From contig CAYQWZ010000005.1 of NCBI GenBank assembly GCA_964421635.1, positions 2,748 to 66,747 of the forward strand: a DNA stretch of 64,000 nucleotides, read 5' to 3'. Positions within the stretch are counted from its first letter, which is position 1. Each line of letters begins with the position of its first letter. Source of the DNA: an uncultured Candidatus Saccharibacteria bacterium. Its GTDB lineage: Bacteria > Patescibacteriota > UBA1384 > CAILIB01 > JAUSJZ01. Below the pieces are notes generated by a model. That model was not told the origin of the DNA. It saw only the letters and a program-made list of their open reading frames with translations, and did not search any database. Below, in pieces: positions 1 to 64,000 of the stretch. The translations under genes were made by a program, and so were the position numbers.

Positions 1-504
1 CTCATCAGCAAAGATAATCTGCGGGTCATTAATAAGGGCGCGAGCAATGGCCACTCTTTGTTGTTGACCGCCTGATAATTGATTGGAAAAATGATGTAGG
101 CGGTCACCAAGCCCGACTCGTTCTAACGCTTTGCGAGCGCGACCGTCAGCATCAGCTTTATTAATATGATACTGAATTGGTAATTTAACATTATCGAGGG
201 CAGTAGTGCGAGATAGTAGGTTAAACTGCTGAAAGACAAATCCTACCCAATCGGAACGAAGTTCTGCTCGATCTTCATCTTTTAAATGAGCCACACTTTT
301 ACCATCAATCTTAACTGTGCCGCTATTCGGCGTATCTAGTAATCCTAATATATGCATGAGAGTAGATTTGCCTGAGCCAGAAGGTCCAATAATTGCAATA
401 AATTCTCCGCGCTCAATATTTAAATTTACTTCACGCAAAGCCCAAATAGAAACACCATCGAGATCGTAATGCTTCGTTATATTATCGACTTCAATAAAGG
501 CCAT
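1..504 (-). CDS. ABC transporter ATP-binding protein, MacB/LolD-like (C-terminal end lies outside window)
   Basis: Minus-strand translation from ATG at 504 gives Walker A (GPSGSGKST), ABC signature LSGGQQQRVAIARAL and Walker B IIFADE; start is 1 nt after the stop of the upstream HlyD gene (translational coupling). Confidence 0.85.
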   Translation of the reverse strand, partial: MAFIEVDNITKHYDLDGVSIWALREVNLNIERGEFIAIIGPSGSGKSTLMHILGLLDTPNSGTVKIDGKSVAHLKDEDRAELRSDWVGFVFQQFNLLSRTTALDNVKLPIQYHINKADADGRARKALERVGLGDRLHHFSNQLSGGQQQRVAIARALINDPQIIFADE

Positions 505-505
505 T

Positions 506-1747
506 TTACTCCTCTATTTCTACCTCAGCCGAATCCTCTAAATCTCTCACATTATTGCTGACCACAACTTGATCTCCCAGACTTACTCCAGACAACACCT
601 GCGCATCTGTGGCAGATTCAATGCCCAGCTCTACAACTGTTTTTTCAGCCCTACCGTCACGGTAAACATATACTATGTCATCGTCATCTTCAACAATAAT
701 GGCGCGAGATGGAATTGATAGAACATCGGAAACAGTTTCAATTTTAAAACTTGCTTGTCCTGAAAATCCGGCTCTAAAAGTCTTTAACGGCTTATCAATT
801 GTGATAACAACAATATAAATTTCACTACCAGTTGAGTTTAGAGTTGAAGTGCCTGACACATATTGAATTTTGCCAGAAAATGTTTCACCTGGATAAGAGT
901 CAATTTCTAAGTCAACTTCTTGACCAGCAACCAAATTAGCCACATCTGTTTCATCAACTTCAGCTTCAAATCTTAATGCGCTAGGATTAAATACGGTGAC
1001 TACATGCTGCCCTTGAGTTGTCACTTTTTGTGAAACCGCCACTAACTGACCAGAGGCGTCACGAGCTAAACTGACAACTCCTGAAATTGGAGTCAACACA
1101 GTTTTGTTATCATAGTTTTTTTGAGCAGCAGTAAGTACCGCTTCGGCAGAAGTGACAGCCTGTTCAGCCGATTTTAAATCAAGGGCATCTGGGTTTGCCT
1201 CTAAAGCTGCGTGATAAGTTTTTAAAGCTAATTCATGAGCAGTAATAGCTGCATTCCAAGCCGCTTTATTAGTCTCATTATTTGTTTGGTCATAAGCAAA
1301 ATGGGCAGCATCTCGAGCAGCTCTTGCTTGATCAACAGCCGCTTGATAGTAAGTTATATCAATATCATTTAAAACAGATTCTTTAGCTGTTTCGCGCGCC
1401 TGTTTTGTCTGTAATAAAGCTAGCTCGGCTGCTTGTACAGCAGAATTAAGAGCTTCTTCTTTGTATGAATAAAGCGCTTGACCGGCAGCCACCGCTTGGC
1501 CTTCTTGTACAAAAACTTGATCAATTTGCGCCGTTAGGGGAGCATAAACATTATTACTATCTGGGGCTTTCAGTTCACCTGAAGTAGAAATAGTTTTGGT
1601 GATTGTTTTTGTTGCCACTTTGTCTAATTCAACAATTGGCTTCTTGCCATTGCCGCCAAACACCACAAAAAGAATAATTATTACTACTAGCCAGAGCCAC
1701 CAACGCGTCTTCAAAGACTTTATTAAAGATTTAAATATTTTTTTCAT
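506..1747 (-). CDS. HlyD-family membrane fusion protein (MacA-like periplasmic adaptor)
   Basis: 413-aa ORF with N-terminal membrane anchor, long Ala/Gln-rich coiled-coil hairpin, and beta-barrel/lipoyl-like segments typical of RND/MacA MFPs; directly precedes the ABC ATPase. Confidence 0.8.
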   Translation of the reverse strand: MKKIFKSLIKSLKTRWWLWLVVIIILFVVFGGNGKKPIVELDKVATKTITKTISTSGELKAPDSNNVYAPLTAQIDQVFVQEGQAVAAGQALYSYKEEALNSAVQAAELALLQTKQARETAKESVLNDIDITYYQAAVDQARAARDAAHFAYDQTNNETNKAAWNAAITAHELALKTYHAALEANPDALDLKSAEQAVTSAEAVLTAAQKNYDNKTVLTPISGVVSLARDASGQLVAVSQKVTTQGQHVVTVFNPSALRFEAEVDETDVANLVAGQEVDLEIDSYPGETFSGKIQYVSGTSTLNSTGSEIYIVVITIDKPLKTFRAGFSGQASFKIETVSDVLSIPSRAIIVEDDDDIVYVYRDGRAEKTVVELGIESATDAQVLSGVSLGDQVVVSNNVRDLEDSAEVEIEE

Positions 1748-1864
1748 TAAACTTATTATACCCTTTTTAATTTACCCGAATATGCTAACAGAAAAATAAT
1801 ATTTTGTCACGAAAATTTCACAATTGAGCGCTATTATGAGTCTAATATAAGTAACTACCTATAT

Positions 1865-2053
1865 ATGGACACCAAAGCATGGGGGGCAGTTCTTCTTTTA
1901 GTAGGAGGATTAGTTCACTTGTGGCCTGGCCTTGACGAATGGCTGACCACAATTGCTGGTGGAAATCAGCCTTGGCTGCAAATGGTAGTAGGATTAGCCT
2001 CAATTATTGTGGCTATCGCCCTATTATCAAAGACCAGCTCAGATACTGCTTAA
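1865..2053 (+). CDS. small membrane protein, hypothetical
   Basis: 62-aa ORF with two hydrophobic helices; divergent from the HlyD gene; no homology recognised. Confidence 0.4.
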   Translation: MDTKAWGAVLLLVGGLVHLWPGLDEWLTTIAGGNQPWLQMVVGLASIIVAIALLSKTSSDTA

Positions 2054-2119
2054 TTTTTAATTAACAGCTCTGACAAAGGCTTAATTTGGCTGTAATTTTG
2101 GATTTAATAAGATAATTGC

Positions 2120-2620
2120 ATGAATACGAAAACAAAAATCTTATTAATTACAGCTGTTTTTTTAATACTAGTTTTAGCCAAACAGGCACAGGCGATATTT
2201 ATTGTTGAAAAAAGTGTCAAGAATAACATTATTCGTACGGGTGAAATTAATTTTGTGCTCAGTCCAGAAGAAGCCTGGTTAACCTCTGAAAATTTAGTGC
2301 CAGGCCAAACTATCTCTAATGAATTCACTCTCAAGAATACGGGTAGTGCCCCATTAGTAGCTACAATATCTGCAAAAAAATCTGCTGGTTATAAAAACTT
2401 ATTTGATACTTTAATTATTTCTATTAAAGATAACGAACAGCTTATATATGAAGGGCCAGCGTCTGAGATGCTTGAGGCTCAACTATTTTCAGATCCGCTA
2501 GCAGTCGATGTTGAAAAGAAATTCAGTATTCAGGCTCATTTGCCGACAGATGTTAATTCAACGGTCGATAACACCTATTCTAATTTAACTTTTGTGGTAG
2601 AGTCCAAACAAGCTGCGTAA
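2120..2620 (+). CDS. TasA/camelysin-like (Peptidase_M73 family) secreted protein
   Basis: Signal peptide ending AKQAQA, then NNIIRTGEINFVLSPEE...ENLVPGQTISNEFTLKNTGSAPLVATI, which follows the TasA N-terminal pattern (..AGTLDLS...SNLKPGDKLTKDFQFENNGS..); first gene of a tightly packed + strand operon. Confidence 0.65.
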   Translation: MNTKTKILLITAVFLILVLAKQAQAIFIVEKSVKNNIIRTGEINFVLSPEEAWLTSENLVPGQTISNEFTLKNTGSAPLVATISAKKSAGYKNLFDTLIISIKDNEQLIYEGPASEMLEAQLFSDPLAVDVEKKFSIQAHLPTDVNSTVDNTYSNLTFVVESKQAA

Positions 2621-2637
2621 TTGTATATAATAAAAAT

Positions 2638-3681
2638 GTGAAGAGAATAATTATTGTTTTATTATTGACTGTTTTTAGCAGCTCATTAGCTTCGGCTGTT
2701 GAGCAAACTAGTAGTGATAATTACATTATTGAACAACCATCTTTTTCTGGCGGTTCAAATACTAGCGATTCAGATAATTTCTCAACTCGCGGTACTGTTG
2801 GTGACACCTCAGATCTAGGACTAGAGAGTGACAATTATTCTCTTGACGCCACCGAAGCTGCTTCTCGCCAAGCTGATGTTCTGCCCAAACCAACCTTAGA
2901 GAATGATAATGATTACTTCGATAGGTTAAGAATTACTATTGATGAACAAGATAATCCTTCTGACACAAAATATGCCATTGCCATTTCTAAAGATAACTTT
3001 TCGACTTTCAGCTATGTACAGCAAGACTTAACTATAGGTTCAAGCTTGAGTAGTGAAGATTGGCTAATTTTCGCTGAACTTGGGGAAGCTGATGGAGAAT
3101 TAATTATAGGCTTAGATGAGAACACTAGTTACAAAGTAAGGGTGGCTGCTTTTCATGGTGATTTCTCAACTACTCGCTACTCCGCAACTTCAGATGAAGC
3201 TACTACTAGTTCAAGCTATTTGAGATTATCCTCAGATAAAGAAAGCTGCAGTTTGGGAACTTTAACCGAACTTGCCACCGCCACCTGCAACTACAATTTA
3301 AGTTTTTCTTCGAACTATTATGGTGGTTTAAAAATTACGACTAGTGGTTCTACACTAACTTCGGGCGGAAATAAAATTGAAGCTATTGGCTCAACCGCTG
3401 TTGCATCACAAACCGGAATAGAACAGTTCGGTTTTAACGCTAAAGCTAATTCTAATCCGGCGGTTGGTCAAGAGCCAGTCGGCAGCAACATTACTATCAA
3501 TAATCCTTTCACCACCAAAGACTTATTCGCCTTTAGTGAAAATATCGAACAAGACACATTAACCACAGATTCAATAACGGCTACTTCAACCAGCACTATT
3601 TCAATTATTGTCAACGCCGCCTCAGACACAGAGCCGGGCAGCTACCAGACAACAATAACCCACACTATTTATGCCAACTAA
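2638..3681 (+). CDS. secreted Ser/Thr-rich protein with FN3-like segment
   Basis: 347 aa, cleavable signal peptide (LASA|VEQ), very S/T/D/N-rich, segment TSYKVRVAAFHGDFST resembles fibronectin-III strands; 17 nt after previous gene. Confidence 0.7.
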   Translation: MKRIIIVLLLTVFSSSLASAVEQTSSDNYIIEQPSFSGGSNTSDSDNFSTRGTVGDTSDLGLESDNYSLDATEAASRQADVLPKPTLENDNDYFDRLRITIDEQDNPSDTKYAIAISKDNFSTFSYVQQDLTIGSSLSSEDWLIFAELGEADGELIIGLDENTSYKVRVAAFHGDFSTTRYSATSDEATTSSSYLRLSSDKESCSLGTLTELATATCNYNLSFSSNYYGGLKITTSGSTLTSGGNKIEAIGSTAVASQTGIEQFGFNAKANSNPAVGQEPVGSNITINNPFTTKDLFAFSENIEQDTLTTDSITATSTSTISIIVNAASDTEPGSYQTTITHTIYAN

Positions 3682-4528
3682 ATTGGTTGTCTTTTTTTTA
3701 TTAATCCTTCTTTTTCCATCTTTAGCTTGGGGGGCAGATTTGTCTGTGTCGCCAGCAAAACAGCATTTAACAATTAGTTCAACCCAAAACGAGCCAGTTA
3801 AATTAATTGTCAGAAATCACAGCACCAAAAACACCACCATAAATATTGAGACTCGAAATTTAGATAGTAGTTCTACTAGCAGAGTAGAAGAGTGGGTGAC
3901 CTATAGCAATAACAATTTTAATTTAAATGCCAATAGCAGTCAGGAAGTTATGGCTGAAATTAATCCTTCCAATAGTGTGCCAAGCGGCGCATACAGTATA
4001 GGATTAGTAGTTTCGGCCTCTGACCCATCGGTAGAAAGTCAGAACGCAACCGTCGATACTCAAATTACGAGCACAATCTTAATCAATTATTTTTCGAATA
4101 GTGACACCTCCGCCGGAATTGAGGGGATTGACTTAAATACTGAAGCACTAGAAATATCTAGCTATAAAATAAATAATAATTATTTTTGGCCGCAAGCCTT
4201 GCGAGTCGAATTTAATTTAAAAAATAATTCTAAATTCTTTGGAGTGCCACACGGCTTGGTTCGTCTTACTAATTCCAAAGGTGAAGTCGTCAAACAGGCA
4301 AAAATTAATATTTCAGCAAAAGAATTAATGCCCGAACAAACTGCCGAATATTATGTCGACATTAGTAAACCATTTTTCACTACAGGTAATTTCAACATCG
4401 AAATTATCGCTAGCTTGCAAGAAGAGAAGCCAGCAGTGATGCAAAAAAATGTTTTTCTTTTTCCGTGGGTGGGAGTTTTGATACTCTTGCTTATTTACGG
4501 AGGATTCAAACTAAAAGCAAAACACTAA
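3671..4528 (+). CDS. secreted protein with C-terminal membrane anchor (N-terminus weakly TasA-like: ADLSVSPAKQ)
   Basis: 285 aa; signal peptide LAWG|ADLSVSP; C-terminal hydrophobic stretch followed by KLKAKH; overlaps upstream gene by 11 nt. Confidence 0.65.
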   Translation: MPTKLVVFFLLILLFPSLAWGADLSVSPAKQHLTISSTQNEPVKLIVRNHSTKNTTINIETRNLDSSSTSRVEEWVTYSNNNFNLNANSSQEVMAEINPSNSVPSGAYSIGLVVSASDPSVESQNATVDTQITSTILINYFSNSDTSAGIEGIDLNTEALEISSYKINNNYFWPQALRVEFNLKNNSKFFGVPHGLVRLTNSKGEVVKQAKINISAKELMPEQTAEYYVDISKPFFTTGNFNIEIIASLQEEKPAVMQKNVFLFPWVGVLILLLIYGGFKLKAKH

Positions 4529-5098
4529 ATGTCAGCTAAAATAATAGTAGTGAAAAAAATATTTTATGGTGCAATCTGTTCACTGCTAGTTCTCGGTTTT
4601 GCTTTATCAGCTCAAGCCGACAACATCCAGATAACTACCTTAGTGGACACTTCCGGCTCCACCTATAATGCCAGTTTAATTATTGAACCTGAGGCAGTAC
4701 TAGCAGATGGTCAAAGCCAGGCAGTCGTCTTAATATTCATGCGTAACGCTCAGAACGAACCGGTGGCGAATAAAACAATATCCTTAACTACTTCTAGACC
4801 CGATAAGGATGACATTGAAGAAACTCACCCGACAACCGGAGTCGACGGAGTAGCTTATTTTAAATTAAAATCTCAGTTTGAAGGCGACACTATTGTTACG
4901 GCTAGTTTAGGTGAAACCAAAGTCGGAGAAGGGCAGCTAAACTTTTTTAAAAAAAGCCGAGTCTTCTTTTTAACTAATAGTCCTTTAATGGCGGCGGCCG
5001 GATTTTTTGTCATTTTTGAGCTGCTCCGCTTCATATGGTTGTTATTCTTTAAAAAACGCCAACACCAAAAGCAAAAAGAGTGGGTACAGAAATATTAA
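4529..5098 (+). CDS. Big-1 (invasin/intimin-like Ig) domain secreted protein with C-terminal TM anchor
   Basis: Signal peptide; central segment ADGQSQAVVLIFMRNAQNEPVANKTISLTTS...VDGVAYFKLKSQFEGDTIVTASLGE matches bacterial Ig-like group 1 domains; start abuts previous stop. Confidence 0.65.
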   Translation: MSAKIIVVKKIFYGAICSLLVLGFALSAQADNIQITTLVDTSGSTYNASLIIEPEAVLADGQSQAVVLIFMRNAQNEPVANKTISLTTSRPDKDDIEETHPTTGVDGVAYFKLKSQFEGDTIVTASLGETKVGEGQLNFFKKSRVFFLTNSPLMAAAGFFVIFELLRFIWLLFFKKRQHQKQKEWVQKY

Positions 5099-5180
5099 TA
5101 GTTTCCCACAACCTCGACCCTAGTAACGGCCTTGTTTCTACCTTGTTCTAATCTGTAATTCGTGAGAAAATATATATCAG

Positions 5181-8100
5181 ATGAAAGGAGGGCAAATAAC
5201 CAGAGAGTTTAAGTTGTGGAGGCCCTTATCCCGAGTTTTTGTTTGGGCGGTTTTAGCGTTGGTAGTTTTTGTACCTTTGCAGGCCGAGTCTGCCATTAAT
5301 AAACAGCTACAATTTTCAGGCAAACTTACCAAGTCAGACAAAACTAATGTTACTAATGGAGCGTACGGTTTTAAATTTGAAATTTTTAGCGTTGCTTCTG
5401 GCGGCTCAGCTTTATGGACAGAAACTTGGAATGGCTCAAGTTCAAAAATAACAGTCACCGACGGATTATTCTCAATTGCTTTGGGCACTTACACAGATTT
5501 AAGTGTCGTAGATTTTAATAGCTCAAGCTTATATTTAGCAATTTCGTTTGACCCTGGAAACGACGGTACATACGAAGAACTATTTACTACCCGCATCCGT
5601 CTGACCTCAAGCCCTTACTCCCTAAACTCTGACAAACTTGATGGAAAGGATGAAAGTGAATTCGCCGATTTATCCGAAGCCGAAACCATTTCTAATGACT
5701 GGTTATTTGGCGAGGATATCCGTTTTGGTGATGCTGACAATAGTAATTACATCGGTTTTCAGGCTCCAGCCAATATTTCTACGAATGTCATTTGGACTTT
5801 GCCAAGTGTTGACGGCACAGTTAATCAAGTATTAAAGACTGACGGTAATGGCACTCTTAGCTGGGCCGATAGCAGTAGTGGCACTATTGATTTAACTTCC
5901 GAAGTTACGGGCACATTGCCTATTACTAACGGCGGTACCGGCCAAATTACAGCTGCCAATGCTATTAATGCACTCTTGCCAACCCAAACTGGAAATAGTG
6001 GCAAGTATTTAACCACTAACGGTTCAGTCTCCAGCTGGGCCGCAGTTGCTGGAGGAGGCGCTAGTAATATAGCCGACCTAGACGATGTCACTATATCTTC
6101 CGTGGCAGACAATGAAATTTTTCAGTATGATAATGGAACATCAAAATGGATTAATCAAACTTTTGCTGAAGCTGGTATCGCCGTCACGGGTGATCTGCAC
6201 GATGCGGTGACAGTAGTAGACAGCGACACTATTGACTTCACTCTCTCCACGCAACAGATTACCGCAATCGTCATCGCCGACTCCATCGACGATACTCACA
6301 TTGATTGGGGCTCGGGTGCCAACCAAGTTGATTTGGACGACATTCCCGATGGCACTTCATACGAACGAGTGGCGGCCGCGCAGTTAAGTTCTGGAATCTA
6401 TATTGATGCTTCAACTGCCACTAAAGGTATCGCCTCTTTCACTGCCGCCGACTTTGATGCTGCCTCGGGTGTAATCTCTATTGACTACGCTAACGGGACC
6501 GCAGCTTCAGGTGCAGCTAAAGGTTTCTTAACCGCTGCCGACTGGACTACCTTTAATAGTAAACAAGCAGCTGGTAGCTACATCACTTCGTTTACCCTAG
6601 CCGGTACCTCGGGCTCCAACCAGACCATCTCTCAAGGAGACACTTTAACCATTGCTGCCGGTACAGATATCACCACTACAGGCGGAGCAACAGATATAAT
6701 AACTGTCGCTAACTCTTCTACTTTGGCTACTGTTACTGGTAGAGGAGCTACGACAACCACCTTGGTTAACTTAGATGGTGGTATTGCCGTTGACACCTCG
6801 AACTTCACGGTTTCTGGAACAACTGGAGCGACTGCTATCACGGCTGTTAACGCCGCTTCTGGCTCCCTAAACGCTCTTGGTCTGTCTGGAACACTGGGCA
6901 TTTTTAACGGCACCGACACCTTCCGTGGCATCTATCTTAACTACACCAACGCCAACCACACTGGTTCATCCAATTATGTTTACGGCTTAGATATTGCGGC
7001 TATTACTGCTGATGCGGAAGCTACAGAGCGGGCTATTAATGTTGGAGTTGGCTGGGATGTTGGATTATACATTGCTGATGCTGCTACCTATTCCCTGCAG
7101 TTAGCTTCCACAGATGGTGATGCCGCTTCGGGTATTACATTTGGAACAGATACCAACCTCTACCGCTCCGCTGCTAATACTCTAAAAACAGATGACGCGC
7201 TAATTGTTACCGGACACACTACCTTTGAAGGAGTCACCTCTACAGGTGCTACGGGTACTGGCAAACTAGTTTACGGCACTTCACCTACTTTAGCTACTCC
7301 TATCTTAGGAGCAGCTACCTACACTACCTTATCTGGTGGTAATATAACTAATTCAGCTTTAACTTCGGGTAGACTTACTTACGCCGGTACTTCAGGAATC
7401 CTTCAAGACTCTGCCAATATGACATTTGGCGCTACCTATGGATTAACTCTAGCTGCTGGTTCTACTTCTGGTTTACAGCTATCTTCAACGGCTGGTACGG
7501 CGGCGGGTGGAATCCTTCTTGGTACGGACACTAACATTTATCGCTCCGCTGCTAATATTTTAAAGACAGATGATTCCTTTACTGTTGGTACTAATCTTGT
7601 AGTAACAGGGTCCACAACTTTAGATACATCTTTGACTGGAATGGTTAAAGCTTCTTCGGGGGTTATCTCAGCCGCGTCAGCTGGAACAGATTATCTTGTT
7701 CCCGGCGGTACATTGTTTACCCTAGCCGGTACCTCAGGCTCTAACCAGACTATCTCGCAAGGGAACACTCTAACCATCGCTGCCGGAACAGATATTACTA
7801 CTACTGGTGGGGCTACGGATACTGTAACTGTTGCTAACTCATCTACTCTAGCTACGGTTACAGGTAGAGGAGCTACTACTACCACTTTAACTAATCTTGA
7901 TGGCGGTATTGCTATAGATACGGACAACTTTACCGTTTCGGGGACTTCCGGTGCCCTAGCCATTGCTGGCGCCATGACTACCGGAACTGCTGCTAACATC
8001 TCTTTTGATAGTGCCGGACAGACTGGCGCTTTAACTGGCCTAAATGTAGATTTTTCCAATATCACAGCTGACGGCACCAATACTGTTTATGGCATTCATG

Positions 8101-11100
8101 TTCAAGATCCAGTTTCTAATACAGCTAGTACCGAATACGGAATCTACCAAGCTGGCACTAACTGGGATTATGGTGGCTATTTTGAAGACGATCTTCGTAC
8201 AACCGGCATGGACATTCAACAAGCTAGTGCTGATCCGCAAATTCACTTTGATTTCTACTCCTCCGGAGCAAGCGATAACACTGGTGAAACAGTCGCCGGC
8301 ACTGGCGCTGATGATGCTTCTATGGGAACAATTGCTTGGTCTAACCCCAGCAGAGTTACGGCTGATGATGGGTCACGAGCACAGTGTATCTTTTCTGGAG
8401 TCAGCACCTGTCACTATCTCAAAGCAACAAACTTTGGTTTTAGCATTCCCGAAGGCTCATCTATCATCGGCATAGTGGCAACAGTAGAAGGATTGTGTCC
8501 GGTATGGTCAGGTGCGGCTACATGGGAATCTGTACGACTAGTTGATGGAGACGGGACTATTGTGGGAGATGATAAATCCCCGGATACTGCTTTTCCTTCT
8601 GGCGAAGATACAAAAACTGATTTTGGTGCATCCGATAACACCTGGAGCGCCTCTCTAGATAGAAATGACATCAATGATTCAGATTTTGGTTTTGTTTTTA
8701 CAGGTTCAAGATCAGGAGGACTTAACTCCCAACTGTTAATTGATGCTATGTACGTCACGGTCTATTATTCCAGCGCCGAACAAGACTACGACTGGACCAT
8801 GGGTATTGATGAAGATGCCGGTGGAATATTTGCTATCTCCAGAAGCGCCGGTACGCTGGGTAGTAATAACGCTCTCACAATCGATTCAAACAGCGACGTC
8901 ACCATCTCTTCCGACTTATCTGTCACGGACACCTTGACCGTAAACGGAGTCAACGCCGCTGGTGGTTCTGCTGATGCCACCACACTAACGGGCACTCTGG
9001 GTGCTATGGATGGTTCTGATACTTACCGCGGCTTGTATCTCAATTACACCAACGCTGACCACACCGGTGCCAGTAATGTTTTTTATGGATTAGATATTGC
9101 CGGTATTACTGCCGACGCCGACGCCACCGAATATGCAATGAATATTGGAGCCGGCTGGGATGCTGGTCTTTATATCGCTGATGGTGCCACTTATTCCTTA
9201 CAGTTAGCCTCCACTGATGGCGATGCGGCTTCAGGAATAACTTTTGGTACAGACACTAACCTCTACCGCAGTGCTGCTGACACCCTGAAAACAGATGATG
9301 CCTTAATTGTTACTGGCCATACCACCTTTGAGGGAGTTACTTCTACAGGTGCTACTGGTACCGGAAAGTTAGTCTACGACAACACACCCACTTTAATTAC
9401 CCCTGCCCTGGGAGCAGCCACCTACACTACCTTATCTGGTGGTAATATAACCAATTCAGCTTTAACTTCGGGTAGAGTTACTTATGCTGGCACAGCCGGA
9501 ATCCTGCAAGACTCTGCCAACATGACATTTGATACCACAAACGGTCTAAAGCTGGCCGCCGGAAGCGCATCCGCTCTTCAACTCACCTCAACCGCTGGAA
9601 CCTCAGTGGGTGGAGTTATGTTTGGTGCAGATACTAATTTATATCGTGTCTATGATACGGAAGCCCGATTACAAACAGATAATCCTCTAAATGTTGGTGG
9701 AACAATACAAATAAATCCATTTATCAGTGGTGGTGGTTATGTTTCTACCTACTCCTATCGTGATGATACAGGTGGTGGTGGACTTTCAACAAATGCCGCT
9801 AGAGGCACAAGGGCCACCCCAACTGTAATTCACGATGACGACTATTTAGGTAACTTTAACTTTAATGGTTACGATGGAAATTCTTATGAAATAGGTGGTC
9901 AGTTTAGATTTATGGTTGATGGAACAGTTAGCGATGGGGTTGTACCGGGAAGGTTTGAAGTAAATACAACTACTTCTGGAGGAGTATCAACTTTAGGACT
10001 AACTTTAGATAGTGCCCAAAAGCTCTGGCTTGGTAGCACCTTAGACACCAACCTTTATCGCGGTGCCGCTAATGAATTAACAACCGATGATCTCCTCTCC
10101 TTCAGCTCGACTAAAGCTGCCAACGCCGTCGACTTCAAATCCTACAAACCAGATAGCGCTGGCGGAGCTCAGTTCTTATTTAACACTTCAGCCGCAATTT
10201 CATCCGCCACCATCTTTGCTGTACAAGAGAATGGTACAAACGCATTTCTAATTGATAAAGATAATCAAGTCTTAATGCCCGCTGTTTATAACGACACTGT
10301 TGGTGGCACTAATCGCGACTTATTTATAGATAACACTGGTAAACTGGGATATGTCGTCTCTTCAGAAAGATATAAAGAGAACATAGTAGCATTGCAGAAC
10401 AATAACACTGACTGGCTTTATGACCTACGACCAGTATCCTTTGATTATAAAGATAAAAATCTCGGCGTAGATCAAATTGGTTTAATAGCCGAAGAGGTAG
10501 CCGAAATATTCCCTAATATTGTTAGCTACAGCCGTGAAAATCCAAATCTGGCTGAGACAGTTAGTTACAGTAAATTAGTTGTGCCGTTGCTTAACGAAGT
10601 ACAAAATCTTAACCAAGACTTGTCTACTGTAGATATTGCAGTAGCACAAATTCAGTCGGACATTATTGAAAGACTGACCACTCAGACTGCTATCCTTAAT
10701 ACCATTGAAAGCTCTGCCGGTAAAGATTTGGTACTCAAATCAAGTTCAGGCAAAGTTATTGTTGATTCTTCTATTGAGGTAAACGGCAAAGTGATCTTTC
10801 ATAATGATCTGACTGTCCACGGAGAAATCGCTGGTGTTAGTATTGACCTTGAAGAAAATAAATCGACTGGTCGAGGTACAATAGTCAATAACGAAGATAA
10901 GGTATATATCAAAACAGATATTATTGAGCCAGACGACAAGGTACTGCTAACACCTATTATCACAAATAAAAACGAAACTGACTTACAGGGTAACAGCGTT
11001 CAGCTTTACAGAGGTATTATAGATGAGGGCATCGGATTTTGGGTACACGTCATTAGCAGTCGCGATTTAGAGAAAGAATTGCCGTTCGATTGGCTAATAG

Positions 11101-11108
11101 TCAAATAG
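5181..11108 (+). CDS. giant secreted repeat protein (1975 aa) with C-terminal tail-fibre-type intramolecular chaperone (Peptidase_S74-like) domain
   Basis: Single uninterrupted ORF; N-terminal signal peptide (..VFVPLQAESA); long G/T/A/S-rich beta-repeat region with large internal duplications; a lectin-like segment (~8.25-8.77 kb); near the C-terminus GYVVSSERYKENIVALQNNNTDWLYDLRPVSFDYKDKN..IGLIAEEVAEIFPNIV..SYSKLVVPLLNEVQNL matches the endosialidase/T5 L-shaped tail-fibre chaperone motif (S-x-x-R-x-K-x-N-I ... PV-x-Y/F-x-YK ... G-x-IAQEV ... Y-x-x-L-x-P-L-L), followed by a predicted coiled-coil. Confidence 0.9.
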   Translation: MKGGQITREFKLWRPLSRVFVWAVLALVVFVPLQAESAINKQLQFSGKLTKSDKTNVTNGAYGFKFEIFSVASGGSALWTETWNGSSSKITVTDGLFSIALGTYTDLSVVDFNSSSLYLAISFDPGNDGTYEELFTTRIRLTSSPYSLNSDKLDGKDESEFADLSEAETISNDWLFGEDIRFGDADNSNYIGFQAPANISTNVIWTLPSVDGTVNQVLKTDGNGTLSWADSSSGTIDLTSEVTGTLPITNGGTGQITAANAINALLPTQTGNSGKYLTTNGSVSSWAAVAGGGASNIADLDDVTISSVADNEIFQYDNGTSKWINQTFAEAGIAVTGDLHDAVTVVDSDTIDFTLSTQQITAIVIADSIDDTHIDWGSGANQVDLDDIPDGTSYERVAAAQLSSGIYIDASTATKGIASFTAADFDAASGVISIDYANGTAASGAAKGFLTAADWTTFNSKQAAGSYITSFTLAGTSGSNQTISQGDTLTIAAGTDITTTGGATDIITVANSSTLATVTGRGATTTTLVNLDGGIAVDTSNFTVSGTTGATAITAVNAASGSLNALGLSGTLGIFNGTDTFRGIYLNYTNANHTGSSNYVYGLDIAAITADAEATERAINVGVGWDVGLYIADAATYSLQLASTDGDAASGITFGTDTNLYRSAANTLKTDDALIVTGHTTFEGVTSTGATGTGKLVYGTSPTLATPILGAATYTTLSGGNITNSALTSGRLTYAGTSGILQDSANMTFGATYGLTLAAGSTSGLQLSSTAGTAAGGILLGTDTNIYRSAANILKTDDSFTVGTNLVVTGSTTLDTSLTGMVKASSGVISAASAGTDYLVPGGTLFTLAGTSGSNQTISQGNTLTIAAGTDITTTGGATDTVTVANSSTLATVTGRGATTTTLTNLDGGIAIDTDNFTVSGTSGALAIAGAMTTGTAANISFDSAGQTGALTGLNVDFSNITADGTNTVYGIHVQDPVSNTASTEYGIYQAGTNWDYGGYFEDDLRTTGMDIQQASADPQIHFDFYSSGASDNTGETVAGTGADDASMGTIAWSNPSRVTADDGSRAQCIFSGVSTCHYLKATNFGFSIPEGSSIIGIVATVEGLCPVWSGAATWESVRLVDGDGTIVGDDKSPDTAFPSGEDTKTDFGASDNTWSASLDRNDINDSDFGFVFTGSRSGGLNSQLLIDAMYVTVYYSSAEQDYDWTMGIDEDAGGIFAISRSAGTLGSNNALTIDSNSDVTISSDLSVTDTLTVNGVNAAGGSADATTLTGTLGAMDGSDTYRGLYLNYTNADHTGASNVFYGLDIAGITADADATEYAMNIGAGWDAGLYIADGATYSLQLASTDGDAASGITFGTDTNLYRSAADTLKTDDALIVTGHTTFEGVTSTGATGTGKLVYDNTPTLITPALGAATYTTLSGGNITNSALTSGRVTYAGTAGILQDSANMTFDTTNGLKLAAGSASALQLTSTAGTSVGGVMFGADTNLYRVYDTEARLQTDNPLNVGGTIQINPFISGGGYVSTYSYRDDTGGGGLSTNAARGTRATPTVIHDDDYLGNFNFNGYDGNSYEIGGQFRFMVDGTVSDGVVPGRFEVNTTTSGGVSTLGLTLDSAQKLWLGSTLDTNLYRGAANELTTDDLLSFSSTKAANAVDFKSYKPDSAGGAQFLFNTSAAISSATIFAVQENGTNAFLIDKDNQVLMPAVYNDTVGGTNRDLFIDNTGKLGYVVSSERYKENIVALQNNNTDWLYDLRPVSFDYKDKNLGVDQIGLIAEEVAEIFPNIVSYSRENPNLAETVSYSKLVVPLLNEVQNLNQDLSTVDIAVAQIQSDIIERLTTQTAILNTIESSAGKDLVLKSSSGKVIVDSSIEVNGKVIFHNDLTVHGEIAGVSIDLEENKSTGRGTIVNNEDKVYIKTDIIEPDDKVLLTPIITNKNETDLQGNSVQLYRGIIDEGIGFWVHVISSRDLEKELPFDWLIVK
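6590..9660 (+). repeat. large intragenic protein-level repeats inside the giant gene (unit ~6590-7715 repeated at ~7715-8060; unit ~6890-7560 repeated at ~8995-9640)
   Basis: Near-identical amino-acid stretches (e.g. FTLAGTSGSNQTISQG(D/N)TLTIAAGTDITTTGGATD..; YLNYTNA(N/D)HTG...LYRSAA(N/D)TLKTDDALIVTGHTTFEGVTSTGATGTGKLVY) encoded with many synonymous nucleotide differences. Confidence 0.85.
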
Positions 11109-11129
11109 TTCTAGTATTATAGTATTGTA

Positions 11130-12800
11130 ATGCTTTTTTGGTACACTTTTTTTTCGTTGATTGTCTTCTCCCCCATCCTTTATGTTTATGGATTCGGAGG
11201 ATTTGAAGCAGCTAAAATTACTTTCTTTTTAATTACAGGCTCATTAATGCTCATCGCTTTCGTCAAAAACAAAAAGAATAATAATGACTCTATAATTATT
11301 AATCGACCGCTTACCACTTACTCCTTAATAGCTTTGGCAAGCTATATTACTGTTAGGTCTTTCTTTTGTGAAGGATTAAACTTGGCTTGGCTTGGCTCTT
11401 ATCTAACTCATCTTGGATCCTTCGTTTGGCTGGTTTTTGTTTTGCTGATAATTGCTTTAATAAATTTGAGAGGAAATGAAAAGATTAAAAAAACTATTAT
11501 TCTATCGGCTTTTATATCTTTAGTAGCGGTTTTAATATCTGTTGCTCTGCAACACTTCGGCTTGATGGGAGGGGAGTGGCACATCTTTGACGATCCAACA
11601 CGGGGAAGAACTCTTTTCGGTTCAATTGGCAGCTCTACTTATTTAGGCATAGTAATTACCATGTTGACATTTATAAGCCTACCTCTGATTCGTGCTTCTA
11701 ATAATATTTTCCGATACTTAGCTATCACTGTTTTAGCCATTGCAACCATTACAGTCTTTCTAACAAAATCTATTACTGGTATAGCTATTTTAGTGCTAGG
11801 CCTCGCCCTTCATTTACTTAAGGCTCCACAGTATATAAATAAATTTATTTTTATTTCACTGTTCATTATAATTTCTATATCGCCCTTTGTTTTATTATCA
11901 CCTAAAATGCAATCTTCATTATCTTCGGTTGCTCCCTCTTTAGTAGATAGAGCCTATATTTGGCAAAGCTCTATTGACTCGCTTGATAATTCAAAAACAA
12001 TTTTGTTTGGAGCCGGCTCAGAACATTTTCAATTTCTATATGATCAGCATTTTCCTCAAGAAAGAATCGACCTGCCTTCTGTTACTGAAGAGGAACCGCA
12101 TAATATAATTTTAGAAATTCTAACTGAATGGGGTTTAGTAGGATTATTACTATTTCTTACTTTCTCATACTATTTATTACAAGAAAGTAAGCTTAACAAA
12201 ACCGCCACTTTGAACTTGTTACTACTATGGTTGCTACTACAATTTAATTTTTTGTCTGCCAATCTGCTTGTAATATCTTTAATACTAATTAAATTAGCCT
12301 TTGAGATAAAATCTCAAAAGAGTATCATCCTTAGAACAAAGTTGCTTCTTCCCCTTAGCGCTCTAATATTTGTTTTATCTTCAGTAATTGGGTTGGGTAC
12401 TATTGCTTCATCTGTTGCTAATCATTTTGGAGGAGTGAGTTCAGCTAAATTAGATTTCAATAAATCTGTCAGTATTTTCGAACAAGCTACAAAATATTCT
12501 ATATTTGATAAATCCTTTACTTTACTTCAGTTGGCCGAAGCCAGAGCCAACCGAGCCATATTAAATAATGACTATAGTGATTATGCCCAGACCGAAGAAA
12601 TTTTACTACAAGCTCTCAAAGGAAATCCTAGTGCGCGGCAATATGCCATCGCTATTCGTATCATTGAGGCATACGCCGCGCACGACAACAACGCTTCACG
12701 AGAGCTATCTCGCACCGTAAATTTATTCGCAAAAAAATGGGGTAGCCATCCTAAACACCAAGATATAATTAAGAGCTTTAAAAAGGTTGGTTGGTTATAA
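11130..12800 (+). CDS. O-antigen ligase family (Wzy_C) polytopic membrane protein with C-terminal TPR-like soluble domain; candidate O-oligosaccharyltransferase
   Basis: About 10 TM helices; Wzy_C signature region ..GAGSEHFQFLY...PHNIILEILTEWGLVGLLLFL; C-terminal ~150 aa helical repeat region; 21 nt downstream of giant gene. Confidence 0.7.
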   Translation: MLFWYTFFSLIVFSPILYVYGFGGFEAAKITFFLITGSLMLIAFVKNKKNNNDSIIINRPLTTYSLIALASYITVRSFFCEGLNLAWLGSYLTHLGSFVWLVFVLLIIALINLRGNEKIKKTIILSAFISLVAVLISVALQHFGLMGGEWHIFDDPTRGRTLFGSIGSSTYLGIVITMLTFISLPLIRASNNIFRYLAITVLAIATITVFLTKSITGIAILVLGLALHLLKAPQYINKFIFISLFIIISISPFVLLSPKMQSSLSSVAPSLVDRAYIWQSSIDSLDNSKTILFGAGSEHFQFLYDQHFPQERIDLPSVTEEEPHNIILEILTEWGLVGLLLFLTFSYYLLQESKLNKTATLNLLLLWLLLQFNFLSANLLVISLILIKLAFEIKSQKSIILRTKLLLPLSALIFVLSSVIGLGTIASSVANHFGGVSSAKLDFNKSVSIFEQATKYSIFDKSFTLLQLAEARANRAILNNDYSDYAQTEEILLQALKGNPSARQYAIAIRIIEAYAAHDNNASRELSRTVNLFAKKWGSHPKHQDIIKSFKKVGWL

Positions 12801-12880
12801 TACCCCAAATAGCAGCCAAAATTATACCTAGTATTACGACGATCATTGAGAGAATCTGCATTAGAGGAGTAATTGGTATT

Positions 12881-13441
12881 TTAGACATTTGCTGTTTGCA
12901 CTAACATATTTATATAAAAACCTACATAGTAAGTGACAAGAGCGGCTACTCCACCAACCGAGGTAGAAATTAAACCATCTTTTAAAATGTTTTCTTTAAG
13001 CGCCCAACCCTTAACTACACCAACCAAAAAGAGAGCCACAAGAGTCGAAATAATTGAAAGCTGAAATATAACTCCGCTAGCTATCGGATTAAAATAATTC
13101 CAAACATAACCCATAAGAGGAATAAAACCCACTATATTAAAAGCTAGAAAAGTAACTACGGCACCCGGTAGCGGATTAAGCTCCTCATCAATATTTTGTA
13201 CTTTTAAACGCTTTGATTCCGTTTTATTGAGTTGTTTAGCACTTCCCCCGCTCATAAAACGACCAACAGACATAGAAAATCCATCTGCAAAAAGATTAGC
13301 AAACCCCAAAACAATAACTGCAAAAGAGGGGAGTCCAGCCCCAACAATCCCCGCCACTACCGCAAAAGTAGTTACTGCCCCATCCATTCCCCCATAAACA
13401 AAATCAATTATCCAATATGGGGCTTTCTCGTTTTTATCCAT
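12881..13441 (-). CDS. VIT1/CCC1-family iron/manganese transporter
   Basis: [14 protein letters not shown] motif and 5 TM helices typical of the VIT family. Confidence 0.75.
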
Positions 13442-13473
13442 ATATCTATTTTACTAAAAATGCCCCCATTCAC

Positions 13474-14694
13474 CTATGCGCTATCTACATACAATTCAGC
13501 TAAAGCCCCCGCTACATCTCTGTGCTCACCAATAAGAGGAAAATGATGCATTTCAAAGTATGGTTTAGGATTAGCCTCAACTATATATAGTTTTTGCTTT
13601 TTATAGGAAACTCCTAAATCTTGAGCGATAATATCGAGCCCCACTATTGGCACCTTCAGCAGCGTCGCCACTCGCTCAAACAACGCTCTGTTGTGCGGAT
13701 GAGTAGTTGAGGTAACATCGTAAATATCGGCGGCTGAAGCCAAATTAATTTTGTTAGACAAATTTTTTCTCTCCCCTTTTTTGAGTACCGTAGCTAAGTT
13801 ACAGTTACTCTCAGCCAGTTTTTTCAATAACGAATTATTTATCTCCACTATATGCATAGGATGATTTCGAGAATTAACCGGACCACGATATTTTTCGTTA
13901 TTCTTTTTTTCAATTAAAGCAGCAATGGTACTTCTGCCGTCTCCCTCAATTGAGGATGGCATTCTTTTAGCTACCGCTATTTGACTAAAACCAACCATAG
14001 TAGCGCGATAGTCGAATCCTTCTACAAACTCTTCTACTAAAACTTCAAGCGAAATTAGAAAAACAGATTTTATGGCCGCTTTTACCTGTTTGGCTGACTT
14101 AATATTGACAAAAGTGTGCCGCGACAAAGAACCGTCCGCGGGCTTAATAACAATAGATTTATTCTGACCTAGAAGCTGGTTAGCGTATCTTAGCGCCGGA
14201 CTAAAAAAGATAAACTTAGCGCCGGGCACAAACGGCAGCTGATGCTCATACAGTAATTTTTTAAACTCCATTTTATCGTCATAAATGAAGGAACCGACCG
14301 CCAAAGCGCTGTTCGACGGTATTGTTTCAAACAACATTCTTCTGCTATCACTTTGCAACTCGCATATTTGCATTGGGAAAACCCCGAAAAGATAAAATGT
14401 AGAGACCATCATTCCGCGCTTGGCGCAGGCTAGAGCAAAAAGTTTGGTACGCAAATGAACCCGACTATTTCCTATTGGCATTTTGAGCACTAATATTCGG
14501 CTGAGATAGCCAAATGTTACAAAAAATAAAGTAATATAAGAGCTCAAAAACAGATAGAATCTTCTAAATCTTTTCGCTAGCGGAATAATTGGCCAAAAGA
14601 AAAAATAGAACATCCTTGAAAAAGAAAGGATGATTCTTTCAGTTGAATGCAAATAATTAGCCTTTATTGGCTCACAGTGCAAACATTGTTTCAT
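13474..14694 (-). CDS. membrane-anchored ATP-grasp domain protein (RimK/D-Ala-D-Ala-ligase-like fold)
   Basis: N-terminal TM helices followed by ATP-grasp-like core (..IVIKPADGSLSRHTFV.., ..LYIVEANPKPYFEMHH..). Confidence 0.55.
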   Translation of the reverse strand: MKQCLHCEPIKANYLHSTERIILSFSRMFYFFFWPIIPLAKRFRRFYLFLSSYITLFFVTFGYLSRILVLKMPIGNSRVHLRTKLFALACAKRGMMVSTFYLFGVFPMQICELQSDSRRMLFETIPSNSALAVGSFIYDDKMEFKKLLYEHQLPFVPGAKFIFFSPALRYANQLLGQNKSIVIKPADGSLSRHTFVNIKSAKQVKAAIKSVFLISLEVLVEEFVEGFDYRATMVGFSQIAVAKRMPSSIEGDGRSTIAALIEKKNNEKYRGPVNSRNHPMHIVEINNSLLKKLAESNCNLATVLKKGERKNLSNKINLASAADIYDVTSTTHPHNRALFERVATLLKVPIVGLDIIAQDLGVSYKKQKLYIVEANPKPYFEMHHFPLIGEHRDVAGALAELYVDSA

Positions 14695-14734
14695 ATATTA
14701 ATACTAGCAGCTTTCAAAAAAGCAAAGGCACTTT

Positions 14735-15553
14735 TTAGCTTGTAGACCGTAGCTTAGAAATCAAAATACTCAAAAGCAAAATTAATCCGGCTAAGACAGC
14801 AATAGTTGGACCAGTTGGCAGGTTGTAATTGGCAGAAATCAGTAATCCGGCAATTACACTAAATAAAGATACAATTGGCGTAATAATGTACATATTGCGC
14901 AAAGAGCGAGCGTACACGCGAGCGATGGTAGCGGGCATTACAATTAGTGCATTTACTAAGATAATTCCGACGAGCTGAAGAGCAGCTACTACTGTCATGG
15001 CTAATAGAATATGAAAAATAGTATCAATGCGATCTACTTTGACTCCAGTAGTTTTGGCCAAATCTTTATCTATTGAAATTAGCAAAATTTGTTTTCTATA
15101 AAGAAATAGAAAGCAAAGCACCACTATCACCAAGCCAACCAACCAGTAAAGCTCAACTGTGCCAATAGTCAAAATACTACCAAATAGAAAACTAATCAGT
15201 TCTGGCTGGTAACCGGGCATAAAAGCCAGTAATAAAACTCCGAGCGCCAACGCCGAGGGCAATAGTGAGCCTAAAATATTATCTAGGGGCAGATGCGATG
15301 ATTTTTGTAAAATTGGCAAAAAGTAAGCTACAACAACTGCGAATATTACAGTAGTCACTAAAGGATTAACAGAAAACAATAAACCCAAAGCCACACCGGC
15401 TAAAGAGGCGTGAGCGATAGCATCCCCAAAAAATGAGGCGCGCCGCAAAACCACTTGAATGCCCATAAATGAAGTAAGTACGGCTACTAATAGTCCTCCT
15501 ATTGCGGCGCGCTGAAAAAAAGGCAGGTTAATTATTTCAAGCAGTTCATTCAT
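14735..15553 (-). CDS. metal (Zn/Mn) ABC transporter permease, ZnuB/TroC family
   Basis: ABC-3 family permease, 8 TM helices, conserved GDAIAHASLAGVALG; overlaps upstream ATPase gene by 8 nt. Confidence 0.85.
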   Translation of the reverse strand: MNELLEIINLPFFQRAAIGGLLVAVLTSFMGIQVVLRRASFFGDAIAHASLAGVALGLLFSVNPLVTTVIFAVVVAYFLPILQKSSHLPLDNILGSLLPSALALGVLLLAFMPGYQPELISFLFGSILTIGTVELYWLVGLVIVVLCFLFLYRKQILLISIDKDLAKTTGVKVDRIDTIFHILLAMTVVAALQLVGIILVNALIVMPATIARVYARSLRNMYIITPIVSLFSVIAGLLISANYNLPTGPTIAVLAGLILLLSILISKLRSTS

Positions 15554-16256
15554 TACCGTAGAGCTTACTAATAGTAGTTTTTCTCAAAACCTTATCAACC
15601 GGCCCAAAAGCCAGAACTTTTTTATTAATCACTAGCACTAAATCGGCATACTTCTTAACATAATCTAGCTCATGCGAAACTAAAATTGCAGTCATATCTT
15701 TTTCTTTGACCATTTTGGAAATTAAATTAAAGAAGGATATTTCTCCAGAAGTATCGATACCCGCCTCAGGCTCATCTAATATTAATAATTTGGGCGAGTG
15801 AATAATAGATTTTGCCAATAACACTCGTTGTAATTGTCCACCAGAGATTTCAGACAACATTGAATTTAAAATATTTTTGGCACCAACCTGAGAAAGAGCT
15901 TTAACAATACTTTTTTTTGGATTCGACAAACACTCCTCGCAGCTACATTCGGCTAGACTGATCTTTAAAAACTCTTCTACTGTAATAGGAAAACTTCTGT
16001 CAAAATTAAAATTCTGAGGTAGATAGCCAATTTGGTGATATTCTTTTTCAACCCGATTACCAAAAACTTGAACACTGCCCTCACTTTCAATTAAGCCCAA
16101 AATTGCTTTTATTAGTGTAGATTTTCCCGAACCGTTGGGCCCAATTACCATTAAAATCTTTCCCTTTGGCAGCTCAAAATTGATGTCTTTTATGGCATCA
16201 TAATTTATTTTAGGATACTTAACAGTCAGATTTTTTACAGAAACTACAGTTTTCAT
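15546..16256 (-). CDS. metal ABC transporter ATP-binding protein, ZnuC/TroB family
   Basis: Walker A GPNGSGKST, signature ISGGQLQRVLLAKS, Walker B LLILDEP. Confidence 0.85.
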   Translation of the reverse strand: MKTVVSVKNLTVKYPKINYDAIKDINFELPKGKILMVIGPNGSGKSTLIKAILGLIESEGSVQVFGNRVEKEYHQIGYLPQNFNFDRSFPITVEEFLKISLAECSCEECLSNPKKSIVKALSQVGAKNILNSMLSEISGGQLQRVLLAKSIIHSPKLLILDEPEAGIDTSGEISFFNLISKMVKEKDMTAILVSHELDYVKKYADLVLVINKKVLAFGPVDKVLRKTTISKLYGNE

Positions 16257-17167
16257 TAGTTCTCTTCGCTATTTTCGACTACTGAATTAGCCAGAATTTT
16301 ATCTAAATTATACTTAATCATAGTGATATAACTATAAGCTTCGTTGCTACCGCCAAGAGGGTCGAGAGTATCAATTTTTACCCCCAAGTCTGTCGCTAAA
16401 GATTCAATAGCCGAAGTTGAAAATTGTGGCTCAGCGTAAAGAACCGTAATACTGTTCTTCTGAATTTGATCACTAAACTCTTTTAGCCAAGCGGCAGAGG
16501 GCTCTTCGCCAGGAAACTCCTCAAAAGTAGCTACTACTTCAAATCCTACTGAATCTGCTAAATAAGCAAAGGCGTTGTGAAAAGTAGCAATTTTAATGTC
16601 CTGTTCGGCAAATTTGTTTTGATAAAATTTTTGTAGCTGCTCGGTATTTTTTATAAATATTGCTAAGTTGCTCTCGATTTCTACCTGATATTGAGGATAA
16701 AGCGCAATCAAATTATCACTAACTGCCCGAGCAATAGCAGCCGAGTTGTTTAAACTTAACCAATAATGAGGATCTTCCCCTTCTTCACCGTCTGAAATTA
16801 AAGTCGAGCCACTATCGACAACGACTGAATGCAGCCCAAGCGCTTGAACAATTTCGTCAATAATATAGTTGTCTACTCCATGGCCAAAAGAAAAAACCGC
16901 GTCAGCCTGACTCAGCTCTTTCAACTTTTTGCTTGATATTGAAAAAGTATGTGGACTAGAGCCCGTATCGACAATTAATCCTACATCAATTAAATCCCCA
17001 GCAAGCGTCCTTGTAATATCATACAAAGGATAAATTGTGGTCGCTACTTTTGGTTTATCAGACGACTTAAAAATGCTGTTGCTACTGAAAAGTTTAGCGA
17101 CCCAAAAAGCTCCGGCTACAGCAATAACAATTGAAACTATCCAGACAGTATATTTTTTGTACATCAA
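16256..17167 (-). CDS. metal ABC transporter substrate-binding protein, ZnuA/TroA family
   Basis: N-terminal anchor/signal, TroA-like cluster-9 SBP signatures (..TTIYPLYD.., ..HPHYWLS..) with acidic loop DGEEGED. Confidence 0.8.
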   Translation of the reverse strand: MMYKKYTVWIVSIVIAVAGAFWVAKLFSSNSIFKSSDKPKVATTIYPLYDITRTLAGDLIDVGLIVDTGSSPHTFSISSKKLKELSQADAVFSFGHGVDNYIIDEIVQALGLHSVVVDSGSTLISDGEEGEDPHYWLSLNNSAAIARAVSDNLIALYPQYQVEIESNLAIFIKNTEQLQKFYQNKFAEQDIKIATFHNAFAYLADSVGFEVVATFEEFPGEEPSAAWLKEFSDQIQKNSITVLYAEPQFSTSAIESLATDLGVKIDTLDPLGGSNEAYSYITMIKYNLDKILANSVVENSEEN

Positions 17168-17168
17168 T

Positions 17169-18710
17169 TTAATTATAGGTTATTAGACTGTCTCCTGTCA
17201 TTTCTGGAGGACGAGATAACCCCATAATATCTAAAATTGTTGGAGCTACATCTTGCTGGCCACCATTTTTGAGCTTAATTTTATTTTTAGCCAGCAGTTC
17301 GTCGTTAGAGATAATGTAAAATCCTACCGGATTAGTAGAGTGAGAAGGCTTCGGCGTTCCATCATCGTAAAGCTTATCTTCGGCATTGCCATGGTCAGAT
17401 GTATAAACAACCACATAGTCGTTCGCTAAAGCGGTTTTTGTCACTTCGGCTACTGTTTTATCAACCGTCTCAACAGCTTTAATAATGGCTTCCTTCTGTG
17501 CCGTGTGCCCCACTAAATCACAGTTGGCAAAATTTATTAAAATAAAATCGTACTTCTGCTCCTCAATTTTGGTTATAGCTTCAACTACAATTTTTGCAGC
17601 TGACATTTTGGGCGCTTCATCATAAGAAGGAACTTTGAGCGACGGCACCATTATTCTATCTTCACCTTCATTTGGCTCTTCTCGCTGAGAATTAAAAAAG
17701 TAGGTTACATGAGCGTATTTCTCCGTTTCTGCAATCCTTAACTGTTTCAAATTTAGAGTTGCTAACACCTGCCCTAAATTATTATTTATTACCTCTTCTT
17801 GAAAAGCAGCCATTGATTCCATTCCGTTGTCGTATGCAGTCATAGTAACAATATTTACATCTGGCCAAACTGGTCGTTCAAATTTATCAAAATCTTCATC
17901 TAATAGAGCATGAGTCAGCTGGCGTGGCCGGTCAGTTCTAAAATTAAAGAAAATCATAGCATCATTATCTGCTAACTGCCCCTTGGGCGAGCCGTTTTGA
18001 TTATAAATAACAGTCGGCGGCAGATAATAATCTGTTTTAGCACCATTCTTGTAACCAATTTCGACTGCCTGTTTGGCGCTTGAAGCCTTGGCCCCAATTG
18101 AACCTGTAAGCATATTGAAGGCTTTTTTTGTTCGCTCCCAGTTTTTATCTCTATCCATAGCGTAGTATCGCCCGACCACAGTGGCTATTTCTCCTCCTGC
18201 ATCCTCAATTTCTTTAATATATTTTTGGGCCGAGCGCTCAGCCACATCTCGACCATCAGCAATAAAATGGATGCGGACTTTCTCTACCCCTTCATCTTTA
18301 GCCATCAGCATAAGGGCTTTGAGATGATCTATGTGAGCATGCACGCCCTCGTCTGAACAAAGACCCATTAAATGCAGAGTACTTTTGGAGTCTTTAGCAT
18401 GACGCATAGCCGCCAATAATTTATCATTTTTAAAAAAACTTTTATCTTCTATGGCTTTATTAATTCGCTCATAAAGCTGCCAGACAATCCTTCCTGCTCC
18501 CATATGTAAATGTCCAACTTCAGAATTTCCCTGCGCCCCCTTTGGCAAACCAACTGCTGACCCCGAAGCCTTGTTGGAACAATGGGCATAAGTTCGTTTA
18601 ATCTTATTCAAAAATGGAGTCTTAGCTTGCGACGCAAAATTGCCCGGCCCTTTGGGAGCTTCACCTAGCCCATCGGCAACAATTAAAACTACTTTTCTTT
18701 GTGGTTCCAC
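17169..18710 (-). CDS. gpmI: 2,3-bisphosphoglycerate-independent phosphoglycerate mutase
   Basis: 513 aa; iPGM metalloenzyme motifs (LIVADGLGEAP, SEVGHLHMGAGR, TSDHGN). Confidence 0.85.
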   Translation of the reverse strand: MEPQRKVVLIVADGLGEAPKGPGNFASQAKTPFLNKIKRTYAHCSNKASGSAVGLPKGAQGNSEVGHLHMGAGRIVWQLYERINKAIEDKSFFKNDKLLAAMRHAKDSKSTLHLMGLCSDEGVHAHIDHLKALMLMAKDEGVEKVRIHFIADGRDVAERSAQKYIKEIEDAGGEIATVVGRYYAMDRDKNWERTKKAFNMLTGSIGAKASSAKQAVEIGYKNGAKTDYYLPPTVIYNQNGSPKGQLADNDAMIFFNFRTDRPRQLTHALLDEDFDKFERPVWPDVNIVTMTAYDNGMESMAAFQEEVINNNLGQVLATLNLKQLRIAETEKYAHVTYFFNSQREEPNEGEDRIMVPSLKVPSYDEAPKMSAAKIVVEAITKIEEQKYDFILINFANCDLVGHTAQKEAIIKAVETVDKTVAEVTKTALANDYVVVYTSDHGNAEDKLYDDGTPKPSHSTNPVGFYIISNDELLAKNKIKLKNGGQQDVAPTILDIMGLSRPPEMTGDSLITYN

Positions 18711-18724
18711 TTTCTATAGGATAA

Positions 18725-19297
18725 TTACTTAAACAATACCTCTTTTATACTATCAAGATTAATCCAAACTACCCCAATTAGCACTAAGTTTATTAGAGGG
18801 AAAATTACTAAATTCTCAAACCACTTGCCAGATTGAATACGGATTCCCTCAAAGGGTTTAGGTGGAAAACCAAAATTTTTATCTATTGGCCACAGAAGAG
18901 GAATGCCCAAAACAGTAATAGTATCGGCTAGAAGATGCGAGATGTAGCCAATCATAAAAGCCAGCCATGTCCAAAAGAGATTTATACCCCAATAAAGAGG
19001 CGTCCAAAAAATTAGTTGGTGAGATAGATAGCCAAACAAAATCACTCCTAATATTGAATGAGTAAGATTCCGATGACCAAAAGTAAATTTTGATGTGACT
19101 TTGCCAACCTGTTTTCCCATCGGAACAGAATCGTAAATATCGGCTGCCGCACTATCTAAATCTGGCAGTAAAGCGCCAAAGTGAGAAGCAACAATGACAC
19201 CCACGAGTGTAGCCGGCGCATAGCTTGGCTCTTGCCAAACAAAAAAGCTGCCTAAAGCAGCGGCTACACCAATTACTTGATGAGTTTTTCCAGTCAA
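18725..19297 (-). CDS. membrane-bound metal-dependent hydrolase, YdjM/DUF457-like
   Basis: MTGKTHQVIGVAAALG...SHFGALLPDLDS pattern and multiple TM helices. Confidence 0.55.
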   Translation of the reverse strand: MTGKTHQVIGVAAALGSFFVWQEPSYAPATLVGVIVASHFGALLPDLDSAAADIYDSVPMGKQVGKVTSKFTFGHRNLTHSILGVILFGYLSHQLIFWTPLYWGINLFWTWLAFMIGYISHLLADTITVLGIPLLWPIDKNFGFPPKPFEGIRIQSGKWFENLVIFPLINLVLIGVVWINLDSIKEVLFK

Positions 19298-19299
19298 GA

Positions 19300-19650
19300 C
19301 TACTTTTTATCACGGGCTAATAGCAAGTTTGTAATCAAGCTAATTAACCACAAAATTACAGCTGCCCAAAAAGCTGGCCAGAAACCTGAAACATAAAGCA
19401 AGTCGTCGCGCACCACAGCGGCTACCAACCAAATCATTAAAGCGTTAACAACAAAAGTGAATAAGCCGAGGGTCAAAATATTGATTGGCAATGTAAGTAG
19501 TAACACAATTGGTCGAATAACTGCGTTTACTAATCCTAAAATTAAAGAGATCAGTAAGGCGGTAGTAAATGACAGCACCGTAAAACCAGCCACATAGTTA
19601 GAAACTACTAGCAAACCAAGCGCATTAATAACCCACCGAAGTATCAACAT
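19300..19650 (-). CDS. DUF360/YvlD (Phage_holin_4_2 superfamily) membrane protein
   Basis: 116 aa, 4 TM helices; LVNAVIRPIVLLLTLPINILTLGLFTFVVNALMIWL is close to Bacillus YvlD family consensus. Confidence 0.7.
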   Translation of the reverse strand: MLILRWVINALGLLVVSNYVAGFTVLSFTTALLISLILGLVNAVIRPIVLLLTLPINILTLGLFTFVVNALMIWLVAAVVRDDLLYVSGFWPAFWAAVILWLISLITNLLLARDKK

Positions 19651-19685
19651 ATTAAGAACAGTATAACAAAAAGTTTGAACCGTAA

Positions 19686-19916
19686 TTAATCCTTCTTTTT
19701 CTCTCCCTCAATAATTGGCTTTCTGTCTTTCTCTGGTACTAATAACCATAATAAAATATATGCCCAAAGTGATGCTCCCCAAAACCAATAAATACAACCA
19801 ACAATTACAAAAGCTACTCTTACTACTACTGGGTCAATGCCCAAGTACTCACCTAACCCTCCGGCAACACCGGCCACAACTCTATTTTTGGTCGATCGAT
19901 ACAATTTTTTAGCCAT
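19686..19916 (-). CDS. PspC-domain protein
   Basis: LYRSTKNRVVAGVAGGLGEYLGIDPVVVRVAFVI is the PspC N-terminal domain signature, followed by a TM helix. Confidence 0.7.
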   Translation of the reverse strand: MAKKLYRSTKNRVVAGVAGGLGEYLGIDPVVVRVAFVIVGCIYWFWGASLWAYILLWLLVPEKDRKPIIEGEKKKD

Positions 19917-19975
19917 ACAAACATTTACTGTTATCAGGTTAACTTTAGCACAATTTTAACAAAAAAACCGGCCCG

Positions 19976-20371
19976 TCAATGAGGGTCGGCTGAAGTTAGG
20001 TGACTTTTTAAACAACGATCGACATATTCGGCTGCCGTTTCGTTAGACACCCGCTCAACAACCAAAGATACAGTACTGGCTCCTGCCACCGACATGGCGT
20101 GCAACAGATTTTGCTCATCATCAGTGGCTACTACTACTTTGAATCCTTGGATATCACATTCGATAAGCAAGATGCTACAACCAGCTTCAACACTCTCTAC
20201 AAGATGTCTGCGATAAGCAATGGCGCTACAACACATTCTTTGAATAACTGGCAATTGACGCCACCAGTTCGCATCAACTTCTTCGAGCTGTCTGCTTGCT
20301 CTTAGTCGTCGTCTTCTTTCTTCATCACTTTCTACCTCACAACGACGAAGTAGCTGTTGTATCCAACTCAT
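19976..20371 (-). CDS. hypothetical protein, GC-elevated
   Basis: 131-aa ORF with strong RBS GGGAGGAT 5 nt upstream of ATG; local GC clearly above flanks; no homology recognised. Confidence 0.55.
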   Translation of the reverse strand: MSWIQQLLRRCEVESDEERRRRLRASRQLEEVDANWWRQLPVIQRMCCSAIAYRRHLVESVEAGCSILLIECDIQGFKVVVATDDEQNLLHAMSVAGASTVSLVVERVSNETAAEYVDRCLKSHLTSADPH

Positions 20372-20510
20372 GGGTATCCTCCCGTAATGAGGAGAATAGC
20401 ATAAGAATAAAGGAAAGTCCAGAGTATATTGTTTATAATCTTGGAACTAAAAAAGCCCGTCGCCCTGCAAGTTAGCAGGATAAAACGAGCTTTCTCTTCG
20501 AAAAGTAGAA

Positions 20511-20771
20511 TTAGTTTCTCTCTTCTCTTTCGCGAGCAACATTTACGTTAAGCTTGCGATCATCTAACTCTGTCTCGTGCATTGCTTCGACAGCCTTATC
20601 AGCATCTTCATCGTTAGCGAATTCTACGAATCCAAAACCACGAGGACGGCCTGTTTCACGATCAGTGATGATGTTTACATCTGAAACTTCACCATGAGCC
20701 TCAAAAGCTGCTCTTAGAGAGTCTTCTGTGGTGTCATAGCTTAGGTTTCCTACATATAATCTTTTTGCCAT
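20511..20771 (-). CDS. RRM-type RNA-binding protein
   Basis: RNP-2 LYVGNL and RNP-1 RGFGFVEF motifs. Confidence 0.85.
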   Translation of the reverse strand: MAKRLYVGNLSYDTTEDSLRAAFEAHGEVSDVNIITDRETGRPRGFGFVEFANDEDADKAVEAMHETELDDRKLNVNVAREREERN

Positions 20772-20925
20772 TTTGACATACTATTATTTATCCTTTAGAA
20801 AGCTCTTTCTCTAAACACATACTCGACCGGGCATAGCGTTATCAAAAGGCACTGAACGAAAAACGTAACAGTAAATTCTAAATCACAAAAATCGTACCAT
20901 TATTTAGCAAAAAAGTCAATAACTT

Positions 20926-22017
20926 TTGTGGTATTATGTATGCGTGTCAAATATAAATAATAGTCAAGATAAAATTGTTGATTTCTTGTTCGAAGTTGGA
21001 ATTCTTTCAAAGACTCCTCGAAGTGGGTTTCATTTTTTAGGTAGCGGGCAGCAATCGGTGGCTGAGCACAATAATCGAGTGGTTTTTATTGGCTACACTT
21101 TGGCTACCTTAACTGAAGGAGTTGATGTAAGCCGAGTAATGAAAATGTGTCTCTTTCACGATTTACCAGAAGGACGCACTTCAGATTTAAATTATGTTCA
21201 CCAGAAATACGCCGAAGTCAGAGATGACGAAGCTTTGCGTGACCTTACCAAAGATCTTCCTTTTGGCGATGAGATGTATGAGCTTTACGAAGAGTATGAA
21301 AAACGCGAAAGCTTGGAATCGAAATTAGCCAAAGACGCCGACCAATTAGAATGGATTTTATCTTTAAAAGAGCAAGCTGACACGGGTAATGCTCGAGCAA
21401 ATACTTGGCTGCCACCAGGAGTAAAAAGACTATTAACCCCTATTGCCCAACAGCTAGCTACTAAAATTTTACTAACCAATTCAGACGATTGGTGGTTCTC
21501 TAACAAGCAAGATAGCTGGTGGGTAAATCGAAACAAAAATCAGCCTGCAGAAAATTTAACCCCCGCCCCTGTCGCGACTAAAAATGAAAACGAAATTGTG
21601 TTGCAAGTTGGCACTAAAATTGCCATTCAAAATGAATTAGGCCAAATATTGTTGGTTAAGCGTAATCCTCAAACATACCCTGAAGTGGTTAACCCTTGGG
21701 ATATTATTGGCGGCCGCATTGACACAGGCTCTGAATTAGAAAAAAATCTAGCGCGAGAAGTTAAAGAAGAAACTAATTTAAATTTAGTCGGCACGCCTAA
21801 ATTACTAGCTGCTCAAGACATTTTGCGTGTTCCGGGTCGTCATGTTGTTCGACTTACTTATCTCGGGCAAGCTACGGGTGAAATTAAACTTGATTCTAAA
21901 GAACATAGTGAATTCCGCTGGGTCAACCCCAATGAACTACATAATATAGAAGGATTAGACGAATACTTCAGCCAAGTAGTACAAGATAATTTTGAATTAA
22001 AAAGATCTACCGACTAA
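20926..22017 (+). CDS. HD-domain (YfbR-like 5'-deoxynucleotidase fold) fused to C-terminal NUDIX hydrolase
   Basis: N-terminal half: H..H...LFHDLPE...D HD motif layout; C-terminal half: Nudix box GGRIDTGSELEKNLAREVKEETNL; the precise start may be downstream of 20926. Confidence 0.75.
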   Translation: MWYYVCVSNINNSQDKIVDFLFEVGILSKTPRSGFHFLGSGQQSVAEHNNRVVFIGYTLATLTEGVDVSRVMKMCLFHDLPEGRTSDLNYVHQKYAEVRDDEALRDLTKDLPFGDEMYELYEEYEKRESLESKLAKDADQLEWILSLKEQADTGNARANTWLPPGVKRLLTPIAQQLATKILLTNSDDWWFSNKQDSWWVNRNKNQPAENLTPAPVATKNENEIVLQVGTKIAIQNELGQILLVKRNPQTYPEVVNPWDIIGGRIDTGSELEKNLAREVKEETNLNLVGTPKLLAAQDILRVPGRHVVRLTYLGQATGEIKLDSKEHSEFRWVNPNELHNIEGLDEYFSQVVQDNFELKRSTD

Positions 22018-23128
22018 AAATTGGAATTTGTTGATGCATCAAGCGCTCAATTTGGCTGACAAGTCGGCGTTGATCATGCGTAGCTAGCGAAATGGCCTGC
22101 CCTGCCCTTCCAGCCCGACCTGTGCGACCAACTCGATGAATATAATCTTCTGGGGCATCAGGCAAGTCATAGTTAATTACTAATCCTATATTTTCAACAT
22201 CAATACCGCGTGAAGCAACATCTGTCGCTACGAGTACACGAAAAGCTCCAGATCGAAATCCGTCTAGCGCTCGGCGTCGTTGACTTAATGATTTATTAGA
22301 ATGGATTTCAGCCGCTCGGTGTCCCATTTGTTGAACCTTACTGCGTAATTTATTCGCACCGTGTTTAGTTCGAGAGAAAACGAGCACGCTCTTGTAATCA
22401 TCATTTAAGATATGGCGTAGAGAATTTAGCTTCTCGTCTTTTCGCATATAACGCATTTGGTGCTTAATATTAGCAGCACCCGTATTAGCGGGGGAAACTT
22501 CAACTCTTACCGGATTTTTCTGATATCTTGAAGCTAAAGCCACAACCGGAGCGGCCATAGTAGCTGAGAAAAGTAGAGTTTGGTGCAGACTGGTAATGGT
22601 TGAAATGATGCGCTGAATTTGTGGAGCAAAACCCATGTCAAACATTCGATCGGCTTCGTCGAGTATAAGAAAATCTATATTTTTCACTGAAATGATGCGT
22701 TTCTCTATTAAATCGGTCAAACGGCCGGGAGTAGCAACAATTATGCGAGGATTTTGTTTTAGCTCTTTTACTTGTCGATACTGTGGCACACCACCAATGA
22801 TGCAAGTTACTTTGAAACTAACGGGTAGGGCGTGAGCAATAGATTTGATGTGTTGTTCAATCTGCAAAGCTAATTCTCGAGTTGGCGCAAGAATAAGAGC
22901 TCTCTTCTGATTGCCAGTTAATTTTTGAATCAAAGGTAAACCGAAGGCCAAAGTCTTGCCTGTCCCTGTTTGGGCAATACCAATAACATCCCTTCCGTTT
23001 AGAATTTGAGGGATCGCCTGGGCCTGAATTGGGGTCGGCTTCGTAATGCCCTTTTTTGCAAGAACTGTGATGATCTTGTGATCGAGGTCAAAAGAAGAAA
23101 AACCGGTATTATCTGTATTCATGGACAA
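22007..23128 (-). CDS. DEAD-box ATP-dependent RNA helicase
   Basis: Q motif, AQTGTGKT, DEAD, SAT, HRVGRTGRAGRAG motifs all present. Confidence 0.9.
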   Translation of the reverse strand: MSMNTDNTGFSSFDLDHKIITVLAKKGITKPTPIQAQAIPQILNGRDVIGIAQTGTGKTLAFGLPLIQKLTGNQKRALILAPTRELALQIEQHIKSIAHALPVSFKVTCIIGGVPQYRQVKELKQNPRIIVATPGRLTDLIEKRIISVKNIDFLILDEADRMFDMGFAPQIQRIISTITSLHQTLLFSATMAAPVVALASRYQKNPVRVEVSPANTGAANIKHQMRYMRKDEKLNSLRHILNDDYKSVLVFSRTKHGANKLRSKVQQMGHRAAEIHSNKSLSQRRRALDGFRSGAFRVLVATDVASRGIDVENIGLVINYDLPDAPEDYIHRVGRTGRAGRAGQAISLATHDQRRLVSQIERLMHQQIPIFSR

Positions 23129-23244
23129 GCTTAATCATACCTAAATAATCTGGTTCTGTCAATAAAGCTGCTCTACTCCCTTAAAACACAGTGGCTACAC
23201 CTTTGCTATAATGATTTCAGATAAAGGGGTAGATCTAAATTTTT

Positions 23245-23901
23245 ATGGATACAAAAAAGTCCGACACCAAAGCTGAAGCTACAAATAATTCCGCAAATTC
23301 CGTCAATTCTGCCGCGCCGACTGACAACGAAGAACTCAAAAAAAGGCGAAAAACGGTTACTTGGATTGTAATTATTGTTATCCTTCTAGCTGGCTATAGT
23401 TGGGTATCTCGCACTATCAAAATTGCCAAAATTACCCGCAGTACAGACGCTGCAATCACAGAAATTAATAAATTAGCCGATGAAGTCGAAGCAGCCCGAA
23501 ATAAAATTCCTGACGACGATTCATGGGACAACGAATATTCTGAATTTGAAGATGAAGACGAGTTTTCCGAAGAAGAAGGCTTAAGCGACCTTGCAAGCTT
23601 ATACGGTTGCGACTCCGATATGTACAAAACAGATGAAGAAGCAGCTGATGATTGGGACGCCGAAGACATTTGTATAGGTGAAATTGAAGAGCCAGTTTGC
23701 GGTTATATGCGCTTGGTTTTTGATAACGATAAAGAAAGAGAAAGTGCAGACACCTACGAAAACGCTTGCACCTATTGCAAAATGTTTGATAGTGACGGAA
23801 AAACGGGGCTTCGTGGCACCACAATGTATGAGTTAGGATACACGGACGGCGAATGTTCAGACTCTGTTTTGAATTCAGAATTGAATTATAGTTCTCAGTA
23901 G
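23245..23901 (+). CDS. membrane-anchored acidic, Cys-containing hypothetical protein
   Basis: 218 aa; single TM after basic stretch; highly acidic middle; 8 Cys in C-terminal third. Confidence 0.5.
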   Translation: MDTKKSDTKAEATNNSANSVNSAAPTDNEELKKRRKTVTWIVIIVILLAGYSWVSRTIKIAKITRSTDAAITEINKLADEVEAARNKIPDDDSWDNEYSEFEDEDEFSEEEGLSDLASLYGCDSDMYKTDEEAADDWDAEDICIGEIEEPVCGYMRLVFDNDKERESADTYENACTYCKMFDSDGKTGLRGTTMYELGYTDGECSDSVLNSELNYSSQ

Positions 23902-23962
23902 GTTTCTTGACAAACAAACCTGATATTGCTACTAATTAAGTGTTCGAGAAAGGAGCACAGCT

Positions 23963-24490
23963 GTGACTATGGCAATAACTGCCCCTACGAGAACCCGTTG
24001 CGATATACTCAGCACAATCAAAATTCGAGTAGACACCAAACAATCTATCGATTTAATGATTGAGTTGGGACAGTATCAGTGGATTAGTGAAATACTGCTT
24101 CGAAGAAAGCTTCACTACCCCCATGTACCAACACAAACTAGCCCCATATTAGAGGCTAGAATTGCTCTGGTTCAGGTTCAAGGAGATCCTGAGATCAGCT
24201 CCGTAGAAGCTAATGCCCTTATTCAAAGCAGTTTAGGATTAGTACCAATAGAGCTACTTGCATTGCTGGCTATTGGAATACAGTATCCTCATTTACAAAC
24301 AGAATTTCCCATAGTAGCGCTCGGGGCTAGAACAGCTATAAATAACTGTGACTATGTCTTCAAGTTGGGTACTCATCGCTTTTCTACCACAAACACCAAA
24401 GCTAAAGCCCTTCTTCATCACCGCTGTGATTTGCCATTCTTTTGCGCCAACTGCCTCTTCCCAGCCTTCATACCCCTTGACCGCGATTAG
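23963..24490 (+). CDS. hypothetical protein
   Basis: 175-aa ORF whose stop lies in a hairpin CCGCGA-ttagtc-TCGCGG followed by a T6 intrinsic terminator. Confidence 0.4.
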   Translation: MTMAITAPTRTRCDILSTIKIRVDTKQSIDLMIELGQYQWISEILLRRKLHYPHVPTQTSPILEARIALVQVQGDPEISSVEANALIQSSLGLVPIELLALLAIGIQYPHLQTEFPIVALGARTAINNCDYVFKLGTHRFSTTNTKAKALLHHRCDLPFFCANCLFPAFIPLDRD

Positions 24491-24507
24491 TCTCGCGGTT
24501 TTTTAAT
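24478..24507 (+). terminator. intrinsic terminator
   Basis: CCGCGATTAGTCTCGCGG hairpin followed by TTTTTTAA. Confidence 0.5.
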
Positions 24508-24601
24508 CCATATCCATCAACAATCTATAGTAAATTTTCACTGTCAACAAAAAACTGCCATTGATAAAATTTAAACTTCTCTGCTAGCAGTAAGAGATGA
24601 A

Positions 24602-25315
24602 TTATTCGTGTCTTAAAGCATCTATTGGACTTAAAGCAGCCGCTTTCTTGGCCGGGTACCAACCAAAAACCAACCCCACTGCCATTGCTACTGATAAAGC
24701 CAAAATTATTGAGTTCATATTCATAGCCACACTTAAATCAAATAAGGAGCTGGCTAGATAAGCAAAAATATAACCCAATATAACCCCGACAATGCCACCA
24801 AGAGTAGTTAACACAATAGCCTCAATCATGAACTGAGATAGAATATCGCTTCGCTTAGCACCAATAGCTTTTAGTAATCCTATTTCTTTAGTCCGCTCGG
24901 CAATAGTAACCAACATAATATTCATTATGCCAATTCCACCAACCACTAAAGAGATAGCCGCAATTCCTGCTAATAAAGAGACCATAGTACTAGTAACACT
25001 ACTAATCGAATCAATCATTGACTGGGCACTTCTTAATCTAAAGTCAGCGTCGTCAGCGTTAGAAATACCATGATTGTCTAAAAGTACTTGCTCAACTGTC
25101 TCTGTATAGTCAGTCACTATTTCTGGATCAGAAATAGCCACACTAATAGAAGTTGGATTATCTGAACCAACTAAAATTTTTTGAGCTGTACCAATAGGCG
25201 TTAAAACATCTGAACTATCGTTAATAACCCCAATAACTCTGAAACTACTTTGGTCAACTCTAATTTTTTTACCAACTACAGATTGATTTTCACCAAAAAG
25301 CTCGGTCATCCGCAT
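24602..25315 (-). pseudogene. C-terminal fragment of MacB/FtsX-type ABC permease
   Basis: Translation matches the end of the MacB periplasmic domain plus the 4-TM FtsX domain (..TAERTKEIGLLKAIGA.., ..LSPIDALRHE); upstream in frame there is no MacB-like sequence (stop at 25373-25375) and no ATPase domain, so the gene is 5'-truncated. Confidence 0.7.
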
Positions 25316-27430
25316 GACCCAAATATATCAGTGGTACCGAAAGAGTTTTCTGACTACAAGACCAATTCAATACTCACTCCTACTGATAGACGTGTGCTCG
25401 AACAGAGTTATTTCAAAGGTGGTACTCCATCTAACATAACCATTGACCACTTGCAAAACATACACGAGTACTTCAAGAGTAAGGGGTATTCCGCAATACA
25501 AACACCACGACCTTCAGACGTAAGTGGTGCCGCCACAGAGATGGTTATTATTGACCCCTCTAAGATTAAAACCAAATCCCAACTAACCGACCTCTACAAC
25601 CAAGCACACGCTAAACCTAGTGAGTTACCCCAGAACCCTCTACTAGCAGAAGCCCGTAAGTATAAGAGTGCGGAGGAGTTTGTGAATAAAATACAAGGTA
25701 GTAAGACTCAATACACAGATTACACCCCAGGATTAAGGACTGGTGGCACTTCTTCTGAGTCTATGAGGATAAGCAAACTGGGTGTTAATCCAAATCAGGA
25801 AGTAACAATTTATAGAGGAGTCCCAAAAGGTATAAAAGGTAGTATAAATTCTGGTGATTTTGTAACTACTGATTTACAGTCGGCAAAAGACTATGCAGGT
25901 AATGGTGCCGTGTTATCAACTAAAACAAAAGCCAAGAACCTTATCACGGAGTACTCTAGTGAGTTTGATAAAAACAACCCATTTAGTCCTGGCAGTGAAT
26001 TTATCTACTCGACAGAAAGTGCGTCAAAACCATTGACCAAATCCCAACTAACCGACATCTACAACCAAGCCACTAAGGCAGCATCTCTAAAAACTGCGGG
26101 ACAAACTGGACTAGAACCATTGCAGTCCAGTAAAGCGTTAGGGGTAGAACAACAAAATATACAAAAGGTTCAGATTGGGGGAGGTTTGAAAGCTCTTCAA
26201 CCAGAAGAGTCTGTTTTTCTCGGTAAAAAGCTGAAAGTATCGGAGACACCAGAACAAATAACGATAAAAAGAGAAGGAACAAAACAATTATCAGAATGGG
26301 AGTCCAAAGAAGGTATATCAAAGCGTTCATCTAGTTTAGATAGTATAGAGACTCCAAGAGTTGTCAAGCCCGAAGACATTAAAACAGGTGAATACTTAGA
26401 CCCCGAAGATGCTATACAAGCGACAGAGTTTGCGAGAGAGTTTGGTGATGAAAAAACATTTAAGCCTATATTTGATAGATTTATAGGTAAAAGAGAAGCA
26501 GCCAAAACTAAGGGCGCTTTAGTTGGTAACAAATATGTCAATATATCCGTTAAAGATGGCTTTGATGTAATAGATGGACTAGAAGGGATTGGTACTAATA
26601 AAGCGGTTGGAAAAGATGTAGCGTTACTTAGAAACGAGTACGACACCTTACGACAGCTGGCTAATAAAGAAGGTCTAAACATAAACTTCAAAGAGGATTA
26701 TATAACTCATATTTGGAAAGAATCTCCAGCAGATGTACAAAAAGTTCTTTCCGCTAAGGGTGGTTTTAAGTACGCTAAACAAAGAACTATACCAACATAT
26801 AGAGAAGGTTTGAAACTTGGACTTACACCTAAATATACCCATCCTGCACCTATAATTGCAGAATATGTTACAAAGTTAGAACAAACAAAAGCAGCTCTGG
26901 ATATGTTCAAAACTCTGAAGAAACAGGGGATAATAGTGCCTGCTAAAGTTGGCGCTAGTAATATAGATTTTGAGCCAATCGTTGCGGGTGGATTTCCTAA
27001 GTCAACTACTAACATTGGTGATGGAAGAACTTATATCGGCAACTGGTATGCTCCTAAACAAGTTGCAGATTTGATAAATAGTGTTTTCTCTCCTAGAGCA
27101 GAAAATAAGTTATTAGGATTCACAGCCAACATTTCAAGGGGAGTACAAGATGTATCTATGGGTGGTGGTATCGCATATACTCCTATTAACTTCTTTACTA
27201 TTGCTAACTCAATAAAGGAATTGACTGCATTTCGTGGTAGAGCCCCCTTTAAGGCTTTAGCACACTCAATAACTGATGGTTCTTCTAAAAGATATTTTGC
27301 TCAACACGCAAGCACTATTATAAAGATGCAAGAGAATAACATTCCAATATCAACTAGTTTTTCTACTGAAACTCTTGTACCAAGAGCATTATCTAAAAGC
27401 ATTGGTCAAAAAGCTGCATCTGCTTCTTGA
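25250..27430 (+). CDS. large hypothetical protein (up to 726 aa) with internal repeat KSQLTD(L/I)YNQA; no recognisable domains
   Basis: Long ORF antisense to, and lying between, the two efflux-gene fragments; first 66 nt overlap the MacB fragment so the true start is probably an internal GTG/ATG (e.g. GTG ~25331); repeat copies near aa 105-125 and 262-282. Confidence 0.65.
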   Translation: MVNSNFFTNYRLIFTKKLGHPHDPNISVVPKEFSDYKTNSILTPTDRRVLEQSYFKGGTPSNITIDHLQNIHEYFKSKGYSAIQTPRPSDVSGAATEMVIIDPSKIKTKSQLTDLYNQAHAKPSELPQNPLLAEARKYKSAEEFVNKIQGSKTQYTDYTPGLRTGGTSSESMRISKLGVNPNQEVTIYRGVPKGIKGSINSGDFVTTDLQSAKDYAGNGAVLSTKTKAKNLITEYSSEFDKNNPFSPGSEFIYSTESASKPLTKSQLTDIYNQATKAASLKTAGQTGLEPLQSSKALGVEQQNIQKVQIGGGLKALQPEESVFLGKKLKVSETPEQITIKREGTKQLSEWESKEGISKRSSSLDSIETPRVVKPEDIKTGEYLDPEDAIQATEFAREFGDEKTFKPIFDRFIGKREAAKTKGALVGNKYVNISVKDGFDVIDGLEGIGTNKAVGKDVALLRNEYDTLRQLANKEGLNINFKEDYITHIWKESPADVQKVLSAKGGFKYAKQRTIPTYREGLKLGLTPKYTHPAPIIAEYVTKLEQTKAALDMFKTLKKQGIIVPAKVGASNIDFEPIVAGGFPKSTTNIGDGRTYIGNWYAPKQVADLINSVFSPRAENKLLGFTANISRGVQDVSMGGGIAYTPINFFTIANSIKELTAFRGRAPFKALAHSITDGSSKRYFAQHASTIIKMQENNIPISTSFSTETLVPRALSKSIGQKAASAS

Positions 27431-27744
27431 ATAACTGTAAATAGAGTTTGCCCTTCATAAACATAATCTCCATTACTAACAGATAATCCTCTCACCACAC
27501 CACTGACAGAAGCCGTTATATCTACTGATCCTACCACCTCTATCTCACCAACTTCTGAAATAGAATTTATTACATTACCTTTTTCTACTTGGCCGTAGGT
27601 ATATTCAGTACTAGCCGAATCTTGATCTTTTTTAGTACCAAAAAAATAAAACAGACCTCCTGTGACTAAAACAGCAAGAATAATATATTTTAGAAAATTT
27701 TTTTTAAGCATAATTTTATTAGCTTCCCTTTGGCATGTTGCCAT
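27406..27744 (-). pseudogene. N-terminal fragment of HlyD-family membrane fusion protein
   Basis: 112 aa: signal-anchor plus first lipoyl-like half (..VSGVVRGLSVSNGDYVYEGQTLFTV..) but no coiled-coil or beta-barrel domains; compare intact paralog at 506-1747. Confidence 0.6.
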
Positions 27745-28036
27745 TCATCTTACGCATAGTGCGCATAGTATCTCTCATTTCCACCCTTTCTTCTTCAGAC
27801 ATATTTTCCATTCCCTCTGGCATCTCTGGTTTCACTTCTTCCATTTTCTGAGCAATCTCTTCTTCAGACAATCCTTGTTCTCGCCAATACTCTTGCATTA
27901 CCTCATTTTGACGTTCCATGTTTTTGGGGTTCATGTTAAAACGACCCCGATTATTTTGTTTCTTTAAAAAAAACCAACTGCCGAGTAAAACTATAACTAG
28001 CAGTAACAAAAAAATGATGATCTTCTTTTTCTTCAT
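27719..28036 (-). CDS. small secreted/anchored Met-rich protein
   Basis: 105 aa, N-terminal hydrophobic anchor, C-terminal half rich in M/E (MPEGMENMSEEERVEMRDTMRTMRKMNGNMP). Confidence 0.5.
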   Translation of the reverse strand: MKKKKIIIFLLLLVIVLLGSWFFLKKQNNRGRFNMNPKNMERQNEVMQEYWREQGLSEEEIAQKMEEVKPEMPEGMENMSEEERVEMRDTMRTMRKMNGNMPKGS

Positions 28037-28208
28037 ACACTTAATAAACTTACCCCCTCTTGTTAGTACTACGCATAACTGAGAAAATATATCTCAATTT
28101 ACAATATTAACTTTTTTAACAACCAATGATAACCAACATGAATGTTGTTTAAATTAGATTGGCTCTTGTCCAATTTAGCGGAGCTGACCGAGAAATAACA
28201 TTAATTCA

Positions 28209-28805
28209 TTAATAGTCTAGTGCGCCTTCTATGCCAGCTGCTGTTGCGTCCCAAACTCCAATAACTCTATCTAAAGCAGCCGTACTTTTGTCATACCAAG
28301 CCCAGTTAACTTTAGCGACAAAAGATGCATCACCAGTTTTTTGTGCCCGACTATCAGCCTCTTTAAACTCATTATCGTTCCATCCGGTAAAACCATTATG
28401 GTCATCTATAACATGGGTCATGTATTTGAAAAATTCGTTATAGTAACCGGCTAGCTCAATTTTTGACTGTAGATTCTCTTTCTCGCCTTCAAGAATTTCA
28501 ATTTGACTTTGTAATCCGGCAATTTGATCTGCAGTAGTTGCGCTACTATCAACCGCCACTGCCTCTGCTTCATCTGCCGTCTCATCTTCTTCTGCTTCCT
28601 CACTTTCCGGCTCTTCAACTTTTTCAGTCACATCGGCACCACTTAGCTGATCTATTAATTCTTTGTTCTTCTGCAACTGCCCATTATACATAGCGCCCAG
28701 AGACACCGAAGCTGCCAACAGCACTACCGCCACCGCAATGGCTATCGTTTTATTACTAATTTTTGACTTGAAAGCTGGCTTTGGTTTTGTTTCCATTTTA
28801 TTCAA
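28209..28805 (-). CDS. membrane-anchored coiled-coil hypothetical protein
   Basis: 198 aa, one TM helix, acidic linker, heptad-like segment LQSQIEILEGEKENLQSKIE. Confidence 0.55.
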   Translation of the reverse strand: MNKMETKPKPAFKSKISNKTIAIAVAVVLLAASVSLGAMYNGQLQKNKELIDQLSGADVTEKVEEPESEEAEEDETADEAEAVAVDSSATTADQIAGLQSQIEILEGEKENLQSKIELAGYYNEFFKYMTHVIDDHNGFTGWNDNEFKEADSRAQKTGDASFVAKVNWAWYDKSTAALDRVIGVWDATAAGIEGALDY

Positions 28806-28871
28806 TTAGTTTTTACATTTAAAAGCGCAATAGACATTACGAAAGGTTGATTTAATTATAACAAGATTTGC

Positions 28872-29924
28872 TTATTGACCAGTAATATTTTTTAAGATCG
28901 CCTCAGATTCATTTTCAGTAGCTAGTCTTGGTTGGCTATTGTGCTCAATAATCACGGAAATAAATTGATAATCTAGCAGCTCTTCGCCCTTCATCTGGTA
29001 TAATCCTATTACTCCCTCACTTGTTTTGCGCGACCAATTCTGATCAAAAACGAAATTTCCGTGCGAATACATTATTAGCCTGTCTTTGTATTGCTCCATA
29101 ATTTGCACCCAATGCGCATGATTCCCCAAAACTAAGTCGGCACCCGCATCTATAGCCGCATGCGCAATTTCAATTTGCCGCGCAGTTGGCTTATGAGTAT
29201 ACTCGTTGCCCCAATGAAACATAATAATTACGGCATCTGCTAGCTTGTCGGCAGCAGCAATTTCGGCCCGCACAATATTTAAATCAACATTTTTGACCTT
29301 TTTCTGATTAGCCGTCTCAACATCGTTATAGGCCAAAAAAGCGTACTTGGCACCATTGATTTCTCGAACTAAATTTTCTTCATCCTTAACCCCAATAGCT
29401 GCAATATTATTTTCTTGAAGGATTTCAATGGTTTCGCTCAATCCGGCCGTGCCTTTATTTTCAGCATGATTATTGGCAACAGATGCTATATCTACTCCCG
29501 TTTTTGCCAAGGCCGGCGCGTGCTGAAGATTGCCACAAAAGATCATTCCTTCACTTGTAAGTGGGCAGTTAGCAATTAAAGGTGATTCTAAATTGATAAA
29601 AGTCAGGTCAGCCGAATTAAGCAGTTCGGCCGTTTTTTGATAGGGCCAGCTAAAATTATTTTTATTTGAAGTTAACACATTAACATATCTACCAAGCATA
29701 ATATCGCCAGTTACTAGAAGCTTGATTGGTTTTATTTCAGCTTTTTTGGTAGCAATAGATAAATTTTTTATCGCTGGTCTGGTCGACTCTGGTGAACCAA
29801 TCTCTTGAAATAAAGATGCAAAAGAGAAAAGTTGGTCATATCTATCTATTTTTTGAGTGTATAAATAGATACTAAAAGAGTAAATTATTAATACGGCAGC
29901 TGTTATGGTTAAATATGGTTTCAT
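28872..29924 (-). CDS. CapA/PGA_cap-family metallophosphatase-like protein
   Basis: Signal-anchor; LLVTGDIMLGRYVN, ADLTFINLESP, FHWGNEY and GNHAHW motifs typical of CapA/YwtB calcineurin-like proteins. Confidence 0.7.
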   Translation of the reverse strand: MKPYLTITAAVLIIYSFSIYLYTQKIDRYDQLFSFASLFQEIGSPESTRPAIKNLSIATKKAEIKPIKLLVTGDIMLGRYVNVLTSNKNNFSWPYQKTAELLNSADLTFINLESPLIANCPLTSEGMIFCGNLQHAPALAKTGVDIASVANNHAENKGTAGLSETIEILQENNIAAIGVKDEENLVREINGAKYAFLAYNDVETANQKKVKNVDLNIVRAEIAAADKLADAVIIMFHWGNEYTHKPTARQIEIAHAAIDAGADLVLGNHAHWVQIMEQYKDRLIMYSHGNFVFDQNWSRKTSEGVIGLYQMKGEELLDYQFISVIIEHNSQPRLATENESEAILKNITGQ

Positions 29925-29955
29925 ATATTAATTTAGAAGACCTAACTCCTTGAAG

Positions 29956-30456
29956 TTAGGTCAAAAGGTCTGCTCGATTTACAGCTCGTACATTATGCTC
30001 AATCATCTGCTGAGCTTCGTTGAACACGAATCTTCCCCTTAGAATTTCACCGTCAAGCGCCCTTGGCAGCCACAAAACATCATCTGGCCACATGAGATCA
30101 AATGGTAATCCGTCAAAAGAAAACCATTGCGGATTCATCTCTTCTGTCTCAACCGGTTCCCCTTGCCAGCTGGTACAGAAATAAGTAAGAACTCTTTGGC
30201 TCCAAGCTATATTATGTGGGAAGAAGAAATCACTCACTACTCGTAGCTCCAAGCCGCCAACTACTACCCCTATTTCTTCTAGGGTTTCGCGGCGAGCTGA
30301 AGCTTCAACGGTTTCACCTTCTTCCGGTTTGCCGCCGGTTCCATTCCATTTTCCCTGACCGAACCCTCGTTTCTTCATAGCCAGAAGAACAGACCGCTCT
30401 TGTGTGTCGACCAAAAACACCAACGAGACCTGACGCAACTCTGTTGTTTCATTCAT
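29956..30456 (-). CDS. NUDIX hydrolase
   Basis: Nudix box GGKPEEGETVEASARRETLEEIGV. Confidence 0.8.
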   Translation of the reverse strand: MNETTELRQVSLVFLVDTQERSVLLAMKKRGFGQGKWNGTGGKPEEGETVEASARRETLEEIGVVVGGLELRVVSDFFFPHNIAWSQRVLTYFCTSWQGEPVETEEMNPQWFSFDGLPFDLMWPDDVLWLPRALDGEILRGRFVFNEAQQMIEHNVRAVNRADLLT

Positions 30457-30503
30457 GGCTTCACTCCTTCACTCTCATAATAGCAAATTGAATAAAAAAA
30501 AAT

Positions 30504-30530
30504 GCCTGCCCTAACTATTGTCAGGCAGGC
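30504..30530 (-). terminator. GC-rich palindrome family copy 1 (GCCTGCC-n13-GGCAGGC) acting as terminator of 30521-31561
   Basis: Hairpin immediately at the stop codon, followed on the minus strand by T9. Confidence 0.6.
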
Positions 30531-31561
30531 GGAGTTTGACCACGCGCGTCTTCGGCTCTTCTTTCTATTAAGTCTTGTAGCACTTCGGGTGGATAATGCC
30601 ACTCTGGCCGATTGTTCCCAGCGACTCTTTTCTGTCGTCGCTTACCTCTGATTCTATTTAGCACCCAGGTAAGACTTTTACCAACCCTTCTACTTAATTC
30701 ACATGTTGTGAGCCAATCTCCTGCTTCAACAAGTCTATTTACCTCAGGCCTTAATTCGTCAACTATTTCAGGAGGATAATGGATAAATATCTTACCCGAC
30801 CCAGGAATTCGTCTTAACTCTCCATCGGTACGACCTTTAAGACGAGCTCGAACCCATAAATAATCTTTTCCAAGTATGACAGCAATACTATGAGCACTTA
30901 ACCAGTCACCCCTTTCTAGATATTTATTAGACAGACCTTTGAGAATAGGTAATACCCACGGAGGCCAATGTCTAGTAACTCGGTTAGCTTTATTTGCCCG
31001 TTCTTCTCCGGGCTGATTCATCTGATCTAAACGGCTACCAATCCAGAGACGAGAACGACCTAGCTCTTGTGTCATATATCCCATGGTAATCCAGCCATTT
31101 GCCCCTTTACTCTCAGCTGACATCCTTACAAGTTCCGGAATAACCGCCAGAGGATAACAACGAAACACTCCGCCTCTGCAAATTCGTTTCTCATTAGGAA
31201 AGGGCAAACTTTCTATTCGTGCCTTGACCCACTTATAGCTCCTACCAACTCTGGAATATATTTGACCAACTGATAGCCAGTCTCGAGCAGGCTGGTACAG
31301 CCCAGAATCGTTCTCTTGTCGGCGTAGCTTTCTAAGTAAATTCGACAATAGTAGTAGCCTGTCATATATCCAGACTCGAGCCTCACCGTAATGCTCAAAT
31401 GTCATTTTACTTTCCCAAGCCCGCTTATAAACAAGCTCTACAATATTTCGTGCATCATGAGTGTCAAAAACCAGACTGATAGCACCACTTAGCAGGATTT
31501 CTTCTGTTGCTGTTTTGAATCGAGCGAACCTTTGAGCTCGTTGTTCATCTACCAACCTCAT
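30521..31561 (-). CDS. hypothetical protein with four tandem Trp-containing HTH-like repeats
   Basis: 346 aa, GC-elevated; repeats RDWLSVGQIYSRVGRSYKWVKARI / NGWITMGYMTQELGRSRLWIGSRL / GDWLSAHSIAVILGKDYLWVRARL / GDWLTTCELSRRVGKSLTWVLNRI. Confidence 0.65.
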   Translation of the reverse strand: MRLVDEQRAQRFARFKTATEEILLSGAISLVFDTHDARNIVELVYKRAWESKMTFEHYGEARVWIYDRLLLLSNLLRKLRRQENDSGLYQPARDWLSVGQIYSRVGRSYKWVKARIESLPFPNEKRICRGGVFRCYPLAVIPELVRMSAESKGANGWITMGYMTQELGRSRLWIGSRLDQMNQPGEERANKANRVTRHWPPWVLPILKGLSNKYLERGDWLSAHSIAVILGKDYLWVRARLKGRTDGELRRIPGSGKIFIHYPPEIVDELRPEVNRLVEAGDWLTTCELSRRVGKSLTWVLNRIRGKRRQKRVAGNNRPEWHYPPEVLQDLIERRAEDARGQTPPA

Positions 31562-31646
31562 CTTTCAACCTCCTTCCCGCTGAAGTTACTCTGTACAAGA
31601 GCACTCTTATCAAAACAAGAAAAGTTATTTAAACCAATAAAAAAAT

Positions 31647-31671
31647 GCCTGCCGACTATTGTCAGGCAGGC
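31647..31671 (-). terminator. GC-rich palindrome family copy 2 (near-identical to copy 1) acting as terminator of 31689-32450
   Basis: AAAAATGCCTGCCGACTATTGTCAGGCAGGCGG; T-run follows on the minus strand. Confidence 0.6.
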
Positions 31672-31688
31672 GGTTGGTAGGTCTTGTC

Positions 31689-32450
31689 TTACTCTTCGTC
31701 GAAGATGCGAAATGCTCGTTGCAGGTATGCAGTGACTTTTGTCATATCAAGTTGGTTTTGAGGATTACGCAACTGCCCTTCAGCATCAATGCTGAGAGTT
31801 GGCCACAGCTGGGCCATCCTTTCAATTGGCTCCAATGTGTCTGGCCCCAAGCCACCAGCCACAACAAGCTGAAAGTATTGGCCGTGCGAGATATTGATAG
31901 CACCAAGTCTTTCAACTGTAGCATCGGAATCGAATGGCAAGCCACGACCTCGGCTGAAATCTACTAAAACATAGTCAAACAGCTTGTGATATTTAGTCAG
32001 TTTGTATAACAGCTTATTCATGCTTCCAGTTTCTGTAATAGCAGCTCGACTGATTTGCATCACCAGCAGATCTTCAGGATACACCGTACGATACACTTTC
32101 AACATCTCAACCTCTGGCCATGGATGGTTGATTTGAGTTCCGTGACAGTGTTGTCCGCCCATTTCTCTGGCTTCCATAACACCATTTAGAGGGGTTTGTT
32201 CATCTTCGCCAATGCAGTAATGAATAAGGTTGAGTGCTCGTTTGTCTGGTGAGAAAATTTGGGACAATTGATTCGGCGGTGGTAAACGAGTGTAGCCAAC
32301 TAACACCCCTACCATCAAGCGATGAGTCGAATGGTTTGGCACCGCAGCCAAAGCTTGCGCCACCTCCGAGCCGGTAGTGAAGCCGGTAGCACCAATGTAC
32401 GGTGGCGCTTCTCTTGACATGTCAGTTCTCCTCCCATTTACTCGTATCAC
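31689..32450 (-). CDS. TIM-barrel protein, weakly phosphoribosylanthranilate-isomerase (TrpF)-like
   Basis: 253 aa, GC-elevated; ..SRGRGLPFDSDATVERL.. and ..VVAGGLGPDTLEPIERM...LSIDAEGQLRN resemble the TrpF phosphate-binding C-terminal half; assignment tentative. Confidence 0.5.
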   Translation of the reverse strand: MIRVNGRRTDMSREAPPYIGATGFTTGSEVAQALAAVPNHSTHRLMVGVLVGYTRLPPPNQLSQIFSPDKRALNLIHYCIGEDEQTPLNGVMEAREMGGQHCHGTQINHPWPEVEMLKVYRTVYPEDLLVMQISRAAITETGSMNKLLYKLTKYHKLFDYVLVDFSRGRGLPFDSDATVERLGAINISHGQYFQLVVAGGLGPDTLEPIERMAQLWPTLSIDAEGQLRNPQNQLDMTKVTAYLQRAFRIFDEE

Positions 32451-32883
32451 ATCGCTGAGATTCTCTCAGCTCAGTCAAAATGCGATCAACATGCTCGAGT
32501 GTCATGTAGCCTTCCGGCAACTGCACACCATCATCCGACAATACCTCTCTGAACAATGCATTGAGCTGGACGCCTGTAGGATTATTGCCAAGAGCCTGCA
32601 TAATGCGTTCCATAAGATCTTCCTCAAAAGCAGGCATCTCAATTTGAACAGCTTTCAGCATACACCCAAGCAACACAGTTTCCATAGAAACCAAAACGGC
32701 TTCGGCAACTGGAAACTGAGCTTTTGACAGGGAACCTGCAGTTATCGGCAAGTACTCTTTGCCCGCACCTCGTGAGAAGCGAACTGACCAGCTAGGATCG
32801 TTCTCAGAACCTTCAGTAAACATGATGAATAGGTCAAAAGGATTTGTCACAATCCCAAGAGCAGCTTCGAGTTCCATTTCCAC
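32422..32883 (-). CDS. hypothetical protein
   Basis: 153-aa ORF (GTG at 32883 or ATG at 32877), overlaps next gene by 29 nt (operon); preceded by conserved leader element. Confidence 0.5.
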   Translation of the reverse strand: MEMELEAALGIVTNPFDLFIMFTEGSENDPSWSVRFSRGAGKEYLPITAGSLSKAQFPVAEAVLVSMETVLLGCMLKAVQIEMPAFEEDLMERIMQALGNNPTGVQLNALFREVLSDDGVQLPEGYMTLEHVDRILTELRESQRCDTSKWEEN

Positions 32884-32895
32884 ACTCTCTTTCTA

Positions 32896-32922
32896 CGCTT
32901 TCGCGCTCTCACAAACTACCAG
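32896..32922 (-). promoter_or_regulatory. conserved 27-nt leader element copy 1 (minus strand CTGGTAGTTTGTGAGAGCGCGAAAGCG)
   Basis: Exact duplicate of element at 33229-33255, each 13-20 nt upstream of a start codon; contains GCGC-GAAA-GCG mini-hairpin. Confidence 0.5.
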
Positions 32923-32983
32923 TAATCAGCTATAGAAGTCAATAAAAAAACTGCCTTCCCCCGAGGAAAAGCAGCTAGATCTA

Positions 32984-33211
32984 CTATGAAGGTATACGAA
33001 ACCAAATGATCAAAAATAATGGGTTGAAAAGAAGCGTGCCACCAAGACAGACCATTAGAGTAGTAGTGCCGTAACTGTCAAACTCCTGAGGGTTACGAAA
33101 AGCCCACCATAGCTGTACAGTACATACAAGCAGAATTGCCAATCCCATTAGTCGATAGTTAATCATATTGTGATCCCAGAATTCAATGATCGCACCTATC
33201 GCGTTTTTCAT
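32984..33211 (-). CDS. small membrane protein
   Basis: 75 aa, two TM helices, RBS GAGGAAGGA upstream; preceded by leader element copy 2. Confidence 0.5.
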   Translation of the reverse strand: MKNAIGAIIEFWDHNMINYRLMGLAILLVCTVQLWWAFRNPQEFDSYGTTTLMVCLGGTLLFNPLFLIIWFRIPS

Positions 33212-33228
33212 ACCGTCCTTCCTCTCTG

Positions 33229-33255
33229 CGCTTTCGCGCTCTCACAAACTACCAG
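33229..33255 (-). promoter_or_regulatory. conserved 27-nt leader element copy 2
   Basis: Identical to 32896-32922. Confidence 0.5.
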
Positions 33256-33312
33256 AAAAGAACAGTAGTAGTCAACAAAAAAAGCCCCGGATAAATCCGA
33301 GACTGGAGGTAG

Positions 33313-33723
33313 CTACTTGCGTCTCATGCGAGCTGAAGGATGGTTAAAGTCCAAGAGTATAGTTCCGTTTTCTCCACATATGACTCGCCCGTCACGAAGA
33401 GCAAGGTTTATTCTGGGTCTAGTTGTGCTAAACAATGTAACGGTCAACCCTCGTGGACCCTCCACACAAGGAAATGATTTACTTACGATATTCCACTTCC
33501 TGCAGAATCTATCAACAAAGATATGGCCTCCTATTGTTGCTTTTTCAAAATCCTCTTCGGTTATTGGCAAACTACTGATCTGTCCCCAAACCCAGCACTT
33601 CGCGATAGATTCGAATGAATTCAGCACTGGCTCTATTGACACCAAACTCGTCAAGCACCTGACCTCGAACGGTCGGATGATGGAACTGCAATTGCTCATC
33701 ATAAAGCTTCTCGAGCAAACCAA
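33313..33723 (-). CDS. hypothetical protein (start uncertain; overlaps 33572-33913 in another frame)
   Basis: ORF ending just before a hairpin+T7 terminator (33270-33300 on minus strand); N-terminal 50 codons overlap the neighbouring ORF, so the true start may be internal. Confidence 0.4.
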   Translation of the reverse strand: MVCSRSFMMSNCSSIIRPFEVRCLTSLVSIEPVLNSFESIAKCWVWGQISSLPITEEDFEKATIGGHIFVDRFCRKWNIVSKSFPCVEGPRGLTVTLFSTTRPRINLALRDGRVICGENGTILLDFNHPSARMRRK

Positions 33724-33913
33724 TCACTTCTTCAAACTTCTCGGCACCTTGTTCAGATGCATACAACAAAAGGCTAATGATTTTACCTGAACAGTTTTCG
33801 CAGTTGTTTAAGAGTGTTTCAATGCGTTGCCATTGTTCAAATGTAAGCACCTCTGCAAGCTTCTCTTGAAACTTTTGCTTCAGTGCTTCTCTCATTGTGT
33901 CGTCTGCTGACAT
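33572..33913 (-). CDS. hypothetical helical protein (CENC motif)
   Basis: 113-aa ORF, helical composition, GC-elevated. Confidence 0.5.
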   Translation of the reverse strand: MSADDTMREALKQKFQEKLAEVLTFEQWQRIETLLNNCENCSGKIISLLLYASEQGAEKFEEVIGLLEKLYDEQLQFHHPTVRGQVLDEFGVNRASAEFIRIYREVLGLGTDQ

Positions 33914-34004
33914 GTGGCTCTCCTTCCTAATTAGACTCTAGCCAAATATATTACTTTAATCAATGCAAAAGTGATTATCGCTGAATATTTAAGGATTAAA
34001 AAAC

Positions 34005-34024
34005 TGCCTGCCGGTCGGCAGGCA
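34005..34024 (-). terminator. GC-rich palindrome family copy 3 (TGCCTGCCGG-TCGGCAGGCA)
   Basis: 10 nt downstream of stop of 34034-34342; followed on minus strand by T6. Confidence 0.55.
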
Positions 34025-34033
34025 AGCCTTACC

Positions 34034-34342
34034 CTATACGGGCTCGGCAAGGGTTAGTAGACCAGCGTCTACAAGAGTATCTTGTACTAGATTCAGCAGC
34101 TGTCCAGGTGGTCCGAAGACAATCAGCTTAAGTAGATCGCCTCGTTGCCCACCATCTTGGCAGACAACTACTACTGTTTCGCCATCACAAAGAATAATGT
34201 TGCTGCCAGGCGTAACACATTCGGTGCCCTGTGCTCGACTACCCCAGCCGCGAGCAACAAAACCGCGCTCTACACAATGTCGCCACACGCCCTCTAATCT
34301 TTCGCGCGCTCGCTCCAGCAGACCCTTCTCTGACTCTGACAT
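34034..34342 (-). CDS. hypothetical protein, GC-elevated
   Basis: 102-aa ORF with dedicated palindromic terminator. Confidence 0.5.
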   Translation of the reverse strand: MSESEKGLLERARERLEGVWRHCVERGFVARGWGSRAQGTECVTPGSNIILCDGETVVVVCQDGGQRGDLLKLIVFGPPGQLLNLVQDTLVDAGLLTLAEPV

Positions 34343-34421
34343 CCTTTTCTCCCTAAAATATAGGATATCAAAAAAATCAGCCCTTATTGCTGCTATTCAA
34401 TTTCTGCATACTGAAAAATTT

Positions 34422-34661
34422 CTATTTCACCAACAGCTCTAAAGCAAAGTAAACTAGATAAGCTGGCCAGACGATGGCTTTCAATAAACCAACGACGCCT
34501 GCGCCAAAAGTAGCTGCTTGACCTATAAAGTATACCGCCGCTCCAATTAAGCCAAGGCCGTAAACTCCACCGCCACCATGATGATAGCGTCGCCTGTCTT
34601 TACGACACTCTTTTCTCCATTCTCTCCACTCTTTCCAATCCTTTTTATCTTTTGTATTCAT
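34422..34661 (-). CDS. small Gly-zipper membrane protein
   Basis: 79 aa; basic N-terminus then GGGGVYGLGLIGAAVYFIGQAATFGAGVVGL. Confidence 0.45.
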   Translation of the reverse strand: MNTKDKKDWKEWREWRKECRKDRRRYHHGGGGVYGLGLIGAAVYFIGQAATFGAGVVGLLKAIVWPAYLVYFALELLVK

Positions 34662-34752
34662 GTTTTAATTATATCTCAAATCTAGAAGCGCAAGCTAATA
34701 ATTTTTTTTGGCTACTATACTTGGTATAATGACGGCAGGAGGATACGACCCC

Positions 34753-35034
34753 ATGATACTCTTCGCTGTCGGTAAGCAGACAAATGGTTGGGGAGGATAT
34801 CAGTGGCAATCCTATTTCGTAGTAGCCCAAAACGAAGCTGAAGCAATTGAGCTAGTTGATCGCTACTCCGGCGAAGGTTACTGGAGCAATCATCCCGACC
34901 CACCCACAGTAGTTGTAGTGGCAAGTTCAATCGATATCGTCCCTGGTATGCCTAAAATCTTCCCTATAGATTCACTTTGTGCACCCCGATTCTTCCCATC
35001 CGATGTGCCCACTCTAGCACCTCTAGTCATTTAA
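34753..35034 (+). CDS. hypothetical protein
   Basis: RBS AGGAGGA 11 nt before ATG at 34753, extended -10 TGGTATAAT upstream, perfect intrinsic terminator downstream (ORF track shows longer 34708 start). Confidence 0.55.
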   Translation: MILFAVGKQTNGWGGYQWQSYFVVAQNEAEAIELVDRYSGEGYWSNHPDPPTVVVVASSIDIVPGMPKIFPIDSLCAPRFFPSDVPTLAPLVI

Positions 35035-35042
35035 CACCTGTA

Positions 35043-35070
35043 GCCCCAGCATCACCGCTGGGGTTTTTTT
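35043..35070 (+). terminator. intrinsic terminator
   Basis: CCCCAGC-atcacc-GCTGGGG followed by T7. Confidence 0.8.
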
Positions 35071-35098
35071 ATTTATTATTAATTCCCTGCAAAAAAAC

Positions 35099-36133
35099 TT
35101 AAGGGGCAATATTGTTACCTGCCTTATTTGAATTTGAATTGCTATTCTGTTGGCCTCCACCACTTTGTTGAGCACCTTCACCAGCTGTTCCGTTTACCTC
35201 AACACTCCCCTCGGCATTACCCCCAACACCACCATCAACAGTATTTTGATTAACAGTGTTGGCTGAATTTGTCGTGCCACCATCAGTTGTGTTTACAATA
35301 ACCACATTGCTAGTCGTTGTTTTGGAATCACCAACCACCACCATACCACCCGCTTTATAACTATCAATCACCGAACCATCACTCATCTGAATTTTCCAGA
35401 CTCGCTTACCCCCTGTTGTAACTGAATTTGGACCAGTTCCCGGCGCATATTCAATCTTTAAATTACCTTGTTTATTTTGAGATATTTTACCCTCTCCTTG
35501 GTCAATAATTACTCCATCATTATCTGTAATTTTGTCACCTGGTGCATAAACACGCGATTCTTTATCTACATCTATTTTTACTGTCATTCCTTTAGGATCA
35601 CGCCAAACCGTTACTACTCGATCTACAAAATTATCAACTGTCTCCTCATCTTGAGAAGTGGCAAGAGCTTCTCTCATTCTATTAACAGCTCTCTCTTGAA
35701 CCTGAGCAATGGTTTCTTTTGTGGCACTACTTTGAGTCTCTTGACGCACCTGAGATAAAACCGCCTGTCGCTCAATAACATTCTGCTCTGATGTATCTAT
35801 TAAATCATCTTCTGTATTATCACTTTCTAGCCGAGAGCTCATACTTCCTTCTAAATATTCATACCGCTGCGCCAGTTTTTCTACTCTATCTTGCTGACCC
35901 GACGCATCTGCTACCTTAATTTCTTCGGTACGCTTAGTCGCCAATTCGTTCATTAAGGATACTTTATTTTCATGACGCCAAGTTAGAAGATGCAAACTTA
36001 TCCATTCTTTTGAGTACGTCCATCTAGATGGTAATTGATTTTCATCGGCAGCCCGAACTACTCCGGTGCCTGCAAACAGACCGAGACATATAATAAAACC
36101 GCCTAGGGCTAGTTTTGTTTTTGTGGTAGACAT
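35099..36133 (-). CDS. secreted G/T/N/S-rich protein
   Basis: Signal peptide begins at the internal MSTTKTKLALGGFIICLGLFAGTGVVRA (ORF track start 36214 probably too long); C-terminal third is low-complexity G/N/T/S. Confidence 0.6.
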   Translation of the reverse strand: MSTTKTKLALGGFIICLGLFAGTGVVRAADENQLPSRWTYSKEWISLHLLTWRHENKVSLMNELATKRTEEIKVADASGQQDRVEKLAQRYEYLEGSMSSRLESDNTEDDLIDTSEQNVIERQAVLSQVRQETQSSATKETIAQVQERAVNRMREALATSQDEETVDNFVDRVVTVWRDPKGMTVKIDVDKESRVYAPGDKITDNDGVIIDQGEGKISQNKQGNLKIEYAPGTGPNSVTTGGKRVWKIQMSDGSVIDSYKAGGMVVVGDSKTTTSNVVIVNTTDGGTTNSANTVNQNTVDGGVGGNAEGSVEVNGTAGEGAQQSGGGQQNSNSNSNKAGNNIAP

Positions 36134-36333
36134 AGAGCTAATATTAAGTAAATAGCTGGTATAACAAACAACACCCAGAGTAGAAGGTAAACACCATCTC
36201 GTGGATCGAACCAATCGAACCAGGTGATACCGACAATGATGCCGAGTGATATCAGCGACAACTTAAATAGCCCCATCTGCCACCAACGCAAAGTATAATC
36301 TTTAAAAAATCTCATCTTGTCTAAATTATACAC
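36109..36333 (-). CDS. small membrane protein
   Basis: 74 aa, two TM helices, overlaps downstream gene by ~25 nt. Confidence 0.4.
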   Translation of the reverse strand: MYNLDKMRFFKDYTLRWWQMGLFKLSLISLGIIVGITWFDWFDPRDGVYLLLWVLFVIPAIYLILALCLPQKQN

Positions 36334-36365
36334 CTCTTTCTTCAGTTTGCTATAATATTGATGTA

Positions 36366-36785
36366 ATGCTAATAAAAAATCCTGTGCTGTCGTTGAAAGT
36401 CGGTTGGTTAGTTGTAACTATTTTAGTTTTTCTAGACGCTTTTTTAGATTCTAAGCGAGGGGTAGAAGGTAATCCCCTATGGCAACCAATTGTGGAAAAG
36501 ATTGGCATTCAGAATATTTATATTCTGGTTCCTTTTGTCTTATTATTATTTTGGCTGGTAGTTAAATTTGGTGGCTGGTTAACCGCTCGTATTGACAAGA
36601 CCCCTCAAGCCGAAGAGCTGGTGTTAACTGCTTTGGTCCTAGTCTACGGTCTCTTTGATCTTTGGGTTATCGCCGTCGACTTTTTGAATTTCCACTTAAT
36701 TACTAATTACCGGTTGTTGGTTATCCCCCTGACTATCATTGCTGTCTTTTATGCTGTTTGGGCAGAGAAAAAACTTAAGCAATAA
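36366..36785 (+). CDS. polytopic membrane protein, hypothetical
   Basis: 139 aa, four hydrophobic helices. Confidence 0.55.
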   Translation: MLIKNPVLSLKVGWLVVTILVFLDAFLDSKRGVEGNPLWQPIVEKIGIQNIYILVPFVLLLFWLVVKFGGWLTARIDKTPQAEELVLTALVLVYGLFDLWVIAVDFLNFHLITNYRLLVIPLTIIAVFYAVWAEKKLKQ

Positions 36786-36799
36786 TTGCCTCTAATAGA

Positions 36800-37075
36800 T
36801 TACTTTTCAATACTAATAGCATGTCCATCTACAATTGCCTCAGCTAATTTTTGATGAGCCGAAGAAAGGATCCTCTGAAAAGTGCTTTGTGATGTTTCCA
36901 TTATCTTAGCAGAAGCCGTCTGGTTAAGTTTCTTTTTATATTTAAGACGCAGAACTTCACCTTCTTCTCTGGTCAAATTAATTACTTCAATCTCGCGCAA
37001 TCTAATTCCAGATGGCTTAAAGAATGTTGCTTTGGGTCGGAATTTAATCCTTTTTTTTAATCTCGGTCGGGCCAT
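36800..37075 (-). CDS. DUF134/UPF0251-family predicted DNA-binding protein
   Basis: MARPRLKKRIKFRPKATFFKPSGIRLREIEVINLTREEGEVLRLKY...IMETSQSTFQRILSSAHQKLAEAIVDGHAI matches the UPF0251 pattern (R-rich N-terminus, FKP-G, sigma-70 region-4-like HTH). Confidence 0.65.
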   Translation of the reverse strand: MARPRLKKRIKFRPKATFFKPSGIRLREIEVINLTREEGEVLRLKYKKKLNQTASAKIMETSQSTFQRILSSAHQKLAEAIVDGHAISIEK

Positions 37076-37076
37076 A

Positions 37077-37277
37077 TTAGCAAAATTCTCCCTGCATCAA
37101 ACTCTCGCACTTAGGACATTTTATTTCAACGCAAGGCACACCCCGCTTATTATGTGTCTTTTTATATCCACACTTTGGACAGATACATTTGCTTGAGCCA
37201 ATTGGACCTTCTCCACGACGATTCGCACCACGAACAAAATCATTGCCACTATTTCCTGTTTTGTCTTTATTAGGCAT
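37077..37277 (-). CDS. small Cys-rich zinc-ribbon protein
   Basis: 66 aa with CxCPKCGY...CxxxxCPKC pairs; 1 nt from DUF134 gene. Confidence 0.55.
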
Positions 37278-37376
37278 AGTCTAATATTTATTACTTATAT
37301 CTTTATGAGTATATACCCATAACGATATTAAGTCAAAAACCTAAAAAGCCTAATTTGAATAAGGTCTAATTGGCTC

Positions 37377-37396
37377 CCTGCCTGCCGGCAGGCAGG
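37377..37396. repeat. GC-rich palindrome family copy 4: perfect 20-nt palindrome CCTGCCTGCCGGCAGGCAGG
   Basis: Identical to copy at 39188-39207 including 4 flanking nt (GCTC); lies 3' of gene 37484-38164; no adjacent T-run. Confidence 0.8.
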
Positions 37397-37483
37397 CTCA
37401 CCTTAGACGCTATTGGAACTTTTTCTCAACCCTAGGCTCCAATCGCTTTACGCAATTGAGAGCCGAGGTGTTGAGATCATGCC

Positions 37484-38164
37484 TCACCCCCTAAAGGCTT
37501 GATTAGCTATCTTACTGCCCAGATATGTTACTGCGTAGGCCTCGCCTGATTCTTCCGTATCACGTCGTTCTATCAAACCTTGGTTGAGTAGGAACCTTAA
37601 CAAGGCAACGATCCGATCTGCATCCATTTGTGATAGGTGCTGATCGATCAGGTTGGTTAACGGAACCACCCTCTCACTCAGTGACACAAGGATCTCAAAC
37701 CAGTCTGAGCAATGAATCATTCTGCCTAGCACATTAGAGGTGCCCCCTTTGAAATAGACAGAGATCAGTTCGCAGGTGGACTGAACACATCCAAGAAGTT
37801 GGATATATGACTCTGCCACAGACAGCTCAGCTGCTACAACCGTTAAGGAAATGGGAAGGAGCTCACGCTCTCTCAGCACACCAACGAACAAGTGAAGGAG
37901 CCTATCCAGTTCTTCGCGACGACCAAGCGCCATCCATTCTATCACGCGAAGAAAGAGCGTTTCTCTGATTGCGCGCACGGCACATACAGCAGCTTGATAC
38001 GGTTCTCCACCCTTGATCTCTCCGCTCCGTAGGAAGTCGATACTCTCTCCCACAAGAGTGGCTATATCCTCTGGCTGTGGCAACAATATCACATTGGCAC
38101 CTAACTCTCTCGCCCTGTTAACGAGCCTACGTTCCTCTTCAGTCATTTCGATTAGCTTCGTCAT
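37484..38164 (-). CDS. hypothetical protein, GC-elevated, possible C-terminal winged-helix
   Basis: 226-aa ORF; no homology recognised. Confidence 0.5.
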   Translation of the reverse strand: MTKLIEMTEEERRLVNRARELGANVILLPQPEDIATLVGESIDFLRSGEIKGGEPYQAAVCAVRAIRETLFLRVIEWMALGRREELDRLLHLFVGVLRERELLPISLTVVAAELSVAESYIQLLGCVQSTCELISVYFKGGTSNVLGRMIHCSDWFEILVSLSERVVPLTNLIDQHLSQMDADRIVALLRFLLNQGLIERRDTEESGEAYAVTYLGSKIANQAFRG

Positions 38165-38230
38165 GTCGCGCCTCCTAACAAGGAGTCTAGCAAAACGTTT
38201 ACTTTTGTCAACTATTCTTTACGATTATAT

Positions 38231-38259
38231 TGACTTTACAGGTTAATTATGTTACAATA
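38231..38259 (+). promoter_or_regulatory. sigma-70-like promoter TTGACT-17-TACAAT giving leaderless or near-leaderless transcript
   Basis: -10 hexamer ends 5 nt before the GTG start at 38265. Confidence 0.5.
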
Positions 38260-38264
38260 TTTAT

Positions 38265-39014
38265 GTGAAAAAGGAGGATATTCTTCAAAAACTTAATGCC
38301 TTGCACTTCAGTGATAGCGAGGCAAAAACATATATTGCCCTGCTTCAAATTGGACAAACTCCAGCAGGAAAAATCATTAAACGCACTAGTCTACACCGAG
38401 CTGTAGTATATGCGTCCTTAGACAAGCTCATCGATCGCCATCTGGTTATGAAGGTTGAGCGCGATCACATCGCTCATTTTCAGGCACTCTCATTGGAACG
38501 ACTCACTGACTACACTACCAACCTACAACAGCAAGCGAAAAGTCTCGTTAAAGAACTAAAGTACATCAGTAATGACGAACGACCTGAAATTGTCGTTTAT
38601 GAAGGACTGCGTGCTTACCAACAGTTTTGGCTTGAATCACTAGACCGTATGCCTGTTGGCAGCATTAATTATGTTGCCGGGTCGATTGGTGATACCTGGA
38701 ATGAACTGCTTGGCAGCAAATCAAAAGAGTACGTCAAACGACACTTGCAGCGTAAGATCATGTGGCAAATGATTGTGTACGATCGTAACCAAATCGACGA
38801 ACAGTTACGCGAGAAGTATCCAAAATATCATAACTATCGCTTAATTAAGCGACCTATGTCCCGTTTAGGAAATTTTAACTTAATGGGAGAGGAGACTGTA
38901 GTACTCCACTCCACTCAGGGGCCATTGGTTATCGAGGTTCGCAGCAAAGCCCTCTATGACGTCTTCAAAGATATCTTTGATCTAATGTGGGATTTTGGTA
39001 AGGAAATAAGATAG
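38265..39014 (+). CDS. TrmB-family transcriptional regulator
   Basis: N-terminal TrmB HTH (LHFSDSEAKTYIALLQIGQTPAGKIIKRTSLHRAVVYASLDKLIDRHLV), GTG start. Confidence 0.7.
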   Translation: MKKEDILQKLNALHFSDSEAKTYIALLQIGQTPAGKIIKRTSLHRAVVYASLDKLIDRHLVMKVERDHIAHFQALSLERLTDYTTNLQQQAKSLVKELKYISNDERPEIVVYEGLRAYQQFWLESLDRMPVGSINYVAGSIGDTWNELLGSKSKEYVKRHLQRKIMWQMIVYDRNQIDEQLREKYPKYHNYRLIKRPMSRLGNFNLMGEETVVLHSTQGPLVIEVRSKALYDVFKDIFDLMWDFGKEIR

Positions 39015-39065
39015 CCTTTCGAAAGAACGACTAAACCCCACCCACTTCATACTTTGTTCTAATTT

Positions 39066-39140
39066 TGGCTCCTGGGGTCGGATTCGAACCGACAACCTAG
39101 TGATTAACAGTCACTTGCTCTACCATTGAGCTACCCAGGA
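39066..39140 (-). tRNA. tRNA-Asn (anticodon GTT)
   Basis: Minus-strand 75-nt cloverleaf TCCTGGG-TA-GCTCAATGGTAGAGC-A-AGTGA-CTGTTAA-TCACT-AGGTT-GTCGGTTCGAATCCGAC-CCCAGGA-G-CCA; 7-bp acceptor, T-loop TTCGAAT, encoded CCA. Confidence 0.85.
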
Positions 39141-39176
39141 TTAAATTGTTTGATCCATTCTCTTCCTTCACCACAT

Positions 39177-39227
39177 GTCACTTGCTCCCTGCCTGCCGGC
39201 AGGCAGGTACCATTGAGCTACCCAGGA
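39177..39227 (-). repeat. duplicated 5' fragment of tRNA-Asn (acceptor 5' strand + D-arm + start of anticodon stem) interrupted by the 20-nt palindrome
   Basis: Minus strand reads TCCTGGGTAGCTCAATGGTA-[CCTGCCTGCCGGCAGGCAGG]-GAGCAAGTGAC, identical to tRNA positions 1-20 and 21-31, then diverges; lies 37 nt upstream of the intact tRNA. Confidence 0.8.
39188..39207. repeat. GC-rich palindrome family copy 5 (perfect 20-mer) inserted in tRNA-Asn fragment
   Basis: CCTGCCTGCCGGCAGGCAGG, identical to 37377-37396. Confidence 0.8.
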
Positions 39228-39299
39228 TCAAATTTTGTGTAGCCAAAAAATTTTGACTACTTCTGAAATTTACCAGAACTAGCCAAATATTTCAACCTT

Positions 39300-39623
39300 T
39301 TAAGCGCGAACTGCTAACCCGTAGGCCAACAGATATTTCTTTAAAGATTCAGGATTTGTCTTTGGCTGGGGACTATCTTCGTCAGCAAAATCAGATATTA
39401 AATTTTGCAGAGTGCGTAGTTCAGCCATATATTGTATGTTTTTTGAGTCGTCTCTTGTCTTGGCAACTAATTCAAGCGCTCTTTCAGCTGCATTTTGCGC
39501 CAATTCAGCCTTCTTTTTCTTCTGCCAAGAGAACATTCGACTTACCTCACTGCCAATGTTAGCCATCTGCTCATAAATTGTTAGCTCTTCCCACTTTTTC
39601 ATTTCAAATTTATTCTTCGTCAA
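39300..39623 (-). CDS. hypothetical helical protein
   Basis: 107-aa ORF; no confident homology. Confidence 0.45.
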   Translation of the reverse strand: MTKNKFEMKKWEELTIYEQMANIGSEVSRMFSWQKKKKAELAQNAAERALELVAKTRDDSKNIQYMAELRTLQNLISDFADEDSPQPKTNPESLKKYLLAYGLAVRA

Positions 39624-39917
39624 TTATTAATTCATTAACAATATCTGTAATATCTTGTCGTATTTTTTTATCCTTTATATTCATGCTAAGGTTTTCGCCT
39701 GATCGAATATTAATAAGTGAATCGAACTCTAACCGTTCTGTTTTGGGCAAATCAGGATAAATATTAAAACCCCACAAATCCTTCGATTTAGAACCTTTTT
39801 GAAGAAGGATTGCCTCAGAATCTGAATGCATACCACCGCTTTGACCATATCACCAAAAGTCTCTTCGGCAGCCTTTTTTATCACCGATAATTTAATCGGA
39901 TTTTCAATCATTTTCAT
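39610..39917 (-). pseudogene. two overlapping ORFs in different frames (39729-39917 and 39610-39831): possible frameshifted small gene with acidic C-terminus
   Basis: Frame A: MKMIENPIKLSVIKKAAEETFGDMVKAVV..; frame B continues ..HSDSEAILLQKGSKSKDLWGF....DITDIVNELIIDEE; frames switch near 39830. Confidence 0.3.
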
Positions 39918-40007
39918 ACTACTAAATTACCACAGGAATAGCGCTCACTTAAAAAATAAAATATTAATACAAATGGTAAACTAGTAATAAGTTCTAATGT
40001 TTATTAT

Positions 40008-40466
40008 ATGAAAAAATTCAAATGGTTATGGTGGTTGTTGCTACTGTTAGTATTATTTCTAGGATGGATATCATATTTAGCTAATCAAAAAAATATCAAT
40101 TTCTTTTCCGAGTTTGAACAAACCGTCAAAACTAATATAAATGAATCAGTCGAAGTGATTGTATTCGACTCCGAGACTAAAGAGCCAAGATCTGGAATCC
40201 GGGTGTCGAACAGCGCTCCTAGCCCATCATGTAAAGCTCTCCAAGGTCTTAACCCTTGTGGAGAGGGAGACCCCAATCAATACGATGAAGATAGAACTGA
40301 TGAAAACGGTAGAGCCAAGGTGACTTTGTACATAACAGACAAAAACCGAGAACAAGGCTATACAACCATTTCAGTAGGAGGAAGCTCTTATCATGAAGAT
40401 CAAGCAGTTAAAATTTATCTAGATAATATCCAATCACCAATCAAGGTGATCTTACAACGAAAATAA
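40008..40466 (+). CDS. secreted hypothetical protein
   Basis: 152 aa, signal peptide/anchor (WWLLLLLVLFLGWISYLA). Confidence 0.55.
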   Translation: MKKFKWLWWLLLLLVLFLGWISYLANQKNINFFSEFEQTVKTNINESVEVIVFDSETKEPRSGIRVSNSAPSPSCKALQGLNPCGEGDPNQYDEDRTDENGRAKVTLYITDKNREQGYTTISVGGSSYHEDQAVKIYLDNIQSPIKVILQRK

Positions 40467-40477
40467 ATATTATATTT

Positions 40478-40822
40478 TTATGCCACCAAGAACTCTAAAT
40501 ATCCTAACTCAGCAGTAGATAAATTGGCGAATATTGCCTGAGCAGTAGCCTCTGTTTCATCTTCGTCTAACTTGGCATCATAAAGATGAATCATCTCATG
40601 AAGGATTGTTATAACTCTTTCGTTTATTGGTAATAGTTGATTAATAAAGATCTCGTTCTGATCTGGAATAATAAGACCACGAACTTTGCAGCTAGCGCGC
40701 TTAAGATTAATCTCATAGCCAGATTGCACCAAAGCTTTGGTTAACTGATTGAGTTGAATTGTTCGAGCCCCTGCCTTTTTCATAAATTGAATGATTATAC
40801 CCAAATAAAAGGGGTTTTGCAA
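40478..40822 (-). CDS. hypothetical protein with HExxH motif (ImmA/IrrE-like metallopeptidase motif ILHEMIHLY)
   Basis: 114-aa ORF; single HEMIH motif; assignment weak. Confidence 0.35.
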   Translation of the reverse strand: MQNPFYLGIIIQFMKKAGARTIQLNQLTKALVQSGYEINLKRASCKVRGLIIPDQNEIFINQLLPINERVITILHEMIHLYDAKLDEDETEATAQAIFANLSTAELGYLEFLVA

Positions 40823-40877
40823 CGCAATTAAAAAAGAGCATATAGATATTACGCTCTCTTACTTTTTATTACAATTA

Positions 40878-43349
40878 TTATATAAATTCATCCAATTCGG
40901 CGCGAGCTTCGGCTAGGTGTCGCCCCTCTTCATCCATAGCGTGTTCAACTAATAGGCGTTTTTCAATAGAGGCAATTAGTTTACGGGTAGCTACTACACG
41001 GTCGGGCGAGACGGATACTGAAGTAGCACCGGCGCGAACCAATGTTTCCACCACTTCAGCGTAATCTGAAGCAGCTTGGCCACAGATCGAGCAGGTAACA
41101 TTGTGTTCGCGGCAGGTTCTAGCTATATGCTCTATTGAAGCTAGCACCGCCGGATCACGCTCGTCAAAATCAGCAGCTAAAGTTGAATTGTCTCGGTCGA
41201 CTCCTAAAGTTAGCTGGGTTAAATCGTTTGAGCCAATAGAAACGCCGTCAATTCCCATTTTGCAAAACTCGTCCATCAAAATTGCCACCGCTGGAACTTC
41301 GGCCATAATCCATAATTTGAAGTCATCCCCTCGCTTGAGCTCTGACTTTTCTATTAATACTTTAATGGCATTTAGCTCATCAATTGTGCGCACAAATGGA
41401 ATCATCAACCAAACATTGTTTAAACCTTTTTTATCGCGCACATATTTGATAGCCTCTAGCTCTAACGCGAATTCTTCAGGCTGTCTAATGTAGCGCGAAG
41501 CACCGCGAAAACCAATCATTGGGTTAGCCTCTTCTTTTTCAAAGTTTTCGCCACCTTTCAAATGTGCGTATTCGTTTGTTTTAAAATCAGTAGCTCGGTA
41601 AATTACGGGTCGCGGCGCGAAAGCGTTAGCCATTTTATAAATTCCATCAGCCAGTTTTTCAACATACTCTTTAGATCGGCCTTCTTTAATCATGGCCATA
41701 GGATGCTCGCCGATTCCAGTAATAATGAATTCGGCTCGCATTAATCCTACTCCATCTGCTGGTAGTAAGGCTGTTTCTTCCGCGATATCTGGTTCACCTA
41801 AATTGACATAGACTTTTGTACCTGTCGCGGGCACCACTGTATGATAAGCCGCACTTCCCGTAAGCTCATTTGGCGCCTGACCATTTTTCATAGCCATCGC
41901 TTTTTTCTGCCCACCGTGTGATCCTTCTATTTTGCCTTTGAACACGGTGCCGTCATGGCCGTCGACTGAAATCATCATGCCGTCTTTCAAAACAGATGTG
42001 GCTGTGCCCGAGCCAACTACACAAGGAATTCCCAGTTCACGCGACACAATTGCCGCGTGTGAAGTTTTGCCACCTGTATCAGTAACAATAGCTACTGCCT
42101 TTTTCATCGCCGGCACAAAATCTGGCGTGGTCATTTCAGTTACCAAAACTTCTCCAGCGTTAATTTTATCTATTTCATCTGGCGAATGGATTATCTTAAC
42201 CGGACCAGCCGCCATACCAATAGAAGCGCCAATTCCATTTAATAAAATCTCAGCTTTACCCTCAGCAACTTCTTTGGCATTAGTTGTTGCTTGCTCCGCC
42301 CCTGTTTGCTCATTACTTAAGGTGGTGCCATCTTCAACTTTGGCGCCACCCGCAATAGCTGCAGTAGTTTTTCCTAAAGTAGTAATTGGACGGGTTTGAA
42401 CAATAAATACGCGCCCATTCTCAACAGCAAACTCACAATCTTGCGGAAAATTATAATGTTTATCAAGCACAATACCAATTTTTGCCGTTTCAATAATTAA
42501 ATCATCTGATAGTTTCTGAGTTGATCCTTCTTCTTTAGAAAGCTTTATATGCTTGTTTTCGCCCTGAACTTTAGCAATTTTCCACAGCTGCTCATGAATC
42601 TCTTTTTTAACAATCTTTAGCGATTTTTTATCTACATGATACTCATCTGGCGTCACAGAGCCTGAAACAATTGCTTCTCCTAATCCTAACCCAGCTTCAA
42701 TAACAACTACCGTCTCATCATTAGCCATTGGGTCAGCCGTGAACATTATGCCCGACACATCTGACTGCACCATCATTTGCACCGGAACCGCCAGCGCCAC
42801 CTTAGAATGATCAAATCCGTTCACTTGCCGATAATAAATTGAGCGAGCTTCAAATAAGGATGCGAAACAGCGCTTGGTAGCGTCAACCACCTCAGCGTCA
42901 CCTTGAATATTTAAATAAGTCGCTTGCTGCCCTGCGAAAGAGGCTTCGGGTAAATCTTCCGCCGTAGCTGATGAGCGCACCGCCACCAAAGCGCCATCTG
43001 GTCGCATAGCTTCTTCAGAAAGTTCATGATAAGCATCAATGATATTTTTTTCTAAATCTGGTGGAATTGGCGCCTTCAGTACTTTTTCCTTAATAATCTT
43101 AGATAAACTTTTTAATCGTTTGGTATCTTCTTGGTCTAAATCTTTAAGCTCCTTAGCGATTAGCTTGTCGAGCTTATTCTTTTTCATAAAATAAAAATAG
43201 GCGCTGGCTGAGACTATAAAACCAGGTGGAACAGGAAGTTTACTCTTAGTCATCTCACCCAAATTTGCACCCTTGCCGCCAACTTGCGGAATTGAGTCGT
43301 GGTCTACCTCAGTAAACCGATAAATATACTTTTCTTGCGCCACTTTCAA
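40878..43349 (-). CDS. ppsA: phosphoenolpyruvate synthase (pyruvate, water dikinase)
   Basis: 823 aa; N-terminal PPDK_N ATP-grasp, phospho-His domain GGKTSHAAIVSRELGIPCVVG, C-terminal PEP-utilising TIM barrel with SIGSNDLTQLTLGVDRDN. Confidence 0.8.
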   Translation of the reverse strand: MKVAQEKYIYRFTEVDHDSIPQVGGKGANLGEMTKSKLPVPPGFIVSASAYFYFMKKNKLDKLIAKELKDLDQEDTKRLKSLSKIIKEKVLKAPIPPDLEKNIIDAYHELSEEAMRPDGALVAVRSSATAEDLPEASFAGQQATYLNIQGDAEVVDATKRCFASLFEARSIYYRQVNGFDHSKVALAVPVQMMVQSDVSGIMFTADPMANDETVVVIEAGLGLGEAIVSGSVTPDEYHVDKKSLKIVKKEIHEQLWKIAKVQGENKHIKLSKEEGSTQKLSDDLIIETAKIGIVLDKHYNFPQDCEFAVENGRVFIVQTRPITTLGKTTAAIAGGAKVEDGTTLSNEQTGAEQATTNAKEVAEGKAEILLNGIGASIGMAAGPVKIIHSPDEIDKINAGEVLVTEMTTPDFVPAMKKAVAIVTDTGGKTSHAAIVSRELGIPCVVGSGTATSVLKDGMMISVDGHDGTVFKGKIEGSHGGQKKAMAMKNGQAPNELTGSAAYHTVVPATGTKVYVNLGEPDIAEETALLPADGVGLMRAEFIITGIGEHPMAMIKEGRSKEYVEKLADGIYKMANAFAPRPVIYRATDFKTNEYAHLKGGENFEKEEANPMIGFRGASRYIRQPEEFALELEAIKYVRDKKGLNNVWLMIPFVRTIDELNAIKVLIEKSELKRGDDFKLWIMAEVPAVAILMDEFCKMGIDGVSIGSNDLTQLTLGVDRDNSTLAADFDERDPAVLASIEHIARTCREHNVTCSICGQAASDYAEVVETLVRAGATSVSVSPDRVVATRKLIASIEKRLLVEHAMDEEGRHLAEARAELDEFI

Positions 43350-43491
43350 CCTCCTTTAATATTGTGTATTCATTGTAACAAATTTTTTATCCTTCATACC
43401 TTATATTTGGCACAATCTTCTTGACACTATCTAATTATTTTGCTAGAAATGTATAGTCACGATATGCTAGTAACTGAGAAAGGAGGACACC

Positions 43492-43728
43492 TTGAGTCTG
43501 CCGCCGGCCAATATTCTCGTCATCGTCGTCTCGGCTTCATACCTTCTTTGGTACGCTCTGTGCGTACATCGAAGGATATCCGTATCGGCCAGCTTCAATA
43601 GGCCAGTGATTGACCCAAGCTCGGATCAAATGGTCTATCCTGGCACTATTGGGGAAATGCCATCTGGTTCTAGCCAACCGCTACCACCAAACACACGAGT
43701 TTGTAGAGGTCCCGACCCCTTCGCCTAA
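43492..43728 (+). CDS. small GC-rich membrane-anchored hypothetical protein (TTG start)
   Basis: RBS AAAGGAGGA 7 nt before TTG; one TM helix; followed by strong terminator; region ~52% GC. Confidence 0.45.
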   Translation: MSLPPANILVIVVSASYLLWYALCVHRRISVSASFNRPVIDPSSDQMVYPGTIGEMPSGSSQPLPPNTRVCRGPDPFA

Positions 43729-43802
43729 GTTCGCCACGAGACAGTGACGAACGAGCCTTAGTTGATCTGCGCCCACCAATCGCAGACATCAAGGTTCACA
43801 CG

Positions 43803-43832
43803 AGCGCCGGTTTTCGAGCCGGCGCTTTTTTA
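43803..43832 (+). terminator. intrinsic terminator
   Basis: AGCGCCGG-ttttcgag-CCGGCGCT followed by T6. Confidence 0.7.
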
Positions 43833-44405
43833 TTTCAGGCGAATAGATAAAACTAAATCGTAGACAATATTTGGAGAAAACCCTCGGCGAGCAAGTTTGC
43901 TGGCCAATCTGTTTTTATCTTTATCTGTTTTTATTTCATACTTTTCTGAAAATTTTTTTACAATAGTTTGAGCCAATCTTTTATCTACAGAATCTTTGCT
44001 ATTATATTGAAGACCAATCTCTTCTGACCACTTTTTTGTCTGCCGATACTCTAAAATATTTTCTATAGTATTTTTGGTAATTCCTTTCTCTTGCAGCTCT
44101 TGATGCAACAGATATTCACCCCGCGGAGATAAGCGGTCGCGAAAGCGTACCCAATCTTTGACAAAACGAGTATCATCTAAAATTTTAACTTTCGTTAGTT
44201 GCTCAACGACTGAATTAATTTCATTTGCATTATACTTCAATTGCTGTAACTTTTTAACCACTTCCATAGCCGAGCGCGGCCGATATTTAATAAAATTAAG
44301 CGCCCTTGTCAATGCCTTATCTTCAGCAGATTTAGCAACTCTTTTTGGTTTAGTCTCGCTCTTTTTTGCTTGTAGCAAATTGGAGTACCTGTTTTTGAAT
44401 TTCAC
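43830..44405 (-). CDS. recX: recombination regulator RecX
   Basis: RecX helical repeat signatures ([15 protein letters not shown].., ..[18 protein letters not shown]..); directly downstream of recA; annotated start overlaps recA by 56 nt, true start may be internal. Confidence 0.75.
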
Positions 44406-45399
44406 CAGCTATTTTGCTGTTATCTTTTAGAAATTTGCGTGCCTGTTCTTTACCTTGCCCTAACTGCTTCTCACCATAGGTAAACCAAGAACCAGATTTA
44501 TTGACCACCCCCGCTAATACTCCCATATCAATTAAGTCACCTTCACGAGAAATTCCTTCACTAAATATTAGATCAAACTCAGCTTTTCTAAACGGCGGCG
44601 CAATTTTATTCTTCACTACCTTAATTCGAATACGATTTCCTACCACTTCATCACCTTCTTTTAATTGCTCAATGCGACGAATATCTAGTCGCAAACTAGC
44701 GTAAAACTTCAGCGCGTTACCCCCCGAAGTAGTCTCAGGATTACCAAACATCACTCCAATTTTCATACGAATCTGGTTAATAAAGATAACTGTTGTTTTA
44801 GACTTTGAAACCGCAGCTGTAAGTTTTCGCAAAGCTTGGCTCATCAAACGAGCCTGTACTCCAACCATAGCCGCCCCCATCTCTCCTTCTATTTCTGCCC
44901 GTGGCACTAAAGCGGCGACTGAATCGATTACCACAATGTCTACTGCGTTAGAGCGCACCAGTGTCTCTGTAATTTCTAAGGCCTGCTCGCCTGAGTCGGG
45001 TTGACTAACTAGCATAGAGTCTAAATCTACCCCGAGCATTTTGGCGTATTCAGGATCAAGTGCGTGCTCAGCATCAACGAAAGCTGCCACTCCACCTTTC
45101 TTTTGTACTTGAGCAATCATATGAATAGCAATGGTTGTTTTACCCGATGACTCTGGCCCATAAATTTCCATCACCCGACCACGCGGAATTCCACCACCCA
45201 AAGCTAAATCTAGGGACACTATATTAGTAGGAATAAGTTCAATATTAGAGTTATGCCCGTTACTCATAGTCATAATAGAGCCCGAACCGAACTGCTTTTC
45301 AATGCTCGAAAGAGCCATCTCAAGTGCCTGTTTCTTACCCGACGCTTCTTTAGAAACGGTGGCAGTTTTTGTCTTTAAGGATTTCTTACTTGGAGCCAT
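44350..45399 (-). CDS. recA: recombinase RecA
   Basis: Walker [11 protein letters not shown]1/L2 loops and canonical RecA core throughout. Confidence 0.95.
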
Positions 45400-45484
45400 A
45401 AAAATTTAGTTAGTTAATTTGCTTGACTAACTCATTATAGCAAGACCGAACATTAACCAAACATTAATCTTGTGGACAATTAAA

Positions 45485-45510
45485 TAATCCTAATGTCATA
45501 ATTAGGATTA
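45485..45510. repeat. AT-rich perfect inverted repeat TAATCCTAAT-gtcata-ATTAGGATTA between rodZ-like and recA
   Basis: 10-bp arms, 6-nt spacer; could be a weak terminator of the upstream gene or an operator. Confidence 0.5.
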
Positions 45511-45528
45511 AACTACTAAACTCGTTTT

Positions 45529-46239
45529 TTAATATTCCGCTACTACTCGCATCACTTCAATTTTCTCCGCGCCGCTTTTATTGATAGCTTTTAATTGAAT
45601 AATATTTTCCCCGCGAGTAAGCTCTACCACATGATTAAAATCTCCTTCAGAATCTACTAACACCACTTCGCCGTTAACTGTTAGCTCTGCACCAATGCTA
45701 GTTTTGCCCGTAATTGCCACCTGTTTGTCTGCCACCAAAACGGCCGAAACGGGCGAGGAGTCGGCACTTAGGGGCTCCGCGATTTCTAGCAAGGGAACAG
45801 CTGCGAATTTATTGACCTGAACTGTTAAATATCCGCCGACAACGAGCACCAAAAAAGCAGCGAATGTATAAGATAAAACACGCGGCGTAATAAACCATTT
45901 AGGCAAAATAAAAGATTTGTGAGGATTCAACCCGCTTTGAGCTTTCTGACACTTATGAGCTAACAGATTTTTCTCTTTGTTGTAATCGGCTAAAATGTGC
46001 TTTTGAGATAATCCTAAAAAACCAGAATACTTCAGTAGATAACCGCGACCGTAAACTTCAGACGGTAGCTGCTCCCAAGCATCAGATTCTAAAGCTAATA
46101 AAAACCGAGCTCGAATATGGGTGGCTTCTTCAACTTCTTCAACACTACACTTCTTGCGCACCCGAGCTCGCTTTAATTTATCGCCAATTGTTTGATTGGC
46201 GCTACGAAGGCGTTTTGTTTTAAATCCTGCAGCTGCCAT
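45529..46239 (-). CDS. RodZ-like HTH membrane protein
   Basis: N-terminal HTH_25 (IGDKLKRARVRKKCSVEEVEEATHIRARFLLALE...YGRGYLLKYSGFLGL), single TM, C-terminal beta domain. Confidence 0.65.
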   Translation of the reverse strand: MAAAGFKTKRLRSANQTIGDKLKRARVRKKCSVEEVEEATHIRARFLLALESDAWEQLPSEVYGRGYLLKYSGFLGLSQKHILADYNKEKNLLAHKCQKAQSGLNPHKSFILPKWFITPRVLSYTFAAFLVLVVGGYLTVQVNKFAAVPLLEIAEPLSADSSPVSAVLVADKQVAITGKTSIGAELTVNGEVVLVDSEGDFNHVVELTRGENIIQLKAINKSGAEKIEVMRVVAEY

Positions 46240-48462
46240 TTAATTATACGGTTGTATATTATTACTACTATCGTTTGTCTTTTTTTCTGCTCCACTATAA
46301 ACTTCCCGCGGTCTAGCCCCATCTGCTGGCCCTATCTCCCCCTGATCTTCTAGTATATCAAGAAGGCGGGCGGCACGAGCGTAGCCTATTCGTAGTCGAC
46401 GCTGTAATAGTGAAGCCGATGCCTTACCAGCTTCTCTAACAATAGCTATGGCATCGTTGTATAGTTCATCTTCGCCAACGCCACCGGAACCGCCGCCCGC
46501 CTGACCGGCAATAGCTCCCACTGTCGCCGTCTCAGCCGTAATTTCGTCGTTATACTGCGCCATTCCCTGACTCTTCACATGAGCAATAATATTATTAATA
46601 TCTTTGTCTGAAGCAAAGGTACCCTGAATACGACGCGGCTTACCGGAATCAGCGGCCACAAAAAGCATATCTCCTAATCCTAATAGCTTATCTGCTCCAC
46701 CCATATCTAAAATTGTGCGTGAGTCAGCCTGAGTAGCGGTCGCAAAGGCAATTCGCGAAGTAATGTTGGCTTTAATTAAACCTGTAATGACATCAACGGA
46801 TGGTCGCTGAGTAGCTACCAACAGATGGATTCCAGTAGCTCGAGCCATCTGTGCCAAACGCACAATAGTCGCTTCAACTTCACGCGCCGCCACGCTCATC
46901 AAATCGGCCAGCTCATCAATAATAATGACAATCTTTGGCATTTTCTGCTGACCTTCTGGTATACCTTCATTGAAGGATTGGATATTACGCCGACCCGTGT
47001 CTGAAAATAATTTATAACGACGATCCATCTCGGAAACTGCCCACTTGAGCGCCGAAACAGTTTTGTCTGATTCAGTAATAACAGGTGTTAATAAATGAGG
47101 CAGATGGTTGTATCCGGTTAGCTCCACGCGTTTAGGATCAACCATAATAAACCGCAAATCTTCTGGCGTGTTTCTAAATAGTAAAGATAGAATGACCGTG
47201 TTAATGGCCACCGATTTTCCTGATCCGGTAGCGCCGGCCACCAACAGGTGAGGCATAGTCTCAAGCGTAACCACACAAGGTGCTCCGGCGACATCGCGCC
47301 CCAAAGCGATGCCCAAATTGGTTTTGTCTGCACCAAACTCTTTGGTTTCCAAAATTTCGCGCACCGTAACTTTAGCTCGCACTTTATTAGGCACTTCAAT
47401 TCCAACCGCCGCTTTACCTGGAATAGGTGCTTCAATACGAATGGATCTGGCCGCGAGGGACAACGCTAGATCGTTGGCCCGAGCGGTAATCTGATTAAGT
47501 TTAACTCCTTCGGCTGGCTTGCAAGTATATTGGGTAACAGTTGGCCCGACATTAACTTCGCCCATTGAAACAGTGATACCAAAATCTTTGAGAGTCTTTT
47601 GAATCTTCTCCACATTTTTAGCGATATCTCCGCTCTCTGCTACTACATCTGAATTCTCTAATAAATCAGTGGTCGGCAGCTGATAGCCTTGCGCCGAAGC
47701 AGATGTCAAAGCGGCCGGCTGATTAAGTGGTTCTGGCGCGTTAACAACCTGAGTTTGCCCACGGTCAGGCAATTTTTTGCGTCCGAATCCTAACCTTCTA
47801 ATAGTTTCAAAAACGGGTGCCTTCCCCAGCTGATTAATTTGTACATCATCCCCACTTTCTTGTTTGGCTGAAATACCAAAAATTTGCGCCAACGGAACAT
47901 TAGATAGAAGGATTAAAGAGATAATTGTCATACCAAAAAGTATTAACAGCCCAACTACCGCCCCCACCGCTTGGGATAAGTTCAAACTAAGCCAGTAGCC
48001 AAGCAATCCTCCACCCCCTCCCATCTCAGCTAAAACCTGAGGATCCCCCGGCCATAACTGATGCAAAAGGGCTGGAAAGAAAATAACTAAAAAGAGGGCT
48101 CCTAAAAATCCGGTTAGTCTGATGCCGCTGTTTTTTGGTTTGAAAAATTCAATAGCGCCACCCACAAACAAAACGGGCAGAACGAAAGCCGCTATACCAA
48201 AGATTCCTCGTAAAAAGCTATCCACCAAAAGACCGAAGCTGCCCGCTCTGCCAATTAAACTCAATAACAAAAACGCGGCAATTAAAGCTAGAGAGATAGC
48301 CGTGATTTCTTTAGCCGCCTGCTCGTGAATATCGAAACTAAATATCGGCTTATCTTCATCAAACAGCTTCTCCCAAAAACTCTTCTTTTGCTTCTTCTTT
48401 TTCTTCGGCCCTGGTTTCCTCCTTCTTGCCATTACAGTCATTATACTCGAATAAATTGTCAT
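46240..48462 (-). CDS. ftsK: DNA translocase FtsK/SpoIIIE
   Basis: N-terminal TM domain, linker, motor domain with GATGSGKSV Walker A, C-terminal gamma winged helix (ASASLLQRRLRIGYARAARLLDILE). Confidence 0.9.
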   Translation of the reverse strand: MTIYSSIMTVMARRRKPGPKKKKKQKKSFWEKLFDEDKPIFSFDIHEQAAKEITAISLALIAAFLLLSLIGRAGSFGLLVDSFLRGIFGIAAFVLPVLFVGGAIEFFKPKNSGIRLTGFLGALFLVIFFPALLHQLWPGDPQVLAEMGGGGGLLGYWLSLNLSQAVGAVVGLLILFGMTIISLILLSNVPLAQIFGISAKQESGDDVQINQLGKAPVFETIRRLGFGRKKLPDRGQTQVVNAPEPLNQPAALTSASAQGYQLPTTDLLENSDVVAESGDIAKNVEKIQKTLKDFGITVSMGEVNVGPTVTQYTCKPAEGVKLNQITARANDLALSLAARSIRIEAPIPGKAAVGIEVPNKVRAKVTVREILETKEFGADKTNLGIALGRDVAGAPCVVTLETMPHLLVAGATGSGKSVAINTVILSLLFRNTPEDLRFIMVDPKRVELTGYNHLPHLLTPVITESDKTVSALKWAVSEMDRRYKLFSDTGRRNIQSFNEGIPEGQQKMPKIVIIIDELADLMSVAAREVEATIVRLAQMARATGIHLLVATQRPSVDVITGLIKANITSRIAFATATQADSRTILDMGGADKLLGLGDMLFVAADSGKPRRIQGTFASDKDINNIIAHVKSQGMAQYNDEITAETATVGAIAGQAGGGSGGVGEDELYNDAIAIVREAGKASASLLQRRLRIGYARAARLLDILEDQGEIGPADGARPREVYSGAEKKTNDSSNNIQPYN

Positions 48463-48574
48463 TTGAAATTGCCACTTTTAATTAACGAATGGTCAGCTGG
48501 CAGGGCGACTCCGACTTGACCGAAAGTCGTAAATTTGATAGGTTCATAGCGTGGAAAGCCACTAGGAGGATTCC

Positions 48575-49207
48575 ATGTCTGAACAAACTGCGCGAGAAGT
48601 AACAACGCTCGAAATAGACAAAGAAGGATTACTCGAGCTGCTTCGTGGAAACTTGAGAGAGCGAATGCTGGCTGACGGACAGCTAGCCCAAGTCGTTATC
48701 TCTACTTACAGATCTATATTCAAGTATGATGTCGACGGTTCTTTAGCAGTTGAAACAGCAAATGAGCAAGTTCGTTTAGCTCTCTGCTGTGCTGAACGAA
48801 ATATGCAAGTTTCAGCTGTCAGCTCTATGATTGATTTGGCTGGATTTTTTGGAGCCTCGTCAACCCAAGAATTGCTCGATGCAGCTGCTAGATCTAGGAC
48901 TGCTGCAACAGATAAAGCGTCTTCTGCTCATCAAGCATTGCAGGGTAAATTGGCACAAGCATCAGACACAAGATTGCTCGCTATCATCTATGTTGGTTTA
49001 GAGGCTATGAGCCAAGTTATTCAAGATATTCGTCAGCTACGAAGTGCTTCACCAGAAATCATCATTGTCGCTTTCTGCTGTAATTGTGGTGAACAAACCA
49101 AAAGAGTCAATCTTCGTGGAGTAGTTGATGTCCTCACTATTGATTCTGAATGTGGAGGAAGCGTGACTCTGAGCGAAATCGCCACACTGGTTGCTACCGA
49201 GTGGTAA
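48575..49207 (+). CDS. hypothetical protein, GC-elevated
   Basis: 210-aa ORF with RBS TAGGAGGA; followed by GC hairpin + T7 terminator (49226-49258). Confidence 0.55.
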   Translation: MSEQTAREVTTLEIDKEGLLELLRGNLRERMLADGQLAQVVISTYRSIFKYDVDGSLAVETANEQVRLALCCAERNMQVSAVSSMIDLAGFFGASSTQELLDAAARSRTAATDKASSAHQALQGKLAQASDTRLLAIIYVGLEAMSQVIQDIRQLRSASPEIIIVAFCCNCGEQTKRVNLRGVVDVLTIDSECGGSVTLSEIATLVATEW

Positions 49208-49225
49208 TGCAATCCTTTCTAAACC

Positions 49226-49258
49226 CCACCGCGCGCCAGACGGCGACGCGGTTTTTTT
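49226..49258 (+). terminator. intrinsic terminator
   Basis: CCACCGCGCGCC-aga-CGGCGACGCGG followed by T7. Confidence 0.6.
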
Positions 49259-49338
49259 ATTTTCGCGGAAGTTATTTTGACAACCAAGGTGGTTTTCGCC
49301 AGAATAAACAGGAGGCAAGCGTTTTAAAAAACAAAATT

Positions 49339-50649
49339 ATGGAAAGAACATTGGTTAGTGAGGCTTTCAAAAAAGCAGGCGAAGAGATAAATTTGCAAGG
49401 ATTCGTCAATAACATTCGTCATCAAGGCAGCATCGCTTTTATTGAACTGCGTGACCGCAGCGGCATTATGCAGGCCGTCGTTATGAAATCTTCAGAGGCC
49501 TTTGACCTTACGAAAAATTTATCTTTAGAATCTGTAGTTTCTCTATCAGGCAAAACGAAAGAAGAGAAACAGGCGCCCGGTGGAGTTGAGATGGAAGTGG
49601 CTGAAATTGAAATTTTGTCCTTGGCAGACCCTGAACTGCCAATTCCCGTTTTAGACAAAGGTGACAACGAAAGCAATCAGACGGCGCGCATGAACTGGCG
49701 CTACCTAGATTTGCGAAAACCAAAAAACAACCTGATATTTCAAGTTTGGACGGCTATGGAGACAGGTTTTCGCAGCTATTTAATTAAAGAAAATTTCATC
49801 CAAATCCATTCACCAAAAATGATGAGTACCGGCTCTGAAGGAGGCGCCGAACTTTTCGAAGTAAAATATTTCAAACGCAAAGCTTTCTTGGCGCAATCGC
49901 CGCAGTTTTACAAACAGATGGCGCAATCAGCCGGACTCGAGCGCGTATTTGAAATTGGCCCCGTATTCCGAGCTGATCCTTCTTTTACTTCACGCCATGC
50001 TACCGAATTCACCGGTTTCGACTTAGAAATGTCATTCATTAAAGATCACCACGATGTGATGAATTTACAAGCCGAACTTCTAGCCAACATGATATCTGAG
50101 GTGAAAAAAGTTTGTGGCAAAAATGTACAAGAGACATTCAAAGTTGAGCTCAATGTACCCAAACTGCCTTTTCCTAAAGTGACCATTGCTGAGGCCAAGA
50201 AAATGCTGGCTGAGAAAAAAATTCCTTCAGAAACAGATGGCGACTTATCACCTGAAGAAGAGCGAGTGCTGGGTAACATTATCAAAGAGCGCGATGACCA
50301 TGATATCGTTTTTGTCACCGATTATCCTATTTCTAATAGACCGTTTTATCATATGCGTGACGAAAAAAATCCTCAATTAACCAAAAGCTACGACCTACTG
50401 TATAAGGGAGTGGAGATTACCACGGGTGCGCAACGCGAGCATCGCTATGAAATCCTTCTTCAACAAGCCAAAGAAAAAAATATTGACATTAAAGATATCG
50501 AACATTATCTGAACTTCTTTAAATATGGCTGTCCTCCTCATGGAGGATTCGGAATGGGCCCAGCCCGCGTAGTAATGAAAATGCTAAATTTAGAGAATAT
50601 TCGCGAAGTGACTTATTTATATCGCGGCGTAAAACGGTTGACTCCTTAA
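49339..50649 (+). CDS. aspS: aspartate--tRNA ligase, archaeal/eukaryotic type (AspS2; possibly non-discriminating)
   Basis: Class II motifs: FRADPSFTSRHATEFTGFDLEM, GGFGMGPARVVM, C-terminal ..YRGVKRLTP typical of type-2 AspRS; start chosen at ATG 49339 (MERTLVSEAFKKAGEEINLQGF..) rather than the upstream extension at 49150. Confidence 0.85.
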   Translation: MERTLVSEAFKKAGEEINLQGFVNNIRHQGSIAFIELRDRSGIMQAVVMKSSEAFDLTKNLSLESVVSLSGKTKEEKQAPGGVEMEVAEIEILSLADPELPIPVLDKGDNESNQTARMNWRYLDLRKPKNNLIFQVWTAMETGFRSYLIKENFIQIHSPKMMSTGSEGGAELFEVKYFKRKAFLAQSPQFYKQMAQSAGLERVFEIGPVFRADPSFTSRHATEFTGFDLEMSFIKDHHDVMNLQAELLANMISEVKKVCGKNVQETFKVELNVPKLPFPKVTIAEAKKMLAEKKIPSETDGDLSPEEERVLGNIIKERDDHDIVFVTDYPISNRPFYHMRDEKNPQLTKSYDLLYKGVEITTGAQREHRYEILLQQAKEKNIDIKDIEHYLNFFKYGCPPHGGFGMGPARVVMKMLNLENIREVTYLYRGVKRLTP

Positions 50650-50688
50650 CTTTTTTTGGCTACTGTACTTGCAGGAAAGGAGCGTTCA

Positions 50689-50929
50689 GATGCCTAAACT
50701 GCTCAAGTTTGCTTTGGCTGCAATGGGGGTTGGTGCTGCTGTGCTTGGTACACACCTTGCATGGTTGGTATTAAAATACAGCCGTCTAATGCACAAATGG
50801 AATCAGCTAAAAGATATTGAGAAGTTTACCCTTTATGCAATGCTTTATCTGCAAACAAATCATTGTCTGATTTGTCACAAGCATAGCAATCTGGAGCCAG
50901 TTCTGCATCGACTTCATAGAGCTGGCTGA
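50689..50929 (+). CDS. small membrane hypothetical protein
   Basis: RBS AAGGAG 7 nt before ATG at 50689 (MPKLLKF..); one TM helix. Confidence 0.45.
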
Positions 50930-51065
50930 ATTATCCTTTTTGAAGATCAAGAAGGACAGGAGCATTTCGCTTTTGGTGACCATGATATTGTTTCTTTCAT
51001 TATGCAAATGAGAAAAACACAGCCATCACTTGATCATTTGTCGTATCAATTTCCTATCTTCTATC

Positions 51066-51095
51066 AGCCGTTCTGAAAAGAGCGGTTTTTTTATT
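51066..51095 (+). terminator. intrinsic terminator
   Basis: CCGTTC-tgaaaa-GAGCGG (one G-U pair) followed by T7. Confidence 0.5.
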
Positions 51096-51150
51096 ATAAA
51101 ACGACCTCTGGCGCATTGCCAGAAGCCGCGAGTAAACCCATCGCCTCACT

Positions 51151-51345
51151 TCACCCCGTAGTACGGCGATGACCGAAGCGTTCTTCGGCCGCTGCTTGCT
51201 GTTCTTCGAGTCGCCTCAATGCTCGACGCACCACCGGTCCTACATCACGACAGTAAGACGGTGGTTGACCAGCTGGCGGATCCTGACGCCCAGCCAGAAT
51301 CTTCGCCGATTGAGCCTTCATTGACTCAGTTAGTGTTCCGGCCAT
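51151..51345 (-). CDS. small Arg-rich GC-rich hypothetical protein
   Basis: 64-aa ORF with RBS AGGAAGGA ~8 nt upstream of ATG; local GC well above flanks. Confidence 0.4.
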   Translation of the reverse strand: MAGTLTESMKAQSAKILAGRQDPPAGQPPSYCRDVGPVVRRALRRLEEQQAAAEERFGHRRTTG

Positions 51346-51437
51346 TGGTCTCTTCCTTCCTACTAGAAATATATCATAAAAGAATTTTGCTTGACAGTAA
51401 ACAAGATTTCAGGTAAAAAGCACTAGAGGAGAGATCA

Positions 51438-51956
51438 ATGAAAAACCTGCGTCGTTCAGTTCGTCCGTTAATCGTTAGCCCCTTGGTTATCGGTATCTTT
51501 GTCGTAATGAATGGATGCGCATATCCGGAAAATACTTCGGCTTCATCTCAGGTTGATATCGCACCGCCCGAGGTTATGTATCCTGCTACTACACCTGAAA
51601 TCGTAGAGCGGCCGCCTCCTGCACCAGATGAGGAAGAGATTGCAGAGGCCAAACTAGTCGAACACCTCACTTCTCAGACTTGGGTAGTCAGAAGGACCAA
51701 CACTTACGGTTACGGTAATTCTAATGCCACCTCGGTCGTACTCATGAACTCTCAGAATCACCTTGAAAGACTACATGCCGTTAGTGAAATATTTTCCTCA
51801 TCTCCGCTCAGCTATGCATGCAATGGAGACATGTATGCCATCCACGAATGCGACACAAGCAGTCGTGGCGTATTCCCCAGCTACCTTCACGAGGGAAAAA
51901 GCATCAAACTTGGTCGATTTGAGTTTGAACTACTCAATGGTCTTCTTCAAAGATAA
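51438..51956 (+). CDS. putative lipoprotein
   Basis: RBS GGAGAG; signal peptide with lipobox-like VMNGC; 172 aa. Confidence 0.55.
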   Translation: MKNLRRSVRPLIVSPLVIGIFVVMNGCAYPENTSASSQVDIAPPEVMYPATTPEIVERPPPAPDEEEIAEAKLVEHLTSQTWVVRRTNTYGYGNSNATSVVLMNSQNHLERLHAVSEIFSSSPLSYACNGDMYAIHECDTSSRGVFPSYLHEGKSIKLGRFEFELLNGLLQR

Positions 51957-52041
51957 CCTTTCCCGCACACTTAGTGGCCACCTGCTCGCAAACGGGTGGC
52001 TACTTCTTTTTTACCCATCAATCTGCTAGTCTACTGCTGTT

Positions 52042-53166
52042 ATGTTAAAAATTGGAATTGTCGGATTACCCAACGCGGGCAAATCAACTTTATTCAACGC
52101 GCTAGTCAAAGGCCACCAAGCAGAGGCGGCCAATTTTCCTTTTTGCACCATTGAACCGAATGTTGGCATAGTGGAGGTTCCAGATGGCCGCCTTAATGAA
52201 TTAGCAGCACTAATTGAGCCCGAAAAAATTACTCCCGCCGCTTTTGAATTCATAGACATCGCCGGATTAGTCGAAGGCGCGCACAAAGGAGAAGGATTAG
52301 GAAATAAATTTTTATCACATATAAAAGAAGCCAACGCCATAACTTTGGTTTTGAGAACTTTTGAGGATGCGGATATCTCCCATGTTTACGGCAATATTGA
52401 CCCTGTGCGCGATTACGAAACACTAATGCTCGAGTTAGTAATGAGCGATCTGGCAACTGTTTCGGCGGCTTTTGAGCGAGCCGAGCGAGCAGCGCATGAT
52501 GGCAAAAAAGAGACTAAAGCCCGAGCTGAAATAATTGGTCAAATAAAAAAACACCTTGAACAGAACCAACCCGTGAGCGAGGCTCGCGAAATTCTAGATA
52601 ATGAAGATGCACGACAAATTTTACGCGAGCTTCAACTTATCACAGCCAAACCGCGACTAATCGTTTTTAATATTTCTGAAACAGACGCTTCAAATCCTAC
52701 TCAAAATGAAAAAATTCAAACATGGATAAAAACCGGCGCTAAAATATCCACCGATTTCAAACCCGAACACATCATCTATATATCCTCAAAACTAGAGGCT
52801 GAACTTTTGAATATGAACACTGCCGAACAATCGGAGTTTTTAGCCGAATACAAGCTGACTGAACCTGGGCTGAACCGACTTATTAAAACTGGCTACGCTG
52901 CGCTAGGATTACAATCCTTCTTCACCGCGGGTCCACAAGAAGTCCGCGCCTGGACAATCCGCGTCGGCACTAATGCCCAAGTCGCAGCCGGCGAGATTCA
53001 CACCGATTTTTCCAAAAAATTCGTTAAAGCCGAGGTTGTCAAATTTTCTGATTACATTTTTAGCGGCGGCGAAGCCGCCGCTAAAGAGAAAGGCTTAATG
53101 CGCCAAGAAGGCCGTGAGTATAAGGTGGCCGACGGCGATGTGATCTATTTTAAAATTGCTAACTAA
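52042..53166 (+). CDS. ychF: ribosome-binding ATPase YchF
   Basis: G1 GLPNAGKST, Obg-like GTPase core, C-terminal TGS/YchF domain. Confidence 0.9.
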   Translation: MLKIGIVGLPNAGKSTLFNALVKGHQAEAANFPFCTIEPNVGIVEVPDGRLNELAALIEPEKITPAAFEFIDIAGLVEGAHKGEGLGNKFLSHIKEANAITLVLRTFEDADISHVYGNIDPVRDYETLMLELVMSDLATVSAAFERAERAAHDGKKETKARAEIIGQIKKHLEQNQPVSEAREILDNEDARQILRELQLITAKPRLIVFNISETDASNPTQNEKIQTWIKTGAKISTDFKPEHIIYISSKLEAELLNMNTAEQSEFLAEYKLTEPGLNRLIKTGYAALGLQSFFTAGPQEVRAWTIRVGTNAQVAAGEIHTDFSKKFVKAEVVKFSDYIFSGGEAAAKEKGLMRQEGREYKVADGDVIYFKIAN

Positions 53167-53248
53167 AATCGCCAACTAGAAATATTGCAATAAACAGCTC
53201 AATTAGTTAAGGTGTAGCTGCAGTCTATCGAACCGAAGGGAGCACACC

Positions 53249-53461
53249 ATGAGATTACTGCTGAACTGCTATCGTTTTACTGTTACTGTAGTACTGTTTG
53301 CTATCGCAATACTGTTTCTTTTGTTGAATATGTCTATTGCTATCATGCTCGACAACAGTCGAAACAAAGCATCTATCTGGCTTGATTCAGCCTGCAACTG
53401 GTTGGTGAGCCTTAGCCCCTTGACCAGAGCCGACCATGAATCCCACCCCAGTCCTGAGTAA
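53249..53461 (+). CDS. small membrane hypothetical protein
   Basis: RBS AAGGGAG; TM helix; followed by hairpin CCTGAGT-aacaa-ACTCAGG + T6 terminator at 53452-53480. Confidence 0.5.
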   Translation: MRLLLNCYRFTVTVVLFAIAILFLLLNMSIAIMLDNSRNKASIWLDSACNWLVSLSPLTRADHESHPSPE

Positions 53462-53676
53462 CAACTCAGGATTTTTTAACACAAAAAAAAGAAGAGGCAG
53501 GTGGGGTAACGAAGGATTAAAGTTGGAACTATTATCCTATTGTGTACCGCCCTGCCGTCTCCTCGTGGTGCCGTTCACGAAACAAGTCGTGATACAGCAT
53601 GTTTCATGCAATCGTTATTTCATGAAATTAAGCCATTGTACTACTTTTTCGGCCTTCTGTCAATGAATATAAAAAG

Positions 53677-53702
53677 CCAATTAATGCAAATTGGCTCCTA
53701 CT
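53677..53702 (-). terminator. intrinsic terminator of 53715-54059
   Basis: GCCAATT-tgcatt-AATTGGC followed by T5 on minus strand. Confidence 0.6.
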
Positions 53703-53714
53703 GCGACTATTAAA

Positions 53715-54059
53715 TTATACTTTTTCGAGGTTTGTTACTCTGGCTTTGACTTTCTCCATTTCTTCCGAAGAAATTTGTACTACATCGGACAGTGTTATAA
53801 CTAACTCATCGTGATGACGATTAATTAGTTCTCTATTTTCTTTTATAAATAATCTATTTAGCTTTATCTCTTCGGTATTTTGTCGAATTCCTTCTGCGTT
53901 TTGTTTGATTCCTTCTGAGTTTTGTCGAATTCCTTCTGCGTTTTGTTTGATTCCTTTATGCAAAACTCCCTGTCCTTCTTCTAATTTCGACAGTTTTATC
54001 AGAACAATTTTCTCGAATTTCTCTTTTTTCATCGTAAAAACATTATAACAACAAACCAC
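53715..54059 (-). CDS. coiled-coil protein with 4 tandem 8-aa repeats (GI(K/R)QN(A/S)E)
   Basis: Likely start MKKEKFEK (~54029); tandem 24-nt DNA repeats ~53876-53962 encode EGIRQNSEGIKQNAEGIRQNTEEIK. Confidence 0.55.
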   Translation of the reverse strand: MVCCYNVFTMKKEKFEKIVLIKLSKLEEGQGVLHKGIKQNAEGIRQNSEGIKQNAEGIRQNTEEIKLNRLFIKENRELINRHHDELVITLSDVVQISSEEMEKVKARVTNLEKV

Positions 54060-54168
54060 ATTACAATAAGATTATCTAATTTACATTAATTGAACTTTTA
54101 TCAATTAGATTCTAATCGGCAACTAAAAAACCGCTCCTTGAATAAATTTGGAACGGTTTTTTTACTAG

Positions 54169-54306
54169 TTAAGCCAGTAAGACTTCAGCTTGTACTACTC
54201 CGGCAGCAATAGATAGAATGCCGACCAGAGCAATGGCAACTGATTCCCAAGCGGTCAAATCATCCATCAGGATGTGTTTTGGCTCAGGTAATTTGGGTTT
54301 CGACAT
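54169..54306 (-). CDS. unannotated 45-aa small hydrophobic protein
   Basis: ATG at 54306 preceded by AAAGGAGGG RBS; MSKPKLPEPKHILMDDLTAWESVAIALVGILSIAAGVVQAEVLLA; hairpin + T-run terminator at 54131-54166. Confidence 0.3.
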   Translation of the reverse strand: MSKPKLPEPKHILMDDLTAWESVAIALVGILSIAAGVVQAEVLLA

Positions 54307-54414
54307 AACCCTCCTTTTATTACTTATAAATTATATGATTATAGCGAATTTTAGGGCTTTTGTCAACCACTTTTTAGCTACCAGTTCATCTGAAATTCTG
54401 TTAAACTGAACCAG

Positions 54415-55947
54415 ATGAATGAAAAAAATTCTGAAGCTAATATAGTTGCCGCTAGAGCGCAAAAACTCAATCGCCTGAAGAAACAAAAGATTAACGCCTA
54501 TCCTTCTGCTGCTGTTCCTCACACTCCGCTGGCCGAAGTTTTGGCGCACGCCAAAAGACATTGCAAAACTCCTGAGTTTGAAGACAAGGAGAGTTTTTCG
54601 GTAGCTGGCCGTGTGCGAGCCATTCGCGGGCAAGGTAAAATTGTTTTTATTGATTTAGCCGATGTCGACACCCGCATGCAAATAGTGGCCAAGGCAGATG
54701 TTTTAGAAGAAGAACAGAAATTAATACCCCTACTAGATATTGGCGATTTTATTTGGGTTGAAGGAAACACTTTTTGCACCAAGCGCGGTGAACATTCTAT
54801 TGCTGCCCAAAGTCTAAAAATTCTAACTAAATCTATGCGGCCTCTACCAGATAAATGGAGCGGCTTAAAAGATCAAGAAACGCGTCAAAGACAGCGCTAT
54901 GTAGATTTAATTATGAACCCCGAGGTAAGACAGTTATTTCAATTGCGAAGCCAATTTATGCAACATTTTCGCAACGCCATAATCAATCAAAAATTTCTAG
55001 AAGTTGAAACACCTGTTTTGGAGCATGTTCCAGGCGGCGCTGACGCCGAGCCTTTCTCAACTCACCACCAAAGTTTAGACATTGACCTTTATTTGCGAAT
55101 ATCCTTGGAGCTTCATTTGAAGCGCGTTATGGTTGGCGGATTAGAAAGAGTATTTGAAATTGGTCGGGTCTTTAGAAATGAAGGGATGAGCACCCAGCAT
55201 TTGCAGGAGTTCACCATGCTAGAGTTTTATTGGGCTTACAACGACTACAACACCTTAATGGAGATGGTTGAACAGCTCTACGCCGAAGTTATTAAAAAAA
55301 CTTTCGGCAGTACCGTTATCAAGCGCCAAAGTAAACCAGATTTAGATTTCACTCCACCTTGGCCGCGCACTAGCTACGCCGAAGCAGTTAGAAAACATTC
55401 CGGCGTCGATATTATTAAAGCCTCAGATAGCGCCATCACGGATGCTCTAAAAAAACTAAAAGTTCAGCCGGTTGCTGGTCGAGCTCGCCAAATTGATCAG
55501 CTATACAAAAAAACCACCCGCCCTCATTTAGATAAAGTCCAGTTTTTAATTGATCCTCCTTTAATTTTGTCGCCTTTGGCCAAACCGCACGCTGATAACG
55601 ACCAGCTAGCCGAGCGATTCTGGGTTTTGTTAGATGGCGCCGAGGTTGGTAACGGATTTTCCGAACTAAATGACCCAACTGACCAAAAAGCTCGCTTTGA
55701 AGAGCAAGAAAAGATGCGGCTAGAGGGTGATGACGAAGCCCAGAGAATGGATCACGACTATGTTCGCGCCTTAGAATACGGCATGCCGCCAGCCGCCGGT
55801 TTTGGCGTAGGCATTGACCGGCTGTTTTCAATCCTTGCTAATCAGGAGTCAATTCGCGATGTGGTGCTGTTCCCAACTATGAGACCGGAGCGAGAAGAAG
55901 TCGCCGCGAAAATTAATAAATCAGCTAAAATAAAGAAGGATGAATAA
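54415..55947 (+). CDS. lysS: lysine--tRNA ligase (class II)
   Basis: N-terminal OB anticodon-binding domain, class II motifs (..RVFEIGRVFRNEG.., ..GGADAEPF.., ..GFGVGIDRL..). Confidence 0.9.
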   Translation: MNEKNSEANIVAARAQKLNRLKKQKINAYPSAAVPHTPLAEVLAHAKRHCKTPEFEDKESFSVAGRVRAIRGQGKIVFIDLADVDTRMQIVAKADVLEEEQKLIPLLDIGDFIWVEGNTFCTKRGEHSIAAQSLKILTKSMRPLPDKWSGLKDQETRQRQRYVDLIMNPEVRQLFQLRSQFMQHFRNAIINQKFLEVETPVLEHVPGGADAEPFSTHHQSLDIDLYLRISLELHLKRVMVGGLERVFEIGRVFRNEGMSTQHLQEFTMLEFYWAYNDYNTLMEMVEQLYAEVIKKTFGSTVIKRQSKPDLDFTPPWPRTSYAEAVRKHSGVDIIKASDSAITDALKKLKVQPVAGRARQIDQLYKKTTRPHLDKVQFLIDPPLILSPLAKPHADNDQLAERFWVLLDGAEVGNGFSELNDPTDQKARFEEQEKMRLEGDDEAQRMDHDYVRALEYGMPPAAGFGVGIDRLFSILANQESIRDVVLFPTMRPEREEVAAKINKSAKIKKDE

Positions 55948-56254
55948 ACCAAACAGATTACAGCTAGCCAATATTTTCGTTTACACAGGCATCTTGGCCA
56001 TGCTTTGGTCATTAATTACTATCACTTCGGGCACCTATATTGTCATTGTTAATTCTGTTATTGGAGGCGTTCTATTAATTTGGGTGGCTTCAAAACTGCG
56101 TGCCGAAAAACAGTGGGCCCGCGATGTTTTACTAGTACTGACAATTCTAATGACCTTAATGGCAATTTTCACTCTGCTTGGCGGTTTTAGTTTATTATGG
56201 ATCGCCATCGGCGCTCTCAGCATTTATCTTATTTGGGGATTGAAGGATATATAA
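55940..56254 (+). CDS. small polytopic membrane protein
   Basis: 104 aa, three TM helices, overlaps lysS stop by 8 nt. Confidence 0.5.
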   Translation: MNKPNRLQLANIFVYTGILAMLWSLITITSGTYIVIVNSVIGGVLLIWVASKLRAEKQWARDVLLVLTILMTLMAIFTLLGGFSLLWIAIGALSIYLIWGLKDI

Positions 56255-56306
56255 TTCTACTTTTGTCAACAGTTTTTATGGGCTATACTAGGTTTGTTAA
56301 AGATTT

Positions 56307-57593
56307 ATGTTAGATATTAATTTTATTCGCGACAATCAAGAGCAAGTGCGGGCTGGCATCGCCAAAAAACAGCTCGATGAAGGCTTAGTAGCCGAAGTTT
56401 TACAGTTGGATGAAACGCGCCGCGAGCTTTTGGGCAAACTACAAGAGAAGCAGGCCCGGCAGAATAAGCTGTCCGTTGAGATTGCGAAGCAGCACGGTGG
56501 GAAAAAGATTGAACTAATAAATGAGGCCGGGCCGTTAGCTGAAGATATTAAAGAATTAAAACCCGAGCTGGAAAAAACGGAAGATGAATACAAAAATGTT
56601 TTGCTGCAAATCCCTAATATTCCAGATAAAGATGTACCCGAAGGCAAAAATGAAGACGACAACAAAGAGCTCCGCCAAGAAGGCAAAAAGCCTGAATTTA
56701 AATTTAAGCCAAGGTCGCACGAAGATTTAATGGAAGAGCTCGACTTGGTAGATTTTCATCAAGCCGCAAAAGTGGCGGGCAATAAATTTTACTATCTCAA
56801 AGGTGACGCGGTGCTTTTAGAGATGGCAATCTTTCGTTACGCTATGGACAAGCTAGTTAAAAAAGGATTTATCCCTCTGATGCCGCCAGATTTGGTGCGC
56901 TATGAAGCCATGGTTGGTGCCGCTCACTTTCCGCCCGAAGACGACGCCTATAAAATTCCGGAAGATAATCTGTATTTAGCCGGTACTGCTGAAGTAGGAT
57001 TGGCTAATTATCACGCCGGCCAAGCCCTGCCCGAAGAACAGCTGCCAAAACGCTACGCTGGCTTCTCCGCCTGTTTCCGTCGTGAAGCTGGGGCTCACGG
57101 CCAAAAAGGGTCAGGATTGTACCGCATCCATCAATTTCATAAAATTGAAATGTTTTCGTTTACTCGACCCGAAGACAGCACCAAAGAGCACGAACTTTTA
57201 TTAGCCATCGCTGAAGAGATGCTGAAAGAATTAGGTTTGCATTACCGAGTCGTTTTGAACTGTGGTGGAGATTTAGGAATGCCGCAAGCCAAAAAGTGGG
57301 ATATCGAGTGTCACATTCCATCTGACGATAGTTGGGGCGAAACGCATTCTTGTTCTAACGACACAGATTATCAGGCACGCCGCCTAAATATTAAAATCAA
57401 GCGTAGTTCAAAAGGCCAGACAGAAACCGCCAAAGAGGCCAAATTTGTACACACTCTCAACAATACCGCTTTCGCTTCTCCTCGCATTTTGGTACCCCTT
57501 ATTGAACAGAATCAGCAAAAAGATGGTTCAATCGCTATTCCCAAACCACTCCAAAAATATACCGGATTTTCTGAAATCCGTCTGGCTGAATAA
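56307..57593 (+). CDS. serS: serine--tRNA ligase
   Basis: N-terminal coiled-coil arm, class II core (..FRREAGAHG.., ..GETHSCSN..). Confidence 0.9.
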   Translation: MLDINFIRDNQEQVRAGIAKKQLDEGLVAEVLQLDETRRELLGKLQEKQARQNKLSVEIAKQHGGKKIELINEAGPLAEDIKELKPELEKTEDEYKNVLLQIPNIPDKDVPEGKNEDDNKELRQEGKKPEFKFKPRSHEDLMEELDLVDFHQAAKVAGNKFYYLKGDAVLLEMAIFRYAMDKLVKKGFIPLMPPDLVRYEAMVGAAHFPPEDDAYKIPEDNLYLAGTAEVGLANYHAGQALPEEQLPKRYAGFSACFRREAGAHGQKGSGLYRIHQFHKIEMFSFTRPEDSTKEHELLLAIAEEMLKELGLHYRVVLNCGGDLGMPQAKKWDIECHIPSDDSWGETHSCSNDTDYQARRLNIKIKRSSKGQTETAKEAKFVHTLNNTAFASPRILVPLIEQNQQKDGSIAIPKPLQKYTGFSEIRLAE

Positions 57594-57834
57594 TGGCTGC
57601 GCATCCAATGCAGTTTGTTTGAACGAGGTTATCATAGTCCGCAGCCTTGCTACGCAAGTCTGCTCCTTACGGAGCCAATCAAAGATTGTCTCCTAAACAT
57701 AGTCTGCTTTTTAATATTAAGAATTTCATACAGACTGCATTGGACTGCCAGCTCCCAAACACTCCCTGCACAATAAAAAAACCGGCCGTTATTGGGTCAG
57801 TTTGGACCTGCTCATAATTTTTGTCAAAGCGAAA

Positions 57835-57860
57835 GGCGCGCCCGCAGGCGCGCCTTTTTT
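57835..57860 (+). terminator. intrinsic terminator (self-complementary GGCGCGCC-cgca-GGCGCGCC + T6)
   Basis: Perfect 8-bp GC stem followed by TTTTTTGG; preceded by A-run so could act bidirectionally. Confidence 0.7.
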
Positions 57861-57895
57861 GGTTGTCGCTATTGCGACTGTTACATGGTTGTCTC

Positions 57896-58357
57896 CTAGG
57901 GAGTGTCGAGTCGGGAGGGGTAGGTGTAGATTCGGTCGAGCCTCCAGTCTCGGTTGGGACAGATTTCCACCAGATCGTCTGCAACCAACCTGCCCTCAGC
58001 GTAGCCAGCATTGGGGCCGTCGATAGCGAGCAGACGAATCTTGTAGACATAGGTGCCCAATCGCAGCCCCGTCAGGTCGTGATTCTTCTCATACGACCTG
58101 ATTCCAGCCTGCATTGTCTTCAAGCGAACAGGCGGTGCATCGCCGCACTGCACTGTCAGTTGAAAATACTGCCCTTCGGGTTCGTCGGGAACATCCCCGC
58201 GAATCCGAATCTGTGCATGGAACGGACCGGGTGTGTTGAGCCCATCCACCCAGACATTGCCGCCGGAGCCACAACCCATCAGGCTCGTAAGGAGCACCGA
58301 CAGGATCAGAGTGGCCACGCTTCGCGTGGCCTTCTTGCCAAACCTTCGCATGGCCAT
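57896..58357 (-). CDS. GC-rich putative lipoprotein
   Basis: RBS AGGAGGAGG upstream of ATG at 58357; signal peptide with lipobox LMGC; 153 aa. Confidence 0.6.
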   Translation of the reverse strand: MAMRRFGKKATRSVATLILSVLLTSLMGCGSGGNVWVDGLNTPGPFHAQIRIRGDVPDEPEGQYFQLTVQCGDAPPVRLKTMQAGIRSYEKNHDLTGLRLGTYVYKIRLLAIDGPNAGYAEGRLVADDLVEICPNRDWRLDRIYTYPSRLDTP

Positions 58358-58416
58358 CCTCCTCCTTCTGAATGTTGTTCAGATTGCTGGCGCTACTATA
58401 ACATAAAATACCCCTT

Positions 58417-58878
58417 TTGTCAAGGTACAGGGCCTTATTGCTATTAGCCATTCAACCTGTTAGTTTGGCTTTATTGGGAACGCCCAATACAAGGAGAGAG
58501 CCCTTGCCGGAAGCGGCCTCAGACAACAGACAAAAGGTACTCGAAGCAATCGGCCGGTTTGAAGCAGAAGGATCAATAGCACGCACTGAAACAGATAGAA
58601 GAATCTTTCTCATTGTTTATGATGGTGATCTGTTGGTAGATGTTCCGGATATCGCTTTTGACAACAGATTCTCATTCACTATTGAAGTCATTCCTGACAA
58701 CACAGTGATCGTCTCTCAATCACACCGATCGTTTAAGGCACTAGGTAAGACTGTAGGATTTGTACTTCGCAACCTATTCGCCAACTATGATGTCTGGGAA
58801 AATACAGCTATCTCTGGCCGGCTCAAACCAGATGTCACCATTGAAGATGTCATCGCCACAGTTCAGCGAGAGTTCTAA
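58417..58878 (+). CDS. hypothetical protein, GC-elevated
   Basis: 153-aa ORF followed by terminator hairpin; antiparallel to neighbours. Confidence 0.5.
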   Translation: MSRYRALLLLAIQPVSLALLGTPNTRREPLPEAASDNRQKVLEAIGRFEAEGSIARTETDRRIFLIVYDGDLLVDVPDIAFDNRFSFTIEVIPDNTVIVSQSHRSFKALGKTVGFVLRNLFANYDVWENTAISGRLKPDVTIEDVIATVQREF

Positions 58879-58934
58879 CCGCAACTCCAGCCGCCCAGTA
58901 CTCACTGGCGGTTTTTTAGTAAAAGAAAACCGCC

Positions 58935-58965
58935 CCGCGTACAGCTTTTGCGGGGCGGTCGTGGG
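58935..58965 (-). terminator. intrinsic terminator of 58997-59620
   Basis: CCGCCCCGC-n13-GCGGGGCGG followed by T-rich run on minus strand. Confidence 0.6.
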
Positions 58966-58996
58966 TCGGGCGCTAGATCTGGGTGGTCTCGGTCAC

Positions 58997-59620
58997 CTAG
59001 TCGGCGATCGCGTACCCGGGCAACCGTTTCCAGTTGACCGGGATGTCGGTCGGATCGAGAGGGTTAAAACCTCTCTCAATATGATCGGCCTCTTCATACC
59101 GCCGATACTGATCGTCATCTACCAGTCGAGCCCGATTGACTCGCTGGCAGAGATCACGGTAGGCAGCGTGCCGGAAAGGCTCGATATCATGGTTCGGCAG
59201 AGGCTCGGGCAGCGGCAGTCTGGCCGTCGCCCAACCAGTCGGCCGTTCAACACTGTTGAGTCTGGTGGCGTATTGAGCCATGTCCACCATCCAGAATCGT
59301 GCCTCGACCACGAAGCGGTCACTGTCAGGGCCTTCACCACAACGGTGCTCGCCCCCCTCCAGATAGAGATTGGCAACATCTTCGCCCCTGACCTCAATCA
59401 GGATGTCCCGTCGTAGCCGCGCCGTGTAGGGCAAACACTCGAAGGCTGGGTGGAACAGCGGACAGTCCACGACTGTCGAGAAGATCTCGATATCCCCTTC
59501 ACCAAAATGGTGTCTGGGCACTCCAACCTTCTTTCTGGTCACTTGGTGACCGTCTTGGACCTTAACAGGCAGGTTAAACCTAACAAGGATTTCGCTCTCA
59601 GACTGCCAATACTCTAGCAA
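58997..59620 (-). CDS. hypothetical protein, GC-elevated
   Basis: 207-aa ORF; no homology recognised. Confidence 0.55.
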   Translation of the reverse strand: MLEYWQSESEILVRFNLPVKVQDGHQVTRKKVGVPRHHFGEGDIEIFSTVVDCPLFHPAFECLPYTARLRRDILIEVRGEDVANLYLEGGEHRCGEGPDSDRFVVEARFWMVDMAQYATRLNSVERPTGWATARLPLPEPLPNHDIEPFRHAAYRDLCQRVNRARLVDDDQYRRYEEADHIERGFNPLDPTDIPVNWKRLPGYAIAD

Positions 59621-59715
59621 AAAACCGCCTTCCTGTCAATCTCTTGGCACTAGTAATTTTGCTAATTAAATGCTAGTCTATAACTCGTCTGGTTAAGGTA
59701 GGCTACAATAAATAT

Positions 59716-62700
59716 ATGGCTCATTTCTTAGACAAATTATTCGGTGATCCTAACTCCAAAGCGCTTAAGCGCCTACAAGTTGAAGTTGAGCAAATTAACC
59801 AGTTAGAGCCCGAATTAGAGAAGCTGGAAGATAATCAGCTGAAAGAGCGAGCGCAGGCACTGCACGAGCGGGTTTTGGGCGAGCTAAAATACAATCTTAA
59901 AGAACAATTACCAGATTTAACCTACAAACTCTACCAGAAGGAACAGAAAATCCTTGATTCAGTCAAAATTGAAGCTTTCGCCCTTACGCGAGAAGCAGCC
60001 AAAAGAGTACTAGGAGAACGCCCTTTTGATGTTCAGTTAATGGCCGGATTAGCTTTGCACGAAGGAAAAGTAGCTGAACAAAAAACGGGTGAAGGAAAAA
60101 CTTTATCTGCTACGCTGCCAATATTTCTGAATGCTCTGACTGGTCGCGGCGCCCATGTAATTACAGTTAACGACTACTTGGCCAAACGCGACGCTGGCTG
60201 GATGGGACAAATTTATGACTTTTTAGGATTATCCGTTGGTTGTCTAGCCCATCAAACTAGCTATAAATTCTCAACCGAAGCTTTCGAAGAAGAGAACGAG
60301 AGTGAAGCACCCGCCAATGAAGACCCAACAGATGAGAATAATCCTACGCTAAACTTGGTGCCTATTTCTCGACCTGAAGCTTACCGACTAGACATTACCT
60401 ACGGTACGAACTCAGAGTTCGGTTTTGACTATTTGCGCGATAATATGGCACCTGCCAAAAAGTTCTTGCGTCAACGCGATTTGGTTTACTGTATTATCGA
60501 CGAAGTTGACTCAATTTTAATTGATGAAGCACGCACCCCTTTAATTATCTCAGCACCGGCTGAAGAGAGCGGCGATTTATACACCAAATTTTCACAATTG
60601 GTGCCGCGTTTAGCTGGCGAAGATTTTACAGTTGATGAGAAAGAACGGGCTGTGCGCCTAAAAGATAGCGGCATGAAAAAAATGCAGGATTGGCTCGAAG
60701 TAGAAAGTCTGTACGAAGACGAGAATGTACTTTTAGTTCACCATTTAGAAGAAGCGCTGAAAGCAGAATATTTGTTTAAGAAAGATAAAGATTATGTGGT
60801 GCGCAATGACGAAGTTATGATTGTGGATGAGTTCACGGGTCGCATGATGCCAGGGCGTCGTTATTCAGAAGGATTACATCAAGCTATCGAAGCTAAGGAA
60901 GGTGTTTTAGTTCAGCGCGAATCTGACACATTGGCCACCATTTCTATTCAGAATTACTTTAGGCTTTATTATAAGATGTCTGGAATGACAGGTACAGCCA
61001 AAACAGAAGAAGAAGAGTTTATAAAAATCTACAATATGGAAGTCGTAGCCGTACCGACCAACCGACCCGTTATTCGGTCTGATCAGAGCGATAAAATTTA
61101 TTTAAATGAGCAAGCTAAGTTCAGAGCCATTATTGAAGAGATTAAAACGCGGCGTGAACAGGGTCAGCCAATGCTAATTGGTACAATTTCGGTTGAAAAG
61201 AATGAATTGTTTTCAAAGCTGTTAAAAAAAGCTAAAATCCCACACGAAATTTTAAACGCTAAAAACCATAAAAAAGAGGCTGGAATTATCGCCAATGCCG
61301 GCCGGCCAAGAGCTGTCACCTTGGCTACCAACATGGCCGGCCGGGGTACTAACATTGTTTTAGGTGGCGCTCCGCCAGAACAAGCAGATAAAAAGAAATA
61401 TCGGGAGTGGGAAGACTCTCGCACCGCCGCTATTGAAGCAGGAGGCTTATTAGTCATTGGTACGGAGCGCCACGAATCCCGTCGCATCGACAACCAGATG
61501 CGTGGTCGTTCTGGTCGTCAGGGAGAGCCGGGTGAATCCATCTTCTATGTCTCTATGGACGACGATTTAATGCGCATTTTTGGGGGCGAGAAATTACAAG
61601 GATTAATGCAGCGAACCAATATGCCTGAAGATGTACCAATTCAGAATAATTTAGTTTCTCGCTCAATTGAGCAAGCTCAAAAACGCGTAGAAGGGCACAA
61701 TTTTGATATCCGTCGCCATGTTTTGAAGTACGACGATGTAATGAATAAACACCGCGAAGCTTTGTATAGGCGCCGCAAAGCAGTAATGATGGCGGGCGGA
61801 GATGAAGGCAAAGATTCCGATGACAAATTAAGTCAAGAGCTAAAAGGTCGAGTAAAAAATATAATCCATAATCAAGCAGATAATATTACTCGTCGTTTTA
61901 CCGTTGGCGATAAAACAGAGTGGGATACAAAAGAGTTAATCAAGGAAATCTCCAAATTTGCGCCTATCTCTAAGGAAGATTTAGTCGGCCTAAAAGAGGC
62001 TGTGCAAAATGCCGACGATTCCGAAGAGGCGGCCAAGATTGTTGCTACTGGTATAGTTGAGCGCTATTTAAAACTAGAAGCTGAGCACGGTGAAGAAGAT
62101 CAACGACAGTTAGAGCGCGCTGTAATGCTACGCACAATTGATTCTCTGTGGGTAGAGCATTTAAATGTTATGAACGATCTGCGCCAAGGTGTAGGATTAC
62201 AAGCCGTAGCCCAGAAAGATCCGTTAGTGGTTTATCAACAAGAAGGATACGAACGGTTCCAGCTTTTAATGAGCTCTATTGACTATGAAGCTTCCCGTCG
62301 ACTATTACATTTGCGCAAAGTTGACGCCGCGCAAGCCCAAGCCCAAGCTGCGGCAGCTACTCAGAATAAAAGATTAATCTTACAGGGTGCTTCAGAAGCT
62401 GACACTTCTGGTTCCGCCGGTTTAGCCACTATTAATCAATCGGCACAGCAGCAGGCGGCGGCTCAAAGCCTAGCCGCGGCAGCCGCCGCCTCAGGCCAAA
62501 ACACAGCCGACTCTGCTATCTCTACTCAATCATCCGCAGCTACCAACAACAATTCCAATAATGATGTCGATATTACCGTTCGTAAAGTCTCCGACAAGCT
62601 AGCTTATGAAGGCCGTCGCGGCTCAGATCAATCCTCTATTAAAAACGAGATCGGTAAAAAAGTTGGTCGTAATGACCCCTGCCCCTGTGGCAAAATTAAC

Positions 62701-62748
62701 CCCGCCACAGGTGATGTCTTTAAGTACAAAAAGTGCTGCGGTAAATAG
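59716..62748 (+). CDS. secA: preprotein translocase ATPase SecA (with C-terminal low-complexity A/Q/S-rich insertion and zinc finger)
   Basis: DEAD-like motor motifs, preprotein cross-linking and helical scaffold domains, C-terminal CPCGxxxxxxGxxFKYKKCCG; TACAAT -10 box 8 nt before ATG. Confidence 0.95.
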   Translation: MAHFLDKLFGDPNSKALKRLQVEVEQINQLEPELEKLEDNQLKERAQALHERVLGELKYNLKEQLPDLTYKLYQKEQKILDSVKIEAFALTREAAKRVLGERPFDVQLMAGLALHEGKVAEQKTGEGKTLSATLPIFLNALTGRGAHVITVNDYLAKRDAGWMGQIYDFLGLSVGCLAHQTSYKFSTEAFEEENESEAPANEDPTDENNPTLNLVPISRPEAYRLDITYGTNSEFGFDYLRDNMAPAKKFLRQRDLVYCIIDEVDSILIDEARTPLIISAPAEESGDLYTKFSQLVPRLAGEDFTVDEKERAVRLKDSGMKKMQDWLEVESLYEDENVLLVHHLEEALKAEYLFKKDKDYVVRNDEVMIVDEFTGRMMPGRRYSEGLHQAIEAKEGVLVQRESDTLATISIQNYFRLYYKMSGMTGTAKTEEEEFIKIYNMEVVAVPTNRPVIRSDQSDKIYLNEQAKFRAIIEEIKTRREQGQPMLIGTISVEKNELFSKLLKKAKIPHEILNAKNHKKEAGIIANAGRPRAVTLATNMAGRGTNIVLGGAPPEQADKKKYREWEDSRTAAIEAGGLLVIGTERHESRRIDNQMRGRSGRQGEPGESIFYVSMDDDLMRIFGGEKLQGLMQRTNMPEDVPIQNNLVSRSIEQAQKRVEGHNFDIRRHVLKYDDVMNKHREALYRRRKAVMMAGGDEGKDSDDKLSQELKGRVKNIIHNQADNITRRFTVGDKTEWDTKELIKEISKFAPISKEDLVGLKEAVQNADDSEEAAKIVATGIVERYLKLEAEHGEEDQRQLERAVMLRTIDSLWVEHLNVMNDLRQGVGLQAVAQKDPLVVYQQEGYERFQLLMSSIDYEASRRLLHLRKVDAAQAQAQAAAATQNKRLILQGASEADTSGSAGLATINQSAQQQAAAQSLAAAAAASGQNTADSAISTQSSAATNNNSNNDVDITVRKVSDKLAYEGRRGSDQSSIKNEIGKKVGRNDPCPCGKINPATGDVFKYKKCCGK

Positions 62749-62858
62749 AATATATTGGCAAATTAAATATGGTTTGTCATATAAAATTGTCGCCGCCAAA
62801 AGAAAGAGGCGCGGCTTTGCCGCGCCCTTCTGGGGTTATCCTTTATTGACTTAGGTTG

Positions 62859-63152
62859 TCAGGCCGGGTTCTCAATCGCGTCCCGGCAGGCTCGAATAGC
62901 AGCCCTCTGAATCTGCCTGATTTCATCTTGGTTAAAGCCGAGCGTATTCAGTACTCGATATTCGTCTAGCCGAATGATCCAACGCTCGTCTTTCCAGACA
63001 CTCGCCATTGAATGAATAGTCTGCCCTTCAGATGGCGTCCGGTCGCTCTTGATATGAATTCCTAGCGAAAAACGATAAACACCATTGGGTGCGTCGGGCA
63101 ATCTCTCAACATCTACTCCTGTCACAGTCATAGCGACCTGTTTATTGCTCAT
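62859..63152 (-). CDS. hypothetical protein, GC-elevated
   Basis: 97-aa ORF, overlaps upstream ORF by 11 nt (operon). Confidence 0.5.
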   Translation of the reverse strand: MSNKQVAMTVTGVDVERLPDAPNGVYRFSLGIHIKSDRTPSEGQTIHSMASVWKDERWIIRLDEYRVLNTLGFNQDEIRQIQRAAIRACRDAIENPA

Positions 63153-63564
63153 CCCTCACTCCTTCTCTTTGCTCGAGCTCGGCCTGCTGCTTCTGCTCGA
63201 CTAGCGCCCAGCAGAATTCGCACAACTGACAACAGATCTGATCAAACCAATCTCCTCTATAAGTTAGTTGTTCAACCCAACAAGCACCTATAATCTTGTG
63301 GCTTTCTCTAAGTGTCATATTCACCCGGCCTTCTTCTTCCCAAATAGCCACCTGAGTTTGGATTTGAATTCCATCAGGGTGAATTGCTCCACCTTTGAGA
63401 CAGATCACTACACCAAAGAAATAGACGACCATTTTCTTGCACTCACCCACAACCGTAATCTCGCCATCAATCTGTACAGGATCACACTGAACTGGTTGTT
63501 CACTCAATATGGGTCCTTTCCTGAGCCAAACAAGACTGTTCGGCTTCTGTTGAAAGGCTAGCAA
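63142..63564 (-). CDS. hypothetical Cys-rich protein, GC-elevated
   Basis: 140-aa ORF. Confidence 0.5.
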   Translation of the reverse strand: MLAFQQKPNSLVWLRKGPILSEQPVQCDPVQIDGEITVVGECKKMVVYFFGVVICLKGGAIHPDGIQIQTQVAIWEEEGRVNMTLRESHKIIGACWVEQLTYRGDWFDQICCQLCEFCWALVEQKQQAELEQREGVRDEQ

Positions 63565-63724
63565 ACAGAACTTTTCTTGTCAATGCTACGCCTTGACAAA
63601 AGGGTCTTTTTTTGCTATACTTTCACACAATACCAACTGGGTATGTGGTTCTTTTTGAACCCTTTACCCTAACTGGTATAACCTGAAAAACACAACCTAC
63701 ATCTGTCAATAACTCTATCCGGAT

Positions 63725-63740
63725 AACCGGATTGCCGGTT
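63725..63740. promoter_or_regulatory. palindrome AACCGG-attg-CCGGTT upstream of GC-rich lipoprotein gene (candidate operator)
   Basis: Perfect 6-bp arms, 37 nt upstream of ATG 63777. Confidence 0.35.
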
Positions 63741-63776
63741 GGGTCTATACCCCAACCAGTCCCTAGGAGGGACAAA

Positions 63777-63991
63777 ATGTTTCGACTCAGCAACCTTCGT
63801 GGACTGCTCAACGGCACCATGAAACACGGTGCCTCCGAGCAGCGATTCATCAACCGCATCTGGCTGGCCATGGTGTTGGCGGCCATGGTGGTCGCCAACC
63901 TCGCCAACACCGGTTGCGGTAGTGGGGCGTCCGATCTGGGCGCCCTCACCGACACCGAGCAGACCGGCGACACCACGCCGACCACGCCCAC
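63777..63991 (+). CDS. very GC-rich (~65%) putative lipoprotein, 5' part (continues beyond window)
   Basis: RBS TAGGAGGG 6 nt before ATG; MFRLSNLRGLLNGTMKHGASEQRFINRIWLAMVLAAMVVANLANTGC lipobox, then Thr/Pro-rich linker; preferred over antisense ORF 63623-63991. Confidence 0.5.
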
Positions 63992-64000
63992 GCCGACGGC

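Follow-up and report, generated by a model that had tools for sequence, protein, structure and literature searches.

A block of short, mostly unrecognised genes next to tRNA-Asn in a Patescibacteria/CPR bacterium looks native rather than recently imported

The window (the whole 64-kb stretch of DNA analysed here) encodes RecA, FtsK, SecA and aminoacyl-tRNA synthetases and belongs to a Patescibacteria/CPR-like bacterium. Homologues carry the names Sungbacteria, Parcubacteria, WWE3 and Patescibacteria. The lineage is isolated: top identities are 51% for PEP synthase, 48% for PGA_cap and 43% for a TIM-barrel protein, and the closest relatives, at about 40-50% protein identity, share no synteny with the window. 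Eight other contigs that span the locus, from other samples, are 100% identical to the window at the DNA level.

An earlier note had marked a block at 30.5-39.3 kb (8.8 kb of the window) as an island of short, mostly unrecognisable genes between a Nudix gene and a tRNA gene. This block is real, and both flanks as well as the named exceptions (DUF134 and TrmB, by Pfam, and a peptide with a CxxC...CxxC pattern) are present where the note placed them; as a whole, its observation is confirmed in part. The genes are as follows.

29956..30456, minus strand: Nudix hydrolase, the left neighbour (Pfam PF00293, E 1.5e-16; GC 0.471)
30521..31561, minus strand: predicted DNA-binding protein, 346 aa
31689..32420, minus strand: TrpF-like (ribulose-phosphate-binding) TIM-barrel enzyme, 243 aa
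32422..32877, minus strand: ORFan, 151 aa (gene call, coding score)
32984..33211, minus strand: hydrophobic protein, 75 aa, predicted by eye as a two-helix membrane protein
33572..33913, minus strand: 113-aa protein without family match (Pfam, PHROGs, PADLOC, NCBIfam; coding score)
34034..34342, minus strand: 102-aa protein without family match; with a GC of 0.53 the richest gene of the block
34422..34661, minus strand: 79-aa predicted membrane protein
34753..35034, plus strand: 93-aa protein without family match (gene call, coding score)
35099..36133, minus strand: 344-aa protein, predicted secreted or on the surface (signal-peptide-like N-terminal segment, G/N/S/T-rich tail)
36366..36785, plus strand: 139-aa multi-pass membrane protein, predicted from sequence
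36800..37075, minus strand: DUF134 small DNA-binding protein (Pfam PF02001, E 7.5e-15)
37077..37277, minus strand: Cys-rich zinc-ribbon-like peptide, 66 aa, with two CxxC motifs (weak database matches only)
37484..38164, minus strand: true ORFan, 226 aa
38265..39014, plus strand: TrmB-family transcriptional regulator (Pfam PF01978, E 1.5e-9)

In the 346-aa protein, an N-terminal helical domain with a weak resemblance to ECF sigma region 2 (SigH: NCBIfam E 1e-4, PDB E 0.013) precedes four tandem winged-HTH repeats of about 62 aa (GDWLT..LG.S..WV..R...HYPP). Only eight homologues, with 26-50% identity, were found among 5.8e9 proteins. Its AF2 model (pLDDT 81.7) gave domain-level Foldseek matches to RacA, SoxR and Xis, with a probability of 0.84-0.98 but E>0.4. 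Pfam lacks a model for the TIM-barrel family, which is conserved throughout Patescibacteria; homologues of both proteins sit in ordinary chromosomal CPR contexts. The stop codon of the 151-aa gene abuts the TIM-barrel start, and the two genes thus probably form one operon. Likewise, the Cys-rich peptide gene lies 1 nt upstream of DUF134 and is therefore probably co-translated with it. The 79-aa protein is predicted to be membrane-bound because of its basic N-terminus and Gly-rich hydrophobic C-terminus. The C-terminus of the 226-aa ORFan may be winged-helix-like, judged from its sequence, which would make it a candidate fourth DNA-binding protein.

Pfam matches were obtained for 2 of the 15 block proteins and for about 30 of the 47 elsewhere in the window (Fisher p=8e-4); for the other 13, PHROGs, PADLOC and NCBIfam searches added nothing significant. 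The proteins are indeed short, with a median length of 108 aa versus 218 aa elsewhere (p=0.003). Four were searched in depth, and two of these had no homologue but themselves: the 226-aa protein in an exhaustive HMMER search of 1.84 billion representative proteins and in a PDB search, and the 151-aa protein in a word-indexed search of 5.8 billion proteins, which reaches only relatives sharing exact 5-residue words. These findings support an accessory, lineage-specific character. The statement that almost none of the genes is recognisable was too strong, given that the 243-aa gene belongs to the CPR-wide TrpF-like family. The ORFan appearance would mainly reflect the isolated lineage: even conserved proteins reach at most about 50% identity to any relative, a distance at which short proteins drop below detection. 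Isolation is not the whole story, however, since ORFans are truly in excess here compared with the remainder of the genome.

The block had also been described as GC-richer than the housekeeping genes, which is not the case. The GC and GC3 of its genes are 0.443 and 0.387, compared to 0.438 and 0.388 for housekeeping genes (Mann-Whitney p=0.88 and p=0.58; RecA, FtsK, SecA, aminoacyl-tRNA synthetases, PEP synthase, iPGM and a DEAD-box helicase). The codon-usage distance to this set is 3.55, which falls within the null of 3.06 +/- 0.55 (maximum 4.6) from random housekeeping splits. The block looks rich only beside its AT-rich neighbours (24.6-29.9 kb and 39.3-40.8 kb) and the left 30 kb of the window (GC 0.381); other patches are richer, for example 57-60 kb at 0.51. 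The GC of the Nudix gene already matches that of the block, which moves the compositional step from 30.49 kb to about 29.95 kb. The GC-normalised tetranucleotide correlation with the window average does dip in the block (0.49-0.69 versus 0.80-0.89 in typical housekeeping stretches), but two other stretches, 5-11 kb and 24-28 kb, deviate at least as much. Of the 14 called genes of the block, 11 lie on the minus strand, yet this bias is not peculiar to the block: the flanks at 27.4-30.5 and 39.3-48.5 kb have 13 of their 14 genes on that strand.

Among the transcription units of the block, a sigma-70-like promoter is present in several and a strong GGAGG ribosome-binding site in most, and a GC-rich hairpin terminator closes several of them. 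Terminator modules and a promoter module are duplicated; no gene duplicates were found within the block.

30496..30532, minus strand: terminator hairpin GCCTGCCTGACAATAGTTAGGGCAGGC with T-run, near-duplicate of 31639-31673
31639..31673, minus strand: terminator hairpin, second copy of the 30496-30532 module
32889..32950, minus strand: promoter/leader module of 62 nt, copy 1, with -35 TTGAC, GCGCGAAAGCGC hairpin and SD
33222..33283, minus strand: promoter/leader module, copy 2 (84% identity to copy 1)
34003..34026, minus strand: terminator hairpin CTTGCCTGCCGACCGGCAGGCAG with T-run, the 20-bp palindrome plus two additional bases in its centre
37377..37396, no strand: solo exact 20-bp palindrome CCTGCCTGCCGGCAGGCAGG, between the 226-aa gene and the Cys-rich/DUF134 promoter

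The shared palindrome reported earlier proved to be a GCCTGCC..GGCAGGC hairpin family with copies at 30504, 31647, 34006, 37380 and 39191, three of them followed by a T-run. All five lie in the block and none in the other 55 kb of the window; the number expected from shuffled sequence is zero. The clustering (p about 4e-4) hints at a local history unlike that of the rest of the window. The repeated hairpins are local copies or derivatives of the 20-bp palindrome; three of these hairpins now serve as terminators. Small GC-rich palindromic repeats include REP/BIME, Rickettsia palindromic elements and the GC clusters of yeast mitochondria. The palindrome resembles these in being short, GC-rich, present in many copies, located after genes (as a possible terminator) and also inserted inside RNA genes; it differs in being only 20 bp long, perfect, and identical across contigs of 38-68% GC. 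We know of no transposase associated with this candidate mobile repeat. Integron gene-cassette arrays likewise string together small ORFs, mostly in one orientation, with a palindromic element after each, but the block has no IntI integrase, at least some of its genes have their own promoters, and its hairpins are perfect stems followed by T-runs, as in terminators rather than attC sites.

At the right end of the block, the tRNA gene is accompanied by a partial copy of itself.

39066..39140, minus strand: intact tRNA-Asn(GTT) (ARAGORN; Rfam 75.5 bits)
39141..39176, minus strand: 36-nt spacer beginning ATG TGG TGA
39177..39239, minus strand: pseudo-copy that spans tRNA-Asn positions 1-32 and the 12 nt upstream (repeat alignment)

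The pseudo-copy is split between the D-loop GGTA and the D-stem GAGC by an exact copy of the 20-bp palindrome (39188-39207). The repeat scar that the note saw here is real, but it does not support import and matches a different, very small element. Integrase-type islands usually carry a 3' tRNA fragment at their far end. The block shares with such tRNA-linked elements of tyrosine integrases the adjoining tRNA, the genes of unknown function and the partial tRNA copy; unlike them, it has no integrase and a native composition, and its fragment is the 5' half, which lies beyond the tRNA as seen from the block, 36 nt upstream of that gene. An att site of the block was rejected, as the scar represents the wrong half of the tRNA and lies on its wrong side. 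No tRNA-derived repeat was found at the 30.5-kb end.

The architecture of the scar recurs in other CPR contigs, namely L020 (three 5'-half cases and one 3'-part case), L037, L103 and L109, where it flanks small genes for GIY-YIG endonucleases (PF01541, E 1e-14) that sit beside intact tRNAs. The distance from ORF to tRNA is 3-108 nt in 7 of 8 full-length cases, and in L020 tRNAs, GIY-YIG genes and palindromes occur densely within 20 kb. Most likely, a tiny selfish element that targets tRNA genes left this scar behind; in other CPR genomes, where it is intact, the element consists of a displaced tRNA 5' half with D-loop palindrome, then a GIY-YIG gene of about 80 aa and then an intact tRNA. The window has no GIY-YIG gene; by comparison with L020 and L103, the 36-nt spacer would be the stump of a deleted GIY-YIG ORF, and the repeat a decayed copy unrelated to the block. 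Free-standing GIY-YIG homing endonucleases occur in tRNA gene clusters, as exemplified by phage T4 SegB (PMC2330249). Small GIY-YIG genes directly beside tRNAs in related CPR contigs are similar, and their adjacency fits a selfish nuclease exploiting tRNA loci; the CPR ORF differs in being flanked by a palindrome-interrupted partial duplicate of the adjacent tRNA, and in the window it appears to be gone. Group I introns have been described at position 35/36 of tRNA-Asn/Asp in Patescibacteria (PMC13011429), the same phylum and the same tRNA, and the pseudo-half likewise breaks off within the anticodon loop, at position 32-35 here and at 35/36 in tRNA-Leu of L020. An intron was rejected: neither the 36-nt spacer nor, in L020, the 240-nt ORF could accommodate a ribozyme, the tRNA that comes next is complete and uninterrupted, and an Rfam search found no intron.

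Could the block be an old genomic island, integrated at or near tRNA-Asn, ameliorated to host composition and stripped of integrase and att repeats? The adjoining tRNA, the excess of short genes and ORFans, the tetranucleotide dip, the confinement of the hairpin family and the AT-rich DNA on both sides would fit, but the block has native GC, GC3 and codon usage, searches revealed neither an integrase nor a recombinase, the far end has no tRNA-derived repeat, the sole tRNA fragment is of the wrong half and side, and the TIM-barrel family is spread across the phylum. We consider this origin unlikely. That the block is a decayed prophage, a satellite or an island of anti-phage defence genes is highly improbable. 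Small co-oriented genes, several HTH proteins and the Xis/MerR-type resemblance of the 346-aa repeats would suit it, but PHROGs gave nothing significant and PADLOC nothing, capsid, terminase, integrase and nuclease genes are absent from the block, and a tblastn search of all 15 block proteins against 50,697 phage records matched only the TIM barrel, in one huge uncultured phage.

Doubtful, too, is a turnover hotspot, hypervariable rather than foreign, in which the palindromic micro-element and tRNA-targeting GIY-YIG elements would drive insertion, duplication and deletion and shuffle native and novel small genes. The five of five hairpins within 8.8 of 64 kb, the duplicated terminator and promoter modules, the decayed element at the tRNA and the dense activity in L020 speak for it; against it, the contigs from other samples reveal no ongoing variation, the window lacks a GIY-YIG gene, and the duplications concern regulatory modules and not genes. 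That many of the ORFs are spurious and most of the region is non-coding or pseudogenised is hardly credible. The ORFs are short and without homologues, and 360 nt (33212-33571) have no called gene, but 14 of 16 ORFs score best in the annotated frame when a codon model built from conserved native genes is applied, the ORFs are bordered by SD motifs and terminators, GC1 exceeds GC2 in 13 of 15 listed ORFs, and there is no GC3 deficit versus housekeeping genes. The native-codon score is lowest, at about 0 bits per codon, for the 346-aa and 226-aa genes.

These two scores count against a native origin, as do the lower tetranucleotide correlation, the ORFan excess within the own genome, the hairpin clustering and the distance of the relatives, which is too great for a comparison of synteny.

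Because its composition equals that of the housekeeping genes, the block looks native and fast-evolving rather than imported. Horizontal acquisition, as proposed earlier, disagrees with the native GC, GC3 and codon usage, with the top scores of most annotated frames under the native codon model, with the phylum-wide TIM barrel, whose homologues occupy ordinary chromosomal surroundings, with the position and half of the tRNA scar and with the lack of integrase (noted before), transposase, phage, plasmid and defence homologues among the block proteins in Pfam, PHROGs, PADLOC, NCBIfam and phage-record searches; the interpretation as a whole is supported in part. We thus favour, with a probability of roughly 0.55, a native chromosomal neighbourhood of a Patescibacteria/CPR bacterium that is not a recently imported island. 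Its genes, densely packed and short, would evolve fast, be specific to the lineage and be distributed over some nine or ten separate transcription units with ordinary bacterial signals (SD motifs, promoters, terminators); rapid divergence would be the cause of their ORFan status. The predicted content comprises DNA-binding proteins (the sigma-like protein with four winged-HTH repeats, DUF134 with its zinc-ribbon partner, and TrmB), one phylum-wide TrpF-like sugar-phosphate TIM-barrel enzyme and about six small membrane or secreted proteins, which suggests regulatory and surface roles.

The block of short genes at 30.5-39.3 kb of the window carries 14 genes between the Nudix gene (29956-30456) and the tRNA-Asn gene (39066-39140), and the gene calls at ENA for the identical contig agree with our ORF list. 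Two additional ORFs are plausible, both uncalled in the public annotation:

33313-33570, ORF of about 85 aa, ends just before a terminator; its own frame is not the best-scoring one
36109-36333, hydrophobic ORF of 74 aa; its own frame scores best

Pfam recognises only the DUF134 protein and the TrmB regulator in the block (2 of 15 proteins), compared to about 30 of the 47 proteins tested elsewhere in the window (Fisher p=8e-4). The median protein length is 108 aa, compared to 218 aa elsewhere in the window (p=0.003). Because the depletion of Pfam families and the shortness of the genes are both significant, we consider the ORFan cluster to be real, as the earlier note had described it: short genes with few recognisable families. 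A search of the ORFans against PHROGs, PADLOC, and NCBIfam returned nothing significant. The two Pfam assignments are above their gathering cutoffs (DUF134, PF02001: 55.7 bits, cutoff 27; N-terminal wHTH of TrmB, PF01978: 38 bits, cutoff 25.6). A specific TrmB orthologue is not assignable, since the NCBIfam equivalog scores are far under their cutoffs.

The block had been described as GC-richer than the housekeeping background, which proved incorrect. GC and GC3 are 0.443 and 0.387 in the block versus 0.438 and 0.388 (p=0.88 and 0.58) in a housekeeping set of ten genes (coding for iPGM, DEAD-box helicase, PEP synthase, RecA, FtsK, two class II aminoacyl-tRNA synthetases, YchF, SerRS, and SecA). 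The codon-usage distance between the block and this set (3.55) is within the null obtained from random splits of the housekeeping genes (3.06 +/- 0.55). GC per kb ranges from 0.35 to 0.51 in the window, with several patches above the block. The stretches near the block are AT-rich (24.6-29.9 kb, 39.3-40.8 kb), and in the left 30 kb, which is envelope-related, GC is 0.381; the apparent GC step thus results from the AT-rich flanks. The flanks themselves (24600-29950 and 39300-40820, GC 0.31-0.42) code for small secreted or membrane proteins, DUF5674, and a DUF6782-like peptide. A check for tetranucleotide deviation gave a mixed picture: the GC-normalised correlation does dip in the block (0.49-0.69 vs about 0.8-0.89), but the dips at 5-11 kb and 24-28 kb are as deep or deeper. 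Nor is the minus-strand bias a trait of the block, as had been proposed; it spans about 21 kb, and 13 of the 14 genes in the flanks have the same orientation.

The strongest tetranucleotide deviation of the window (correlation about 0.4) is found at 5181-11108, which codes for a 1975-aa protein with a C-terminal Peptidase_S74 (endosialidase-chaperone) as its only domain; this may be a fibre-like surface protein. The GC-richest patch (0.51-0.57) is located at 57600-59700, between the genes for SerRS and SecA. It has ORFs open in several frames on both strands, which score poorly with native codons, and it has no Pfam or Rfam match. Foreign or non-coding DNA is more plausible for this patch than for the block.

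The gene set of the window (RecA, RecX, FtsK, SecA, several class II aminoacyl-tRNA synthetases, YchF, iPGM, a Znu-type ABC transporter) and the GGAGG ribosome-binding sites upstream of its genes identify the window as bacterial. Proteins from the block and its flanks have homologues that carry the labels Sungbacteria, Parcubacteria, WWE3, or "Patescibacteria group", and the contigs of these homologues have the typical CPR look (small genes, many hypotheticals, Mur/aaRS neighbours). Close relatives are lacking among the databases searched. Exact-protein look-ups of the locus retrieved, besides the window itself, only contigs that are 100% identical to it, and an apparent variant in the 90% cluster of TrmB was discarded because it is the same DNA. 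No synteny with the window was found among the next relatives (<=50% protein identity). The best match of PEP synthase among 185,579 species genomes has 51% identity, and the genomes matching it showed no useful synteny. The PGA_cap protein, whose gene adjoins the block, retrieved 52 loci from JGI metagenomes (best identity 48%), none of which carries any of the block genes. The best match of the TIM barrel protein in a library of 5.8 billion proteins has 43% identity. Judged from these matches, the lineage of the window is isolated. PEP synthase (40878-43349) has its best matches (45-51%) in Dehalococcoidia and Bathyarchaeia or archaeal MAGs, among others; it may be archaeal-like, or the lineage may merely be poorly sampled.

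Searches in depth covered four block proteins, referred to by their length (346, 243, 226, and 151 aa). In a library of 5.8 billion proteins, no more than eight relatives of the 346-aa protein were found, each of them in a chromosomal context in CPR bacteria. The helical N-terminus of the protein shows faint similarity to ECF-sigma region 2 (NCBIfam 21.8 bits, cutoff 251; PDB E 0.013), followed by four tandem repeats of about 62 aa which are modelled as winged HTH units and which resemble RacA, MerR, and Xis domains at the domain level only. We rejected an assignment as ECF sigma factor: region 2 is far below threshold and four winged-HTH repeats take the place of region 4. A PDB sequence search with the 243-aa, 226-aa, and 346-aa proteins returned nothing or merely weak sigma-factor matches. 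For the 226-aa protein, an exhaustive HMMER search of 1.84 billion representatives found no homologue beyond itself; for the 151-aa protein, none was found among 5.8 billion proteins by a word-indexed search, a method that detects distant relatives less well.

The 243-aa protein has a TrpF fold in its predicted model. It has no Pfam match, and its profile matches PRAI in the PDB weakly (E 0.024). Its family conserves a GG pair, a DAE motif, and an invariant Asp in the VLVDFS segment, which in the model is strand E150-154 (the sixth, as we count them). We saw no conserved Cys when inspecting strand 1. Given this combination, we call the protein TrpF-like and leave its substrate unnamed. A fusion test ruled out that the 358-aa long forms of this TIM-barrel family are fusions with the 151-aa neighbour. 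A huge uncultured phage (LR745208.1, 485 kb) codes for a 34%-identical TrpF-like TIM barrel homologue at 203654-204382. The block thus yields a phylum-wide TrpF-like TIM-barrel family without a Pfam model, a rare family which combines a sigma-like N-terminus with four tandem winged-HTH repeats, and two small proteins (226 aa and 151 aa) without a detectable homologue in the searches made.

Judging by its intergenic regions, the block is divided into separate transcription units; these regions contain SD motifs, promoter-like sites, and terminators consisting of a hairpin plus T-run. Regulatory modules have been copied locally. The terminators at 30496-30532 and 31639-31673 are near-identical, and a 62-nt promoter/5'-leader module with the GCGCGAAAGCGC hairpin occurs twice, upstream of two adjacent transcription units (32889-32950 and 33222-33283, 84% identity). 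Hairpins with GCCTGCC/GGCAGGC arms occur five times in the 64-kb window, always inside the block. Three of the five are followed by a T-run, and one, at 37377-37396, is a solo copy.

This solo copy is the exact 20-bp palindrome CCTGCCTGCCGGCAGGCAGG, the second copy of which (39188-39207) is part of a scar at 39177-39239 (-). As seen from the block, the scar lies beyond tRNA-Asn, on its upstream side, and repeats tRNA positions 1-32 together with 12 nt from upstream of the tRNA; the perfect palindrome splits this copy exactly between GGTA of the D-loop and GAGC of the D-stem. A repeat at the tRNA end of the block, as noted earlier, is thus present, but it is not an att site of the block: it is on the wrong side of tRNA-Asn and corresponds to the 5' half, contrary to expectation. 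It is not a group I intron remnant either, as Rfam detects no ribozyme and there is no room for one. A relaxed Rfam search revealed no further tRNA-like fragments or riboswitches in the block, so that the solo palindrome at 37377 is not demonstrably tRNA-derived. A part-copy of the adjacent tRNA broken by a short palindrome is a trait of the mini-element architecture which we defined from four other contigs (L020, L037, L109, and the viral L103), where it is combined with a small GIY-YIG gene. Because the window has no GIY-YIG homologue and only a 36-nt spacer, we consider the scar a decayed remnant and not a member of this group. The spacer starts with ATG TGG TGA at the position where the GIY-YIG ORFs of L020 and L103 begin, and we read it as a probable remnant after deletion of such an ORF.

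With a probability of roughly 55%, the block is a fast-evolving native region in which small genes for regulation and the envelope accompany one conserved enzyme. Its genes would look like ORFans largely because the lineage is isolated and the proteins are short, the hairpins of the block would be local derivatives of the palindrome family, and it would adjoin the remains of a separate tRNA-targeting mini-element. The accessory, lineage-specific character proposed for the block is supported; the signature of horizontal acquisition is supported neither by composition nor by gene content. In contrast to a tRNA-integrated island, the block lacks a recombinase and a 3' tRNA repeat at its far end, and has a composition like that of the host core. 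The earlier statement that there is no integrase was confirmed, as Pfam and NCBIfam detect no recombinase or integrase family among the 15 block proteins, and the repeat search found no tRNA-derived repeat near 30.5 kb. An old island next to the tRNA, the composition of which has since adapted to that of the host, is an unlikely alternative. An integron cassette array differs in that the block has no integrase and its hairpins are terminator-like, with T-runs.

A turnover hotspot driven by palindrome and GIY-YIG elements would have the five hairpins and the nearby scar in its favour, in a window devoid of GIY-YIG homologues; we rate it slightly below the old island. That the block is a degraded prophage or a defence island is very improbable. 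A search for homologues of phage structural, replication, and lysis proteins gave only two PHROGs matches, both with unassigned function (E 1e-3 to 5e-3), and PADLOC found no defence match for 10 proteins. When the 15 proteins were concatenated and compared by tblastn, 50,697 phage records gave one match, between the TIM barrel and a huge uncultured phage, and 72,556 plasmid records gave only generic DUF134. We can hardly credit the ORFs being spurious: a codon model trained on native conserved genes ranked the annotated frame first in 14 of the 16 block ORFs. The native-like neighbourhood remains our preferred reading and, as a genomic island, the block is ordinary for a CPR genome.

The combination of tRNA half, palindrome, and GIY-YIG gene recurs in several CPR contigs and in one viral contig, and is the part worth follow-up. 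Among the CPR loci examined, seven of the eight small full-length GIY-YIG ORFs are 3-108 nt from a tRNA. The small GIY-YIG genes are each flanked by a partial duplicate of the neighbouring tRNA, which is broken by a short palindrome or hairpin.

Loci with a small GIY-YIG gene (about 72-96 aa) and a tRNA
L020, 5920-6313
L020, 13455-13820
L020, 17792-18251
L020, 18724-19106
L020, 20572-20787
L037, 1165-1582
L103 (viral), 490-819
L109, 6509-7260

In L020, which carries the closest PGA_cap relative, 5' copies of three tRNAs are split by the palindrome: tRNA-Leu(CAG), a second tRNA-Leu, and tRNA-Gly(TCC), where the palindrome has one mismatch. After two of these copies come a GIY-YIG ORF of about 80 aa and then the intact tRNA. 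A fourth GIY-YIG gene of L020 lies between the intact tRNA-Gly(GCC) and a duplicate of the 3' part of this tRNA. The viral contig L103 combines the 5' half of a tRNA-Lys with the palindrome and a GIY-YIG ORF. The D-loop position of the palindrome in the window scar is shared by both tRNA-Leu copies and the tRNA-Gly of L020 and by the tRNA-Lys of L103. In L037, a 5' part of tRNA-Gln carries two distinct palindromic inserts and is accompanied by a GIY-YIG ORF and the intact tRNA-Gln. L109 has an intact tRNA-Lys between two tRNA-Lys pseudo-copies, the anticodon loops of which hold a 30-nt double hairpin; a GIY-YIG ORF follows each pseudo-copy. In phage L096 (2239-2330), the palindrome is in the variable loop of tRNA-Met; ARAGORN calls a 92-nt tRNA, and excision of the palindrome restores a standard tRNA-Met. 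The related phage L073 (about 8570-8650) has the same insert with a truncated T-arm. A literature search retrieved no description of the tRNA-half/GIY-YIG layout or of the palindrome. The nearest published cases are SegB of phage T4 (PMC2330249) and the group I introns at position 35/36 of Patescibacteria tRNA-Asn (PMC13011429).

Exact copies of CCTGCCTGCCGGCAGGCAGG were found in 35 stretches of IMG/VR viral contigs (loci L072-L106; GC 38-68%), some of which carry several copies, whereas two composition-matched control palindromes were found in none. When the four central bases were freed (CCTGCCTGNNNNCAGGCAGG), 12 further stretches were retrieved, the CCGG centre accounting for 35 of the 47 matches. 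Intergenic copies of the palindrome are also present in CPR bacteria and in phages that differ widely in GC content, and some copies have short direct repeats beside them (L074, L080, L026). An adapter or assembly artefact was rejected based on the contiguous tRNA flanks, the identical assembly from independent samples, and the controls. We tentatively propose, as a possibility that falls short of an even chance, that CCTGCCTGCCGGCAGGCAGG propagates itself as a micro-element or is the mark of such an element. It would then insert into tRNA genes precisely, without target duplication; the sites observed are the junction of the D-loop with the 3' strand of the D-stem and the variable loop. Together with the GIY-YIG genes of about 80 aa, it would form a class of tRNA-gene mini-parasites for which we found no description and which duplicate part of their target, so that the host keeps a working tRNA. 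The terminators of the block would be domesticated copies of the palindrome.

The value of the block itself is mostly corrective, and the scar provides the more interesting lead. Because the composition of the block is native, short unannotated genes beside a tRNA are insufficient to call a horizontally acquired island in CPR genomes. If the layout at the tRNA genes is a real mobile system, it would show how a selfish nuclease can take hold in essential tRNA genes of extremely reduced genomes while the host survives, and it would explain some of the tRNA fragments which are ignored by annotation pipelines.

Follow-up and report, generated by a model that had tools for sequence, protein, structure and literature searches.

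A probable mobile 20-bp palindrome associated with GIY-YIG nuclease/tRNA cassettes, and its hairpin relatives in a Saccharibacteria genome

Five GC-rich hairpins clustered in the genome of an uncultured Candidatus Saccharibacteria bacterium probably represent one family, derived from a mobile 20-bp palindrome (here termed PAL) that is tied to a cassette of a GIY-YIG nuclease gene and tRNA copies, with the cassette of this region being decayed. The DNA analyzed was a stretch of 64,000 nucleotides, referred to throughout as the window, and the coordinates of its relevant features are listed in Table 1.

A search for the pattern GCCTGCC-N(0-20)-GGCAGGC returned exactly five matches in the window (30504-30530, 31647-31671, 34006-34023, 37380-37397 and 39191-39204). 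All five were within a span of 8.7 kb and none was found in the remaining sequence, in agreement with the original prediction. By chance no match is expected, as 0 were detected in 100 dinucleotide shuffles. The five hairpins are related, consistent with the single palindrome family that had been proposed, and are of two classes: copies 1 to 3 are canonical intrinsic terminators, and copies 4 and 5 are exact PAL, i.e., the 20-mer CCTGCCTGCCGGCAGGCAGG, which forms a perfect, loop-less palindrome of two 10-nt arms. The identity of these two 20-mers and their four additional common bases, GCTC on the left (family D7), had been correctly anticipated.

Table 1. Hairpin copies and tRNA-Asn cassette features of the window.
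Feature	Position	Strand	Description
Copy 1	30495..30532	-	Predicted intrinsic terminator after 346-aa ORF 30521-31561; dG -17.8 kcal/mol, z -4.75
Copy 2	31640..31673	-	Predicted intrinsic terminator after 253-aa ORF 31689-32450; dG -18.9 kcal/mol, z -4.31
Copy 3	33998..34026	-	Predicted intrinsic terminator, 10 nt past the stop of ORF 34034-34342; dG -22.5 kcal/mol
Copy 4	37377..37396	.	Solo exact PAL; 1.8 kb from the copy 5 cassette
Copy 5	39188..39207	.	Exact PAL inside duplicated tRNA-Asn 5' part
tRNA-Asn displaced fragment, first piece	39208..39239	-	About 12 nt of upstream flank plus nt 1-20; duplicate of 39121-39152 (family D12, 91%)
tRNA-Asn displaced fragment, second piece	39177..39187	-	nt 21-31 (GAGCAAGTGAC); identical to 39110-39120
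Intact tRNA-Asn (GTT)	39066..39140	-	ARAGORN; Rfam RF00005, 75.5 bits
GIY-YIG ORF remnant	39131..39176	-	ATG TGG, deletion junction, last 11 sense codons (plus junction codons) ending in GEGREWIKQFNPG and stop
Promoter-like site	39267..39295	-	TTGAAA-17-TAAATT with TG; upstream of displaced fragment

Copies 1 to 3 were each found to consist of a GC-rich hairpin followed by a U-tract (U9, U7 and U6, respectively) 3' of a gene on the same strand, and by this arrangement are predicted to work now as terminators of three minus-strand genes. At copies 4 and 5 a U-tract was looked for and was absent. The terminator role of copies 1 and 2 and the lack of T-runs at copies 4 and 5 are as originally described, and the suggestion that the family acts in part as terminators is supported. 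The hairpin of copy 1 is GCCUGCCUGAC-AAUA-GUUAGGGCAGGC, with PAL-type arms and a 13-nt centre, while copy 2 has an 11-nt centre and nearly the same sequence, such that both copies can be written as AAAAATGCCTGCC[CTA/G]ACTATTGTCAGGCAGGCGG; the near-identity first noticed for this pair thus holds. Copy 3, TGCCTGCCGGTCGGCAGGCA at 34005-34024, matches PAL at 9/10 positions in each arm around a 4-nt centre (CtTGCCTGCC-GACC-GGCAGGCAGt; family D7, 79%). Descent of copies 1 and 2 from PAL is suggested by the similarity of their arms (8/8 and 6/8).

Copy 4 is located between two co-directional minus-strand genes (37484-38164 and 37077-37277), and a U-run, a tRNA fragment and a GIY-YIG remnant were all absent from its vicinity. 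The position of copy 5, inside a partial duplicate of tRNA-Asn, was overlooked in the original prediction. This copy is a precise 20-nt insertion between gene nt 20 and 21 (between GGTA and GAGC) at the 3' end of the D-loop, and its paralogous empty site is at 39109-39132. The duplicate is of the 5' part of the tRNA (about -12 to +31) and is 87 nt upstream of the intact gene, with homology stopping where the anticodon loop begins. The ATG TGG that opens the ORF remnant corresponds to the usual M-W start of the GIY-YIG family, and its stop codon, TAG, is provided by nt 8-10 of the intact tRNA-Asn. Relatives have the same start, C-terminus and stop arrangement (e.g., L167, ending in GIGREFLKIIIPR and stop, and L169, ending in GCGREFLKQFRPS and stop). 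With nothing but the ATG TGG and the 11 final sense codons left, the GIY-YIG ORF of the window is a pseudogene. The promoter-like site probably now drives the leader and tRNA-Asn. The layout that we define as a PAL/GIY-YIG tRNA cassette (a partial tRNA duplicate with PAL in an arm loop, an ORF, and an intact tRNA in which nt 8-10 provide the stop) was found in the window, with the ORF in remnant form. No GIY-YIG gene was detected by tblastn in its 64 kb, and present-day activity in the source genome is therefore at most putative.

Beyond the window, exact PAL was detected in at least 120 genome loci of many phyla, with hosts that include Patescibacteria, Bacteroidota isolates, Omnitrophota, Planctomycetes, Gammaproteobacteria and Bdellovibrionales and with DNA that is mostly of low GC content, as well as in 35 viral stretches. 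In more than 150 other loci PAL was mostly without a T-run, and hairpin loops, arrays of short tandem repeats and fragments of tRNA were frequent locations. Of the PAL sites, 12% were surrounded by inverted repeats 6 bp or more in length, compared to 3% of controls, and nested PAL-in-PAL cases were found along with degenerate copies. A paralogous empty site was identified for 16/167 PAL sites compared to 0/771 controls; all 16 comparisons revealed an exact 20-nt insertion, with nothing gained or lost. Abutting direct repeats were absent from 73/127 PAL sites and 1 nt in length at 38/127. Across 252 PAL flanks, composition was near random at -12 to -2 and biased only at -1 (A, 41%), and sequence conservation ended exactly at the edges of the 20-mer. 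Taken together with the recurrence of the cassette described below, the empty sites and precise insertion support a mobile palindrome family, and on this point the idea of mobility originally put forward gains substance.

To analyze the cassette independently of PAL, homology to GIY-YIG was used as the sole criterion for retrieving 80 loci. Exact PAL was found in 27/80 of these nuclease-selected loci, ending 13-51 nt before the ORF, and a close variant (3 edits or fewer) in 18/80. PAL or its close variant was thus in 45/80 loci and always in the non-functional tRNA duplicate. The layout of the window, but with the ORF intact, recurred in metagenomes: it was detected in 56/80 loci overall, with an intact tRNA beginning between -18 and +84 nt relative to the end of the ORF, and was at tRNA-Asn in L166, L167, L170 and L229. 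PAL followed tRNA nt 20-24 in 20/34 mapped cases, in the same GGTA/GAGC context as copy 5. A second class had the tRNA upstream of the ORF, and here the T-loop of the duplicate, located downstream, contained a PAL-arm hairpin. Variants retained the arms CCTGCCTG...CAGGCAGG, between which the centre measured 4-28 nt. PAL was exact although the ORFs were only 43-62% identical to the query. The cassette protein is about 80 aa and matched PF01541 in relatives (E 2e-15 to 5e-17), where the ORF of the GIY-YIG catalytic domain was found, the window holding its pseudogene; relatives of solved structure are UPF0213 (E about 1e-12) and the SLX1 structure-specific endonucleases.

By these results the anatomy of the window, the precise insertion, the tie to the nuclease cassette and the structure of the terminators are shown, whereas the enzyme that moves PAL, and the route by which it does so, are inferred. 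PAL is a discrete 20-bp insertion unit that enters DNA precisely and without target duplication, and it favors the loops of hairpins and the centres of palindromes, its own centre included. The cassette is composed of a stand-alone GIY-YIG gene (~80 aa; UPF0213/SLX1-like) between two direct tRNA copies, of which one works and the other is dispensable; the D-loop or T-loop of this second copy carries either PAL or a hairpin with PAL arms. The structure-specific nuclease may nick extruded hairpin loops, mostly close to its own gene, and PAL may be set into the breaks so made, with insertions persisting only in dispensable DNA. Nicking near its own gene together with survival in dispensable DNA would account for PAL in the loops of pseudo-tRNAs as well as for the local cluster by a dead cassette. 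In the window, the tRNA-Asn cassette marked by copy 5 has lost its nuclease gene by deletion save for the first two and last 11 sense codons, and copies 1 to 3 are probably derivatives that, having gained a U-tract and a centre of 4-13 nt, serve as terminators today. Against this reading, GIY-YIG enzymes cut DNA and are not known to join it, and thus host repair or ligation must be assumed. In addition, no strain polymorphism was seen, as ten independent contigs of the source population are essentially identical to the window.

PAL may instead be a parasite in its own right, drawn to hairpin loops and mobilized by another enzyme or by replication or repair, that accumulates beside GIY-YIG genes only because the pseudo-tRNA fragments there are rare tRNA-like hairpins in which an insertion does no harm; we regard this as unlikely, if still worthy of serious weight. 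Such a parasite would fit the absence of the nuclease gene within ~700 nt at more than 90% of genome-scan PAL sites, the location of PAL in whichever tRNA duplicate is non-functional (5' or 3' of the ORF), and the GIY-YIG/tRNA cassettes that are without any palindrome. In some cassettes (L049, L166, L215, L224 and L191) this position of the D-loop was occupied by other, unrelated GC-rich palindromes, and thus PAL is perhaps merely tolerated there and not placed by the nuclease. By contrast, an independent parasite would not account for PAL or a close variant in 45 of the 80 loci selected without reference to it, nor for its density: exact PAL was counted 32 times in 190 kb of nuclease-selected loci versus 6 secondary copies in ~846 kb of PAL-selected loci, i.e., ~20 times denser near the nuclease gene than near other PAL copies. 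In addition, no gene other than GIY-YIG, and hence no alternative enzyme, recurred within 700 nt of PAL among 120 loci. Also considered, and judged improbable, was a selected cis-element, in which the hairpin blocks either the recombination or slippage between the tRNA repeats by which the ORF would otherwise be lost, or the processing of the fragment as a tRNA, and solo copies are leftovers. PAL does cut the ~40-nt repeat into pieces of ~20 and 10-15 nt, is always in the non-functional duplicate, and is conserved far better than the ORF. However, the need for one exact sequence would remain unexplained, as would the precise solo insertions remote from tRNA, whether in hairpin loops, in arrays of tandem repeats or within PAL, and T-loop insertions at nt 55 keep a 55-nt repeat whole.

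The original prediction had favored a REP/RAYT-type (REPIN) system, with a link to IS200, or a MITE-like element. Its view of one family that in part serves as terminators and may be mobile was supported, but the assignment to REP/RAYT, IS200 or a classical MITE was not, and we now consider a system of this type highly improbable. PAL shares with these elements its small size, GC-rich extragenic palindromes and partial role as terminators. However, no REP tetranucleotide tag (GTAG or CGTC) was found in the 252 PAL flanks, which are random in sequence, and PAL is a perfect and not an imperfect palindrome. The proposed search for a RAYT or IS200-like gene likewise returned no Y1 transposase (IS200/IS605-like) among the 25 Pfam families listed of 58 matched by 50 window ORFs; the recurrent neighbour gene is instead the ~80-aa GIY-YIG nuclease. 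REPs are lineage-specific, whereas the sequence of PAL is the same across phyla. MITE-type terminal inverted repeats are present as the 10-nt arms, but PAL is not a classical MITE because target-site duplication was absent (no abutting repeat at 73/127 sites and exact empty-site comparisons in all 16 cases). An autonomous parent bounded by PAL arms was not found either, the nuclease ORF being beside a complete PAL and not between its arms. The least probable reading, that the hairpins are ordinary terminators with convergent stems or an assembly or sequencing artefact, with nothing mobile, is already contradicted. Copies 1 to 3 are indeed good terminators, but copies 4 and 5 are without a U-run and copy 5 interrupts a tRNA duplicate cleanly. 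The region was reproduced by ten contigs of independent assemblies of the source population, nine at 100% identity and L001 with one mismatch, and PAL occurs in cultured isolates, in degenerate and nested form, and with paralogous empty sites.

The preferred reading, of a mobile palindrome tied to a GIY-YIG cassette, was compared to known systems. In genomic islands that integrate at tRNA genes, a tyrosine integrase is encoded and it is the 3' part of the tRNA that is duplicated, with the direct repeat at the far end of the island. The window resembles them in having a partial tRNA duplicate beside an intact tRNA, but the duplicate is of the 5' part (family D12) at a distance of 87 nt, and nothing but an ORF remnant separates the two. 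A second copy of the tRNA 3' segment was absent from the window (3 or fewer mismatches allowed), and no integrase was among the 25 Pfam families listed of the 58 matched by the 50 window ORFs; an island of this type is thus not supported. The SDR elements (small dispersed repeats) of Nostoc, of 21-27 nt, were reportedly described in cyanobacteria by Elhai and coworkers in 2008 (Genome Res 18:1484, as cited in PMC3116915). SDR are similar to PAL as mobile-looking hairpins of ~20-27 nt that are intergenic or in short tandem-repeat arrays and have no known transposase. Unlike SDR, PAL is spread over many phyla as well as phage contigs, and a protein partner recurs beside it.

PMC3116915 and PMC3733652 describe REP/REPIN elements as short, multi-copy, GC-rich extragenic palindromes, partly terminators, whose movement in trans is ascribed to a nuclease-type gene, present in a single copy and with the repeat on its flanks, and the latter source portrays REPs as specific to lineages. 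PAL is similar in being a short GC-rich palindrome, partly a terminator, with a nuclease-type partner gene, but differs in that it has neither the GTAG/CGTC tag nor a Y1/HUH enzyme, is perfect, loop-less and the same across phyla, and is associated with a GIY-YIG nuclease gene embedded in tRNA duplications. IS1397 targets the loops of REP/BIME (PMC94167, as cited in PMC3116915) and, like PAL, inserts into the loop of an existing palindrome; IS1397 is, however, a full-length IS3-family element with a transposase and target duplications, compared to the 20 bp of PAL and its lack of target duplication. Free-standing GIY-YIG homing endonucleases (T4 Seg, I-TevI) are similar to the cassette in that a small selfish GIY-YIG ORF is located at conserved genes such as tRNA, as for phage T4 SegB, which lies in the T4 tRNA gene cluster (PMC2330249), and in both cases flanking conserved sequence could provide homology for spread. 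Unlike Seg and I-TevI, the predicted cassette protein is ~80 aa, with the catalytic domain only and no DNA-binding domain, and is closest by sequence to UPF0213 and SLX1. The cassette also differs from homing endonucleases in its partial duplication of the tRNA and in the conserved 20-bp palindrome that accompanies it, and in that its intact tRNA would still carry any target site.

No description of PAL was found in the literature searched. We tentatively suggest, as a possibility that we hold to be less likely than not, that PAL and the ~80-aa SLX1/UPF0213-like GIY-YIG protein may constitute a previously undescribed minimal mobile system, in which a structure-specific nuclease from a cassette within duplicated tRNA genes would set a 20-bp perfect palindrome into hairpin loops in many bacterial phyla and their phages. 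If so, PAL would rank with the smallest mobile units of DNA on record, and the protein would be the first GIY-YIG enzyme in the role that RAYT has for REPs.

A pattern search of the window for GCCTGCC-N(0-20)-GGCAGGC hairpins returned five matches, numbered here as copies 1 to 5 by rising coordinate, and the same pattern was not matched in 100 dinucleotide shuffles of the window. All five were found within 8.7 kb and none elsewhere in the 64 kb, which confirms the cluster described in the original prediction. Its account of individual copies was likewise accurate: copies 1 and 2 are near-identical and differ by CTA versus G in the loop, and copies 4 and 5 are the same 20-mer, CCTGCCTGCCGGCAGGCAGG, a loop-less palindrome of two 10-nt arms (termed PAL), each with GCTC as its left flank and neither with a T-run.

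Hairpins and other features of the window (window coordinates)
Feature	Coordinates	Strand	Context	Properties
Copy 1	match start 30504	minus	predicted terminator directly after stop of ORF 30521-31561	U9; -17.8 kcal/mol, z -4.8 (folding)
Copy 2	match start 31647	minus	predicted terminator directly after stop of ORF 31689-32450	U7; -18.9 kcal/mol, z -4.3 (folding)
Copy 3	match start 34006	minus	predicted terminator directly after stop of ORF 34034-34342	U6; -22.5 kcal/mol, z -3.5 (folding)
Copy 4	37377-37396 (match start 37380)		solo PAL between two co-directional genes	exact PAL; no U-run
Copy 5	39188-39207 (match start 39191)		within displaced tRNA-Asn fragment	exact PAL; no U-run
tRNA-Asn(GTT)	39066-39140	minus	sole tRNA in window	ARAGORN, Rfam
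Displaced tRNA-Asn fragment	39177-39239		upstream of tRNA-Asn gene	87 nt from intact gene
Promoter-like site	39295-39267		upstream of displaced tRNA fragment	
Other terminators	32949-32976, 33283-33304, 35042-65		same stretch as copies 1-3	stems unrelated to copies 1-3
Higher-GC stretch	30.5-38.2 kb		ORFan throughout	0.44-0.45 GC vs 0.37-0.40 adjoining
Tryptophan-rich ORFan	30521-31561	minus		346 aa; internal repeats (...W..V..R...)
Direct repeat	32889-32950 and 33222-33283		ORFan stretch	62 nt, 84% identical
Long internal repeats	6585-9290		inside 1975-aa ORF 5181-11108	245-300 nt, 74-78% identical
Tandem array	53857-53940			21-nt period, TTTTGTCGAATTCCTTCTGCG-like units

With one genome scanned per species, exact PAL was found in at least 120 stretches, compared to fewer than a handful of chance matches expected in 596 Gb by our own arithmetic. 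The hosts include Patescibacteria, Bacteroidota (among them the cultured Winogradskyella, Flagellimonas, Longitalea and Flavivirga), Omnitrophota, Planctomycetes, Gammaproteobacteria, Bdellovibrionales and Thermodesulfovibrio, and most host contigs have a GC content of 31-47%. Exact PAL was also detected in 35 stretches of viral contigs. Six of these copies reside on a single 29.5-kb contig (IMGVR_UViG_3300037242_000417), several within longer repeats of about 50 nt in both orientations, and on two further viral contigs PAL occupies the variable loop of a tRNA-Met, which is otherwise full length in L155 (2284-2303; PAL between CCACGAGG and TCGCCGGTTCGAATCC) and lacks part of the T-arm in L132 (8616-8635).

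Sequence conservation among PAL copies ends exactly at the edges of the 20-mer, with flanking positions -12 to -2 random and position -1 alone biased (A in 41%), and no target-site duplication was found at PAL sites. For 16 of 167 PAL sites, the same locus also holds a paralogous empty site (12+12 nt, ≤2 mismatches), compared to 0 of 771 control junctions, and inverted repeats of at least 6 bp flank 12% of PAL sites versus 3% of controls, an enrichment of about four-fold. PAL was found nested within PAL at five loci (L028, L052, L031, L135 and L153), and degenerate copies are also present. Taken together, these sharp edges, empty sites, inverted-repeat enrichment, and nested and degenerate copies indicate that PAL behaves like a separate unit, inserted and subsequently decaying, and is neither an artefact nor an operator. 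Insertion polymorphism, for which the original prediction suggested comparing strains, was not observed: ten contigs of the window's population from several assemblies, chosen by exactly identical flanking proteins, showed no empty or filled alleles and matched the window almost completely (nine at 100% and L001 with one mismatch). Contigs of this population from independent short-read assemblies (L002, L004, L005 and L003) end at 38071, 39135 and 37346, several of them at 39135 within the duplicated tRNA-Asn segment and others near copy 4; the palindrome and the duplicated tRNA segment thus fragment short-read assemblies.

Several PAL sites were found in 5' fragments of tRNA upstream of a small ORF, itself followed by an intact tRNA (L047, L116, L128 and L162), and the ORF was identified as a stand-alone GIY-YIG domain (PF01541) related to structure-specific nucleases (UPF0213, E about 1e-12; SLX1, E about 1e-4). 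As an unbiased test of this arrangement, termed the cassette, 80 metagenome loci were fetched solely by homology to the GIY-YIG protein. By this approach, exact PAL was detected in 27 of the 80 loci, ending 13-51 nt upstream of the ORF, and a variant with up to 3 edits in a further 18. An intact tRNA (Asn, Lys, Arg, Leu, Phe, Gln, Val and others) was present in 56 of the 80, starting -18 to +84 nt from the end of the ORF, whose stop is often the TAG of tRNA nt 8-10. The upstream fragment duplicates the cassette tRNA, beginning at about -5 or +1 and ending at either nt 29-41 or nt 62-76, and PAL follows tRNA nt 20-24, between GGTA and GAGC, in 20 of 34 mapped cases. PAL remained exact although the ORFs diverge to 43-62% identity.

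In a second class of cassette, the intact tRNA and its terminator precede the ORF, and a downstream duplicate of the tRNA 3' part carries a hairpin of PAL arms (CCTGCCTG, 11 nt, CAGGCAGG) in its T-loop. In the cassettes, the palindrome or its arm hairpin is therefore always in the non-functional duplicate, on either side of the ORF, and a role of PAL as 5'-UTR or regulatory element of the ORF was rejected. At L202, the ORF has a PAL-bearing pseudo-fragment of tRNA-Asn on either side (one at about 1450-1470, the other downstream); in these, PAL comes after nt 9, between CCCGGTA and GCTC, and both precede the intact tRNA. A member of the GIY-YIG family inserted within a 23S rRNA gene (L103, 4773-5021) has no adjoining PAL. 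Clustering at 90% identity gave at least 7,223 clusters for the GIY-YIG family, all annotated only generically, as "GIY-YIG nuclease family protein" or "putative endonuclease".

Within the window, the segment upstream of tRNA-Asn repeats about 12 nt of the tRNA 5' flank and its first 31 nt. Copy 5 is the only interruption of this repeat and separates GGTA from GAGC precisely, at the 3' end of the D-loop, such that the intact tRNA-Asn serves as a built-in empty site. The 36-nt spacer between fragment and gene opens with ATG TGG, the usual M-W start of the GIY-YIG family, and its translation in another frame ends in GEGREWIKQFNPG followed by the TAG of the tRNA, in agreement with how proteins of the family end (KSGxGREFLKxxxPR) and with the placement of their stop. 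Cassettes of tRNA-Asn with an intact ORF and PAL at the same position were found at L166, L167, L170 and L229. Based on this start, C-terminus and stop, and on these intact counterparts, copy 5 is read as a PAL/GIY-YIG cassette whose ORF lacks about 65 codons. The relic has probably survived because it now carries the promoter of the tRNA. No GIY-YIG gene was detected in the 64 kb by tblastn with three family members as queries, and an Rfam search of the window revealed nothing besides tRNA. The 66-aa ORF neighboring copy 4 was ruled out as a nuclease remnant, as it encodes a zinc-ribbon protein.

The original prediction that some copies double as terminators was borne out for copies 1-3, which by sequence and folding are predicted to be canonical intrinsic terminators on the minus strand, each a GC-rich hairpin followed by a U-run. 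The arms of copy 3 match PAL at 9/10 and 9/10 positions around a 4-nt center, and copies 1 and 2 keep 8/8 and 6/8 of the arms CCTGCCTG/CAGGCAGG around centers of 13 and 11 nt. The loop motif of copies 1 and 2, ACTATTGTCAGGCAGGC, is confined to the window's population; two viral matches, neither of them in a hairpin, were dismissed as chance. A PAL copy that gained a few bases in its center beside a T-run would provide a ready-made terminator, which would account for copies 1-3. The elements within the window are relics and domesticated terminators.

The 20-mer is inserted precisely and without duplication, with a preference for loops and palindrome centers, and is tightly associated with the nuclease cassette. 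We infer that hairpin loops, once extruded, may be nicked by the nuclease, for the most part close to the nuclease gene, and that PAL may enter at the nicked loops via host repair. Insertion into a working tRNA would be lethal, and this is proposed to be why insertions are seen only in redundant duplicates. Local action of the nuclease would explain both the five family members within 8.7 kb of a dead cassette and the density of exact PAL, with 32 copies in 190 kb beside nuclease genes versus 6 secondary ones across about 846 kb of other loci. Under the main rival to nuclease-coupled insertion, PAL is moved by a different agent and the loops of pseudo-tRNAs simply tolerate it, a view favored by the finding of other palindrome families in the same tRNA loops, of certain cassettes devoid of any palindrome, and of most solo PALs with no nuclease gene nearby. 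Other short GC-rich palindromes (e.g., TCCGCCAGAGGCGGA / CCGCCAGCTGGCGG, CCTCCCGAAGGGAGG and CCGAACGTACCGTTCGG) were observed beside PAL or in displaced tRNA fragments, where they take the same D-loop position (L049 at about 870-905; upstream of the ORF in L166, L215 and L224; L191/L192; flanks of L026 and L021), and the tiny hairpin inserts seem to comprise several families.

The window is otherwise ordinary chromosome by Pfam (RecA, SecA, FtsK and aminoacyl-tRNA synthetases). The higher-GC ORFan stretch, with Pfam and PHROGs matches absent or negligible, may represent an island, but no repeat of the tRNA 3' end was found in the window, and the cassette is likewise unlike an integrase-type tRNA island. 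CapA homologues reach no more than 54% identity and have no neighbors in common; the best match, from Candidatus Andersenbacteria, places the source among the patescibacteria. The tryptophan-rich ORFan is without Pfam or PHROG match. Each copy of the 62-nt repeat lies beside an unrelated terminator and a small gene on the minus strand, and the repeat may be a leader or promoter region present twice.

PAL is similar in logic to the REP/RAYT system but has no tag and is identical across phyla; no Y1 enzyme was among the Pfam families listed for the window (best 25 of 58), and the gene beside PAL elsewhere encodes GIY-YIG rather than the RAYT or IS200-like partner originally predicted. The earlier reading was partly right: precise insertion and empty sites support a family of mobile palindromes, some of which also serve as terminators, whereas the proposed enzyme and REP/RAYT class were not supported. 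PAL resembles a MITE in its inverted termini but lacks target duplication and a parent element. Like free-standing GIY-YIG homing genes, the cassette is a selfish ORF in conserved genes, but its protein has no DNA-binding domain and the intact target is left beside it. The nearest precedent in size is the SDR repeats of Nostoc, reportedly described by Elhai (2008). The 18-nt palindrome core CTGCCTGCCGGCAGGCAG was absent from about 8 million full texts, and literature on GIY-YIG with tRNA, palindrome, MITE, Candidate Phyla Radiation, UPF0213 or YhbQ yielded nothing relevant; with no published description found for PAL or the cassette, the family appears to be undescribed and unusual.

If the coupling of PAL to the nuclease is real, it would provide a function for a very large family of small GIY-YIG proteins, an explanation for the partial tRNA genes that confuse tRNA annotation, and an example of a 20-bp sequence able to pass from one phylum to another and to be converted into terminators. 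The spread of very short palindromic repeats is now directly testable with one 20-mer and one 80-aa protein.
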